Made by a program: the position numbers and the translations under genes. The notes under the pieces were generated by a model that saw nothing but the letters and a program-made list of their open reading frames with translations, was not told the DNA's origin and searched no databases. A DNA stretch of 64,000 nucleotides from Macrostomum hystrix (taxonomy: Eukaryota > Animalia > Platyhelminthes): NCBI GenBank assembly GCA_950097015.1, contig CATNEN010000001.1, positions 7,626,001 to 7,690,000 on the forward strand. Direction: 5' to 3'. The stretch's first letter is position 1; the number at the start of each line of letters is the position of its first letter. This document shows positions 1 to 64,000 of the stretch, piece by piece.

Positions 1-1670
1 CGTAGCCGCAGTAGTATTAGCGCTAGTAAATGTCGTCGCGCTAGTCCAAGCCACTGTGGGTTCGCTAGTCGACCAGGCGGTGTAGTTTGAGTCCGCAGTT
101 GAGTTCGGTGTCAAACAGAGGCCGACGCGGTTGGGATAGACCTGATCTACGCCGGCCCTCACTGCCTCGCCAACCAGTAGGGATATCGCGCCCTGATTGG
201 CTGGTTGATTTTGTTTGAAGAGAAATCATTATCCTTTTCAGATCATCTCATAATATTCTTTATATTTTCTTGCCCTACAAATTTTCTGTAATCGAACCTT
301 AGTTCATTGATAATCTCACTCTACTTCTCAGAAAATATAACTCCACTTCTCAGATAATGTAACTCTACTTCTCAGATAATGTCGCTCTACTTCACAGATA
401 ATGTCGCTCTACTTCACAGATAATGTCGCTCTACTTCACAGATAATCTCACTCGACTTCTTAGATAATCTCACTCTACTTCACAGATAATGTCACTCTAC
501 TTCACAGATAATTTCGCTCTACTTCACAGATAATCTCACTCGACTTCTTAGATAATCTCACTCCACTTCACAGATAATGTCACTCCACTTCACAGATAAT
601 CTCACTCTACTTCTCAGATAATCTAACTCCACTTCACAGATAATCTAACTCCACTTCTCTCAGATAATCTTCTTGACAATAACTAGACTCCACATCAGTG
701 AAACAAAGACTCACTCATATTAAGGTGGTTGGATGTGCCAAAAATAAAGTAGATAATCATGGCAAAGAATGCGGAGTAGAATCCACTCTGCGGTCTGAGA
801 TTGGCCAGCAGAGCGTAGGCAATGGCTGAAATTTAAATTCAAGTAAAAATCTGTTTATAAATTTAGAAGTGTGAATTTTTTTCCTAAATTAAATTCATTT
901 TTCAACACATATCGGCTACCTTATAAGTACAACTTCTCATCCCTTTCAGATTCAGTATCATCCGATTAAAAAAACTGCAAATCAAACTATAGAGTTTTGC
1001 AGGGAATTTTTTTCTTCACAAAAACACCATTCGCATAAACTACTCGCTATGAAAGTTAGTAGTAAAGTGAGGAAATTATTGCATCCCAAATTATGAAAAC
1101 GCAATTTAAAGGCTCAGCATTGCAGAACTCACACTGAGGAATGAGGAACAGACCCACGCTAATTCCGGATAACAGGTCGTAGGGTCCGTATTCGCGCAGG
1201 TCGTAGTTAAGCAGCACCTTCACAAATGGAAACAGCCGGGTGATGATGCCCAGAGCGATGACACCCTTGCCCTTCACCTCCTTGTTAGCCCGACGTTCGT
1301 CCATGAGATTCTGCTTGTGAGCCTTCTGTTCTTCCGGCTCCATCCGGGTCTGATAGGCTTGCTCAAGCTGCACCTCAGTGTAAGCTGGCCTGGAAGCTAT
1401 CGTGCCAGCCGGAGTGAAGCCGTCCCCGGCGCCTCTGTTATCGTCGACGTCTTCGGCGACGCCGACGCTGAAGCCGCCTCCGCCACCGCCGCCTCCAGCG
1501 GCGTTGCCAACGCCTGCGGTGTCAGCCGGGATGGCCACCTGCAGCCTCAGATCCGAAGGAATCCTGCTTCGCCGATTGATAGAACCGCTGCCGCCGTTTG
1601 CGCCGCCATTGCCACCCGGTGTCGTCGGTGGTGGCGCAGCAGGACCACCGGCTGCCGGTTGGTCAGACAT
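1..1670 (-). CDS. SLC26/SulP family anion transporter (prestin/pendrin-like), 5' part; exons 1670-1133, 825-715, 200-<1; runs off the window start
   Basis: Spliced translation gives DLLSGISVGLFLIPQ|SIAYALLANLRPQSGFYSAFFAMIIYFIFGTSNHLNM|TNQGAISLLVGEAV, matching the SLC26 N-terminal sulfate-transporter motif; GT-AG junctions keep the frame. Confidence 0.9.
305..670. repeat. Intronic minisatellite, ~22-bp unit CAGATAATSTCACTCTACTTCA
   Basis: Direct tandem copies inside SLC26 intron 2. Confidence 0.95.
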
Positions 1671-1789
1671 ATTGGGGACTTAGAGACGGCTGCCTGAACT
1701 GCTGCATGACGGAATTGGACTCATGATCGATAATAAGTGAATAATGAACAATTCCCAATAAACCATGACCGAAATCATTGTGAATCACC

Positions 1790-2630
1790 GGCCAGTCATA
1801 CTGAATGACCAATAATAATATATGACCAATCATACTGAATAACCAATATTAATATATGACCAATCATACTGAATGAACAATTATAATGAATGACCAATCA
1901 TACTGAATGACCAGTCAAACTGAATGACCAGTCAAACTGAATGACCAATAATAATATATGACCAATCATACTGAATGACCAATCATACTGAATGACCAAA
2001 TCATACTCAGTGACCAATATACTTAATGATTAGTAATACTGAATGACCAGTAATACTGAATGACTAGTCATCTTGAATGACCAGTAATACTGAATGGCCA
2101 ATCATTCTGAATGGCCAATCGTACTGAGTGTCTGAATCGAAATGAATGACTAATTATATTGAATGAACAGTCAACCTGAATGACCAATCATACTGAATGA
2201 CCAGTCAAACTGAATGACCAATAATAATATATGACCAATCATACTGAATGACCAAATCATACTCAGTGACCAAATCATACTGAATGACTAATCATACTGA
2301 ATGACCAATCATACTGAATGACCAATCGTAATGAGTGTCTGAATCGAAATGAATGACTAATTATATTGAATGAACAGTCAACCTGAATGACCAATAATAA
2401 TATATGACCAATCATACTGAATGACCAATCATACTGAATGACCAAATCATACTCAGTGACCAAATCATACTGAATGACTAATCATACTGAATGACCAATC
2501 ATACTGAATGACCAATCATACTGAATGACCAATCATACTGAATGACCAATCATACTGAATGACCAAATCATACTCAGTGACCAATCATACTGAATGACCA
2601 ATCATACTGAATGACCAATCATACTGAATA
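1790..2630. repeat. Minisatellite, ~17-bp unit TGAATGACCAATCATAC with variants
   Basis: Dozens of tandem copies just upstream of the SLC26 start codon. Confidence 0.95.
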
Positions 2631-3554
2631 AATGAATCAAACTAATAACCAAATTCCATGTCTCCGTACAAAAGCACTGATAAGAATTGCCTCTAAAATA
2701 ATTACCTGCTCAAAATAGACCGATGTGTCGCGTTTCTAATTAGATCAGTCGGCCTGGTGGAAACAAAATCCGGCAGTCCAGTCTTGCCTGGTTAGTAATC
2801 TGTTTGGACCTGTCTGACTGACTGACTGTACCTGTTTTGTCTTCGCCCAAGCAGAGCACAACGTGGACTATTGTCTCGAACGGAAATTACGACTCAAACT
2901 AGCGACTGGCTGCTAGCATGAAGACGAGAATGCTCATAAACCATTATCGTTTTTTTCATTTATTTATAGTCGAGTTGGTCTCCAACATCCATTACTCTCT
3001 ATCCCTGCGACCAGTACGGCTTTGAGCAGTTCTAACCTACCTCTGTGAGTACAACAGCCAACCAAACCTACTCACTTTTAGTCATTAGCCTATTCTATTC
3101 ACAATATGTACACAATAATACAGTACAACGATGGCTTTGAATGCTTTTCTGACTCTTAGACTATTTTGCAGTGCAGAGCTACTGAGCCAACCCGCCCCTC
3201 CCAGTTTTTGACTGGCTACCGAGGGGCTTCCGAACAAGGCCCCGCCTCACGTCACAATGAACCAGTCTGAAATAGGGGCTAATTAACAACAACCTGCTTT
3301 TATCTAAAGCAGACCTGCTTAAAGCAGCATGGCATTGTCTGCCTTCTGCGGCTAGTGCTTCACATCTCTTACTGATTGCTCTGGAATGATACCAAAAATA
3401 GAATGACAAGGTGCGTTTCTTGACAGCTTAAAAAATGAACTAATAATTAGAGCTGAATTTAGTAGTTTATAAGTTAGAAATCACGTGACTTATTATGACT
3501 CACTTTATCTCTTTATTATACTCCAAATTATATCCCATTATTTCCGGCTTCAAA

Positions 3555-3800
3555 ATCATCTCACGCGAGATCTCGCTTTTAGGATAATCTCACAGAATAC
3601 TCGTATCTTAACTCTAGGATAATCTCAAAAGGAAATCTCTGCTGTAGGATAATCTCACAAGGAGATCTCACTTTCAGAGTAATTTCAAAGAAGATCTCAA
3701 CTGCAGAAAAATCTCACAGATCTCAACTGCTGGATTATCTCACAGGAGATCTCAAATGCTGGATCTTTGAGATCTCACAAAGAGATTTAAACTGCAGAAA
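3555..3800. repeat. Degenerate tandem repeat (AGGATAATCTCAC..GAGATCTC units)
   Basis: Recurring ggataatctcac/gagatctc words at ~35-bp spacing. Confidence 0.6.
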
Positions 3801-4352
3801 ATACTATAAGGTATTAATAGACCAAAAGTTTGCTTAGCGAGTGGTCTAAGATGACTACTCAAGAATGGCTAGGAGTTGAGCATTCTCACAACTCAAACCA
3901 GTTCTGTCCTCCACTAGATAGATAAAACGGCTTTTCAATGCAGCTTAAAACCAGCAGAGTATAACAAAATAGAATAAATTTCTAAGGTCTAAGGTCCTTA
4001 GAATAAAATGTGAATAGAAATGCCACTACACAGCTCACTAGTAACCCAGCGCAATGCCGAAATTCTGTATCGAATACAACAATGGATTAGATTGAGCACT
4101 GCTCAAACAGACCTTAAGATTCGAAAGCTCACGTGCCTCAGAGAACAGCTATTGTTCACCTAGAGCAACTGGGCGGTAATATAATAATAAACAATATATT
4201 TTTCAACTCGAACCACAGTTCTGGCTGACGAAATTGTGAAGACAAACTAAGAACTACATTTAAATTATCTGGGGTACTTTGATTTTCTAGTTTTCTCGCA
4301 GTTTTTAAGAACAAGATGTACATTTTTTATAACAAGGCATTTTTCTGTATGC

Positions 4353-4566
4353 AACAGTCTCTGATCCCATCTGTGTCAGTCTCTGATCCCATCTGCAACA
4401 GGATCTGATCCCATCTGTAACAGTCTCTGATCCCATCTGCAACAGTCTCTGATCCCATCTGTAACAGTCTCTGATCCCATCTGTAACAGTCTCTGATCCC
4501 ATCTCCAACAGTCTCTGATCCCATCTGTAACAGTCTCTGATCCCATCTGTAACAGTCTCTGATCCA
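4353..4566. repeat. Minisatellite, 22-bp unit AACAGTCTCTGATCCCATCTGT
   Basis: About 10 tandem copies. Confidence 0.95.
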
Positions 4567-5084
4567 ATTTCTAACAATTTTGGCAGAAATTAAGCAATAG
4601 TTATTGAACAAAATAATAATTTAATTTTCAAAAAAGCTTTAGCAAAGAAGAGAAAACCTTTGGTCAATATAATTACCTTGTTTCTATTCAATTAGGGCGC
4701 AACAATCAGACTTTTGAAGAGAACAATATGTACTCTCAACATAAGTAATTATGGTCTACTTAGAGTAGAGTGGGTAGAAAGCTTGCATTATAACTGGATA
4801 ATGTAAAAATGCAATATATACCTACTACTAAGAGTACAAGCTCAATGTGAAAAATAACCATGGGAGGATCTTGATATGTAAAAAACTGTAATTGGAAGCC
4901 GAATTCACAATCTACGATGCGCATAATCCTCTAGTAAAAACGTAATCGATTTTATAACTGTTAATAATTACAGTCGATTTAACCAACTGTAGCCACCAAT
5001 CTAACGAAATACAGGTAAAAATATTTAAGATTTTATAATGATCTGAGTTGAATAGGAATAAGTCGGAGCAGAAAAAGAGATCGA

Positions 5085-5220
5085 AGGAAGTGGAAAGAGG
5101 TGGGTGCATAGGGACTGGGGTGGCTGTTGGCAGAAGTGAGGTGGGTGTGAAAGGGAGTGAGGTGGGTGTGAACGGAAGTGAGGTGGGTGGGAAGGGAGTG
5201 GGGTGGGTATAAAGGAGTGG
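5085..5220. repeat. G-rich degenerate repeat (GAAGTGAGGTGGGTGTG)
   Basis: 5-6 imperfect tandem units. Confidence 0.7.
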
Positions 5221-5412
5221 GTTTACACGAGGCTAGGCGTGTACTTAAGTTAAGTCAAATGAACAGTATAAGACAGTTTAGAAATTCGTCGATTTAGAAA
5301 TTAGGTAATTTAAACACTTGGCTAATGTTTGAGCTTAACGCATAGAAATGGAAGATTAAACCGTACACATTGGCAGTGGCGAGTTAAAATAATCCAGTCA
5401 AGCTAATCGAGT

Positions 5413-8400
5413 TTAGGATAAATTAGTCTCCTTGCCAGAAGCCGCAGCCAGCAGGCTTGGCAGATGCAGCAGGAAAGCCAGTCGTTTCTCGCTCTGTTCT
5501 GCACTATTTCCTAGCTTAGCAGTCAGCGCGCACCAATGCCTAACAAACTGATCGGATTCCGGCAATGGCCGATTCCAAGACTGAAAGCCTCTGGCCAAGC
5601 AGTACTGCTGACGCAACAGACTCTCGGCTGGGTCTCCGGGCTCGCCAAAGACAAAGCCGGCTCGTTCAACAGCCCGATCCTCTTCGTAGATGAGCTTGGC
5701 TAGTCGCCAAAGGCGGTACTCGCGGTACAGACGCAGGGCGGAGATGCCATTGGCTCGACTCAGGTGGATCTTCAAGAAGAATTTCGGCTATTTCAACAGT
5801 CAAGGCACTTAATGAGTCACAACTACTCCCACGGTCATTTAATGAGTCATACTTACTTATCAGAGTAATCAAGCGAGTCATAATGGTATCTAACTGTCAT
5901 TATAATAATAATTGCACTAGGGCTGCGGGCAATGGCACATTGTTTGGTGACACTAGACCCGCAGCCAGCGATGACGCTATTCTGTCCATTTCGCTGACTC
6001 CTGAGCACACACTCACACAGGTGTGTACATCTGCCCTGGCTTTCTCATCGTCAGGCAGTGTACACTCTCACTGTGCCTTGGAGGTTGGCCTTCAAGGGCG
6101 TGAATTGCACGACAAGCCACCAAGCCTTCTCTCCGCGGCTGCGCCCCAAATGAATGTGGCCTCGCCTCGGAATCGAGCTCAGGGACATTGTTGCGAGGGG
6201 TAGACGCGTGAAACCGCTCTGCCACTCACCTCCTGCACCTAACGGTTATTTAATGAGTCATAACTCCACCAGATTTTTCATTAAGAAAAACGAAATGGAT
6301 ATATGCATTCAAAAGCTCACAGCGTGTTTATAGCTGAGATAATCGAACTGAAGACAGTCGTGCTCAAAAGCTTCAACGCTGCTAGCCAACAGATCAGATG
6401 AGTTCTGCTTGCCAGTCCGCACCTGAGAAATTTGCGAGTTATACAGTTTTAATATACTGTTATTTATTAACTTCGAAGCTAGATACAGTTTACAGACACG
6501 GTAGATACTTAGGTAAAAGGAAGGGAAGATACAGAAGGACAGGAGGGTAGATAGGGAGGGAACAGGAGGGTAGATACAGAGGGACAGTAGGGTAGATAGG
6601 GAGGGAACAGGAGGGTAGATACAGAGGGACAGGAGGGTAGATACAGAGGGACAGTAGGTTAGATAGGGAGGGAAAGAAGGTAGATAGGGAGGGAACAGGA
6701 GGTTAGATAGGGAGGGAACAGGAGGGTAGGGAGGGAACAGGAGGGTAGGGAGGGAACAGGAGGGTAGGGAGGGAACAGGAGGGTAGGGAGGGAAAAGAAG
6801 GTAGATAGGGAGGGAACAGGAGGGTAGATAGGGAGGGAACAGGAGGGTAGATACAGAGGGTAGAGTAGGGTAGATACAGAGGGTAGAGTAGGGTAGATAC
6901 AGAGGGTAGAGTAGGGTAGATACAGAGTGGAGAGGAGGGTAGATAGGGTTTACAGAACAGACGGGAAAGGAGGACTCACATTACGCAGGACAGTTCTCAA
7001 AGGTTCACAGTCCAGCTGAGGCTGGAGGAATGCCAAGTCGTCGGCCAGGCTTGAGTAGTAGGCGCGGCGTCTCTGCAGCTGAGCATTTGTGAACTCAAGC
7101 CGCTGCTCGGGTGTCCAGAAATGTTCGGTGAGAAATAGGCGCGGAAAGTAGAAACTGCAAGCGGATGTTGGGAACAAGTTTGTGGGGTGAGGAGAAATGA
7201 GTAAAATAAACCTGGAGATGGGATTGGGAGCTAGGATTGGGATTAAGAAACTAGGATTCGGATTAGCAACTAGGATTATTTGGATTAGCACCTAGGATTC
7301 GGATTAGGACCTAGGATTCGGATTAGGACCTAGGATTCTGATTAGCACGTAGGATTCGGATTAGCACCTAGGATTCGAATTAGGACCTAGGATTCGGATT
7401 AGAACCTAGGATTCGGATTAGCACCTAGGATTCGGATTAGCACCTAGGATTATTTGGATTAGAACCTGGGATTCGAATTATAACCTGTGATTCGGATTAG
7501 CACCTAGGATTCGGATTAGGACCTAGGATTCGGATTAGGACCTAGGATTCGGATTAGGACCTAGGATTTGGATTAGAACCTGGGATTCGGATTAGAACCT
7601 GGGATTCGGATTAGCACCTAGGATTCGAATTAGGACCTTGGATTCGGATTAGGACCTAGGATTCGGATTAGGACCTAGGATTCGGATTAGGACCTAGGAT
7701 TCTGATTAGCACGTAGGATTCGGATTAGCACCTAGGATTCGAATTAGGACCTAGGATTCGGATTAGAACCTAGGATTCGGATTAGCACCTAGGATTCGGA
7801 TTAGCACCTAGGATTATTTGGATTAGAACCTGGGATTCGAATTATAACCTGTGATTCGGATTAGCACCTAGGATTCGGATTAGGACCTAGGATTCGGATT
7901 AGGACCTAGGATTCGGATTAGGACCTGGGATTCGGATTAGGACCTAGGATTTGGATTAGAACCTGGGATTCGGATTAGAACCTGGGATTCGGATTAGCAC
8001 CTAGGATTCGAATTAGGACCTTGGATTCGGATTAGAACTTTGGATTCGGATTAGGACCTAGGATCCGGATTAGGACCAGGGATTTGGATTAGGACCTAGG
8101 ATTCGGATTAGGACCTGGAATTTGAATTAGGACCTAGGATTATGATATGGGCTACGATTGGGATTAACGAAGTAGGATTGCGATTAGGAGTAGTAATTGG
8201 GATTTGGAGCTAAGATTGGGATTAGAAGCTATGATTGAGTTTAAGACTTGGGATTGGGAGAAAGGATTGGGATTCGCAGCTGGGGTTAAGATACGGAGTT
8301 AGAATTGGGATTGAGAGCTAGGATGGGGATAATAATCTGGATTATGGACTAGAAATGAGCTTGAAAGATTCTAAATCAAACAAAGGTAAAACGATTGTTG

Positions 8401-8751
8401 AGCTCACAGCACTGGCAGCATGAGTACAGTTCCTGGTAGGGCGGATATACACAGAGCAGGAGTAGCCCTCAGGAGTTCCTTAGGCACCAGTCTGAGTAGG
8501 GAAATATCCCTGTAGCCCAGCTGTGAGTAGGGCACGCCTCCGCCTGATACTCTAGTCCAGACGGTGACAAAATCTTGAAAGTCGGTCACCAAACCGCTGA
8601 CACCGGAGCGAAATGTGCGAAATAGTTTGTGAGTGCCCGGACTGCGGGCCTGCCATCTGTGCTCAACCCAAACTAGGAAGCGACGATAGCTGGCTATGCC
8701 GGACTTCACTCGCTCGCTTGGAAGCTCCTTCATGGCGCTGCAGAGTTGCAT
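5413..8751 (-). CDS. LETMD1: LETM1 domain-containing protein 1-like; exons (8790 or 8751)-8408, 7154-6980, 6422-6321, 5769-5413; 5' end uncertain
   Basis: Joined exons give PGTHKLFRTFRSGVSGLVTDFQD...KELLRATPALCISALPG...LFYFPRLFLTEHFWTPEQRLEF...IYEEDRAV...CLARG, the LETMD1 pattern; splice phases are consistent. Confidence 0.82.
5900..6235 (-). mobile_element. tRNA-derived SINE, family 2, in LETMD1 intron 3
   Basis: Minus-strand head has box A-like TGGCAGAGCGG and box B-like GCTCGATTCC; body aligns with 25175-25432; (TAA)n-like tail. Confidence 0.75.
6515..6947. repeat. Polypurine minisatellite (GGAGGGTAGATAGGGAGGGAACA variants)
   Basis: Tandem purine-rich units in LETMD1 intron 2. Confidence 0.9.
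7220..8345. repeat. Minisatellite, 19-bp unit GGATTCGGATTAGGACCTA, with higher-order duplication
   Basis: About 50 tandem units; a rare variant block recurs near 7440-7500 and 7800-7860. Confidence 0.95.
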
Positions 8752-8859
8752 TTTTTCAGGTGTTTTTTCTCTATTGTCATCCTGGTAAGCCTGTGCGAGG
8801 TCCTAGCTACACAATTGTTGGATTAAGCGTTCAGTGAGAATAGGATCAGATATACAGAA

Positions 8860-9265
8860 AGAAATGGTAGATATATGAGAAGTGAGATTAGAGATACGAG
8901 AAGTGAGATTAGAGATACAAGGAGTGATATCAGAGATACAAGGAGTGAGATTAGAGATTTCAGGAGTGAGATAAGAGATACAAGGAGTGAGATTAGAGAT
9001 ACAAGGAGTGAGATTAGAGATACGAAGAGTGAGATCAGAGATACAAGGAGTGAGATTAGAGATACAAGGAGTGAGATTAGAGATATGAGAACTGAGATTA
9101 GAGATACGAGAAGTGAGATTAGAGATACAAGGAGTGAGATTAGAGATACGAGAAGTGAGATTAGAGATACAAGGAGTGATATCAGAGATACAAGGAGTGA
9201 GATTAGAGATATGAGGAGTAAGATTAGAGATATGAGGAGTGAGATTAGATATACAAGAAGAGAAA
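8860..9265. repeat. Minisatellite, 21-bp unit GAGTGAGATTAGAGATACAAG
   Basis: Tandem copies; explains the spurious repetitive ORFs on both strands. Confidence 0.95.
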
Positions 9266-9978
9266 TTCGTGTTATGGGGCGGATTAGAGAACAGAGCAAA
9301 CTTTCTAGTTGAAAATGAGTATGAAATTAACGAAATGTAACACTAGGAAAGAAAACTTGTTTACCAATCACGCGGAATAGACAGGATAGACAAACAATTT
9401 AATCCAGACGCAGCTTTATATATTTTTTCTTATTGACCATTTTAATACAATTGGTTACAGTAATGTATAGAACAAAGAATCAAAATTTCCTAATAAAAAA
9501 CGTGCGAAACTAAATTTAGTACACTTGCTCTCGTTAAATAGAAATTAGCTAACAAAAAAATACAAGCTGATTTTGTAAGACACCTATTAAAAAAACAAGA
9601 GAAAGTAAATGTAACAATTATTAGTTTAAATACATTAATAAGCACACACAGGGAGACATCACCAAACAAAGAACACGACAAACAAGCAAAACTTTATTTT
9701 CTCATTAATTTTTTCGTCCCCAGTAGATGATGACGGAGATATTTCAAGCACCCACATTTTTGTTATCTGTATCTCCCAAAATATTCAACCAATCGCCATG
9801 AAATCGGTTAACAATTTTCCACTGATCAAGAATTAGGCAGTGAGTATTTGAAATATCAACCCAGTCATTCGACTGTTAAAGACGCATTTATTGATTGAAT
9901 TACAGCAACAAATTATAACAACAGAAGAATGAACTTAGATAACAGTAAAAAGACTAGCTAACGAAGCCTGGCCAAAGT

Positions 9979-11613
9979 TTAAACTCGACTCTTGATGTAA
10001 TTCTCTGGCATGGCAACGGTGTGCCGGCCATCGGCGTAGATATTCAACAATCGGCCACTATTCGGAATGACATTGTACTGCAGAGCCAGGGTAACATTGG
10101 GATTACCGCGCAAACCAAATCCGTCATCCCAGAAATAGTACTTGGGATTAACTCGATTGTACTTTAGTCGAGCCGATTCACCGCGACGAATGATTTTATC
10201 CCACAGTACTACCTGGTTGAAGGTGTTCTTTTCAGTCTTGTAGTGAGCGGTGACGTACACAAACAGCTGCTTGACATTCCAGTTGAACAGATGATTGAGG
10301 TCCGCCTAGTTTAAATTTAATAGGGAGTTGAATCTTGGGTTCTAACATGTTTAAATACTGTTCTGTATAAAAAACTGAAATAAAATTAGCTAGTAGAATC
10401 AAGGCTTTATAGAGGGTATTTCAAATGACTGCAGGATATAAGCAAAGATTTTAGCAAAGCCAAGGCTTTTTTAAACATGGTCTGAGTGAACACTGAAATA
10501 GAATACAATGGGACTGCAACAATAAGGAGTACAATAGCTAACCTCAGAGAAAGTGGTACAACACAATAATTACAAGATGATAAACAAGACAAGATGATAA
10601 ACTAATTTATTTTTAAAGGTGCCAATGTTGGCCTATTTACAATTAGGCCTAATTGATTTTCATTTACATTTTGATTATGGTATAGTGTTAACTATCAATT
10701 GATTGTTACATTAAGATAGTATAAACATGAAAAATATAGAAGATTACTAATAAAAATGTTTGGAAAACTGTGCAAAAATTGGAAAACAATCTACTGAAGT
10801 ATGTGGAATTTTTGCTATAAGTAGCTATAATATAAGTGGCAATTCAATATAAATTTCATTATTTATTTTATTCTAGTTCTGATTTATCTAGTTAACCTAT
10901 TCTTAAAGCAACATTATAACATAAATTTTTTTATTCATTGAAAGTTTTTGACTGCTTTCAGCTTGTCTATTGGCCATGGATTAAAAAAGCCTAACATTTT
11001 TCAAAATGGTTGTTATATATATACTCTGTTTTGGTGACTGTTCACCATTTCTAAATTATAAACTAACATAGACCAATAGACCATCCAAAACCTATTCCTT
11101 TGTACACTTGCCACCTTCTTGATTATGAAAGTTGCACCATTCATCTATGCCTTTAAATACAACAGCTAACCATGTCAATAGCTGAGTAACTTTTTAGACA
11201 AAAACTATTCAAAAGGCATTAAGTAGGCCTAGCATAAAATGTTCTATTTTAGTGATAGTGATAGAAAGAGTGTTGGTAGAAATTAATTATAAACTAGTGA
11301 AGATAAAAAATAAATAAATGTGTAAGTTACTAAGTTGCATTCAACTAAAACTAAACAGTACAGCAACCACAAAACCACTTATTGTGAAAGTTAGACTTAC
11401 ATCAATATCAAGAGTCATGTGACCAAGGTCGTTTGTATCATGACTAACCATGTAGTCAGAAGCCTGTCGAACTAATACACTTGGTGCATCAAGCTTAGCT
11501 ACGGCATAGTGTGTATGATGGACTGTAGAAAGAAAACAAAAAAACGCCAGTGCAGCCAATATGGTCATTGTCATTGCAAAAAGCGAATTCAAACGGGTTA
11601 AGAATGTATTCAT
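9979..11613 (-). CDS. SPCS3: Signal peptidase complex subunit 3 (SPC22/23); exons 11613-11401, 10305-9979
   Basis: MNTFLTRLNSLFA..., D|ADLNHLFNWNVKQLFVYVTAHY...NQVVLWDKII...KYYFWDDG.GLRGN...NVIPNSG are diagnostic SPCS3 motifs. Confidence 0.96.
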
Positions 11614-11862
11614 GTTGTTGATTAGGCAATTATATGAACGAAGAAACGAGATTTAGTATCTAGATAATACTTTTGCCTTTAATAAACTTTACAAATATCC
11701 TTAAAACAGAGGAATCCGTAGTTCAATAATCCGTTCCTTTACCGATATTCCAGAAAACAACTCTGCTTGAACAGATCATAAGTCCAACTTATTTGTTTCA
11801 AAATTTCAAATTTGCGCCATAAGGCGTGTATCTATTCGTTTTTATCGTTATATAACGAACAA

Positions 11863-13084
11863 GGATCCTAGAGTCACTTCGTCAACTGCCACTTCGTCAA
11901 CTAGGGTTTTGTAAAATGCCTTCGATAGTTGGTCACTTCGTCAACTAGCCAAATGGGAGACCCATAGAATTGGTCACTTCGTCAACTATGCCCTTAGTCA
12001 ACAATGCCTATGTCACTTCTTCAAATTCAAGCGGGCATGTATGTACGCCAGCAAGGACCTGCGTCAGGCCGTTGCCCACGTGCTCGGCTGACAGATAAGG
12101 CAGCGCCATCAGCATTCGCAAGAAGCCACGGGTGCAAGGGTCTGTCAGGTAAGCCCGCTGGAGGCCCAAATGCTGGACTCTACGAAATATAGTATGCTAA
12201 TAATGGAACAGGCAGCATGCAATTAATGGAATGTGTTTCTAGAAACACGACCCGCAGAGCTTGACAAGCAGCAGCTTCGAAGTCCATAATGCAGACCTTC
12301 AGTGTGGAGTTGCCCAGTGTCTGTATCAGTGCAGCAAGTACGGCGATGTAGTCTGAAACCGACTATCCGGACATGACTGCGAACGCTGCTAGAGGGACAG
12401 CTGCATGGCTTGGTTGCATGTCGACCCCCTTCTGCAGATGTAGCAGTGCACTTAGTACAGTTGCTTTAACGGCGCGTGTACAACGTCGAAGGTGCCGTCT
12501 AGAAACCATTTAACCTACGGGAAGCAAGCAGCTCCAGCTGGTTAGCGGTTTAAAGCATCTGAAGCATGGCGCTTTTCCTGTGTGCCTTCAACCCGGATCT
12601 CACGCACCCGCGCGGTTCGCAGACGTGGTCTGCAGCCCGACCGCATCTGAAATTAAATTGTCCTTGGCTATGCTCGATTGCAGTAGCCAAGCACTTTACT
12701 GCAGAATTGCGTTGAGTGCAGCGATAGTACCACGTGTTGTTCTTCTGAAGGTTGAACCCTAGCGTGAACTTTAGCTCGCCAATAAGCTGTATAAGTGCGG
12801 CTAGTGCCATTGCGGACAAGAATGAACTCAACTTCGGCGGCGGCCTCCGGGTGACTCTTAAAGGTCTGGCCGGTCTTTACTCGTATTCAAACTTGAGTTT
12901 GAATTTCCGCTTTCTCGAACGCGAACATACAACCGCTATGTAACACTTGTATGTCAGAAGTTTTGACGAAATGATTTGAAATAGTTTGGTCAATCCGTCA
13001 AATGGTCTTATACGCTCGTAATTACGACAAATACATCTTGGTCACTGATCGTCAACCTCGCATTTGACGAAATGACTAGCATCC
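11863..13084 (-). mobile_element. Decayed, internally deleted Mutator-like (FLYWCH-MULE) DNA transposon
   Basis: Imperfect TIRs GGATCCTAGAGTCACTTCGTCAAC / TTGACGAAATGACTAGCATCC; exact 8-bp TSD ACGAACAA (11855-11862, 13085-13092); minus-strand remnants of a FLYWCH finger (YYRC...KC...H), WFLDGTFDVV and MDFE transposase motifs, with stops. Confidence 0.88.
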
Positions 13085-13812
13085 ACGAACAATGAGGATG
13101 AGCAAGTGCTAGGTAGCCTACTTCTACTTCAAATTAAAGTGAGTTTATAATTGGTACCTGGACGAAGTAATTATAGCTGCTGCACAAGGAAGCTCTGCAG
13201 CTCGCTTTATGTATAGCCGCAGGTGCGTCAGAAGGAGCTCAGGAGCGCCAGCACAAGCTGCGCTACCAGCATTTCCAGGAATCTGCAGGTAGAACGCAGA
13301 TTCAGTATCGAATTCAGCAGGTGCGTTCGAATCCATAAACAGCTTCCTGTTTAGTTGCTCGCACCTTGGTCGTGTGCAAGGCCAGGAGTAGCTAATTGAG
13401 TGCCTTATACCTTGTAATTAGCTAATTTTATCTTGCAAAGTATTTCTGACCCATTCTGCCCAACCTTTTTGTTTTTCTTGTTACTCGTACGATTTGTGTA
13501 AGCTCAGTAAAAAACCGAATACTTTATCGTAATTTAAACGACTTAAAAACAGTAAAATTCGCAAGGATTTCTTCCATAACGTTTTTACAATTACGTTAGT
13601 TCTTAAGCCATTTTTATAAATAAATGATTTTGATTAAATAAACAAAAGCAGATACATAATACAAACGTATTTTCTTCCAAGCAAATCAAACTGCGGCTTC
13701 AAAATTTCGTTTTCAGTTCTGTTGTATTGCTTTCCTTTCTCATTTTTATAGCACAACTAAGTCAACAAACCAACCAATTTACTATCAATTTAAGACAGTT
13801 TTTAACAAACTT

Positions 13813-14514
13813 TTAATCTTCTTCGGCCTCTTCGCCACCCTTGGTGCCCTCGCGGGCGTTCTTCCTCTTGACGCGACCCGCACGACCGCCGCCGAGAGGA
13901 CTCTTCAATGAGAAGTCGATGTGCTTCTGGCTATCTAGGCGGACCATAAAGGAGGGCACGTTAACCATTTGGCGACGAACGCGGATGTGACGCTGACGGA
14001 TTAGTACTCGGGCGTGGTGGATGCTTTTGGCCAGACCCAGTTTCAGAACCTGGAAGGAAAGTGAAAAACCAGTGCGGCTGCGATAAGAATATAGCTAATT
14101 ACTTTGGAAATATGTTCGGGTTGTTTGAAAAACGTATGGTTTAAAAACTTTTGGTTACGACAGAACTCAAATACATGCCTGCGTCTGCAGTCGCCGCTCT
14201 AGGAAGTCCTCGATCTTGAGGCCAAGCACGTAATCGAGCTTCATCTTGTCCTCCTGCAGCACACCGATTCTAACTAGCCGACGCAGCAGAGCGTTGCCTT
14301 CGAATAGCCTCTTGGGATCTTTCTCCTCAAGGGTTAGCAGCTCTCTGGCGGCCTTGCGAATCTTGGCCAGGGTGTACTTGACGCGCCAAACCTCGCGCTT
14401 ATTCTTCAGGCCGTACATGCCGATTAGTTTCAGCTCGGCATCCAAGCGCTCTTTTTCAAATGGACGCCTAGGCGTGGAGTAGGTCTTTGAATAGATGCGG
14501 GGCACGCGGCTCAT
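13813..14514 (-). CDS. RPS9: 40S ribosomal protein S9 (uS4); exons 14514-14179, 14049-13813; GC-AG intron
   Basis: [31 protein letters not shown]...RRLQTQ|[24 protein letters not shown]; near-identical to animal RPS9. Confidence 0.98.
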
Positions 14515-17500
14515 CCCGATGGCTGGAGTAGAGAAGAATAACCAGCATTACAAACAGACCAAAGACACAACTAATTACCAGTTCGTTTTTAGCCCTATCC
14601 AATGAACCAAATTTTTGTGTGCAAGTATTTTAGTACAAAAAATAATGTTCACTTTCAGTAAGTTAACATTCTTTGTAGAATATTTAATAAATGCTGGTAG
14701 AAATGTTTCCTTAGGTATTAATCATGGTAAGAATACTTGTGCCATGAGTATATGATTGGTTAACTGCTAAAAAAGTTTTTAAATGAAAAAACATTTAAAC
14801 TTACCATTATGCTAAACAAAATCAGCATATTGCTTAAATAGTTGTTTAATATGCTCACTTTCTTTGTATTTGCACAAATTGAATAAATCAGAACTTGAAA
14901 AATCTTAAAAATGAGGCCTCTTGATTTCAGTTCCTCGATTAAAGTACAAGTGAAGAAAGTCAATAAAGCATTTTAGCAGATGAAATTAGGAAATTATGTT
15001 AGTACTTTTAACTTATAATATTGTTTAGGACTGTAGTTGTTTAAGGCACAACAAAACCCATTAAAGGAAACAAAATACTTAAGCTATACTTAACAGACTA
15101 TAGCAATAGAATATTTTATACAATTGTTTCACAATACAATTTTATAATTTATTTAGAATAAGAGTGAACTCACAATTTAAATGGCTGAGATAGATTTTAC
15201 AAACTATCAGACAAATAAAACAAATAAGACCATAACAATACAAGTTAGTGAAACAAGGACATGTAGCCTAAAACCAATCACAGATGCTTTGTATAATACA
15301 CCCCAGAAGCCAGTCTTTTCTGTGATGCACTAGTCCTTAAGCTTGGGTTTGTTTCATGTATGCTGATGAGCACACAAACAATAGCATAGCAACTAAGAGG
15401 CCATCAAAACTGTATATATTAGCTATTGGTGCTTGTTGACAATATAGTCTGGACCACAAAAAATATAAGGTGACAACTATATATACTTAAATGACGATAT
15501 TAGCTATTGTGACAGAACATTTAAAAGACATTTTTAAAATAGTACTTACAATATTACTATTGTTCCAAAAAATTATAGTTCTACAAATACTTTTGTTTGA
15601 AACAAGTGTCAAACAAAAAGAGCAACTAATTTTACAGAAATACAACCTTCCAATGCAATTATGAAAAAGGCATAACTGTAAAGCAATATGCCTATTACAT
15701 ATTAATCATTAAAGGAATGATATTTTGTTTGAGTGAGATAGTTGCAATTAGGATATAGAATCTAGAAGAAAAAGATGGAGAGAGACCTAATTTTCATGTG
15801 AGGATTCCCAAATTTGTTTTATAAACTGTTGCTTGCCAAAGACTAGCATTGTTTTTCTTTACTTTTAATTGTTATGGTTTTGATTCAATGTTATTGCCTT
15901 TGATTGAGTGAAAGTTCATTAGCACTTTTCAGTAAGGTGGCTGTACATGTTGACAAGGATGCTAGCTTCCTGGCTGAATGAGCAAAGTTGAAGAGTATTC
16001 TCAATTGATAGTAAGAAATGAACAATACATACTGGAAAGAAATTCCTAGGTAATGGAGATATCTTTGCAGTTGTGTCCAACAAAATAAACAACCTTACTT
16101 CTGTTTGTATGTTAGCTTAATTACTTTCCTACTCGTATTTATTTACTGCACTAAAAGGCAATACAGGTTGAAATTGACACAATACTTGTTGGCCAGGGAG
16201 TCAATTCTCATAATGCCTGACCAACAGTTCATGCAAAAAATGAATTTTTCCAGCTGTGGGCTGAGTATCTAGAACCAGGTCCATTGATATGTTTCTGCTT
16301 GCCTACAGCAAATGGAATGCTTGTGTTGCACAATGACATATTATTTGCACTTTCTGTGGCATATGAACTTTTCCTCATGTTCTATTTTAGCAAATATACA
16401 CTGTGACAATGTAACCTTGAGTTGTTTAATTACTTATTTTATAGTAATTGGCTACATTATAAGTTGCTGTGAAGATTACTATTTATATGATAAGCAGGTT
16501 TACCAAATATTTTTATAATGTATCATTCTAAGAATTATCAGCCTTTTTTAAAAAGCAATGTATATATGTATTTTCTGCTCTAACTGTGCCTTGTGAGCAT
16601 CAAGATTATATTGGAGATATACTTATTTATATAAAATATAATTAGACAATATTATTGCTACATAAATCTTAGTCTTTATATTTATTTGGCACTTAAATTT
16701 GGTCCTAACTTAAAGACTTGAACAAAATTGCTACTGCTACACTACTACACACTGCACATTTAACATTGGTGTCTCCGCCTGACCAACAACAAGTGCAACT
16801 TTAAGGGCACATGCACCATCATTCTAGTTGCCTTTTGTCTGGCAAAAAATTGGTTGATAACCAATCAACCAATCAGAGATGACCTGACCAGTGGCCAATC
16901 TCAAGTCCAATGTCAATTGTACATCCTTGATCCTCAGCCAGAGCTACAACACAACAACACTTCGGCATGTTATTTACTATCATACATGAACTCATATATG
17001 AATAGTGCTGGTTCCAGCAATTTATTTCCTATTATCAATAAAAAACTAATCTATTCTCTCCAAAATAGTTGTCACCAAAATGTTTTGTCACTGAAATATA
17101 ACAGACTCCTAAGCCATTCGCTACTAATTTTTTATTAGTAGACCAGAAACCAGACCAGGCTATAAACTAATTTTTTATAAACAAGCTAGACACATGTTTA
17201 CATAAATTCAGTTTTTTTCTATAGGGGACATGAGTTCAATATTTGATATAACTGGGCTAAGATACTGCTGCATAGCAATATGGTAGTATAGGCCCTACTA
17301 GTGTGACTGTTCATTTATTGTAGCCATATAATTATTGTAAATACTTTCTTTCTTACTTCTTTTCTTTTAACCATACAGTATCTGAAATATTATGTATAGT
17401 AAACTATTTTGGTTTATTATATTTTGAATTTCACTTATCTCGATTGTATTCACAATCCTTTTGCACAATATTTATTCCATTCTGTGACCAGAAAGTAGAA

Positions 17501-18644
17501 CTTAGCTCTGACCTTGACCCTATATTCTGATTGACTTAATTCCTATACATACACCTGGGTATTATTCTACTAAATTTGTTTGATGCCTAATTAGTACTTT
17601 TTATTGTTAAATAGGGGCCTAATTATGAGTGTTGTCTTTGCTGTCCCTGGCCCTTACCAAGTCACAGCTAGTTGAACAAACTAACATAGAAAGCAATAGA
17701 TTTAAAATTCCAACCTGAATCCACTCCACAACAACTCTAAGTAAACTCAACTCTAAGTCACACTAGGTTCAGACTTTCAATTAATTATGACTCAAACCCA
17801 AAGCTAAATTTTCAACAATTACAACAAGCAAAATTCAACAACAATATAATATGAATCAGACAGCATGACAATGATGACAAATGACAGCAACAACAACATT
17901 CTTGAAATAAAGCTAATGTTTTTGTTAGTGGCCTAGTATTATTATATTTAAATACTTTTCTATATATTACTAATTTGTATTTATTCATAGTTAGCCTAAT
18001 TATTGTTCACAAAAGAAGGTAAATCATGATCATCATTCATGATGAGTTTTTATTTTCTTATTCATAGAAACTAGAAGCAAACAAGTACTCATTACTATAC
18101 ATATAATTTTTTTAAAGTTACAGGTAAGCTACAATATATAGACAGCGGGTGAAGTTTCAAGTCAATTGGAAAACCAAAAGTAACATATATAGGATTTATA
18201 GGATTAGAGTTCAAGAAGTCCACAAGAGCTACTTAAACAAACAGGGTGAAACGTGTTAACTAACTGAGTAGAGAAATCTATTCTGCGCTTTGATGATATC
18301 TGATAGATGTAGCCATAACTAGGGATGAGTCTAAAAGACGTGTCCACAAAGTGCGTCGAGCACACAGGCGGATAGCGCTAACGGCAACAGTATGTTTTTA
18401 CCAGACCCACAATTTAAGGCATTGAGTGTCGTTACTAAACAGGAAAATCTTGTAACTATATATGTACTGGAATGTTGCAGTACATTGTATTTCAGCAATG
18501 TCTTTTTGTCGTTCTCGTTAAAATATTAAAATATTCTCGTTAAAATATACCGTTAAAATATGTTTTCGTGAATACAACACGAATACAAATTACAAACAGG
18601 GGAGCTAGTATATATAGTCTTTACTCTTTAATGCTTGACTATTT

Positions 18645-18769
18645 AAGGCACCGTTCGAAAAGCAGGTACCGAAATGTAATGTACCGAAAATTAAGTCATC
18701 GAAAAGCACTGACTGGTACCGAAATGCACTGTACCGAAAAGCCCTGTTACCGAAATGCCTGGCACCCCC
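18645..18769. mobile_element. Terminal fragment of a non-autonomous DNA transposon with GTACCGAAA subterminal repeats
   Basis: About 7 spaced (GT)ACCGAAA words ending in GGCACCCC, the same architecture as the subterminal repeats of the MULE at 11863. Confidence 0.5.
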
Positions 18770-19989
18770 TTTTTACGTATCGCATTGCCGAAAGTGCTTA
18801 TAGTTTGAAACCTTAACTGAAAAGGTAAACCAAAATATTCTAAAAATATTCTAAAGAACATGGATCTTGAGAGTTTTTTTTTACAATTTGGGCATTAGCA
18901 GGTTTAATATTTTATGATATAAAAAACTGTTTTGTGTACGCCTAACAGTAAATTTAGTTTTTCGTGAAAACCTGAATATTAACATTTTCTTTTTTTTCAC
19001 AATTTTTGCCAAAACATTTTCAGAATCTATTTAAACGGTAACAATATTTAGTGGATGATCAACTAATAATTTATAACGATAGGCCTAATGATTAACTAGT
19101 CGAAACTATCATTGCTTTAAGTTTTAGCAGCTAAATCAGAGCTAAATGTTTTTTGCTTCCTCACTTAAAAATTAAAGATTCGATTTGCATCAAACTGTTC
19201 TATAAAGCCCTTTACTCCAGCTTACTTATAGGCTCTCTTTTTAGGCATTAGGCCTAGTTCAGTTATCAGTGTTGTCGAATTATTGTAACAAATGTGTCAG
19301 AGAAATCTTTGATATTAACATTTATATTTATAGGTAGGTAGCCTAGCCGACTGCAAGAAAGAGAAGAATAAATCCTAATTCTTTTACGCCAAAATTTCAG
19401 TTTGTTTTAGCTTCTATAATTATAATATCAAAATTTTAGTATTAGGCCTATATAAAATAAAATAGTGGAATATAGCTAGAGTTGCTATATTTAGGAACAT
19501 TGGTTTGCTGGGCCTATCATTTTATATAATAATTTATATTTTTATTAAATGTTTTGTAACAGAGCTTATCACTTTACTTTCTTTCAGTGGTAGCAGATTA
19601 CTTGGCACAAGTGGACTCTACTAAGGATTTTATTTTAATCAGTTTTCACTGCATTGGATCAGAAAGTCATAGCCTCAATAGTCAACTTAATACCTAGCAT
19701 GTGTCCAAACTTATTGTTTATCTGTAGCTTGTTAAAATTGTTTCTTGCCACATTGGCAAGAATAAAAAAATATTGAATGCATAAATATTTAACAAAGTTT
19801 GCATATTAAACAAAAGAAGCATTATAGCACAAACTGGACTTAAAAAATAGTGAAAATTTGAGACAATAAATCAGTATAAAAATTCTCTAATACATCCTAA
19901 AATATAGCATTAAAAAAACAGGAAGTGTGAATTAAGCCTATTTTTATAATGTTTTATAAATATAATTATTTAATATGCTTTTGGATTTA

Positions 19990-21043
19990 ATGTAAATAAC
20001 TTTGGCCGATCGGTTTTTACCAACGTTAAACAGACGTTAAAATGTACATACACTGGAGTGGGGTTGCTGCTAGCGGGACGAGTTTTTAATTGGGGTTATA
20101 AGGAGTGGCTTCTTGAGTATGACCTCTCCTCTGCGCCGATCAACGAAGAGATCGCCTCCTTATAAGATTGAATGAGAACCCGACTCGGACTGACACAATT
20201 CGAGTTCGCTTATAATACCTTTAAAAATCAAATGATTGATTATGAGTAACACACTTTGGGTTAATGCCTGAGATCGACTCCGTCAAGCGGGCTGCAGAGG
20301 AGAAAAAAGCGAGAGACGTAGCTCCGCGCTTGTGATATTATGTTTATTTGCCATCCTTACACGTACAATATTTCACGTAAAATGTGCATGATATTTCTTG
20401 CTCCTTTTCATCCCCGGTCCGGTCTCGGCCTCTCGTTCCTGGCTCCTCTCTCTCTGCCGGTTTCACCCATTTGTTCAGCCGTACTCACTCGGGTCAGGTT
20501 CGAGGGTGCGCAGCCGCTGTGTTCCGATGCTCGCCTGGCTCTTCTCTCTCTCTCTCTCGCTTTCTGTCGGCCGGGTCATCAATGACTCACTGGGGTCAGG
20601 TCGCTCCGTCTTCCCGCCAAGCCACGTCATCAGTCTCTGGAATTAGTATTTGCCTAAGCCTTTTCTCTTTTTAACATCCCTCTATGCTTCTTTCTATTTC
20701 TACTTATTTTGTCCCTTATAGGGGTGTGTGACAGGGAATTCCCAAACCCACCCCAAGTGGACAATTATCATGGGCATTGTATTTTGGTATACTGCATCCA
20801 TGCATATATATGTTTAGTTAGCATCGGGAAAAGTTTACGTCGGCAATGTATTTCATTTGAGGCCTAAATGTAGGGGCTTTTTGAGAGATGAATCATCAGC
20901 ATGACTAATTGTCCACTTGGGGTTGGTTTGGGAATTCCCTGTCACACACCCCAATTAAAATCTCATCCCGCTAGCAGCCACCCCACTCCAGTGTATGTAC
21001 ATTTTAACATAGGTAAAAACCGATCGGCCAAAGTTATATACAT
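19990..21043. mobile_element. Foldback MITE with long inverted arms and an 8-9-bp TSD (T)TGGATTTA
   Basis: Left arm 19990-20096 plus 20726-20772 mirrors right arm 20900-21043; TGGATTTA at 19982-19989 and 21044-21051. Confidence 0.88.
20097..20720. mobile_element. 624-bp nested insertion (solo-LTR-like) with TATAAGG...CCTTATA ends and a 5-bp TSD GGGGT
   Basis: Splits the MITE left arm exactly; GGGGT at 20092-20096 and 20721-20725. Confidence 0.8.
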
Positions 21044-21448
21044 TGGATTTATATTTATTTACAAAGTAAGCCTATTGTTGTGAAATTTGTATTGACCCTC
21101 TTTCTTGTCCTTGTTTTCTCTAAGCCAAGTCTATATGGATTGGTTTTTCCTTCCATTCTAGTCAGCCCTCTCTAGTCTAGCCTAGCCCTACCCATTTATC
21201 TTACCTCCTTTGGTTTTGGTTTACTTTTTATTGAACAGTTTTATTTCCCTTATCAAAAATTTTATATATTTGTTTTTAACTCTTACCTGTAGGTTATTAC
21301 TAACAAATAAATTCCCCCTTTGGGGAAGGGATAGAGGGAGGAAAGGAGAATTAGCTTTGAAGCCCTGTCAAAAAGAGTTTAAGTTCTAGATCATATTCAT
21401 ACAGTTGTGCAATATATGATTTTTTACACATTGTATCATTTTAATATC

Positions 21449-24400
21449 ATGCAATTCTTGCAGCAGCAGCAGAGACAACTGCCACTGTCATCACAGCAGA
21501 CTGGTTCATGCTGTGGTCGTCTCGTAGCTCTATCTCATCCAATTAAATCCAGTAGAAAATGTTGCCTGCTTCTCAAACTATTGCCAAAATCAGCAGCACC
21601 TTTGATAAACTATGGCCAGCTGTCACATCCAGATCATTGTTTCTGTCGCACAGAGACTGTCATTGTTATGTGTGATCAAACCAATGAAGCTTGTCGTCGT
21701 CTAGTTGAATTTCACAGCAGTTTAACTGTTGGAGATTGGTTGGAATTCTCTAGTATTTCGCGACCAGTTAAGTTGGCTTTGGACTCAGTCGAGTTTGGTT
21801 GCTGGCGTTGCGATTTGAATGAGAATTTTGATTTGCTAAATGATACAAAGATTGTCAAAAGTAGACTCACACAAGGCGTCAAAGTGTCTACTAATTCTGG
21901 TGTACACAAATGCAGTTGCATTGTTAGCCAGTGCTCCAGTTATCAAGAGTGGATTGACATTCGGATAGTGTCACTTTCATTGTGTTCATCAGCTGGCTTT
22001 GCTCGGGTCAACATTTTGGCAGCAAATGGCACAGGATTTGAGCGCTTGCAATTAGGCAGTGAAGGTAAGTAATTTCTTAATTAACTACTTGCTACTCACA
22101 GTAGCATCCAATGGCCGTTTAAGATTTATATTGCATCAAGTTTTTTATTTTATTATTCCTCAGAACCGGCTTTACTGGCCTATTTTCCTTCAACAATGAC
22201 TGCTTTGTCGCCTCGCACTGTTGGTTGCACGATTCGACTATGCAACGCGCATGTGTACACTGGCGTCGCGTGCCAGCCAATCAGATTGGCCACAAATAAT
22301 TCCATAGCGACAGTAATCGTAGCATTTGTGTACACTAGTTTTCATTGCCCAGAACTGGGTAATTTGACATTTATCAACACCACTAATAGTAGCGGAAACG
22401 TTGAAGTTAAAGAAAATCGGTCAATAAATCAAAACTGGCGAGTATGTCGTCAGTCTGGAGAGAATGACAGCTCAGCTGTACTGCGCCTGTTATCTTGGTC
22501 ATTGACACTGGAGAATGTTAAATCCAGCTCATCTCGATCTCTTTTGCCAGCACTTTGCAGCGCGTTGTCATTAGCAACCAAAGAATCTGTCGTCGAACCA
22601 CCTCAGCATCGAAGTCATCAACAATTGGTTGTCGATTTTATCAAAACTAGACAGCCAGATATTAACGGCGGCGGTGAAAATATTAACAGGCGATGTGCTT
22701 TGTCAAACACGCTGGCAATGTCATTGTCTGACCTGGCGACGATTAGCAATGAACCGGGCATTCTAATTGGTCAGCGTTTAGCCTTCGATTGCAATGGCGA
22801 ACGAATGCGTTTAGATTTATTTAAATCCAGTGCCCAACAGACCGATTCAAATTCGACATGCGTAGGAATTCGGCTAATATACGATGGCCTATTTAACCTT
22901 AGTTTGTCGACTAGTTTAACATCGATTGTTGCTTTGAAATTGACGCCCACTTTTAGACAGCTTCGTCAGATAATAATAAAAGATTGGGATGGTGTTGAAT
23001 GCTTACTAACTAGGCTAAGTTACTTGGTGACCAGTCATCATAAACTGCGTCCCAATATTCGCGCTTCAGTTTCAATGCAGAGATCAACAGTTTCTTTTGA
23101 ACTGACCGTGACTACTTGTCACAGCGTTGATTTTGGTTTGTTCAGTCTTGCTGGTCGAATTAATCCTAGCGTTACCAATAGTAATGGCCACTCAGTGCTG
23201 ATTGAAATGGAAGGCAGCGGTGAGTTCTTTGCTAATAGATTTGTTTGTTATTGAAGCCCTAGAAAAATAAGAATACTAATACTTAATTTTTCATATAAAT
23301 GCAGCTGGAATACTACGCGAGCTCCTACTACCGTCTGGCACTTATCGAATTGTCACAGACGAGAATTCTATGTCTAATTTGCTTCAGTCTACTAATGCTA
23401 CAGACGAATCTAATAATCAATCGCCTGCTCTGATTCGTTTAAGGCGTCGACCAATCAGTGTCGAGTGTGTTCGATTGCGCCAATCTGATTGGTTGACGCC
23501 GAGTCGAGCACGATCTTCGGGGCATCTGCGATTGTTCAGTTTAAGAGGCCGCTTATTAGATTTCGGATGTAGTTGCCATGGTAACAGCGACCAAAGCTAC
23601 GATTGTCAAGGTAACGCTTGGCTACTTATCGGCGATCCCCTAGCCGAAGAAGAGATTGCGCGAGTTGAATTCTCTACTCCCATCAATCGTCTAAGACGAT
23701 TTAAATTATTGAGCAGACTAGCTCAATCCGATCTGTGGATCGAAGATGTACTTCTACTGAATGTTAGCCGACGACAAATTGCCGATGCGGATGCTAGACG
23801 GTTAGAGTTGGATTGCATCTGCACCGATGGTAATCCTACAATGCATCTCTTGTCTGTGACTCGTTCAGCTAACGGTCGACCGCCTCTACCAACTTCTCGG
23901 GCGTTGATGAGCGAACCGCACCCAGAATGGGACAGCATTGGTGGCCTCATTGAATTCAGCTTGCCACCGTCTCCGCCATCGTCTATGATGGCTGCTGTTG
24001 AACCCGAAGTTCGTTGTCTAACTAATTGGTGCGACGAAGGTCGAGTGTTCCAGCTCGACTGTTTCATGTCGGCTGTCTGTCGATTACAGGTCTGTTGAAC
24101 GCGAAATTAAAGTAATACAGCCCACTAACTTCAAAAAAACTTCATAATTCTTAATCCCTGATTTCAGTTTCAACCGTCAACTGCTTCTGCTGTTCCTAAT
24201 CAGCGCATGAACCGGGGGCACAGCAGAATGCCTTTAGCCGAGGCATTCGTACTGCTGCAGGACGGCACACAAACAGCCGGCCTATCCTGTCGAGGCTTCA
24301 TTAATATTTGTCGCCTTTTAGCATTTCCGCAACGATTTGCTGATAGTTTATCATCGATCAATCATTTATTGACTTATCGACGTTGCTGGGACGACGGCAA

Positions 24401-24611
24401 CGGTGGAGGCGGAGGCAACGCAACTGGCGATGGCTCCTATCTGACCGAAGTTCTTCGCTACTATTTGGAAAGCAGCATTTGTCGTCGTCCCCTTAGCCTA
24501 TTGGTTCGTTTGCGTCGCCAACCGTTGCTAATGACGCAATTGACACCAAATGATCTATTGCCGCGTAGAAGACTACCGGATGTGTCGCTAACGCTGATGA
24601 AGGTGCTTTAA
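21449..24611 (+). CDS. CTC1: CTC1-like (CST complex large subunit); exons ~21449-22064, 22164-23219, 23305-24089, 24168-24611; 5' end uncertain
   Basis: Four phase-consistent exons (~960 aa); C-terminal AEAFVLLQDGTQTAGLSCRG and LESSICRRPLSLLVRLRRQP resemble the vertebrate CTC1 terminal OB fold as recalled ([38 protein letters not shown]); LLLPSGTYRI resembles FLHPGQVYRL. Confidence 0.68.
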
Positions 24612-25174
24612 AATGCTAGTATCTATGGCAATTACCTGCGTTTGCCATTTACAGTTGAGGTTGTATTTAAGAAAATATACCATCGATATTAAAACAAATT
24701 TTCGCGAGCCAAAATGAAAACATAAATTTCATGTAATAGGAGAAATTATAAATTCGTGATTTCAACGCTTCACTACTGCTTTGCTTCTCAGTAAACTGAA
24801 AGTACCATTTAGTTTCTAAGCATGTTTCTACTGAGTTCATTGTTTTATTATTGTAAACTACCATTATAAAAATTCTGGTGCTAATTTTATACGCACATTT
24901 ATTTTTTACTTCTCATTTTTTTATTCAATTTTTTGTTTTATCACGGTGGTATCTGCATTTGTAGTATTTATTAGTTGTTTTCAACTTTACTATTCAGCTT
25001 AAACCTGGAATTGTACAATGCTATGAGCCATTAATTATATGATATACATAAACTAAATACTTACTCATATAGTAAAGGTGTTATGTTCTTCCTTTTCTAG
25101 AAAATTACTATTATCATTATCAGAAAATAGCCATTAATAGCCAAGTCTTTAACAACCACTAACAGCAATCATTT

Positions 25175-25432
25175 GACCTGCAGCCAGCGAGGAGGCAATT
25201 CTGCGTATTTCGCTGACTCGCACGCAGATACTGTACACAGGCACACAGGTGTGTACATCTGGTCTGACTTTCTCATTGTCAGACAGTGTACACTCTCACT
25301 GTGCCTTAGAGGTCGGCCATTAAGGACGTAAATTGCACGACAGGCCCCCAAGCCGCGGCTGCGCCCCAAATGAGTGTGGCCTCACAACGGAATCGAGCCC
25401 AGGGACATTGTTGCGAGAGGCAGACGTGTTAA
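25175..25432 (-). mobile_element. tRNA-derived SINE, family 2, second copy (5'-truncated)
   Basis: Aligns over ~250 bp with 5957-6215. Confidence 0.8.
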
Positions 25433-25552
25433 ATCAATAATTTCAATCTTCAGCTAAGTCGAAACAATTTTTCTTTAATTTTCAGCGAATAATTTCGCCC
25501 TACTTTACAAGCCTTTAATAAAGTTGAGCAACTAAAAGTACAAAGACTAGTG

Positions 25553-28164
25553 ATGTCTCGCTTCGTATTGGCCGCCACGTCTATGCTAACTGTTCGCGGT
25601 AGCCTTCGAATGGTATCGCGCAGCCTCGGCTCCGGCGGCGGTCATCAAGTTGTTGAAAATACCACCAAGGAGAATTTCTTGGAGAAGGATATGGAATGCA
25701 TTGATATGCACAAGGGCAAGCAGTTTGTTGATGGCGGTCTGCCCGACGCTCTTGGCTACGCTGTCGGACGCTCCAGGATGGAAAAACTGGCCGAGCTAGC
25801 TGGCAACGACCAGTTCTACGAGACTAAACTGTACCACTTCTTTCCCAATAGCAAGGAGAAGCCGCATCTGGTACCTAGCCATATTCACTATCGCCAAGTT
25901 GGCTGTCCATGCCAAGAAACCAGCGTCAGCTATACCTTCTTGCACAAGAATGTCAACCAGAGGTTTGTTCGGATTGTTTCTCTGCGATTTATTGATCTAG
26001 AAGATGTTGTAGCCTAGTGGTTAGGGCGTCGGACTAACCACTTGAAGGTCGGGGGTTCGATTCCCGACACCACTAACACAATTTGTGTCGTTTAGCAAGA
26101 CACTTAGTGCTTCAGTTCACCCAGCTATTAAATGGGTACGGTAGTCAATAGTCGGTTCAACTTGAGGATCTGGGAAGATTGTAGGTTCAACTTGAGGATC
26201 TGGGAAGATTGTAGGTTCAACTTGAGGATCTGGGAAGATTTTAGGTTTAACTTGAGGATCTGGGAAGATTTCAGGTTTAAGTTGAGGATCTGGGAAGATT
26301 TTAGGTTTAACTTGAGGATCTGGGAAGATTTTAGCTTTAACTTGAGGATCTGGGAAGATTTTAGGTTTAACTTGAGGATCTGGGAAGATTGTAGGTTCAA
26401 CTTGAGGATCTGGGAAGATTTTAGGTTTAACTTGAGGATCTGGGAAGATTTCAGGTTTAAGTTGAGGATCTGGGAAGATTTTAGGTTTAACTTGAGGATC
26501 TGGGAAGATTTTAGCTTTAACTTGAGGATCTGGGAAGATTTTAGGTTTAACTTGAGGATCTGGGAAGATTTTAGGTTCAACTTGAGGATCTGGGAAGATT
26601 TTAGGTTTAACTTGAGGATCTGGGAAGATTTTAGCTTTAACTTGAGGATCTGGGAAGATTTTAGCTTTAACTTAAGGATCTGGGAAGATTTTAGCTTTAA
26701 CTTGAGGATCTGGGAAGATTTTAGGTTTAACTTGAGGATCTGGGAAGATTTTAGCTTTAACTTGAGGATCTGGGAAGATTTTAGCTTTAACTTGAGGATC
26801 TGGGAAGATTTTAGCTTTAACTTAAGGATCTGGGAAGATTTTAGGTTCAATTTGTGTGAAGAATTGAGAGAACCAGTCAGCGGTTTAATTGTCAGAAAAG
26901 TACGCGCTCACACTCGCATGCAGCGCGGGTCATTTATATTATTTTATCAGCACGTTGGCATCAATGTACATATATTATGAACTGGATTAATGTACATACT
27001 GGCTTGGACAGGCAGGTAATAATTTAACAACGTGCTAAATGAAACGTTGCACGTGCAACGTACAACGTGCTAATACGAGTATAGGACTAAATGAAAGGTT
27101 AGAATATTTTTATAAGCAGCGGAGCTCTCACAATTTGAGGATCTGGGAAGATTTTAGGTTCAATAGCTGCGGCTATGCTGTCGGCTGCACATCTGGTCCA
27201 ATTGGGGCAGGTGTAATCAATTATTATATTTATTGTTATAAGTTTAATTTGTTGATTTGGCAGGATTATAGGATCAATTTGAAAATCGATGTTGATCATT
27301 TAACAGTAGCACTACGAAGCCATTTTGGCGCCATGGGGAATTCCCCTTCAGTGAAATTTTTTGGCAGCGCCTGAATACTAACACCGTTGGGTGGTGACTG
27401 ATTGGTTGACAGACTAGGCGATGGTGTCTTGTGGTTGAGCTGCGCCTAATATTTAGGCTTGATCAGTGAAATTGGAGAAATTCGCGTCAGGGTGTCCATA
27501 GTGGCCTTGTTCCACCTGTTGTAGCCCTTGAAGGTCCAGCAAATCCGTCTAGACAAAGTTAGGTGACCACCAAAGACGGAGATGATGCAGGCACATTCAG
27601 GTGACATGCTGATAAATTCGAAGGCCCGGCAAGTATCAAATACACTAGCCTTAAGGGAAAAATCTGACCTTCGGCCAGAACCATTGAATATCTCGACGGT
27701 CTGAAGAGCTGGCGACTTGATTCTTGTTTCAGAGGATGCGCAACATAAATTTGGCCCGTGTTCTTGACTTTCGTGTGCTTGCGTTGTTCCGTTCGGGTGC
27801 AGTGAAAAAATGGTCACAGTGGGGGTGGTAGTTCTACTCTTAATGCTGTTATATTTATTCATTTGTGTTCCACTGTCCCAGGTGCTTCTGCGGCCACCAC
27901 ATGCGCCTAGTGTCCTACGACGAGTACTTCCAGGACCTGCGCAAGCGAATCACGGCCTGCTACGAGGCCTATCACAAACTGCCGGAGGGCAAGCGCTCCT
28001 TCGACGTCTTGGACGAGGAGTTCAAGGTTCTGGTCCACAATTATCCCATGGTGGTTGGACCCATTGAACGCGGCGCTCTTGAAGGCGCCCTGCCGCCAAA
28101 GACCTGGAAGGAGCTGGAGGACAACCTTGGCAATCTGCGAACTCCGCTAATTAACCTGCACTAG
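25553..28164 (+). CDS. COX5B: Cytochrome c oxidase subunit 5B-like with a C-terminal extension; exons 25553-25962, 27882-28164
   Basis: Arg/Ser-rich presequence, LPDALGYAVGRSRMEKLAELAG, SKEKPHLVPS...RQVGCPC...QR|CFCGHHMRL zinc-site motif. Confidence 0.85.
26153..26850. repeat. Minisatellite, 30-bp unit AACTTGAGGATCTGGGAAGATTTTAGGTTT
   Basis: About 23 near-identical copies; one more unit at 27133-27161. Confidence 0.97.
26855..27132. mobile_element. Solo LTR (278 bp), TGTGA...TCACA, 5-bp TSD ATTTG
   Basis: ATTTG at 26850-26854 and 27133-27137; removing the element restores a minisatellite unit. Confidence 0.82.
27300..27800 (-). mobile_element. Possible decayed hAT transposase N-terminal (TTF-type zinc finger) fragment
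   Basis: Minus-strand WTFKGYNRWNKA resembles the GFxNWKKA motif of hAT TTF fingers; weak. Confidence 0.3.
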
Positions 28165-28814
28165 AACAGACGAACTTCAGCCGCGGACAAACAACCCCGA
28201 GAGTCTGTTAAATGGGATTTAAAAAATAGACAATTCGAAATTCACTTAGCCTAGACTAACTGACTGAAATAGAACTGTTTTACTGTATTCTATTTATCCA
28301 TCCTTACATAGTAGTCTGTTTGAAAAAGTATCTGGAAATGAAAACAAATAGAAATACTTTTATACTACTTAGAACGAGTAGTCTTATTTGCCTATGTGTC
28401 GGAAAATGCAAAACTCAAGCAAACTCTAATAATAAGAAACGGTAATTAAATTCTGTTTTTTTTGTCTTACGCCTCTTTGTGTACCTCTACTTCTTAGAAA
28501 GAAAACTAGCACAACAAGGCTGCGCTGTCATCAATTGACATTTGAAAGTCACTTTAAAGTATGCCGGAAATGATGAATTATGTCATCTTATATCTTGAGT
28601 TTGGCTTAGTTGTTGTTAGCTAATCAGCTATCAAACTTAACTGTTCGATTTATTAGCAACATCTCTGAGGCGGTCGAAAATTATTTGGCAGGTTAAGCAA
28701 AGAAACCACAAATAAATTGTCTCCGATTAAAATGTTTTTTTTCGGTTACTAATTCTGACTAGAGGAGTCTGTTTTCGTTATTTCTTCCTCGGTTTAGAAT
28801 TTAGCGTGTTACGT

Positions 28815-29405
28815 CATTATAGTCGGTAAACTCGGGCCCGCGGGCCGTATGCGGCCCTCAAAGCTCCCAAATCCGGCCCGCTGCCCCTTCCAACACCTTC
28901 AGTATCTTGTCTCATCTTTCCCTTATCTCATCTCTGTCTCTCATCTGGAGATAGAGTCTCATCTCTCCTGTGTCATCTCTCCTTTGTCCCATCTATCCCG
29001 TATCTCATCTCTCCCGTGTCTCATCCATCCGTGTTTCATCTATCCCTTATCTTATCTCTCCCCTGTCTCATCTCTTCCATGTCTCATCTCTCCCGTATCT
29101 CATCTCTCCCGTGTCTCATCTCTCCCGTGTCTCATCTCTTCCATGTCTCATCTCTCCCCTGTCTCATCTCTCCCGTGTCTCATCCATCCCATGTCTTATC
29201 TCTTCTCTATCTCTCCTCTCTCTCTAATCTGTAGATAGAGTGTCTCATCTCTTCCCTTTCTCATCTATCCCGTCTCATCTCTTCTCAGTCTTATCTCCCG
29301 CTGTCTTATCTATCCCCTTTCCCATATTCCTACAGTGAATGCTACCCGCTGTCGTATTTTAGGTTCTCTCCATGGCCCGCACGCTAATAAGTTTGCTGGC
29401 CACTG
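28815..29405. mobile_element. hAT (Charlie/Buster-type) MITE with an internal minisatellite
   Basis: Left end GTCGGTAAACTCGGGCCCGCGGGCCGTATGCGGCCC and right end GGCCCGC...AAGTTTGCTGGCCACTG are typical hAT MITE ends. Confidence 0.7.
28900..29330. repeat. Pyrimidine-rich minisatellite (CTCATCTCTCCCGTGT variants)
   Basis: Tandem imperfect units inside the hAT MITE. Confidence 0.9.
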
Positions 29406-29487
29406 TCATATGAATTTGGAAATATACAGTTTTTTTTCATATATTAGCAGTCTGTAGCGGAATCGTATGTCATTTTTATCTTTCTAG

Positions 29488-32400
29488 TCGGATCAAGCCA
29501 TCGATATCTACGACGACCTCCCCACTGGGGCGGCGCCAATCATAACTGGCGGCGGCAGCTTCAAAGGCGCCAGCGGAGAAGTCAAAAATGGTCGAGATCT
29601 TGCGCACATACGCGTAACAGCCTGGCTAACATCCGACGCCTCTGATTGGTCGAATCTGCCGGAAGCTTTAGCGGAACGCCTTGAGAGTGATCGGCGCCGT
29701 TTGATCTCTGCCGGCGTCGGCGCTTTTGTAGTTAATGACGGATCTTCGCTAGCCAAATTCCTGTCCGAATCTAAGAAATCCAATTTGGGCGCCTACGATC
29801 ATCCAGCGAGATTAACCTGCCGGTGGAGTCACGGCGCTGCCGATGTTGATTGCACTGTTCCCATAGCAACGGTTGTCACCGACGCCGCTGGTAGTCATCG
29901 TTCTAATAGACGAAGTGTCAGTGTTGCGCTTCGATTTGATTATTTGTGTGCGGTGTTAATTGGCGGCAGTTATGACGATGACGTCAGTGACACCTGGCGA
30001 AAGTTGGACTCTGGCCTAGTTGACTATGCTCGCCAATTAGGCTTAGCTGTTTCCAAGTGGCACCAACCCGTAGATACTAATTATTATCGATTAGCTGAGC
30101 CATTGATTAGCGGCCGGCCCAGGTTAGTTAGAGTTCTGTACCCGGCCGGAGCTCTGCCTGATGAGCAGCGACTGTTGCGTCACGCTTGGCACGATCAGCT
30201 CGGAGTGGCCAAGACTGGTCCTGTGTTTTGGCCAGCTATGAAACTGAAGTTCCTTGGCGACTCCACAGCGGGACCCGATGGGGCTAACAATTGTAGCGAA
30301 GATGCAAGGCTAGTGATTAACCCACATTTGAAGGTTTGCAGTTTTTGTCTTTTTGGTGCGTTTAGTTAGATCGATGAATTCTTTGCCTTTGATCATTCGA
30401 TTGCAATTTATCCCATAATATGATCCTCATATCATACTTTATCCCATAATCTGATCCTCATATCATACTTTATCCCATAATATGATCCTCATATCATACT
30501 TTATCCCATAATATGATCCTCATATCATACTTAATCCCATAATCTAATCCTCATATCATACTTTATCCCATAATCTGATCCTCATATCATACTTTATCCC
30601 ATAATCTGATCCTCATATCATACTTTATCCCATAATCTGATCCTCATATCATACTTTATCCCATAATCTGATCCTCATATCATACTTTATCCCATAATCT
30701 GATCCTCATATCATACTTTGTCCCATAATCTGATCCTCATATCATAGTTTATCCCATAAAGGAGGTTGATGCCTTGTGGTTGCAGTGTCGGGCTGACGGC
30801 TTGAAGGTCGAGGTTTCGATTCCAGACTCCGATGGAACAATTTGTGTCCTTTAGCAAGACACTTAACAATGCATTGCTTCAGTTAAATAGGTTCCACCAT
30901 TAGCTGAGGTGAGAGGGTGTGGCGTCCCCCAGTCCATGGACTGAACAGCCGTACGCAGCCTTCAGATGCGCCGCGCAATAGCTGCGGCTGTGCTGTCAGG
31001 TGTAATAAATTCTGATTTTTTTATCTTAAGGGTGGCACAGTAAAAACTTGTTTACCCCATTATCAAGTCCTCGTATTATGCAAATATATGAAACTCCTTC
31101 TATACTACTAACAGTAGCAATTTGTAAATTTTCACGCAACACGCAGGCGAAGCCACAGCCGGACGCCGCGCCCTGGGTGACTAGGACTGTGCAGGGTGAT
31201 TATGCCTACTATCACTATGGCAGCTGCAGCTTCCACGACTCTGGCTGGGGTTGCGCCTACAGGTGCGCTGTCTTCTGAATCTGAATCCCCAGTTATTATT
31301 ACATGACTCTATTCAAATCCCATTCCAAGAAATCCCGTGCAGTGTTTTAAATCACACTTCTGTAGTTCCTATCCCTAGGAATTTCAAGAAAGCTTTTTAA
31401 ACCATATTTCTCAGAAGCCGATTGAGCTGCTCTAGAAATCCATTGAAGCTAACCGAATCCCATTTCTAGAAATCCCCTTGGAGCTAGCCGAATCCCATTT
31501 CTCTAAATCTCATTGTAGCTAACCGAATCCCATTTCTAGAAATCCCCTTGTAGCTAAACGAATCCCATTTCTAGAAATCCCCTTGTAGCTAAACGAATCT
31601 CATTTCTAGAAATCCCCTTGTAGCTAAACGAATCCCATTTCTTGAAATCCCCTTGTAGCTAAACGAATCCCATTTCTAGATATCCCCTTGTAGCTAAACG
31701 AATCCCATTTCTAGAAATCCCCTTGGAGCTATCCGAATCCCATTTCTCGAAATCTCATTGTAGCTAACCGAATCCCATTTCTAGAAATCTCATTGTAGCT
31801 AACCGAATCCCATTTCTTGAAATCCCCTTGTAGCTAAACGAATCCCATTTCTAGAAATCGCCTTGTAGCTAAACGAATCCCATTTCTTGAAATCCCCTTG
31901 TAGCTAAACGAATCCCATTTCTTGAAATCCCCTTGTAGCTAACCGAATCCCATTTCTAGATATCCCCTTGTAGCTAACCGAATCCCATTTCTTGAAATTC
32001 CCTTGTAGCTAACCGAAATCCATTTCTAGAAATCCCCTTGTAGCTAAACGAATCCCATTTCTAGAAATCCCCTTTGAGCTAACCGAATCCTTTTTTTAGA
32101 AATCCTCTTGGAGCAAACCGAATGCCCTTCTAGAAATCCCTTTAAATCCTTGAATTTCACTGAATTTCCTAAATTAGTTAATTCCTCCCAAAATATTTCC
32201 CGGAAACTCTAGTTGTGTGTGGCGTATATTTGTGCGTTAAAAAATCTCCCCATTTCCCAGATCCCTCCAGACGCTGATCTCCTGGCTGCGCCGTCGCGGT
32301 CTGACAGATGCCCCGGTGCCGCGGCACGAAGCGATTCAACGCGCCCTAGTTGATCTGGGCGACAAGCCAAAGTCTCTGATTGGCTCGCGACAATGGCTTG

Positions 32401-33500
32401 GAGCGGTCGAGCTGTCCTACGCTTTGAAAAGTTTAACTGGTGTCACTGCACGATTGCTGCACGTTAGCAGGGGAGCCGAATTACCTGAGCAGGTGCGAAT
32501 AGTTTAATTGGTGTTTTAATCACAGATCCCTATTTTTGAATCGGTATTTTCCCAGATCCTCAATTTTAAATCGGTATTTTCCCAGATCCCTAATTTTGAA
32601 TCGGTATTTTCCCAGATCCCTAATTTTTGAATCGGTATTTTCCCAGATCCCTAATTTTTGAATCGGTATTTTCCCAGATCCCTAATTTTTGAATCGGTAT
32701 TTTCCCAGATCCTCAATTTTGAATCGGTATTTTCCCAGATCCCTATTTTTAAATCGGTATTCCTCCAGATCCCTAATTTTGAATCGGTATTTTCCCAGAT
32801 CCCTATTTTTAAATCGGTATTCTTCCAGATCCCTAATTTTGAATCGGTATTTTCCCAGATCCATAAATTTGAGTCGCTATCTTCCTAATCCCAAGGTTTC
32901 GTGTGTTTAGCAGTCGACCAGTCCATGGACTTAATAGTCCAATAGTCGACCAGTCCATGGACTTAATAGTCCAACAGTCGACCAGTCCATGGACTTAATA
33001 GTCCAATAGTCGACCAGTCCATGGACTTAATCGTCCAATAGTCGACCAGTCCATGGACTGAATAGTCCAATAGTCGACCAGTCCATGGACTGAACAGCCG
33101 TAAACCGCATTTTTAGTGCCGCGCAACAGCTGCAGCTGTGCCACTGGTTGTACTTTAGGCCCAACTGGGAAATGTTGCCAGTTTAATTTTAAACAATAAA
33201 TATTAGTGCTAAAAAATAACTCATCGATTTCAGGCGCGCCTATTGCTGCATCACTTTGAGACGATTGGCTCGCCAGTTATGATTGGCGGCGGGCAGTATG
33301 CTCACACTCTGCTGGGCTGCAGTCTCAACGAAGCTAGCGGTGAGGTTCGCTTTCTGGTGCTGGATCCGCACTACACTGGCGTGGAAACTGACGCGCGAGT
33401 GTTGAACAAGGACGGCTGGTGTGCCTGGAAACCATCCGGCTTCTTCAAATCCGATGTGCACTATAATCTGTGCATTCCGCAGCCAGATTTGGGCGTTTAA
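29488..33500 (+). CDS. UFSP2: UFM1-specific protease 2 (peptidase C78); exons 29488-30333, 31147-31262, 32261-32492, 33234-33500; first exon not resolved
   Basis: LVINPH, VQGDYAYYHY, DSGWGCAYR|SLQTLISW (catalytic Cys), IQRALVDLGDKP..LIGSRQWLG, PVMIGGG, FLVLDPHYTG (Asp/His), YNLCIPQ; long N-terminal domain indicates UFSP2. Confidence 0.93.
30408..30758. repeat. Minisatellite, 31-bp unit TTATCCCATAATCTGATCCTCATATCATACT
   Basis: About 11 copies ending immediately before a SINE 5' end. Confidence 0.96.
30761..31008 (+). mobile_element. CORE-type tRNA-SINE (family 1)
   Basis: Colinear with 63708-64000, including GTGTCCTTTAGCAAGACACTTAAC and CAGTCCATGGACTGAACAGCCG. Confidence 0.88.
31430..32140. 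repeat. Minisatellite, 35-bp unit GTAGCTAAACGAATCCCATTTCTAGAAATCCCCTT
   Basis: About 19 tandem copies in a UFSP2 intron. Confidence 0.96.
32522..32872. repeat. Minisatellite, 30-31-bp unit TTTTCCCAGATCCCTAATTTTGAATCGGTA
   Basis: About 11 copies in the last UFSP2 intron. Confidence 0.96.
32911..33170 (+). repeat. SINE-derived minisatellite (32-bp unit AGTCGACCAGTCCATGGACTTAATAGTCCAAT) running into a SINE 3' remnant
   Basis: Six units containing CAGTCCATGGACT; the last continues as GAACAGCCGTA...GCCGCGCAACAGCTGC like SINE family 1. Confidence 0.85.
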
Positions 33501-33577
33501 CTCGCAGCTTGATTATTGTTAGCTTTGATTTGTATTTAAACAGTATATAACTTTTAACTGTAGAAATTTTAAAACTA

Positions 33578-34330
33578 TTTGATCCCCTAATCTCTTGTAG
33601 GTCAGTTCCCCTAATCTCTTGTACATTAGATCCCCTAATCTCTTGTAGATCAGTTCCCCTAATCTCTTGTAGGTCAGATCCTCTAATCTCTTGTAGGTCA
33701 GTTCCCCTAATCTCTTGTAGGTCAGTTCCCCTAATATCTTGTAGGTCAGATCCTCTAATCTCTTGTAGGTCAGTTCCCCTAATCTCTTGTAGGTCAGATC
33801 CCCTAATCTCTTGAAGGTATGATCCCCTCATCTCTTGTAGGTCAGTTCCCCTAATCTCTGGTAGGTCAGATCCCCTAATCTCTTCTAGGTCAGATCCTCT
33901 AATCTCTTCTAGGTCAGATCCCCTAATCTCTTCTAGGTCAGATCCCCTAATCTCTTTCAGGTCAGATCCCCTAATCTCTTTTAGGTCTGATCCCCTAATC
34001 TCTTTTAGGTCAGATCCTCTAATCTCTTGTAGGTCAGATCCTCTAATCTCTTCTAGGTCAGATCCCCTAATCTCTTTTAGGTCAGATCCCCTAATCTCTT
34101 GTAGGTCAGATCCCCTAATCTCTTGTAGGTCAGATCCCCTAATCTCTTTTAGGTCAGATCCCCTAATCTCTTCTAGGTCAGATCCCCTAATCTCTTTTAG
34201 GTCAGATCCCCTAATCTCTTCTAGGTCAGATCCCCTAATCTCTTTTAGGTCAGATCCCCTAATCTCTTCTAGGTCAGATCCCCTAATCTCTTTTAGGTCA
34301 GATCCCCTAATCTCTTTTAGGTCAGATCTA
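33578..34330. repeat. Minisatellite, 24-bp unit AGGTCAGATCCCCTAATCTCTTGT
   Basis: About 31 copies starting ~80 bp after the UFSP2 stop. Confidence 0.97.
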
Positions 34331-35260
34331 ATTTACAGACATGACAGTACAGTTTGTTGGATTTTGCTTTTTCCGTTAAATTAATCTTACAATATAAAAT
34401 GTTTGATTAATTAATACAGTTTAATCATTCGATTTGTTTGATCAGATCGTTTGTTACATTGTGATGCTAATGTGCTTATTGTGGCTATCTGCTTACAAAT
34501 CCCAAGTTTGCTCTTTATAATAATTATTATTAAAACGCGTCATATATCAAGTCGGTGACAGTGTTAGCTACAGCTTCGAAATGCTTAATTAACGCACCTA
34601 TTTACCTGTTAAAGTCGCATTATCAATAAAAATGTGTCTGTTTTCCCCAATATTTTCAAATGCAATTTTCTATATACTTATTAGTCATGGAATGTTTTTG
34701 GAAAACTCCTCAATTAGATAGCAAATACAAATGAAAACAAACTGATTTGTGTTTTGTCGATTGGCAAATGACTTTGGTGATATTGTGTGATTTTGTGCAG
34801 TGCTCTGAAAAAATTGTCTTTTGGCTTTTAAATAGGTTTGTGTTTGCTTTGAAGTTATTTCATTTTTTCTATCCAGATTGATTGACAAATAATTGATATG
34901 ACAACTAGTAATTTGTCTGTGGCTCGATCGCAGCTAACGAGCGTACAGCTGGTTAGTCCATGGACTGGGGCCAACCTAGAAAAACCATGCCTGTACGCTT
35001 ACGTACACCTGCCAATTTCCAAATTCTGAAATAATTTAAAACGGTTTGCTGCATGGACACTTGCAGATCAGACTACGGTTACGATTAACTCCGGACTACA
35101 ATTATTGCAAGAAGATTATGCGGTGGACAAAGCCTTCAGGAAGTCAAGCATCCATCTCAAAATCGCTTGCGTCTTTGCCCCGTACACATGAACAAATTCT
35201 TGATGAAAGATACGAATACACGGCAAGGAGTTCTTAATTAAAATGACGGCGCACATTTAA

Positions 35261-35956
35261 AGGCCTGTTTTCGTATAAGGTACAGTAACGAGATTTAAAA
35301 AAATCGCTCTTTTAGAAGAAAAATGGTTGTAACTTTCGATCTGTAACAATCATAGCAGAATATAAACTGCATTTAACAAGTCTCGTAGATCCATCTCTAA
35401 ATAATAATAATTGATTACACCTGCCCCAATTGGGCCAGATGTGCAGCCGACAGCACAGCCGCAGCTATTGCACGGCACATCTGAAGGCTGCGTTCGGCTG
35501 TTCAGTCCATGGACTGGGGGGACGCCACACTCACCCTCAATTATCCCAGCTAATGCTGGTACCCATTTAACAGCTTGATGAACTAAAGCAGTGCTGAGTT
35601 CAGTGTCTTGCTAAGGGACGCAAATTGTTCCAGTGGAGTCGGGTATCGAACCCCCGACCTTCAAGTAGTGAGTCCGACGCACTACGAGCGTACCACAACG
35701 CTTCAGCCTCCTACAAGGCCGCAATCTCTGAAACATAATTTAGAATCATTGTATGTACGAGGGGAACTTGCTAACATTTATGAGTACATTTATGAGTACA
35801 GTCACAAGTATCTCAAATCACGCATTGCTGCGACTTAATTAGGAGAGAACTAAACAGAATGAGGATGTACATAATCAGCATGTTTTTCTTTCCAAAATCT
35901 CGTATTAAACTTTTGCCCACTGAGTCGCTACCGCCTTTTTGGACGAAAACAGGCCT
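35261..35956. mobile_element. Kolobok-like MITE containing a SINE
   Basis: TIR AGGCCTGTTTTCGT...ACGAAAACAGGCCT, flanked by TTAA and TTCA. Confidence 0.6.
35400..35711 (-). mobile_element. CORE-type tRNA-SINE (family 1), full length
   Basis: Reverse complement of 63708-64000 with a (TTA)n tail. Confidence 0.9.
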
Positions 35957-36404
35957 TTCAAAAGTTTTTTTTAATCAACTGTGTCCCGTCCTGTAGCTTC
36001 GGACACGAACTAGAGAAAGCACGCGTTTTCAGAAAAGTTAAGAAGGTTTTTTCGAGTTTGCCAAAATCACTAGCAATCAGTAAGTGCGATATAGGCTTTT
36101 CTAATGTAAATTATTAGTGATATAATTTGCATTTTTGACACAGCCAAGTACAAGTCCTGCTCCAATGTAGCAAGCTCTCAATCCAGGCACGGCACTGGAC
36201 CACCTGTCTAGTTCGCACAAAAGCTAACCTATAGCTTTGGCCCCAATCAAAGCGAACTCAAAACTTTTGCGCTTTTGCTTGTCTTTAGCTTTGGCAAGTT
36301 CCCAGCTGAATCAGACATTTCCTTTTATTCATGCGTCCGAATGAAGCACCTAATGAAAGAAAGCAGATAATCGTTCTAAACAAGCACACTTGGCCGGATT
36401 TAAA

Positions 36405-37770
36405 ATGTGTGACCTGCAGAAGCTGAATGACGTCGCGGTGGCGAAGATCGATGCGTCCAGCTCACTGCTGAGCAGCGTGAGCTCTCGCCTGTGGAGCAAC
36501 CCGGAGCTGGCCCTGGAGGAGCGAATGGCGCACCAGATGCTGACGGAGGTGCTGGAGCAGGCGGGCTTCAGCGTGACTCGCCACTTTGTGCTGGAGACCG
36601 GATTCAAGGCCACATTCGGGTCGTCTCCGACTGCTCGGCCCCACGTGGCTGTGATGTGCGAGTTCGACGCCCTGCCTTCGATCGGACACGCGTGCGGCCA
36701 CAACCTGATCGCGGAGGTAGCGGTGGGCGCCGGAGTGGGCATCAAGGCCGCCATCGAGGCCGGAGCGGTCGGGAGAGTGACAGTGCTCGGCACACCGGCT
36801 GAGGAAGGCTACGGAGGCAAGATTGATATGATCAGGTCGGGCCAATATCGTAAAGCTTCGTTACTGTTAATAATACGCATTTAGCATAATGGGCCTATCG
36901 TTGATTTCTTATCAGATCCGGATTCTTTTCCGACGTTGACGTCGCAATGATGGCCCATCCGTTCAAGCTGACCGCCGTTAATATCGAAGCTCTCTGCAGG
37001 CAGTCGCTACGTGTCACCTTCACCGGCAAGGCGTCGCACGCCGCCGGCTCGCCATGGGAGGGCGTGAATGCTCTGGACGCTGCGGTTACGGCCTACCAGA
37101 GCGTGTCGAACCTGCGACAGCAGATGCGGCCCGAGTGGCGGGTCCACGGCATATTTAAGGAGGGCGGCCAGCGACCCAACATCATCCCGGAGCGGGCTGT
37201 GTTGGGTGAGGAGCTTTTAGAACTTGAATCTTTAACAAAACTTTGAATTGTGGGCATCCTGCCGTTGAGCACACGCCTAATATTTTCCTCGCAGAGTACT
37301 ACATCCGCTGTCCCACAGACAAGGAGGTGGCGGTATTGAGACGCAAAGTGGAGGCCTGCTTTAATGCAGCTGCCGCAGCCACTGGTTGCCAGTGCCAAGT
37401 CGAACAGTCGGCTCAGACCTATAGCAGCATGATCAACAACCGGCCAATGTTAGAACTGTTCCGCCACAACCTGAGCCATCTGCGGGTGCTCTTCGCGGAG
37501 TTCACTAACGAATGGTGCGGCTCAACGGACATGGGCAACGTGAGCTACGCTGTACCGTCAATTCATCCAATCTTCTCTGTGGGCGGCTGCGCTGAGAACC
37601 ACACCAGGGAGTTCACGGAGCTAGCTGGTCAGCCAGGCGCTCAGCCGCACGCTCTGGCTCAGGCCAAGGCTCTGGCCATGACCGGCGTCGACATCCTGAC
37701 TCAACCGGCTGAGCTGGAGCGAGTTCGGCTGAGCTTCGCTGCCGATCTGGAGATGTACAGAGCGGACTAG
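36405..37770 (+). CDS. PM20D2: PM20D2-like M20D amidohydrolase, copy 1; exons 36405-36835, 36916-37205, 37295-37770
   Basis: EFDALPSIGHACGHNL, GTPAEE, MAHP, GKASHAAGSPWEGVNALDA, GSTDMGNVS, NHT; intact frame. Confidence 0.92.
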
Positions 37771-38327
37771 CAGCCGTCAATGAATTCTAGAGCTCTAACA
37801 TTTCACAGGCCGATTGTTGAGTTTTGTTTTTTCTGCGAAATGTCTGAATTCGAAGTTAATCACTTCCAAAAAAGGAAATTGCTGCATAATTCCAGTTATG
37901 ATTGCTTGAAAGACTTCGATAAAAACTTGTACAATTTTATTTTTGAACGCTTAATTTATCCGGGTTTTAACACCACGTTCTTACCATTTCATCTCCGAAG
38001 ATTCTGCAATTATTACACATTTTATTATAAAAAACAATAGAACTAGCACTGCTGATATCTTATATATATAGTAATATAGGTATATAGGTATATATAGTGA
38101 TAGTTTAAACGAAAATGCGAGCCCTAAATTAAAACTTGAAAACCCGCATCAAGGTTCGACAAAAGTTTGAGCACCAGTTTCTTATAATCATTCGACGTGA
38201 ATAATTCGCATTCCTAATGAGATCCCCGCACTAAATGTCAACATTTCAAGAGTGAAGGTCACGTTTACACGAAAAATTACGTAAAACTATTGCGTAAGTG
38301 CCTTTCAATCGTCCTTTGCAGCTCTTA

Positions 38328-40317
38328 ATGGACACACAGAAGCTGAAGGACGTCGCGGTGGCGAAGATCGATGCGTCCAGCTCACTGCTGAGCAGCGTGA
38401 GCTCTCGCCTGTGGAGCAACCCGGAGCTGGCCCTGGAGGAGCGAATGGCGCACCAGATGCTGACGGAGGTGCTGGAGCAGGCGGGCTTCAGCGTGACTCG
38501 CCACTTTGTGCTGGAGACCGGATTCAAGGCCACATTCGGGTCGTCTCCGACTGCTCGGCCCCACGTGGCTGTGATGTGCGAGTTCGACGCCCTGCCTTCG
38601 ATCGGACACGCGTGCGGCCACAACCTGATCGCGGAGGTGGCGGTGGGCGCCGGACTGGGCATCAAGGCCGCCATCGAGGCCGGAGCGGTCGGGAGGGTGA
38701 CCGTGCTCGGCACACCGGCCGAGGAGGAGCACGGAGGCAAGGTGGACATGATCAGGTAAATTCTTGTCATCCTTCTGACAAAAATTTTTGTTCTTTGTCA
38801 AAATATCTGGTCATAATTGCCTGTAACTCATGTCTGCAGTGTTTATTTGTTGTTTTATTAGCTACAAAGGAATTTGTCAATTGTTTACACTGTGTAATGT
38901 AGATTATTTCCACTGGAGGATCGGACTTTATTGCGAAAAAAACGGGTTCACGACCAGCTCGTTATATTCTTTTGAATTTTGATTCTACACTGCATTTTAC
39001 ATCCCTGCAGTGCGGGCTTCTTCCGTGACGTAGACGTCGCAATGATGTCGCACCCGTACAAGCTGACGGTGGCTCGTGCGTCTGCACTCAGCATTTTCGC
39101 TTTCTTCGCCACCTTCACCGGCAAGGCGTCGCACGCCGCCGGGTCGCCCTGGGAGGGCGTGAATGCTCTGGACGCTGCGGTGACGGCCTACCAGAGCGTG
39201 TCGAACCTGCGACAGCAGATGCGGCCCGACTGGCGGGTCCACGGCATCTTTAAGGAGGGCGGTCAGCGACCCAACATCATCCCGGAGCGGGCTGTGCTGG
39301 GTGAGTGAGCTCAATACATTTGCAACTACTGGTTTAGTTTCATTTTCAATTTGCTGCACCCCAGATCCTCAGAACTAAAGCTCCACCCCAGATCCTCAGA
39401 ACTCTATCTCCACTCCAGATCCTCAGAACTCTATCTCCACTCCAGATCCTCAGAACTCTATCTCCACTCCAGATCCTCAGAGCTAAAGCTCCACTCCAGA
39501 TCCTCAGAACTCTATCTCCACTCCAGATCCTCAGAACTCTATCTCCACTCCAGATCCTCAGAACTCTATCTCCACTCCAGATCCTCAGAACTATAGCTCC
39601 ACTCCAGATCCTCAGCAGCTAGAGTTGACCTCAGATCCTCATGGCTCCACTCCAGATCCTCAGCAGCTAGAGTTGACCTCAGATCCTCATGGCTCCACTC
39701 CAGATCCTCAAAACTATAGCTCCACTCCAGATCCTCAGCAGCTAGAGTTGACCTCAGATCCTCATGCCTCCACTCTAGTATACTGAACGAAGTAGCACGA
39801 AGCAAATTTATTGATAAGATTTCTCATTGTTTTCCTTATCAACTCAGAGTTCTACTCTCGCGCCCCCACGGACAAAGAGCTAGACGTTTTGCGACTCAAA
39901 ATAGAAGCCTGCTGCCACGGAGCGGCTCAGGCCACCGGCTGTGAGTATCAGATCACACCGAACGGTCATTCGTTCAGCAACGTAGTGAACAATGAGCCAC
40001 TTATGCTGCTGTATACTAGCAACATGAAGCAACTCAAAGAATTTTTTTTGGATATTCTGCCCGACTCGTTCGGCTCAACCGACATGGGCAACGTGAGCTA
40101 CGCTGTGCCGTCCATCCATCCGATGTTCACAGTAGGTGGCCGCGCTGAGAACCACACCAGGGAGTTCACGGAGCTAGCTGGTCAGCCAGGCGCACAGCCG
40201 CACGCTCTGGCTCAGGCCAAGGCTCTGGCCATGACTGCCGTCGACATCCTGACTCAACCGGCTGAGCTGGAGAGAGTTCGGCTGAGCTTCGATGCGGATC
40301 TGGCCAGACTGAATTAA
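38328..40317 (+). CDS. PM20D2: PM20D2-like copy 2; exons 38328-38755, 39011-39300, 39848-40317
   Basis: Same motifs, intact splice phases. Confidence 0.92.
39352..39778. repeat. Minisatellite, 27-bp unit CTCCACTCCAGATCCTCAGAACTCTAT plus derived units
   Basis: Tandem copies in the last intron of copy 2. Confidence 0.95.
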
Positions 40318-40704
40318 CGAGTTGAAATTATGTTACTTTGACTAGAGTCTCAAGGCTGCAATGTGTAACGAATCGGATGGATACTGTTTTGATATATACA
40401 ATGCTGCTACCGTTGAAGCGCTCTTTTTTAACAAACAACTATTTTACTCCCATCCTCGTCAGTTAGAATCAAAGTTTGTAATTATCTTTCTCAGGTTGAG
40501 ACTATTATAAATTAAATGCTCGTAGGAGCTGAATAAATTTACAGTAAATTGATGCTGCTCTTCTGTGATTTAAATAACTAAAACATCGTTTGACATTATA
40601 TTTGCTTTCAAGTTATTTCATTGAAAGTTGCGAATAAAGCCAATCAAATGCAAATACAAACGCTCAATCGTTCTTTCATTTCAGAACTTCGTCAACAGCT
40701 CTTC

Positions 40705-41966
40705 ATGGACCCGCAGAAGCTGAAGGACGTCGCGGTGGCGAAGATCGATGCGTCCAGCTCACTGCTGAGCAGCGTGAGCTCTCGCCTGTGGAGCAACCCG
40801 GAGCTGGCCCTGGAGGAACGAATGGCGCACCAGATGCTGACGGAGGTGCTGGAGCAGGCGGGCTTCAGCGTGACTCGCCACTTTGTGCTGGAGACCGGAT
40901 TCAAGGCCACATTCGGGTCGTCTCCGACTGCTCGGCCCCACGTGGCTGTGATGTGCGAGTTCGACGCCCTGCCTTCGATCGGACACGCGTGCGGCCACAA
41001 CCTGATCGCGGAGGTAGCGGTGGGCGCCGGACTGGGCATCAAGGCCGCCATCGAGGCCGGGGCAGTCGGGAGAGTGACCGTGCTCGGCACACCGGCCGAG
41101 GAGGCTCACGGAGGCAAGATCGACATGATTGGGTCTGGCTTCTTTGATGACGTGGACGCTGCTCTGATGGCGCACCCAGACCGCATGACCACTGTGCACA
41201 GCGCGCACCTCAGTCGGATCAAGCTTTGCGCCACCTTCACCGGCAAGGCGTCGCACGCCGCCGGCTCGCCCTGGGAGGGCGTGAATGCTCTGGACGCTGC
41301 GGTGACGGCCTACCAGAGCATTTCGAATTTGCGACAGCAGATGCGGCCCGACTGGCGGGTCCACGGCATCTTCGTTGAAGGCGGTCAGCGACCCAACATC
41401 ATCCCGGAGCGTGCAGTTCTAGGTCTGCCGTCAATTTCGTTTGCGCTTTTCAAACGAAAATGAACTCTAAAAACCTGTATGTCTTTTTCCTTGCAGAGTA
41501 CAGCGTTCGAGCGTCGACCGACTCTGATACCAAGCTTCTTCGAACCAAGGTGGAGCGCTGCATGCAGGCGGCTGCGCTGGCCACGGGCTGCCACTGCACC
41601 GTATCGGAGCCGGATCCAGAGTACAAGAATGTGATCCCAAATCGAGGACTTGCCAGAGCGTACAGTGCCAACCTGCAGCAGCTGGGCATTGAGCACAGCC
41701 AGCTGTATCCTGAACCCACCGGCTCCACCGACATGGGCAACGTGAGCTACGCTGTGCCTTCCATCCACCCAATGTTCCGCATCGGTGGCGACGCTGCAAC
41801 GCACAGTGCCGGCTTCGCAACGCTTGCTGGAGCTCCGGAGGCGCAGCCGTTCGCTCTGGACCAAGCCAAGGCTCTGGCCATGACGGGCATCGACCTGTTG
41901 ACGGACGCTGCACTGTTGAAGCGCTGCTGGGAGACCTTCAAAGAGGACCTCAGCATCTACGGCTAG
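40705..41966 (+). CDS. PM20D2: PM20D2-like copy 3 (lacks intron 1); exons 40705-41422, 41497-41966
   Basis: Continuous ORF through KIDMIGSGFF; motifs intact. Confidence 0.92.
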
Positions 41967-42282
41967 AGCTGCTGGGAGACCTTCAAAGAGGACCTCAGCA
42001 TCTACGGCTAGAGCTGCTGGGAGACCTTCAAGAAAGACCTCAGCATCTACGGCTAGAGCTGCTGGGAGACCTTCAAAGAGGACCTCAGCATCTACGGCTA
42101 GAGCTGCTGTGAGACCTTCAAAGAGGACCTCAGCATATATGGCTAGAGCTGCTTTGAGACCTTCAAAGAGGACCTCAGCATATCTGGCTAGAGCTGCTGG
42201 GAGACCTTCAAAGAGGACCTCAGCATCTACGGCTAGAGCTGCTGGGAGACCATCAAGGAGGAGCTCAGCACTTGCGCCTAGT
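41923..42282 (+). repeat. 45-bp tandem repeat of the copy-3 coding end including its stop codon
   Basis: GCTGCTGGGAGACCTTCAAAGAGGACCTCAGCATCTACGGCTAGA x7 plus one diverged unit. Confidence 0.95.
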
Positions 42283-42865
42283 TCAACGATGTTCTATGGA
42301 TAGTATTGTATCTATTTTCATTCACTGATTTAACTGGTGGTATTGTTTTCCTTGTTATTGAGTCACTCACTGTTTGACGTGTTTTTCGTTAGTATTTTTT
42401 GCACTCGCTACGATTGCTACTTAGAGGTGCATTAGTTTTCAGACATTTTTTGCCGTCTTAATTTAGTTTTAGAAAGTGTTTCTTGTGCTTTTGTTTATTT
42501 TCCTTATATATTTTCGTTAAATTGTTTCTCTAGGTTCAAGTCCATTCAAATCCTACAAATTGTATATTGAAAAAATTTAGCCTAATGCCATGAATAAGTA
42601 GGCTATTTGAACTTATTGTTGACAACAATTGTCTTTTTCAACTGCACGTCTACTCTTATGTCATTAAACATGAATTAAGCATGATCCGGTTGTCTTATGG
42701 CATAATCTAGTTCTTATAGTTACTGCTGGATTAGCGAATTAAGATACATACATAAATTAGACGCATTAGGGCACACCTTAATATATGCTGACGCTTCAAA
42801 GTTATCTTCACTTTTTTATTGCGAGAAACTATTGCGTAAGTGTCTTTAACTGTTTGCAGCTCTTT

Positions 42866-44764
42866 ATGGACACGCAGAAGCTGAAGGACGTCGCGGTGGC
42901 GAAGATCGATGCGTCCAGCTCACTGCTGAGCAGCGTGAGCTCTCGCCTGTGGAGCAACCCGGAGCTGGCCCTGGAGGAGCGAATGGCGCACCAGATGCTG
43001 ACGGAGGTGCTGGAGCAGGCGGGCTTCAGCGTGACTCGCCACTTTGTGCTGGAGACCGGATTCAAGGCCACATTCGGATCGTCTCCGACTGCTCGGCCCC
43101 ACGTGGCTGTGATGTGCGAGTTCGACGCCCTGCCTTCGATCGGACATGCGTGCGGCCACAACCTTATCGCGGAGGTAGCGGTGGGCGCCGGAGTGGGCAT
43201 CAAGGCCGCCATCGAGGCCGGAGCGGTCGGGAGAGTGACCGTGCTCGGCACACCGGCCGAGGAGGCTCACGGAGGCAAAGTCGACATGATCAAGTACGTT
43301 CTTGACGACCATGTCATTTCTTTGAATTACTGTTAATGATTTGTTTCGCTTTTGGCAGCAGTTTCTACTCGCACTTGTATGCCTCGATGAATTATCATTA
43401 CTCTGGTGCGGTTTTTCAGAAACTCAAGGTCAAAGTGAGTTTGAAACATGAGTACATGAGTCTAGAAATGTTCTGCTTCAATTGAGTTTATTTTATTGGA
43501 TGCTTAAACAAACTATTTGGTATATTTTCCTGCGATAAGAAATCTTCGAAGACTGAGTAGTCTTGTGTTCTCAATCGAACCTGTAAATCTGTAAATTGAT
43601 GTCCCTGTGAGGAGTGCCGTGCCGAGAGACCGATGTATTGTGGTAGACGAAAAAGCCTAAAGCGAAGTAGGCTCTGAGCAATCGGTTATATTTGATATCT
43701 GGTGATGAACATGCAACGTGCACGTGATAGGCGCAGATGTACAATAATCGCTCGCAGTTGAACGCACTCTACGATATAACTCAGGGCTTATAGCTAACAC
43801 GACTGAACGAAAGCGCGCCCACTGGGGCCTGCAGTCCCGTCCATTGTTTATGTTCTGACTGTTTTGTTTCGATTCTGTTAACATAGCCAAGGCGTTCTAT
43901 TAGCGCATTATTCCTATTCTTGCCATTGCAGCTCAGGGTTTTTCAATGACGTCGACGCAGCGCTGATGGCACACCCAGACCGCATGACCACTGTGCACAG
44001 CGCGCACCTCAGCTGCTCGAACATCATCGTGACCTTCACCGGCAAGGCGTCGCACGCCGCCGGCTCTCCTTGGGATGGCGTGAATGCTGTGGACGCTGCG
44101 GTGACGGCCTACCAGAGCGTGTCGAACCTTCGGCAGCAGATGCGGCCTGACTGGCGCGTGCACGGCATCTTTAAGGAGGGCGGTCAGCGACCCAACATCA
44201 TCCCGGAACGCGCGGTACTGGGTAGAGTCACAGAACGGATTATCTTGCCTTTGTCCTTGAAAATTCTTTCACTAACTTCACTGAATTCTTTTAGAGTTCA
44301 TTACGCGAGCTACAACGGACACTGATTCGAGACTTCTTCGTACCAAGGTGGAGCGCTGCATGCAGGCGGCTGCGCTGGCCACGGGCTGCCACTGCACCGT
44401 ATCGGAGCTGGATCCAGAGTACAAGAATGTGATCCCAAATCGAGGACTGGCCGGAGCGTACAGTGCCAACCTGCAGCAGCTGGGCATTGAGCACAGCCAG
44501 CTGTATCCTGAACCCACCGGCTCCACCGACATGGGCAACGTGAGCTACGCTGTGCCTTCCATCCACCCAATGTTCCGCATCGGTGGCGACGCTGCAACGC
44601 ACAGTGCCGGCTTCGCAACGCTTGCTGGAGCTCCGGAGGCGCAGCCGTTCGCTCTGGACCAAGCCAAGGCTCTGGCCATGACGGGCATCGACCTGTTGAC
44701 GGACGCTGCACTGTTGAAGCGCTGCTGGGAGACCTTCAAAGAGGACCTCAGCATCTACGGCTAG
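42866..44764 (+). CDS. PM20D2: PM20D2-like copy 4; exons 42866-43293, 43932-44221, 44295-44764
   Basis: Motifs intact; last exon nearly identical to copy 3. Confidence 0.92.
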
Positions 44765-45557
44765 AGCTGCTATGAGACCTTCAAAGAGGACCTCAGCATC
44801 TACGGTTTGACGCGACTGTAGTGCATCATTTTCGTCTTTTAGTGTGTTTGCAAGGGATTTTCAGTGTTTATGTGTACTTCTCTGTTTTCGGCTCTCTTAG
44901 TTCTGATTGGATGTCTGTCTATGCGTTCGTTGTCTCTACTTCCGTTGCCTTTAGTTTACCCAACCCTTTTCCAGGTCTGAGCTGTCCTTATGTCTCTGCG
45001 GTTTTCTCTCCTCAGTCTTTGTTTATGCTCTATCTGTCCACCCCTCTTTTTCAGCGCGCTCAGACAACTATTTTCTTACCCATTTTATCTATTTAAGGGT
45101 CACACAATCATCAAATGACTCTTTTTTGTGGCAATATTGTGTCATGTTTAAGTAATTAGGGAATAATTGGATTTACAATCGTTTGTTTCGGCCTAATTTG
45201 ATGACACTGTAAAAGAGCCCTCAAATATGCTATTTTGAGGGCCTATCCATCATGCTCATGCCTAATTATTGTTAATTTGTCTCGCCTTGTCTAGCGACAA
45301 CGGTTTGACTTCGAGCTTGTGTTTTTCATTCAATTTAGCAAGACTTCAATTTATCACGACTGAATATCTGCTTCATTATAATCATGTTAACAAAAAATAT
45401 ATATCAACATTTAAGTAAGTGCGTTAAAAATAACTAATCCTAGGTGTAGATACGACAAGACAGAGTAAGCCACTGAAATCTAAAGTTTAGATAAAATTTC
45501 GCACGTAATTGTACCTTACATTACTTAAGTTTGTGGCAACCCAAACCTTTACAGCTC

Positions 45558-46955
45558 ATGGACCCACAGAAGCTGAAGGACGTCGCGGTGGCGAAGATCG
45601 AGACGTCCAGCTCACTGCTGAGCAGCGTGAGCTCTCGCCTGTGGAGCAACCCGGAGCTGGCCCTGGAGGAACGAATGGCGCACCAGATGCTGACGGAGGT
45701 GCTGGAGCAGGCGGGCTTCAGCGTGACTCGCCACTTTGTGCTGGAGACCGGATTCAAGGCCACATTCGGGTCGTCTCCGACTGCTCGGCCCCACGTGGCT
45801 GTGATGTGCGAGTTCGACGCCCTGCCTTCGATCGGACACGCGTGCGGCCACAACCTGATCGCGGAGGTGGCGGTGGGCGCCGGACTGGGCATCAAGGCCG
45901 CCATCGAGGCCGGAGCGGTCGGGAGAGTGACCGTGCTCGGCACACCGGCTGAGGAGACTGTGGGAGGAAAGATAAACATGATTAGGTAAATTGAGTAGTA
46001 ATCTTGTTGGTTCTGCTTTGAGAAAAGTCTTATTTAGTAACCCATCTTGCGTAACCCTTTCTTGTCTTCGTTCTGCTCATGTTGTATTCTATTTTTTGCA
46101 GCGCTGGATTCTTTGACGATGTGGACGTCGCAATGATGTCACACCCGTACAAGGTGACTCTGGCTCGCATTTTCTGCCTCAGCATGTGCGCTATCCGTGC
46201 CACCTTCTCCGGCAAGGCGTCGCACGCCGCCGGCTCGCCCTGGGAGGGCGTGAATGCTCTGGACGCTGCGGTGACGGCCTACCAGAGCGTGTCGAACCTG
46301 CGACAGCAGATGCGGCCCGAGTGGCGGGTCCATGGCATCTTCGTTGAAGGCGGTCAGCGGCCCAACATCATCCCGGAGAGGGCTGTGCTGGGTGTGTCTT
46401 TGTTGACTTTGAATTTCTGTGAAAGTTTTTAGTTACAAATTAGTTTAGTATATCATTTCACCGTGTTACTAACCAATGGCAGAGTTCTATGTGCGCACCC
46501 CCACTGACAAAGAACTGGCCATTCTACGTCGCAAAGTTGAAGCCTGCTTCCAAGCTGGGGCTCTGGCCACCGGATGCGACTGCCGGATCGAAATGACCGA
46601 GCCTACCATGAGCAACTTGGTGAACAATGAGTCCCTGATGCTGCTGTACACCAGCAACCTCAAGCACCTTGGAGTGTCCTTCATTGAGCTGGATTCAGAA
46701 CCGGGCGGCTCAACTGACATGGGCAACGTGAGCTACACTGTGCCGTCCATCCATCCGATGTTCACAGTAGGTGGTAGCGCCGAGAACCACACCAGGGAGT
46801 TCACGGAGCTAGCTGGTCAGCCAGGCGCTCAGCCGCACGCTCTGGCTCAGGCCAAGGCTCTGGCCATGACTGGCGTCGACATCCTGACTCAACCAGCTGA
46901 GCTGGAGCGAGTTCGGCTGAGCTTCTCTGCGGATCTGGCCAGACTCAGCGAGTAG
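45558..46955 (+). CDS. PM20D2: PM20D2-like copy 5; exons 45558-45985, 46102-46391, 46483-46955
   Basis: Motifs intact. Confidence 0.92.
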
Positions 46956-47588
46956 TTTGAGACCATAGCCGATGCTATTGTTAATGCCTGAATGTTAACA
47001 TTTTGTCACCTATAGTGCGCATCTTCGTACTAAAATCATGCTTTTCATTGTGGAGAATTGTATTATAATCACATGTGCAAGAGTCTAGTTTGTCTATGTC
47101 AATTAAGGTTTTACTGACATGTACGCTACGCAAAAACCTTCTTCCCGGTAATGGTTTCCTTCTCGGTTTGTCGATTGTTTCATTTTCTAATTCAATAGCG
47201 TCATAAATGCTTTCATAAATAATTCTTCTGCACCTGTGTCTTGACTGCATGAATATTTAATGATAAAGTCTAGTTTTTATGGTGAACTGATTTCTTCATG
47301 CTGTAAGTTTTACAATGATTTACAACTATGTGGGTTACAGTTAGGACTTGCCAAGCAAGCATTGTTAACTGATTTACAATTTCTTTATTAAACTTGAACT
47401 TTAAATTCCAACATTGAGTCTGCGACCAATTAAAGTTGATTCCAGCCTCACAAAGACCAAAAGCACCAATTGTTCACTTAGCGTCGTTTTTATCTTTCTC
47501 ATAATTATCTGAACAATAATATTTAATATGCTACGAATAATTCAATATTTATTCCATGCAATCTTTACTTGTGCAATTCCAGCAGCTC

Positions 47589-49310
47589 ATGGAGACGCAG
47601 AAGCTGAAAGACGTCGCGGTGGCGAAGATCGAGACGTCCAGCTCACTGCTGAGCAGCGTGAGCTCTCGCCTGTGGAGCAACCCGGAGCTGGCCCTGGAGG
47701 AGCGAATGGCGCACCAGATGCTGACGGAGGTGCTGGAGCAGGCGGGCTTCTGCGTGACTCGCCACTTTGTGCTGGAGACTGGATTCAAGGCCACATTCGG
47801 GTCGTCTCCGACTGCTCGGCCCCACGTGGCTGTGATGTGCGAGTTCGACGCCCTGCCTTCTATCGGACACGCGTGCGGCCACAACCTGATCGCGGAGGTG
47901 GCGGTGGGCGCCGGACTGGGCATCAAGGCCGCCATCGAGGCCGGAGCGGTCGGGAGAGTGACCGTGCTCGGCACACCGGCCGAGGAGGCTCACGGAGGCA
48001 AGATTGATATGATCAGGTACGTTTGCCGGAGTTCCGGATTTGTGAATATATTAACTGTTAATCAATTAATTGTAACAATTGTTTTCTCTTTTTCCTTAAT
48101 TTCGAAGGGCTGGATTCTTTATTGACATCGACGTCGCCATGATGGCCCATCCGCAGAGGCAGTCGGTGGCTCGCGCCTTCTCATTCAGCATGTGCGCCCT
48201 CCGTGCCACCTTCTCCGGCAAAGCGTCGCACGCCGCCGGATCGCCCTGGGAGGGCGTGAATGCTCTGGACGCTGCGGTGACGGCCTACCAGAGCGTGTCG
48301 AACCTGCGACAGCAGATGCGGCCCGACTGGCGGGTCCATGGCATCTTCGTTGATGGCGGTCAGCGGCCCAACATCATCCCGGAGCGGGCTGTGCTGGGTG
48401 ATTACTTATCCATTATTTTTTCCTTTGCTTTATCTTTGGTCGCTCTTAAATATATAATTGGCCCTCAACAAATGGGTCTGATGCTAAAGAAGCACTAGCA
48501 TCAGTGATGCGTAGCAATTCAGTAGCAAGGAGAATTCTAGGATTGGCAGAGTTGCAGCTAAAAATAGAACATGACTAAAAAGTGCAAGTAAACAGGCACA
48601 TGACCTTGACCACCACGTGACGTGAGGCATGCACCCCAGACAGACAGACAGGGAATCACGTGCTCGGGGCACACAAACAAAGGCACTAACCACCACGCAG
48701 GGTGAGAGACTGCTGCCGGCACGAATCCGACTGAGGACAAGACCTGCAAAGAGAAATTAATTTTGGAGCGAACAAATTGTTTTTATTGCTTCTTCATTTC
48801 GTAAAACTCGTAATTACAGTTTTATAAATATTTGCAGAGTACTATGTTCGCGCACCAACTGACAGAGAGGTTGGCCTTCTTAAAGCCAAAGTAGAAGCCT
48901 GTTTTAAAGCTGGCGCTTTGGCCACCGGCTGCGATTGTCATATTGAAATTACTGGCCAACCGTTCAGCAACTTGGTAAACAATGAGCCCCTGATGCTGCT
49001 GTACACCGGCAACCTGAAGCACCTTGGTGTGTCCTTCACTGAGCTGGATTCAGAACCGGGCGGCTCAACCGACATGGGCAACGTGAGCTACGTTGTGCCG
49101 TCCATCCATCCGATGTTCGGCATCGGCGGCAAGACGTCCAACCACACGCCAGAGTTTGCTGAACTAGCTGGTCGGCCAGGCGCACAGCCGCACGCTCTGG
49201 CTCAGGCCAAGGCCCTGGCCATGACTGCCGTCGACATCCTGAGTCAACCGGCTGAGCTGGAGCGAGTAAGGTTGAGCTTCTCTGCGGATCTGGCCAGACT
49301 CAGCGAGTAG
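47589..49310 (+). CDS. PM20D2: PM20D2-like copy 6; exons 47589-48016, 48108-48397, 48838-49310
   Basis: Motifs intact. Confidence 0.92.
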
Positions 49311-50197
49311 AGTATGAAACATCATTTCTTCAGGTGAAAGCCAAAACCAAATTTTCAATTTTTATCTGCTGGTGACCCATTTATTTAATTTAAATGCGCT
49401 ACGATAACACATAAAATTATCTACGTCAGTTATTGTTATTAACAAATTCACAGATCTTAGGAATGCAAAGCAATTGGAATTTAAGTGTCTTTTACATTGC
49501 CACAAATTGGTTTTAACGGTTTGAAAAATATTTTGTTCTTGTTACTTTAGGCTTTTAGTCTGACAACAATTATTAGAATTAGCTGGTATTAATTTTTTAC
49601 TTTGTCTTTGTTTTTCAATTTTGCTATATATTGATCAAAAAAATTGACACTTTTATTTTAACTTCAATTTCCTTTGTGATTCTCATTCCATATGTGTGAT
49701 TATAAAGGTTTCTATTGCGGTTAGTGTCGACATCTATATATTAAAAATTCTTGTTAATACAACGGCAAATGGTGTGCCTGCTTTATAACTGGGATCTAAA
49801 TGTTTCAACCTGATTAAAAAATGTTTTTCTTCTTTCGGAAATTTAAAGAAGAATTTCATTTTACTAAGATATATTTACAAGTATTGAACTAAGGAACTGG
49901 TCCTACTCGATTTAGCGACACACATCTACCCCTCAGACAGCCACACCTAAGCTAAGTCTTACATCCAGCCTCTAAGGCTCAAGAAATCTATTTGTCCGAG
50001 GCAGTTGGACTCGAGTCCAAATGCGCACTACCACGCAGCCATATCATGCCCTAATAGAGCATGCCATACTAAGTAAAAGAGTGTTTGTTGTTCGTATGCA
50101 GAACCAGCCCTTAGACCCATGGTACCAATCGAGTAAGTTATCTAATTACAAAGTGTCCATGGAATTAAGCTTCAACAGTTGTTTTTTTCAGCAGCTC

Positions 50198-51521
50198 ATG
50201 GACCCGCAGAAGCTGAAGGACGTCGCGGTGGCGAAGATCGATGCGTCCAGCTCACTGCTGAGCAGCGTGAGCTCTCGCCTGTGGAGCAACCCGGAGCTGG
50301 CCCTGGAGGAGCGAATGGCGCACCAGATGCTGACGGAGGTGCTGGAGCAGGCGGGCTTCTGCGTGACTCGCCACTTTGTGCTGGAGACCGGATTCAAGGC
50401 CACATTCGGGTCGTCTCCGACTGCTCGGCCCCACGTGGCTGTGATGTGCGAGTTCGACGCCCTGCCTTCGATCGGACACGCGTGCGGCCACAACCTGATC
50501 GCGGAGGTGGCGGTGGGCGCCGGACTGGGCATCAAGGCCGCCATCGAGGCCGGAGCGGTCGGGAGAGTGACCGTGCTCGGCACACCGGCTGAGGAGTGCT
50601 ACGGAGGCAAGATCGACTTCATAGACTCCGGCTTCTTCCAGGATGTCGATGTGGCACTGATGGCTCACCCATACAAGCTGACTGCCGTGCACGTTCCGCA
50701 CCTGAGCGTGGCTTTCATCCGTGCCACCTTCACCGGCAAGGCGTCGCACGCCGCCGGCTCGCCCTGGGAGGGCGTGAATGCTCTGGACGCTGCGGTGACG
50801 GCCTACCAGAGCGTGTCGAACCTGCGACAGCAGATGCGACCCGAGTGGCGGGTCCACGGAATCTTTAAGGAGGGCGGCCAGCGACCCAACATCATTCCTG
50901 AGCGGGCTGTGCTGGGTGAGTGAGCTCGGTGAACTAAGAGAATAGTCCTGAGCTCGGAGAATGTATTGTATAGGAAGGATATCAGAGATGAAAGGATATT
51001 TTATAGAAGTACGGGCGTACAGTACTTTTCTGATCCAATCTCTAGACTACTACATCCGCTGTCCGAACGATCGCGAACTGGCCACGCTGCGCGCACGCGT
51101 GGAAGCCTGCTTCCGCGCTGGCGCCCTCTCCGCCGGCTGTGAGTGCAGCATCGAGGACACTGGCAGGGCCTACAGCAGTGTCATCTGCAATGCGCCACTA
51201 GGTGCGGCCTACAGCACCAATTTATCGGCTTTGGGAGTGGATCACGTGAGCATCACCGAACTACCATCTGGCTCCACCGACATGGGCAACGTGAGCTACA
51301 CGGTGCCATCCATTCACCCAATGTTCTACATGGGCGGCGAGGCTCCAAATCATAGCGTTGAATTTACAAAACTAGTCGGTGCTACCGAGGCTCAGCCGTA
51401 CACGCTGAATCAGGCCAAGGCTTTGGCAATGACTGGGATTGACATCCTACTGAGCCATGAGCTGCTTGACAAATGCGCGGCTCAATTTCACGAGGATGTG
51501 GCTCGATTTTCGGCTACTTAA
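50198..51521 (+). CDS. PM20D2: PM20D2-like copy 7 (lacks intron 1); exons 50198-50915, 51046-51521
   Basis: Continuous ORF through KIDFIDSGFF; most divergent last exon; motifs intact. Confidence 0.92.
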
Positions 51522-52020
51522 GGAGCTAGACAAGATTCATTTACATCGCGTACTTTTTTTACTTGACTAAACGCTGCCTGGCCACAGATAGAACCCGATA
51601 ATTGCTACTGTTTCTAGGGTATTTTTTATATGATTTGATAATACAATAATATATAAAGTAAAGTACTTTATCATTTTAATGTCGAAGTATAAGCTAAGCT
51701 CGTGGAAAAACGTAGATTTGAAAAAATAATACAAGGACGTACATTTGCATTATTACGAACGCGTAGATTGTAATTTATTATATTTTTTTCTTTTTTTCTG
51801 AGCTTCTGCTGGCCTTGTAGTCCGAGCTTTAAACTTTATAGTCTCTAACTTAGGTCGTCACTGAATGTAATCTAGACGGAGCTGCTGCACCTTCATACTA
51901 TTATCGCCTCGTCTTTCAACCAAGTCATCAAGTCGACGTCGTCGGCACCTTTCAGCAGGTGCCACTGTAAATATGTGATTTAGTATATGTGACTAGTTAT
52001 ACTAGCCCCACTTAAAATCA

Positions 52021-52310
52021 TAATAATTGATTACCTGCCCTAATTTCGCCAGATGTGCAGCCGACAGCACAGCCGCAGCGGCGCATCTGAAGGCTGCGTA
52101 CAGCTGTTCAGTCCATGAACTTGGGGGGACGCCACACCCACCCTCAATAACTCCAGCTAATGCTGGTACCTATTTAACAGCTGGGTGAACTGAAGCAATG
52201 CAGAGTTAAGTGTTTTGCTAAAGGACACAATTTTTTTCATGGGAGTCGGGAAACGAACCACCGACCACAAGTCGTGAGTCCGAAGCTCTTACCACAAAGC
52301 TACCAGCTCC
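52021..52310 (-). mobile_element. CORE-type tRNA-SINE (family 1)
   Basis: Reverse complement of 63708-64000. Confidence 0.9.
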
Positions 52311-53339
52311 CATGTTTTAGCATCATACTCTCTCCATTAATAAAAAAATCACTGGAAAAGAGTTTAAATTTATTAGGCTCACAGATACCACTGTCTTTAA
52401 GTAAACAAGACTATCAAAATACACGCAACAGAATTATTTGACTTTGTTTCAAACAGGCATTCAATTAAGTAAGTGCAGCTTCAGTTGCAGGTGTCTGAGC
52501 TCGGTTTTAATTTATCATTAGCAATATTATATATATTTGCCAAGCTTGACGAAGTTTTCAATAGATTAAAATAATTATTTTTATTGTTGTAGCTCTCAAA
52601 CCAATTGAGACAAGTTCAAACCGAAAAGCACATACTGATTAATAAAAATAAGGATCGAAGAGAATAATAGTCAGAGTAGACGGAGAGCAGGCTAAATTGT
52701 CATTGTCCTCTAAAAAACACTAAATCCTAAGAAAAAAAGTAATTTTCGCTGAACACAATTTATATTTTCAAATCGATCATTAGTCAGCGAAAATTATTGC
52801 ACAATATGAAATGTCCGCATTTAGTTCAAATAGATGACACAGATGCTTATAGGAGACACAGCTAGAACAGACATGACAGATAGGGGAAAACTTACAAAGG
52901 AGTTGGGGGCAAGACTTATTCATCAATTTAGCCACACAATGTACAAAATGTTAAGCTGTAGCTGGTAAATGACACAAGTAATTGTTTTAATACTTTTTGT
53001 ACTGGTGGTCAGGGACTACACAAGTTCTCACTGACACTGACATACAATTTCATTGACTGACCAGGTGCTTCAGCGAATTGTCGAGCAGTCAAACGGTACA
53101 TGACACAAATAAGAAATAGATTAATTATAGCTCGTATATATTAGAGATGCGATAAAATATCAACAGAATTCTTTCGATGAAAGTCCTAACTTAAAGAAGC
53201 TGTGAAAAATGAAAAAATAAATATTATTTTCATTCTCGCAGATAGCTGCTTTAACTGAGTAAATTACTGATCTTTATTGCGTCACCGATAAAATAAGGGA
53301 TCAATTCAGGATTCATCAATTCATCAATTAACTGACAGA

Positions 53340-53712
53340 AACTAAGGGATTAACAAACTGAGAGTAAGGGATTAACTGACTGAGAGTACGGGATTAACTG
53401 ACTGAGAGTAAGGGATTAACTAACTGAGAGTAAGGGCATTGAATGACTGAGAGTAAGGGATTAACTGACTGAGAGTAAGGGATTAACTGACTGGGAGTAA
53501 GGGATTAACTGACTGAGAGTAAGGGATTAACTGACTGAGAGTAAGGGATTAACTGACTGAGAGTAAGGGATTAACTGACTGAGAGAAAGGGATTAACTAA
53601 CTGAGAGTAAGGGATTAACTAACTGGGATTAAGGGGATTAACTGTATAGAATTAAGGGGATTAAATGACTGAGAGTAAGGGATTAACTGACTGAGAGTAG
53701 GGATTAACTGAC
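53340..53712. repeat. Minisatellite, ~22-bp unit GGGATTAACTGACTGAGAGTAA
   Basis: About 17 tandem copies. Confidence 0.95.
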
Positions 53713-54289
53713 TGGCCGAAAGACTTAACCCGTTAGTTAAATATGATGAAACAAAAATAAAAAAGCTTAGAAAGTAGAATTTCAAGATTCCAAAATAATA
53801 GAAGCATAATCATTGCAAAATAGGGCAGCAAATAGAGCGATTGTTACAGTCGATCTTTTTAGAAACAAAGAGACAATCATGTGTGGCAAACACATGCGTA
53901 GAAAGTACGCAAGCTGAATTTTAAGAAAAAAAGTCCAGTAGCTACTTTAAGTAGCAAGTATTCTAAAATGGTATGCTTACATTGTTTTTTTCACAATTTT
54001 CCTCCAAATTCAACTTGAAACTTTAGAAAAAAGATAATAATTAGAGAAGCAAGGATAAGAGTTGGCTACACAAGACTAAGAGTGAACTAGACTAATGCAA
54101 ACGAAACAACAATATTGCGCGTGTAGGCACGCGTTCGAAGCGGGATGATAAAGCCCGATTTATAACTTACTGATTCGTCAATTAAAGGTCGTGTTTTTTT
54201 GGTAAAGTACCAGCTATCAGCAATGACGTCACGATAATTATTTTAACAACAAAACAAACAAACCTTCAAAGATGCCCGTAGCTGTGAAG

Positions 54290-57200
54290 TCATTCCGCTG
54301 TTTGCTGTTTGGCTGGGGAGTTATTAGCGGCGGCGGCAGCAGCAGCCGAGACAGTGACGGACACTGGCGCAGGAGCTGCGGGCAACACGCCGTGCGGTAT
54401 CTGCAGTATGGTGCTTTTCTTCAGCAGGCTAACAGGAAACTGTGCAGCCTGTCGCTGCAGATCCGTAGTCCGCTGAGCCGCCGCCAGGACTAGCACCGGC
54501 GGCGCCACGGAAGCTGCTGTCGAACTGCCAGTAGATCCAGAAGAAGCGGCGGCGGCGGCGGCGGCGGCAACAGCAGCAGCCTGAGCCGACACGACATGGT
54601 GGGTTGGTACAGCTCTCAGAATGGAAAACTTTCCAGATGGATGCGGTATACCCAACGGGGCTGCCGATACCGGAGTTGATAAGCCGGGAGAAGCGGCTAT
54701 TGTTGCTAGGCCGGCCGATTGAGTCGGCTGAATGACCGAAGCGGCTGCAACTGGGGTCTGGGCGGATTCCGACTGACCGGCAGTGCCCGGCGGCTGACCT
54801 CTTGTGGCCCATTTCGGCATGGCCACACTGTAGGGAAATAAGATCCTTTTGCTGCTGGGACTGACGGCTGCAGTGGGTGACAGACCGCCGACAGCGGCAG
54901 TGGCGGAGACGACAGCTCCTGGAGTTGTTGGAGCGGCGGCGGGAGCAACGGCAGCAGCGCCGACGGGTGCAGTGACAACTGCAGCGGTGCCCTCGACGGC
55001 GCTAACGCGACCGAGATGATCGATCAGTTTACCACGCGTCAATTCTAGTTCATCTTGACGCTTCTGTTCCATCTTCATCTTGACATTCATGTACTCTTTG
55101 AAGCTGACTTTGAATGGCAAATTAGCGGAGCCGGCAGCGGATGTCACAACGATGGACGACGAGTCGACGGGTGCCGTCGGCGGGGCGGCAGCGGCAGTGC
55201 TTGTGGTTGGATTGTCGAATATACTAGAGACCATCTTGTCGCTTGAAGTACGCAGAATTGGAGTGAAAGCTTTGCTCTGACTGACAGTGTAGGTCACTGA
55301 CTGAGTTAATAGAGGGCCTGCTTGGGTAAGCTGCTGCTGCTGCTGCTGTTGCTGCAGTTGTTGCTGCTGAAGCTGGATAGTCTTGAAACTATTCTTGATG
55401 ATTGCTTTTGTCTTAGGAAACTGTTGAACCATGCGTGCAACCACGGGCTGCTGAGCCGACATTGGCAAAGGCGGTGGGGGCGGCGGCGGCGGCGGTAGAG
55501 ACTGAGCTACTGGGCTTTCGGCCGAAGCCGCGTTGCCCGTTGATGTCGGAGCCGTTGTCGAAGTGACGCCGCTAGCGGCGGCAGCTGCGGCAGCGGCTAT
55601 AGCGGCGGCTTCAGCTCTGGCTTGTCGAAAGCCTGGACGCGATTCCAAGACACTATTAATAACTGACTCCAGATTTGGATGATTGCCTTCAATGAACAGG
55701 GTGTCACCTTCGGGCAGAACAATCATCGACTTTCGCTTTGGACCCTGACGCGGCTGTTCCTGCTCGCCAGGAACGCTGACGTGCACATTAAACACGCGAT
55801 TTGGCGTAGGCAGTCGGATAGTTGTCGACGACGGCTGCGGCTGCAGAGTCTGCTGAACAGATGGCGACTGCTGCGAAGGCGGAGGAGGTGGCGGTGGCGG
55901 CGGTGGCATAGGCGATCTAATAAGCGAGTTGCCAACGGACATTGGGGCCAGGCGACTCAATCCGGTGGTCGTCAGTGGGAGCCGTCCATGCGGATGCGGA
56001 CTCAGCGTGGTGCTCGCGCCAGTGGCACCTGCGTTAGGATGTCGCAGGACAATACCTAGTGTGGCTGGATACGCCGGACGAATCTGACTATGCCGCCCTT
56101 GCAGCACGGGTCCAATTGTGGAGACACTTGTGCCGCCGCTGAGTGGTACACCGCTTCCCCGAAGATGAACCTTCTGAGTTGGAAACGGCGACGCAGCGCT
56201 AACCGGCCTCAGATGCTGATGACGCTGCTGCTGATGCTGGTGACGCTGCATTTTTAACAGTTCGAAGGCTGTTGGCTGACGCGGCTGCTGCTGTTGCTGA
56301 GGCTGCTGCTGTACAGGCGGCTGCGGCGCCTCCTGTTGCAATGAGGCCACTGCAGCATCGGCTTCTGTCTCGTTGGTGGCGTTGCTGACGCCACCACCGG
56401 AGGAGGAGGAGGCGGCGGTGGCTGCTACGGCAGCGGCGGCATCGGCGGCCGCTTTCTCAATCCTGGCGTAACTAACAGCAGCTTTCACCTCTTCGGGTGT
56501 GAAATGGCCGACACCGCCGGATGTCAGGCCGTTGTTGGATAAGCCACTTCCGCCGCCGCTTAGTCCAGCGCCGGGATTCAACACAGTGGCCGAAGCTATC
56601 GCGGCCTCATCTTCTGGATCATTTTCAGCATCTGACGCATTTGAACTAGAGCTCTCCCAGTTGTCGGCGCTGTCTAACATTCGTCTAATACTGCGTATAA
56701 CATTAGATTTGCGTTGAACTAGTACGGCACAGAACACCAGGCCTGTACTGTTCACTAGCTTGTGCTTGACTGCGCGCAATTTAAACGAAGAATCGTCCAG
56801 TCGCTCCTGGAGAGTCTCCAAATCGCCTAGGCTGAGGTCGACAACGTTAACTATGAATTTATCGAACGGCATTGATCGTTGAATCTCAACGTCGCAGCTA
56901 AGATCGTTAGTTAGAGCCTGCAGCTCCCTAGTCAGACTGTGGGATAACGGCAGGGCGGCTGGCAAAGAGGAGCCGCTAGCGGAAGATGCAAAGATCTGCT
57001 TTCGCTCCGAGCGGATACCGCTGGGACCAGCGATGGAGGCGGAGGTTGAGCCAGGGATCTTTGGCACAGTCGATGATGAGTCCAATTCAATCGACTCAGT
57101 TTTAATCGCCTCGTCAGTGCTCTTAGCTGTTGCATCGTTGTTTGGGTTATCGCCTGCCTGTTCGTTGGCATTTCCGACCCTGGCACCCAAACTAGGCGCC

Positions 57201-60200
57201 GGCATGGAAGGAGACATCTGCTGCTGCTGGTAAGAAAATTGCTTCTGTTGACGTTTAGATTTACTGCCTGCACCAGTGGAAGAAGAAGAATTGGTCTGCT
57301 GCTGCTGCTGCAGAGGCAACTGGCGCTTCTTGTCGCTGTCCATGATGCTGACCTTTGGCTTGCCAGATAGTAAGCCAAGCTCATCAGTTGATTGACGCTT
57401 GCTACTGATCTGCTGCTGCTGCTGCTGGATTTGCTGCTGCTTTCGCTCCTCACTGAACATCTTCCACTGCAGCAGTTTGGAGCGCAGATCTACCCTGCGT
57501 TTGGATCGTCGCACACCGCCAGAGGCGGCAGCGGATGCTACAGCGGCGGTTAAAGAGGCCGACGATGAAGCTGAATCTGCGTCGTTTTCGATGCCGCCAG
57601 CAAGACCGGCTTCAATGCGACGCTGACGACGTTTACCAAAACGCATCGCAGCGGTGGGTGACGGACGCTTTTGATCAGTATTGTCAACAGTCTGAGGTCG
57701 AGTCTGCTGCTTTTTAAGACGCTGCTTATGCTGCTGTTGCTTCAATAGCTGCTGATCCTGCAGCAGCTGCTGTTCTTGTCTCTTAGAAGCTGCCTCATCG
57801 GTTGTAGCTGCAAGGCCGGCAACTTCGAAGCCCTGAAAGTGAAATTTGTAAGTCTTTATTGCAGAATAGTCTCATTGTTGACCAGTAGAGTTGATCACAA
57901 AAGTTTAACCGACTCACCTGAGAGCCGCTAGACGCTGTGGACTTTGCCGCCTCGGCTCCGCAAGACTCGGCCTGATCCACCGAGCTGCTAACAGCGCCTT
58001 CGGATTCGTTGCCATCACCGCCAGCCAGAAGCAATTCGTCAATAAATTCTTCTTCGTCCTCTTCAGCCGATAGGATGCCGCCGCAGCCGAGAGAATCGCT
58101 GGCAACGTCGATCTCTTTTACAAACTTGGCTGAGCCCGGGTGCAGGCTGAATGTTGGCTGGCTGGACCAGCGCAGATTCGGCTGCCGGCACAGCGGCCAC
58201 AGACGATGACGCCGCGGCTCAAATGGCACAGCCTGTTGCTGGCGTTGATATCGACGACGCCGACTATTCAAATCTGCGACGGCGCGACGCTGCTTCAAGC
58301 TGTTGCTATTAGCAACGGTTGCTAGGCGACGCCGACGCTGCTGCTCCAAGGTGATAGCGGCCGATGTGTGGGCCAGAGCTTGCGCAGCCTGTTTCTGCTT
58401 GCGCACCTCCTCCTTAGTCACATATTTGCCATTGTGCAGCACTAGAATATTCGGATCCGGCTGGCGTTTGTGCACGTGACGACACAGTCGCATGGGTTGA
58501 CGCGAAGATGTGGCCCGATGGAGCTGCAGCCGCAGAGCTTGGCCCTGTTTCAGGTGGAGTTTAGGGTAAACCTTAGTGCACATAGGAAACGTATTTGTAT
58601 TTTTTCCAACACTCGAAGTTTCCCAAAAAACATTTAGTGACTTAAGTTTTAGGGAGTCTCTCTTTCAGTTTCAGATCCCAAACTCTTCTTCCCCACCGTT
58701 CAGTTTCAGATCCCAAACTCTTCTTTCCCACTGTTCAGTTTCAGATCCCAAACTCTTCCCTACTGTTCAGTTTCAGATCCCAAACTCTTCCCTACTGTTC
58801 AGTTTCAGATCCCAAACTCTTCTTCCCCACTGTTCAGTTTCAGATCCCAAACTCTTCTTCCCCACTGTTCAGTTTCAGATCCCAAACTCTTCCCCACTGT
58901 TCAGTTTCAGATCCCAAACTCTTCTTCCCCACTGTTCAGTTTCAGATCCCAAACTCTTCCCTACTGTTCAGTTTCAGATCCCAAACTCTTCTTCCCCACT
59001 GTTCAGTTTCAGATCCCAAACTCTTCCCTACTGTTCAGTTTCAGATCCCAAACTCTTCTTCCCCACTGTTCAGTTTCAGATCCCAAACTCTTCTTCCCCA
59101 CTGTTCAGTTTCAGATCCCAAACTCTTCCCCACTGTTCAGTTTCAGATCCCAAACTCTTCCCTACTGTTCAGTTTCAGATCCCACACTCTTCCCCATACT
59201 TCAGTTTCAGATCCCAAACTCTTCTTCCCCACCGTTCAGTTTCAGATCCCAAACTCTTCTTCCCCACTGTTCAGTTTCAGATCCCACACTCTTCCCCATA
59301 CTTCAGTTTCAGATCCCAAACTCTTCCCTACTGTTCAGTTTCAGATCCCAAACTCTTCTTCCCCACTGTTCAGTTTCAGATCCCAAACTCTTCTTCCCCA
59401 CTGTTCAGTTTCAGATCCCAAACTCTTCCCCACTGTTCAGTTTCAGATCCCAAACTCTTCCCTACTGTTCAGTTTCAGATCCCACACTCTTCCCCATACT
59501 TCAGTTTCAGATCCCAAACTCTTCTTCCCCACCGTTCAGTTTCAGATCCCAAACTCTTCTTCCCCACTGTTCAGTTTCAGATCCCACACTCTTCCCCATA
59601 CTTCAGTTTCAGATCCCACACTCTTCCCAATTCTTCAGTTTCAAATTCAAAGTCGCTCACCTGAATAGCTTCTCTAATTGCCTGTCCGGCCTCCATCGGA
59701 ACAAGGCCAAGGCAAGCCAAACTGGCCACTTTAGCCTCGGCCTCGGCGTTGACCTCGTGCGGATCGATCAGCGAACAGGCACGATAGCCGGCCGGGCAAA
59801 CATCCCGAAGTGAAGACACGAGACTGTTGAAAAAAGGGGAATAGAAAATTAAATCTCGAAATTGATGAAGCTAATGAAAGATTATGTGATTTTTTGGCTA
59901 AGCTTACCGTTTCAGCTGTTTGTTACACTCTAAAGTATCGGTGGATCGTCTGCCTGGCAACGCTACCGCGTCCCTAGCAACCTCAGCGGCGGCCAACAAT
60001 TCGTCGGCATTGTTGGAGCTCAGACGACGAAATCTGGCAGTCGAGCTGGGATTGGCGCCCAGACTTCGGCGCTGGGCGGCCATTGGCAGCAATGGTGCCT
60101 TGTGCTGCAACTGATCCTGTATCTTCTGCTTCTGCTGTAGCTGTTGCTGCAGTTGAAGCGCTTTTGTTGGCGGTCGACCAGCCGAACGACGCGGTTGTGC

Positions 60201-60554
60201 AGTCGACGAAGCGGCTGCCTTTACCGCATTAGCAGGACGGCCGCGCTTTTTAGACGAACTACTACTAGCAGTAGTATTAGCAGTAGGGACAGTGGCAGTT
60301 TCTGAATCAGCAGCCACGGAAGTTCGAGGTCGTTTAGCAGGCCGACCAACTGCAGCAAAGACGGCGGCAGCGAGGCCAGTCAGAGGACCACCGTGCAGGC
60401 GCTTTTGAGCCAGCCGATCAGATTTCTTTACAGGCGATTGTGGCACAGCATTGGTAGTGGCAGCAGCAGCAGCAGCAGTGGAGGCTGACACAGCGTTGTC
60501 AGTTTCAGATGGTGCCCCAGAGGAAGATTTGTCCAACTGAATTTTTGTTTTCAT
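54290..60554 (-). CDS. Large (~1670 aa) Q/A/P/S-rich uncharacterised protein with N-terminal AT-hook-like motifs; exons 60554-59908, 59823-59661, 58571-57918, 57832-54290
   Basis: Four phase-consistent GT-AG exons, the last a 3.5-kb ORF; KKRGRPA, VGRPAKR and RRSAGRPP motifs. Confidence 0.8.
58665..59645. repeat. Minisatellite, 34-37-bp unit TTCAGTTTCAGATCCCAAACTCTTC(TTC)CCCACTG
   Basis: About 27 copies filling intron 2; a 300-bp block is repeated exactly (59041-59340 = 59341-59600 region). Confidence 0.97.
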
Positions 60555-63500
60555 GACTGCATAAGTCAATAAACACCTGTATGATTTATGGAAATGATGT
60601 AAAAGGGAATTTATCTTAAATTTAAATACAATTGCAAACCACTTTTTCTTGAAACAATTACTTAGTTATGGTTCAAAGTTATAACATTAATAAGCTGATA
60701 GTTATTCATAATTTTTTACGGATACCAGTTTTTTAGTTGCACTTTTTGTGTCTCTTTCATAAAAAGAAACTACTTTTTTACCATTCTAAATATAATTTGT
60801 TTACTGTCATTTAGATTTCAACACTTTTTGACTTCTTGCCACTGAAAATTAGAAATATATATATTTTAACTAGCTAAATAGTAAGGTACATTAAATTGGT
60901 TGTCCACTTTTGATTGAAAAATCAAGGTGCTTCTATTAGCAATATATGCAAAATGCAAAATGATGGCAAAATGTAAATATAACAGAAAATAACAATTTGC
61001 TAAAGCCTACACAGATTTTATGCTTTACACACCTGAAATATATGAAAATGTAGAAAATATATATCAAAATTTGATGGAAAAATAGTATAACAGACTACAA
61101 AAACCTTGCTATAAAGGAAGGTTTATAGTTTATATAGTTTATATATTGTTTATATTCTCTTAAAATGTACATAGCCACATGTAAAGATAAAAAATCTGTT
61201 ACTTTGCTTACTAGTACAAAAGTATGATTTTTAATTTATCTATCTAATAGCTAGATCAGAGGACAGAATTGAATAAAAAGCTATAGTTTTTTACTTTAAG
61301 TAAAAAATGTTAACCAGCTACTTAATTTAAAAACAATACAGCTTTATTGCCATTAATTACATAAAGAGATAAGAATTTCACTAATTTTTTTTCTCTAAGC
61401 AAACGGTGGCACCCTAAAAAATAACTAACCATAAAATCTTCCTAGATAGGTAATAAAACCATATTCCCAAACAACCATAAAACCAAACACTATAAATCTC
61501 ATATAAATCACATATCTTTGAAAACACAACAAAAAGCGACATTGATTTATGCTACAGTAAAAATATGATTTTTTTACTAGAGCAAGTTTTCCCTGTCACT
61601 TATAATTGATAATTATTAAACGAAAGAATCAAATTAGTTTAATAAAAACGATGCAAGAAATAAACTTACAATGTAATTCTTTTATGAAGTCTAAGAGAGA
61701 AGAAGAATAAGAGTTGGCTTATTTCGACACCAGAATACTCTTTAGAGAATACGATTTCAACCTATTTCTTTTTCTTTGCAAGAAGTTCACACTAAGTTAC
61801 TCATAATAAGTACAACACATTTTGTGACATGGTGAAAATTGGATTTGGTTTTCGATCTTTGAAACGGAGCGACTGAATTTTTGTTAATATTTGGTAAAGA
61901 GTTCAGTTAGTAGCGAGTAAAACACAGTTTTAAACATGATTTTGTTTCAAGTGCAACTTTAACATGTATAAATAATATTTTTTAAATTGAATTATTTTCC
62001 TTGTGTGCTTTAATTCTAAGTTATTAGCAGTATTTTTACTGAACTATTGAGTCTTGCCTATTTTACTTGGTTTCAAATTGGTAACGCCCGCCATTTTTTA
62101 TTTTAGATTTGCTATGCTTTTTAAGTGCGATACCAGATGTTACGTATTTAAGTCGCTTCTTCTACAGTTTTTTGTAGTTTAAGCAAAGAGTTGTAATATT
62201 ACGTTTACAACTCTTAACTGACGGCTTCAATCATAGAATATTTTCATGAATTTTTCTAAAATTTCGAATGCATTGTCTGTTGTGAAACATACCTAATCAT
62301 TTTATCTTACCTAATTTTTGCCTAATCAATAATAGTTCAGTTATTTAGCACCGTGGATGGCTTGACAGTGAGAAAAATTAAGTTGCTTCTAATTTGCTTG
62401 AGCTGCATAATGCAAAAACACTTATTGAAAAGCATAAAAGCATGGCTGCTATGACTTTTAATACTTCGCGCCAAAGGAATTTAATAAAAATACCTTTGAA
62501 ACTGAGCTAGCTAGTTCAGTCAAAATAACAGTGTATTCATGGGTATACTTCATTGTCTAGCTGTAATGGGCTGATATTTTTTACTAAATTTATTTATGAT
62601 TACTTCAATAATTTTTTTAGACTAAATTTTACTAGATATTTAGAAGTTGTTCTATTTTAGTCTCTTGGTGAGCTGATGATTACTATATTCATTTTTTCTC
62701 TTGATGTGCAAGACATTACCTGGCATTTGGACACTAAGTGTTACTAAATATGTCATTTGTTAGGTTTCAGCTGGCATTTAAACAAAAAATATAAGTTTTG
62801 GTTTCAAATGATCTAGAGACTGGAGTCAAGATATTGTAAAAACAAAAAAATAGCAAAACAGTTTTTATGCTAGCTTTTTGTTAATGTTGATGATGCTAGC
62901 TAATTGTGAATGGTAAGTTATGCAATAGAAATGCTTGTTTTACATATATTTGTTACCATTCTGAAATAAATATCATGTTTCTATATACTAAGTATAAGAT
63001 ATATTGTGAATACTTGTGAATAAATTCAAGTTAGAAAGTTTCGGTAAATTTAGCTTATAGCTAGGAGCTATACAGTTTTACTATATTATGTGCTAATTTT
63101 TGCAGGTCACATTCAGGATAATGACCTTTTAAACTTACATGTGTTCTATAAACTTTTTTTAAAATTACTTTGAGTTTTTGCTAACTTAGTTATATTTCTG
63201 CCATTGTGTGAATAAGGTTTACTCATACTGATATGTATTATTACAATTTTTTGGTTATATAAACATATTGACTTTATTTGATTTCTATTTATGGTGTTTT
63301 ACATACACATTATTTACAAAACTGAAGAACTCTGAAGTGGTTTAACTTTTACCCAAATTCACCAACATAAAATATTCATATCATATTGCTATTAAACAGA
63401 TTTATGATTTATGCATGCTTTTAATCAGAAGAAACATTATTTTGAAACTTGTTCCGATGTATTGCTAATTAGTCAGAAGTCCTGTTTCCATTACCCACTT

Positions 63501-63707
63501 TGTTGCATCAAAAGTATGAGTGTTAAAAAGCAAGTATCCTGAGACAATGATGTGCAAAGTCATTCATCAGTATCTAAAAATAACTTGGTCCTATTGTATT
63601 TGCGCTTCTATTCAATGAGAAGAGCGCATTAAAATGCTGGCTATGTGGTATGTAGACAGGGCTGCTCGATAGAATGAAAAGCTGCTTCTTAACTTTTGCT
63701 ATCAACT

Positions 63708-64000
63708 AGGTTGTAGCCTAGTGGTTAGGGCGTCGGACTCACGACTTGAAGGTCGGGGGTTCGATTCCCGACTCCACTGGAACAATTTGCGTCCTTTAGC
63801 AAGACACTTATCTCTGCATTGCTTCAGTTCACCCAGTTGTTAAATGGGTACCAGCATCAGCTGGGATAATTGAAGGTGGGTGTGGCGTCCCCCCAGTCTG
63901 TGGACTGAACAGCTGTACGCAGCCTTCAGATGCGCCGCGCATTAGCTGCGGCTGTGCTGTCGGCTGCACATCTGACCCAATTGGGGCAGGTGTAATCAAT
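63708..64000 (+). mobile_element. CORE-type tRNA-SINE (family 1), near full length
   Basis: Box A TAGCCTAGTGG, box B GTTCGATTC, then GTCCTTTAGCAAGACACTTA...GCTTCAGTTCACCCAGTTGTTAAATGGG resembling the MIR/CORE domain; at least four other copies in the window. Confidence 0.9.

Follow-up and report, generated by a model that had tools for sequence, protein, structure and literature searches.

How do seven neighboring genes come to share stretches that barely differ and, beside them, stretches saturated with substitutions? The genes that raise this question are M20D/PM20D2-like and lie on contig CATNEN010000001.1 of Macrostomum hystrix, in a window of 64,000 nt (7,626,001-7,690,000, forward strand), to which all coordinates here refer. 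All seven (c1-c7) are intact, lie on the + strand and encode 395-398 aa, with c1 starting at 36405 (ATG) and c7 ending at 51521 (stop codon). The initial annotation of this DNA had described an array of seven unbroken genes, and the gene models bear this out: every intron is GT-AG and no internal stops occur. Genome-wide, c1-c7 were the only PM20D2-type copies found.

Most copies have three exons. These are 36405-36835, 36916-37205, and 37295-37770 in c1 (36405-37770, 398 aa); 38328-38755, 39011-39300, and 39848-40317 in c2 (38328-40317, 395 aa); 42866-43293, 43932-44221, and 44295-44764 in c4 (42866-44764, 395 aa); 45558-45985, 46102-46391, and 46483-46955 in c5 (45558-46955, 396 aa); and 47589-48016, 48108-48397, and 48838-49310 in c6 (47583-49310, 396 aa). 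Intron 1 is missing in c3 (40705-41966, 395 aa), where exons 1 and 2 are fused (40705-41422, followed by 41497-41966), and also in c7 (50192-51521, exons 50198-50915 and 51046-51521, 397 aa). Intron 2 of c2 contains a 27-nt minisatellite. A Pfam search of eight neighboring long ORFs gave no match, and no tRNA genes were found in the 64-kb window.

Window proteins were searched as exon-by-exon pieces, the joined coding sequences were used for alignment and dN/dS, and the fold is that of the Macrostomum lignano protein P0001 (AF2 model). The piece from exons 1-2 of c3 scored 156.5 bits against TIGR01891 (cut-off 153.75), and P0001 and a second M. lignano protein, P0002, scored 204 and 208. Both M. 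lignano proteins matched PF01546 and PF07687 above the gathering score, in line with a Peptidase_M20 catalytic domain into which an M20_dimer (lid) domain is inserted. M20_dimer was above cut-off in the exon 1-2 pieces of c3 and c7; for Peptidase_M20, the c3 fragment fell just under the cut-off (22.6 vs 24.6) and the c7 piece had no match. These profiles assign the array genes, at the sequence level, to the M20D amidohydrolase subfamily (TIGR01891; MEROPS M20D).

The best PDB match was human PM20D2 (E = 2.6e-63 for c3 exons 1-2 and 4.2e-31 for the second piece; structures 7yh4, 8zei, 8xzc, and 8zel), and Foldseek aligned the P0001 model to it with a TM of 0.93 and 47% identity. Database matches that carried a name were molluscan and echinoderm proteins, 53-63% identical and labeled PM20D2 or Xaa-Arg dipeptidase-like. 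The array genes share with human PM20D2 the M20D fold with catalytic and lid domains and the HACGHN, PAEE, HP, GKASH, GSTD, and NH motifs. They are assigned to the PM20D2 orthology group, and dipeptide hydrolysis is their predicted activity. Human PM20D2 is a beta-alanyl-lysine / Xaa-Arg dipeptidase (Veiga-da-Cunha et al. 2014, PMC4094082, as cited in PMC13311154). PM20D2 is single-copy in mammals, whereas the flatworm has seven tandem copies with homogenized blocks. Staphylococcus aureus HmrA (PDB 3ram) is also similar (E = 1e-39, TM 0.87-0.88), and the flatworm proteins, at 156-208 bits, above cut-off, fall under the same TIGR01891 model as HmrA and the bacterial AbgB/TIGR01891 amidohydrolases. 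However, the latter proteins are bacterial and ~32% identical, and they are not known to occur in arrays of the flatworm kind.

Alignment of the seven genes revealed an alternation of constant blocks and variable segments. Block A comprises codons 1-134 (402 nt), in which the seven copies are 95.5-98.8% identical in pairwise comparison (blastn), with a mean pS of 0.051 and pN of 0.011. It has 22 polymorphic sites, a count based on the assembly, as Logan contigs pop paralog bubbles and take the majority path. Variable segment B (codons 135-178) has a pS of 0.63 and pN of 0.28. Block C (codons 179-241, 189 nt) follows with 39 polymorphic sites, a pS of 0.225 and pN of 0.03, and then variable segment D (codons 242-315) with a pS of 0.65 and pN of 0.38. 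Substitutions have reached saturation in segments B, D, and F. Synonymous divergence thus rises 12-fold in one step between A and B/D. In columns with an invariant amino acid, 13 of 121 codons vary synonymously in A, versus 22 of 24 in B and D together (Fisher p = 5.6e-15). The two blocks had been called near-identical even at synonymous sites; this holds for all of A, but for C only over its first ~100 nt. The expectation that dS is not uniform along the genes stood (pS 0.05 in A and 0.23 in C vs 0.63-0.65 in B and D).

Copy c3 can serve as an example (all on the + strand). Its block A is at 40705-41103 (codons 1-133, from the start to GTPAEE) and, as in every copy, forms the 5' end. Segment B, at 41104-41235 (codons 134-177), covers the residue pair that follows EE and continues through GGK and the HP ligand to a copy-specific 18-residue patch that leads into the lid domain. 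Block C, at 41236-41422 (codons 178-240, TFTGKASHAAG to ERAVL), is the first half of the M20 lid/dimerization domain. Segment D, at 41497-41720 (codons 240-314), opens exon 3 and ends immediately ahead of GSTD.

In the nucleotide alignment the boundaries are step-like and fall at the same codon in 7/7 copies (after EE, before TFxGK, and at the end of exon 2), so that the abrupt drops in identity noted at common places are real. Two of the four block boundaries are exon edges adjoining non-homologous DNA: block A starts in every copy at the CAG trans-splice acceptor, 6-9 nt before the ATG, and the exon 2 donor site marks the exact end of block C. The other two boundaries, A-to-B and B-to-C, are internal to exons. 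Introns and spacers had been reported as dissimilar, and among copies we found no similarity in them except over 43 nt upstream of c2/c4 and in the sequence 3' of c3/c4. Partial homogenization of a third block (codons ~339-396) is confined to c1, c2, c5 and, in part, c6; here c3 and c4 are 100% identical. The last 308 coding nt of c4 are identical to those of c3, while their second introns are just 61% alike. GC3 is 0.84 in the homogenized blocks versus 0.68 elsewhere (p = 1e-16), an excess that fits GC-biased conversion.

We compared the array with P0001 and P0002 at the protein level. In trees of blocks A and C, all the array genes clustered together and the two M. lignano proteins paired apart (100/100). 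The variable segments grouped differently: c3/c4 grouped with P0001 (100/99) and c2 with P0002, the latter with moderate support (84/87; segment D identity 49%). In AU tests, species grouping was rejected for the variable parts (p = 1.8e-4, 1.9e-8) and orthology grouping for the constant parts (p = 5e-7, 2e-26). Block A was 107-111/134 identical in every cross-species pair, orthologous or not. By contrast, the array copies are 97% identical to one another in this block, and P0001 matches P0002 at 128/134 positions. These comparisons show that divergence of the paralogs predates the separation from M. lignano, and the grouping of blocks A and C by species shows what is, in protein trees, the signature of concerted evolution. 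Blocks that group by species and loops that group by orthology point to paralogs of long standing among which exon-limited gene conversion continues.

Further signs of exchange were found within the array. Polymorphic sites in block A support incompatible groupings ({c5,c6}, {c6,c7}, {c1,c4}, and {c1,c5,c7}), which points to exchange inside the block. A Sawyer-type runs test, which is blind to the near-monomorphic block A and detects only 3' pair-specific tracts, found a c3-c4 tract at codons 294-396 (185 concordant polymorphic sites, global p < 0.0005) and a c1-c5 tract at codons 341-368 (p = 0.0175). The proposal that gene conversion homogenizes the scaffold is strongly supported by the segment trees and the reciprocal AU tests. 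Recent segmental duplication is excluded because introns and spacers are unrelated. We also rejected a recent duplication followed by fast adaptive loop change: pS in the loops has reached saturation, the introns bear no relation to one another, and the loops cluster with their M. lignano orthologs. A functional element overlapping block A and fixing its synonymous sites was rejected as well, as the protein of this block differs by 19% between species.

We therefore consider with good confidence that these are seven old paralogs under partial concerted evolution through ectopic gene conversion. Short-tract, non-reciprocal conversion among neighbors would overwrite those parts that are still alike enough to pair. 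Its targets in all seven copies would be exon 1 between the trans-splice acceptor and the catalytic EE and, with less force, the first half of the lid domain; in the C-terminal third it would be limited to the subsets c1/c2/c5/c6 and c3/c4. Tracts are predicted to end where homology ends, which at two boundaries would be non-homologous outron or intron DNA and at the other two strongly diverged, copy-specific loop codons. At the loop codons, heteroduplex rejection may combine with purifying selection against the loss of a copy's own loop. The outcome would be one common catalytic scaffold bearing seven stable loop sets.

Could the identical blocks instead be a product of the assembly, made alike by collapse or by short-read polishing toward a majority consensus? 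Logan contigs from DNA and RNA runs do carry the majority letter at the copy-specific sites 45671 and 50360. However, collapse cannot yield seven full copies with distinct variable segments in register and distinct introns and spacers. The k-mer depth in DNA run X1 was 421-632 for block A unitigs (mean values) versus 73-120 for the unique parts; this ~5-6x ratio indicates that about 5-6 copies truly share block A 31-mers. RNA contigs from two studies match the assembly at ≥99%, and the same mosaic is present at the protein level in the independent annotation of M. lignano. Read depth thus argues against the consensus-collapse artefact that had been named as a way to refute the reading, and we regard the chance of it as negligible.

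A second route to exon-limited identity would be reverse-transcribed, spliced mRNA acting as the donor, which would also explain the absence of intron 1 from c3 and c7. RNA contigs confirmed that c5-c7 are expressed, spliced as modeled, and SL trans-spliced. Both introns of c5 are skipped exactly in contigs of X2, X3, and X4, and RNA contigs have a poly(A) loose end at 47462, the poly(A) site that closes its 3' UTR. For c6, intron 1 was confirmed by X3 and X4 and intron 2 by X2, X3, and X4; the c7 intron was confirmed by X2 and X4. The SL acceptor of c6 is the CAG at 47580-47582, with a 23-nt leader before 47582 in X3, and that of c7 is the CAG at 50189-50191, with 22 nt of the same leader before 50191 in X4. 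Among the loose ends of run X2 was a transcript contig with the c3-specific patch, so that at least 4 of the 7 copies are transcribed. The start of block A at the trans-splice acceptor, the end of block C at the exon 2 donor, the loss of intron 1 from two copies, and the c3/c4 exon 3 identity over 308 nt beside a 61% alike intron 2 are all as expected of a processed donor. However, no spliced-leader sequence was found upstream of any copy or elsewhere in the window, and two of the boundaries, A-to-B and B-to-C, are found in the interior of exons. Introns with homogenized sequence on both sides are absent, and the exon limitation therefore fits DNA- and cDNA-mediated copying alike. The intron-1 site itself lies in a variable segment in which c3 and c7 differ (pS 0.62); any cDNA there would be the gene's own. 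We consider a processed donor very improbable, though less so than an assembly artefact.

If ectopic gene conversion homogenizes the blocks, the next question is what keeps the loops apart. The metal-binding and catalytic motifs are kept in 7/7 copies, as had been claimed: CGH, EE, HP, and the C-terminal His. The metal-ligand and general-base columns are invariant or ≥90% conserved among 61 aligned homologues. From family knowledge (ILL2, YxeP), we take these roles to be those of the HACGHN Cys and His, the Glu-Glu, the HP His, and the C-terminal His. The residues beside them differ. After EE, c1-c7 have GY, EH, AH, AH, TV, AH, and CY, and before GSTD they have EWC, DSF, EPT, EPT, EPG, EPG, and LPS; the patch after HP in c1 is FKLTAVNIEALCRQSLRV. 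These residues and the seven 18-residue strings after HP had all been read exactly in the initial annotation. In 68-79% of orthologs the EE is followed by Gly-Gly, unlike in the array. The human Tyr314, which crystallographers mutated to Phe, aligns with Y, F, Y, Y, M, F, and Y in c1-c7 (on a numbering offset of 18 that we inferred from chain length); the equivalent in c3 is Y282, within segment D.

Between M. hystrix and M. lignano, the 18-residue patch is identical at 12-15/18 positions in orthologs versus 3-8/18 in non-orthologs, and the array scaffold is 81% identical in protein. The patch is as conserved between orthologs as the scaffold, which argues, on these alignments, that each copy's own loop is under constraint. 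The label 'hypervariable' is a misnomer, as the loops are old and stable. A check for diversifying selection by dN/dS gave values below 1 throughout: in crude Nei-Gojobori counts over six pairs, with dS saturated for most pairs, pN/pS was 0.63-0.84 in the ligand-adjacent patches. The remaining variable columns gave 0.24-0.68, or 0.24-0.47 when the five less diverged pairs are taken alone.

The pN/pS values, near neutral in the patches, would also suit a neutral escape from conversion, in which B, D, and F are weakly constrained and have drifted past the pairing threshold; the loops would then have no copy-specific function and the copies would provide redundant dosage. Such an 'escape from conversion' is said to have been treated in theory by Walsh in 1987 and by Teshima and Innan in 2004. 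The variable segments are indeed the most variable parts of the family across 112 orthologs (entropy 1.7-2.2 vs 0.8-1.1 bits), array variability follows this entropy (Spearman rho 0.62), and two of the boundaries are at exon edges. On the other hand, unconstrained sequence should have diverged further than the scaffold, which differs by 19%, yet the patch is kept at 12-15/18 between orthologs. Identity changes from B to C in a step within one exon rather than along a gradient, and the catalytic residues are kept in every copy, with transcription of at least four. We consider neutral escape unlikely, though more probable than a processed donor or an assembly artefact. The claim that selection guards the divergent loops stood in part, on indirect evidence: the retention of the patch between orthologs speaks for it, whereas the family-wide variability of the same regions, pN/pS below 1, and the two boundaries at exon edges speak against it.

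The loop sets probably confer differing preferences for dipeptides or N-acyl-amino acids. A stronger version, that of a selected constant/variable repertoire with distinct specificities set by the ligand-adjacent loops and the Tyr314 equivalent, and with boundaries held by selection and not only by loss of homology, seems to us tentative and rather doubtful, though less so than neutral escape. If it were true, a co-adapted scaffold would serve seven pockets, as a metabolic counterpart of constant/variable recognition gene clusters. Nothing points to a dedicated diversity-generating mechanism.

Mosaic (partial) concerted evolution is known in tandem multigene families such as MHC genes, and in 2004 Noonan and colleagues reportedly described it for protocadherin variable exons. 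As in these mosaics, conversion homogenizes part of each flatworm paralog while other parts are divergent and group by orthology, the boundaries are sharp, and the converted tracts are richer in GC. The flatworm family differs in being a metabolic metallopeptidase and not a recognition molecule, in its unusually clean contrast (pS 0.05 vs 0.65), and in having no pN/pS above 1. The array illustrates a familiar process very cleanly and does not amount to a new mechanism. Its codon-sharp 12-fold step and its reciprocal incongruence with a second species make it a textbook-quality case of partial concerted evolution. If the loop sets alter substrate preference, the array would show how conversion and specialization can coexist in one enzyme, and it would offer seven natural loop swaps on a common scaffold for mapping PM20D2 specificity. 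Exon-limited conversion may be frequent in tandem arrays of Macrostomum, which would matter for annotation, orthology calling, and short-read mapping in this model group. Long antisense ORFs span block A, as expected of GC-rich coding sequence.

Gene models built from motif positions and splice signals placed seven plus-strand PM20D2-like genes (c1 to c7) at 36405-51521, each encoding 395-398 aa, with GT..AG introns throughout and no internal stops. Each of the seven retains its metal-ligand and catalytic motifs, so the initial annotation was right that these motifs are kept and that no copy is broken. The whole 220-Mb genome was searched in six frames, and no further PM20D2-like copy was found. 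The closest database relatives are two Macrostomum lignano proteins (83% and 80% identity), both with Peptidase_M20 and M20_dimer domains; next come 'PM20D2 / Xaa-Arg dipeptidase-like' proteins of molluscs and echinoderms (53-63%). These matches point to a Macrostomum-like flatworm distinct from M. lignano. Window proteins were searched exon by exon; exons 1-2 of c3 alone passed the TIGR01891 (M20D amidohydrolase) cut-off, and human PM20D2 is the nearest solved structure (E = 2.6e-63 and 4.2e-31 for two pieces). For the fold, the M. lignano protein P0001 was modelled with AlphaFold (pLDDT 94), and the model superposes on 7yh4 with TM 0.93.

Two introns interrupt five of the seven copies, one in phase 2 following GGK.DMI and one in phase 1 following ERAVL; the former is missing from c3 and c7 (at 41110-41160 and 50603-50650, respectively). 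In c4, the nearest relative of c3, a 638-nt intron occupies this position, so the first intron was either lost twice independently or lost and later regained through conversion.

Nei-Gojobori counts on a codon alignment of the seven copies gave pS and pN of 0.051 and 0.011 in segment A (codons 1-134, ending at the catalytic EE), 0.63 and 0.28 in B (135-178), 0.225 and 0.03 in C (179-241, TFxGK to ERAVL), 0.65 and 0.38 in D (242-315), 0.33 and 0.02 in E (316-334), and 0.49 and 0.26 in F (335 to the end). By blastn of the window against itself, identity between all copies is 95.5-98.8% in block A and 88-96% in block C. At columns with an invariant amino acid, codons vary synonymously in 13/121 cases in A versus 22/24 in B+D (Fisher p = 5.6e-15). 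In the nucleotide alignment, identity changes in steps rather than gradually, and each step falls on one and the same codon throughout the array. The introns and spacers of different copies are not related; even for intron 2 of c3 and c4 similarity is just 61%, and arbitrary intron pairs reach 43-55%. These results bear out the initial description throughout: blocks that are nearly identical even at synonymous sites (all of A, and C over its first ~100 nt), abrupt drops at the same places in every copy, and introns and spacers without obvious similarity.

The classical test for concerted evolution rests on two M. lignano proteins, P0001 (ortholog of c3/c4) and P0002 (ortholog of c2). In block A, every cross-species pair shares 107-111 of 134 residues, orthologous or not; within species, the array copies are 97% identical and the M. 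lignano proteins match at 128/134. In the patch of 18 residues after the HP metal-ligand motif (segment B), c3/c4 versus P0001 and c2 versus P0002 match at 12-15 positions, and non-orthologous pairs at 3-8. Trees of A and C unite the M. lignano pair (100/100) and collapse the array into a near-zero-length cluster, and the D tree groups c3+c4+P0001 (100/99) and c2+P0002 (84/87). AU tests rejected species monophyly on B+D+F (p = 1.8e-4 and 1.9e-8) and the orthology groupings on A+C (p = 5e-7 and 2e-26). The paralogs are therefore older than the species split, and A and C were homogenised later within each lineage.

Since flanks and introns are unrelated, re-duplication is excluded as the source of the A and C identity, and short-tract, non-reciprocal copying between copies would be the homogenising process. 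The first 30 residues of block A vary among orthologs and not at all in the array, so the constancy of this block comes from conversion rather than from constraint. Groupings at the 22 polymorphic sites of block A are mutually incompatible; individual block-A SNPs are as called in the assembly, and Logan contigs show the majority letter where copies differ. Two tracts were found in the 3' third: codons 294-396 are identical between c3 and c4 (global p < 0.0005), and c1 and c5 share codons 341-368 (p = 0.0175). At 0.84, GC3 of the homogenised blocks exceeds the 0.68 found elsewhere (p = 1e-16), which fits GC-biased conversion and is not diagnostic of it. The earlier proposal that gene conversion keeps the scaffold uniform thus stands, on the segment trees, the AU tests in both directions and the unrelated flanks. 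Mosaic concerted evolution is well described in tandem families, and the array is a case of this known process in an enzyme that has seven tandem copies with homogenised blocks here and a single gene in mammals.

Collapse or over-polishing of the assembly is argued against by the DNA run, where mean k-mer depth is 421-632 on the block-A unitig versus 73-120 on unique parts; about 5-6 copies therefore share block-A words in the raw data. One Logan contig encodes a block-A fragment (P0020, 155 aa) that is 95% identical to c3, with its own substitutions (DIAAAKVEASSELL, GLGLK) and a c4-like LQLFMD upstream. Its probable source is a third Macrostomum taxon that has its own variant of the homogenised block.

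The initial annotation also held that selection protects the specificity loops, and here the sequence evidence is mixed. In favour, orthologs conserve the copy-specific patch after HP to the degree that the scaffold is conserved across species, the change from B to C is abrupt and falls within an exon, the catalytic residues are kept in all copies, and c1 to c7 have GY/EH/AH/AH/TV/AH/CY where most orthologs have Gly-Gly after EE. Against it, pN/pS in the ligand-adjacent patches is 0.63-0.84 and never above 1; other variable columns lie lower, at 0.24-0.68 overall and 0.24-0.47 in the five pairs of lower divergence. Entropy within the array also follows that of 112 orthologs (rho 0.62), in which B, D and F have 1.7-2.2 bits versus 0.8-1.1 in A, C and E; the array's variable segments are those of the family. 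Also against it, the trans-splice acceptor marks the start of block A and the exon 2 donor the end of block C, and at both places non-homologous DNA alone would suffice to stop a tract. A selected specificity repertoire among the seven copies is plausible but unproven, and 'hypervariable' is not an apt label, as the loops are old and stable.

A further point in favour of selection is that the column of human Tyr314, mapped with an inferred 18-residue numbering offset, reads Y/F/Y/Y/M/F/Y in c1 to c7 and Y and N in M. lignano; the depositors of 8xzc and 8zel mutated this Tyr to Phe. Directly before the identical block C, c3 (41215-41232) has RIKLCA and c4 (44014-44031) CSNIIV, with 12/18 nt different; just upstream, the two share 36 nt after HP with one difference. 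CSNIIV resembles LSSIEV of P0001, so c3 is the copy with a replaced 6-codon micro-patch, for which the array offers no obvious donor.

We examined reads over 45530-51525 (c5 to c7). Contigs of three runs from two studies skip the five predicted introns exactly, which identifies these runs as RNA and shows expression of c5, c6 and c7. A loose end in read contigs carries the c3-specific patch; c3 is therefore transcribed too. Run X2, from the same study as the organism-A runs and labelled as another organism (B), gave spliced contigs at least 99% identical to the window, 3' UTRs included; swapped labels, cross-contamination or a taxon very near to this one could explain the match.

A common 22-23-nt leader, absent from the window sequence, precedes 47582 (c6) and 50191 (c7), and is trans-spliced as a spliced leader (SL) onto a CAG that lies 6 nt ahead of the start codon. 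In the c6 (47580-47591) and c7 (50189-50200) contigs it ends in ..TTGCAT, joined at the CAG acceptor. Flatworm spliced leaders typically end in AUG; if this one does, that AUG is in frame with the gene (ATG CAG CTC ATG), and the protein may start three residues earlier. Putative acceptors of c2 to c5 have the same in-frame spacing (3, 6 or 9 nt); c1 lacks this acceptor, and a CAG within its first codons could serve. The c5 poly(A) tail follows 47462, just 120 nt upstream of the c6 acceptor (47462-47582). This spacing is operon-like, so adjacent copies might share a primary transcript that SL trans-splicing resolves.

Two same-orientation copies of an interspersed repeat of about 280 nt (81-92% alike) bracket the array; copies lie at 35399-35684, 52015-52303, 63713-64000 (inverted), 30763-30997 and 26006-26139, and no tRNA gene was called in them. 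An uninterrupted 1151-aa ORF rich in A, S, Q and P (54290-57745, minus strand) has no Pfam match, and a weak COX5B-like ORF (25550-26014, plus strand) scores 29.7 bits, below the cut-off of 31. A 45-nt tandem repeat (41923-42270; 7.7 copies, 93%) begins within the final 44 coding nt of c3, and each unit repeats the C-terminal codons and TAG stop; about two such units occur in c4. Minisatellite arrays of 0.2-1 kb are unusually abundant in the window (300-670, 1790-2654, 4350-4576, 6500-6948, 7209-8281, 8835-9290, 26148-26854, 28907-29325, 30407-30759, 31431-32143, 32520-33094, 33577-34328, 39353-39775, 53327-53715 and 58664-59643), and one of them, with a 27-nt unit, lies within intron 2 of c2.
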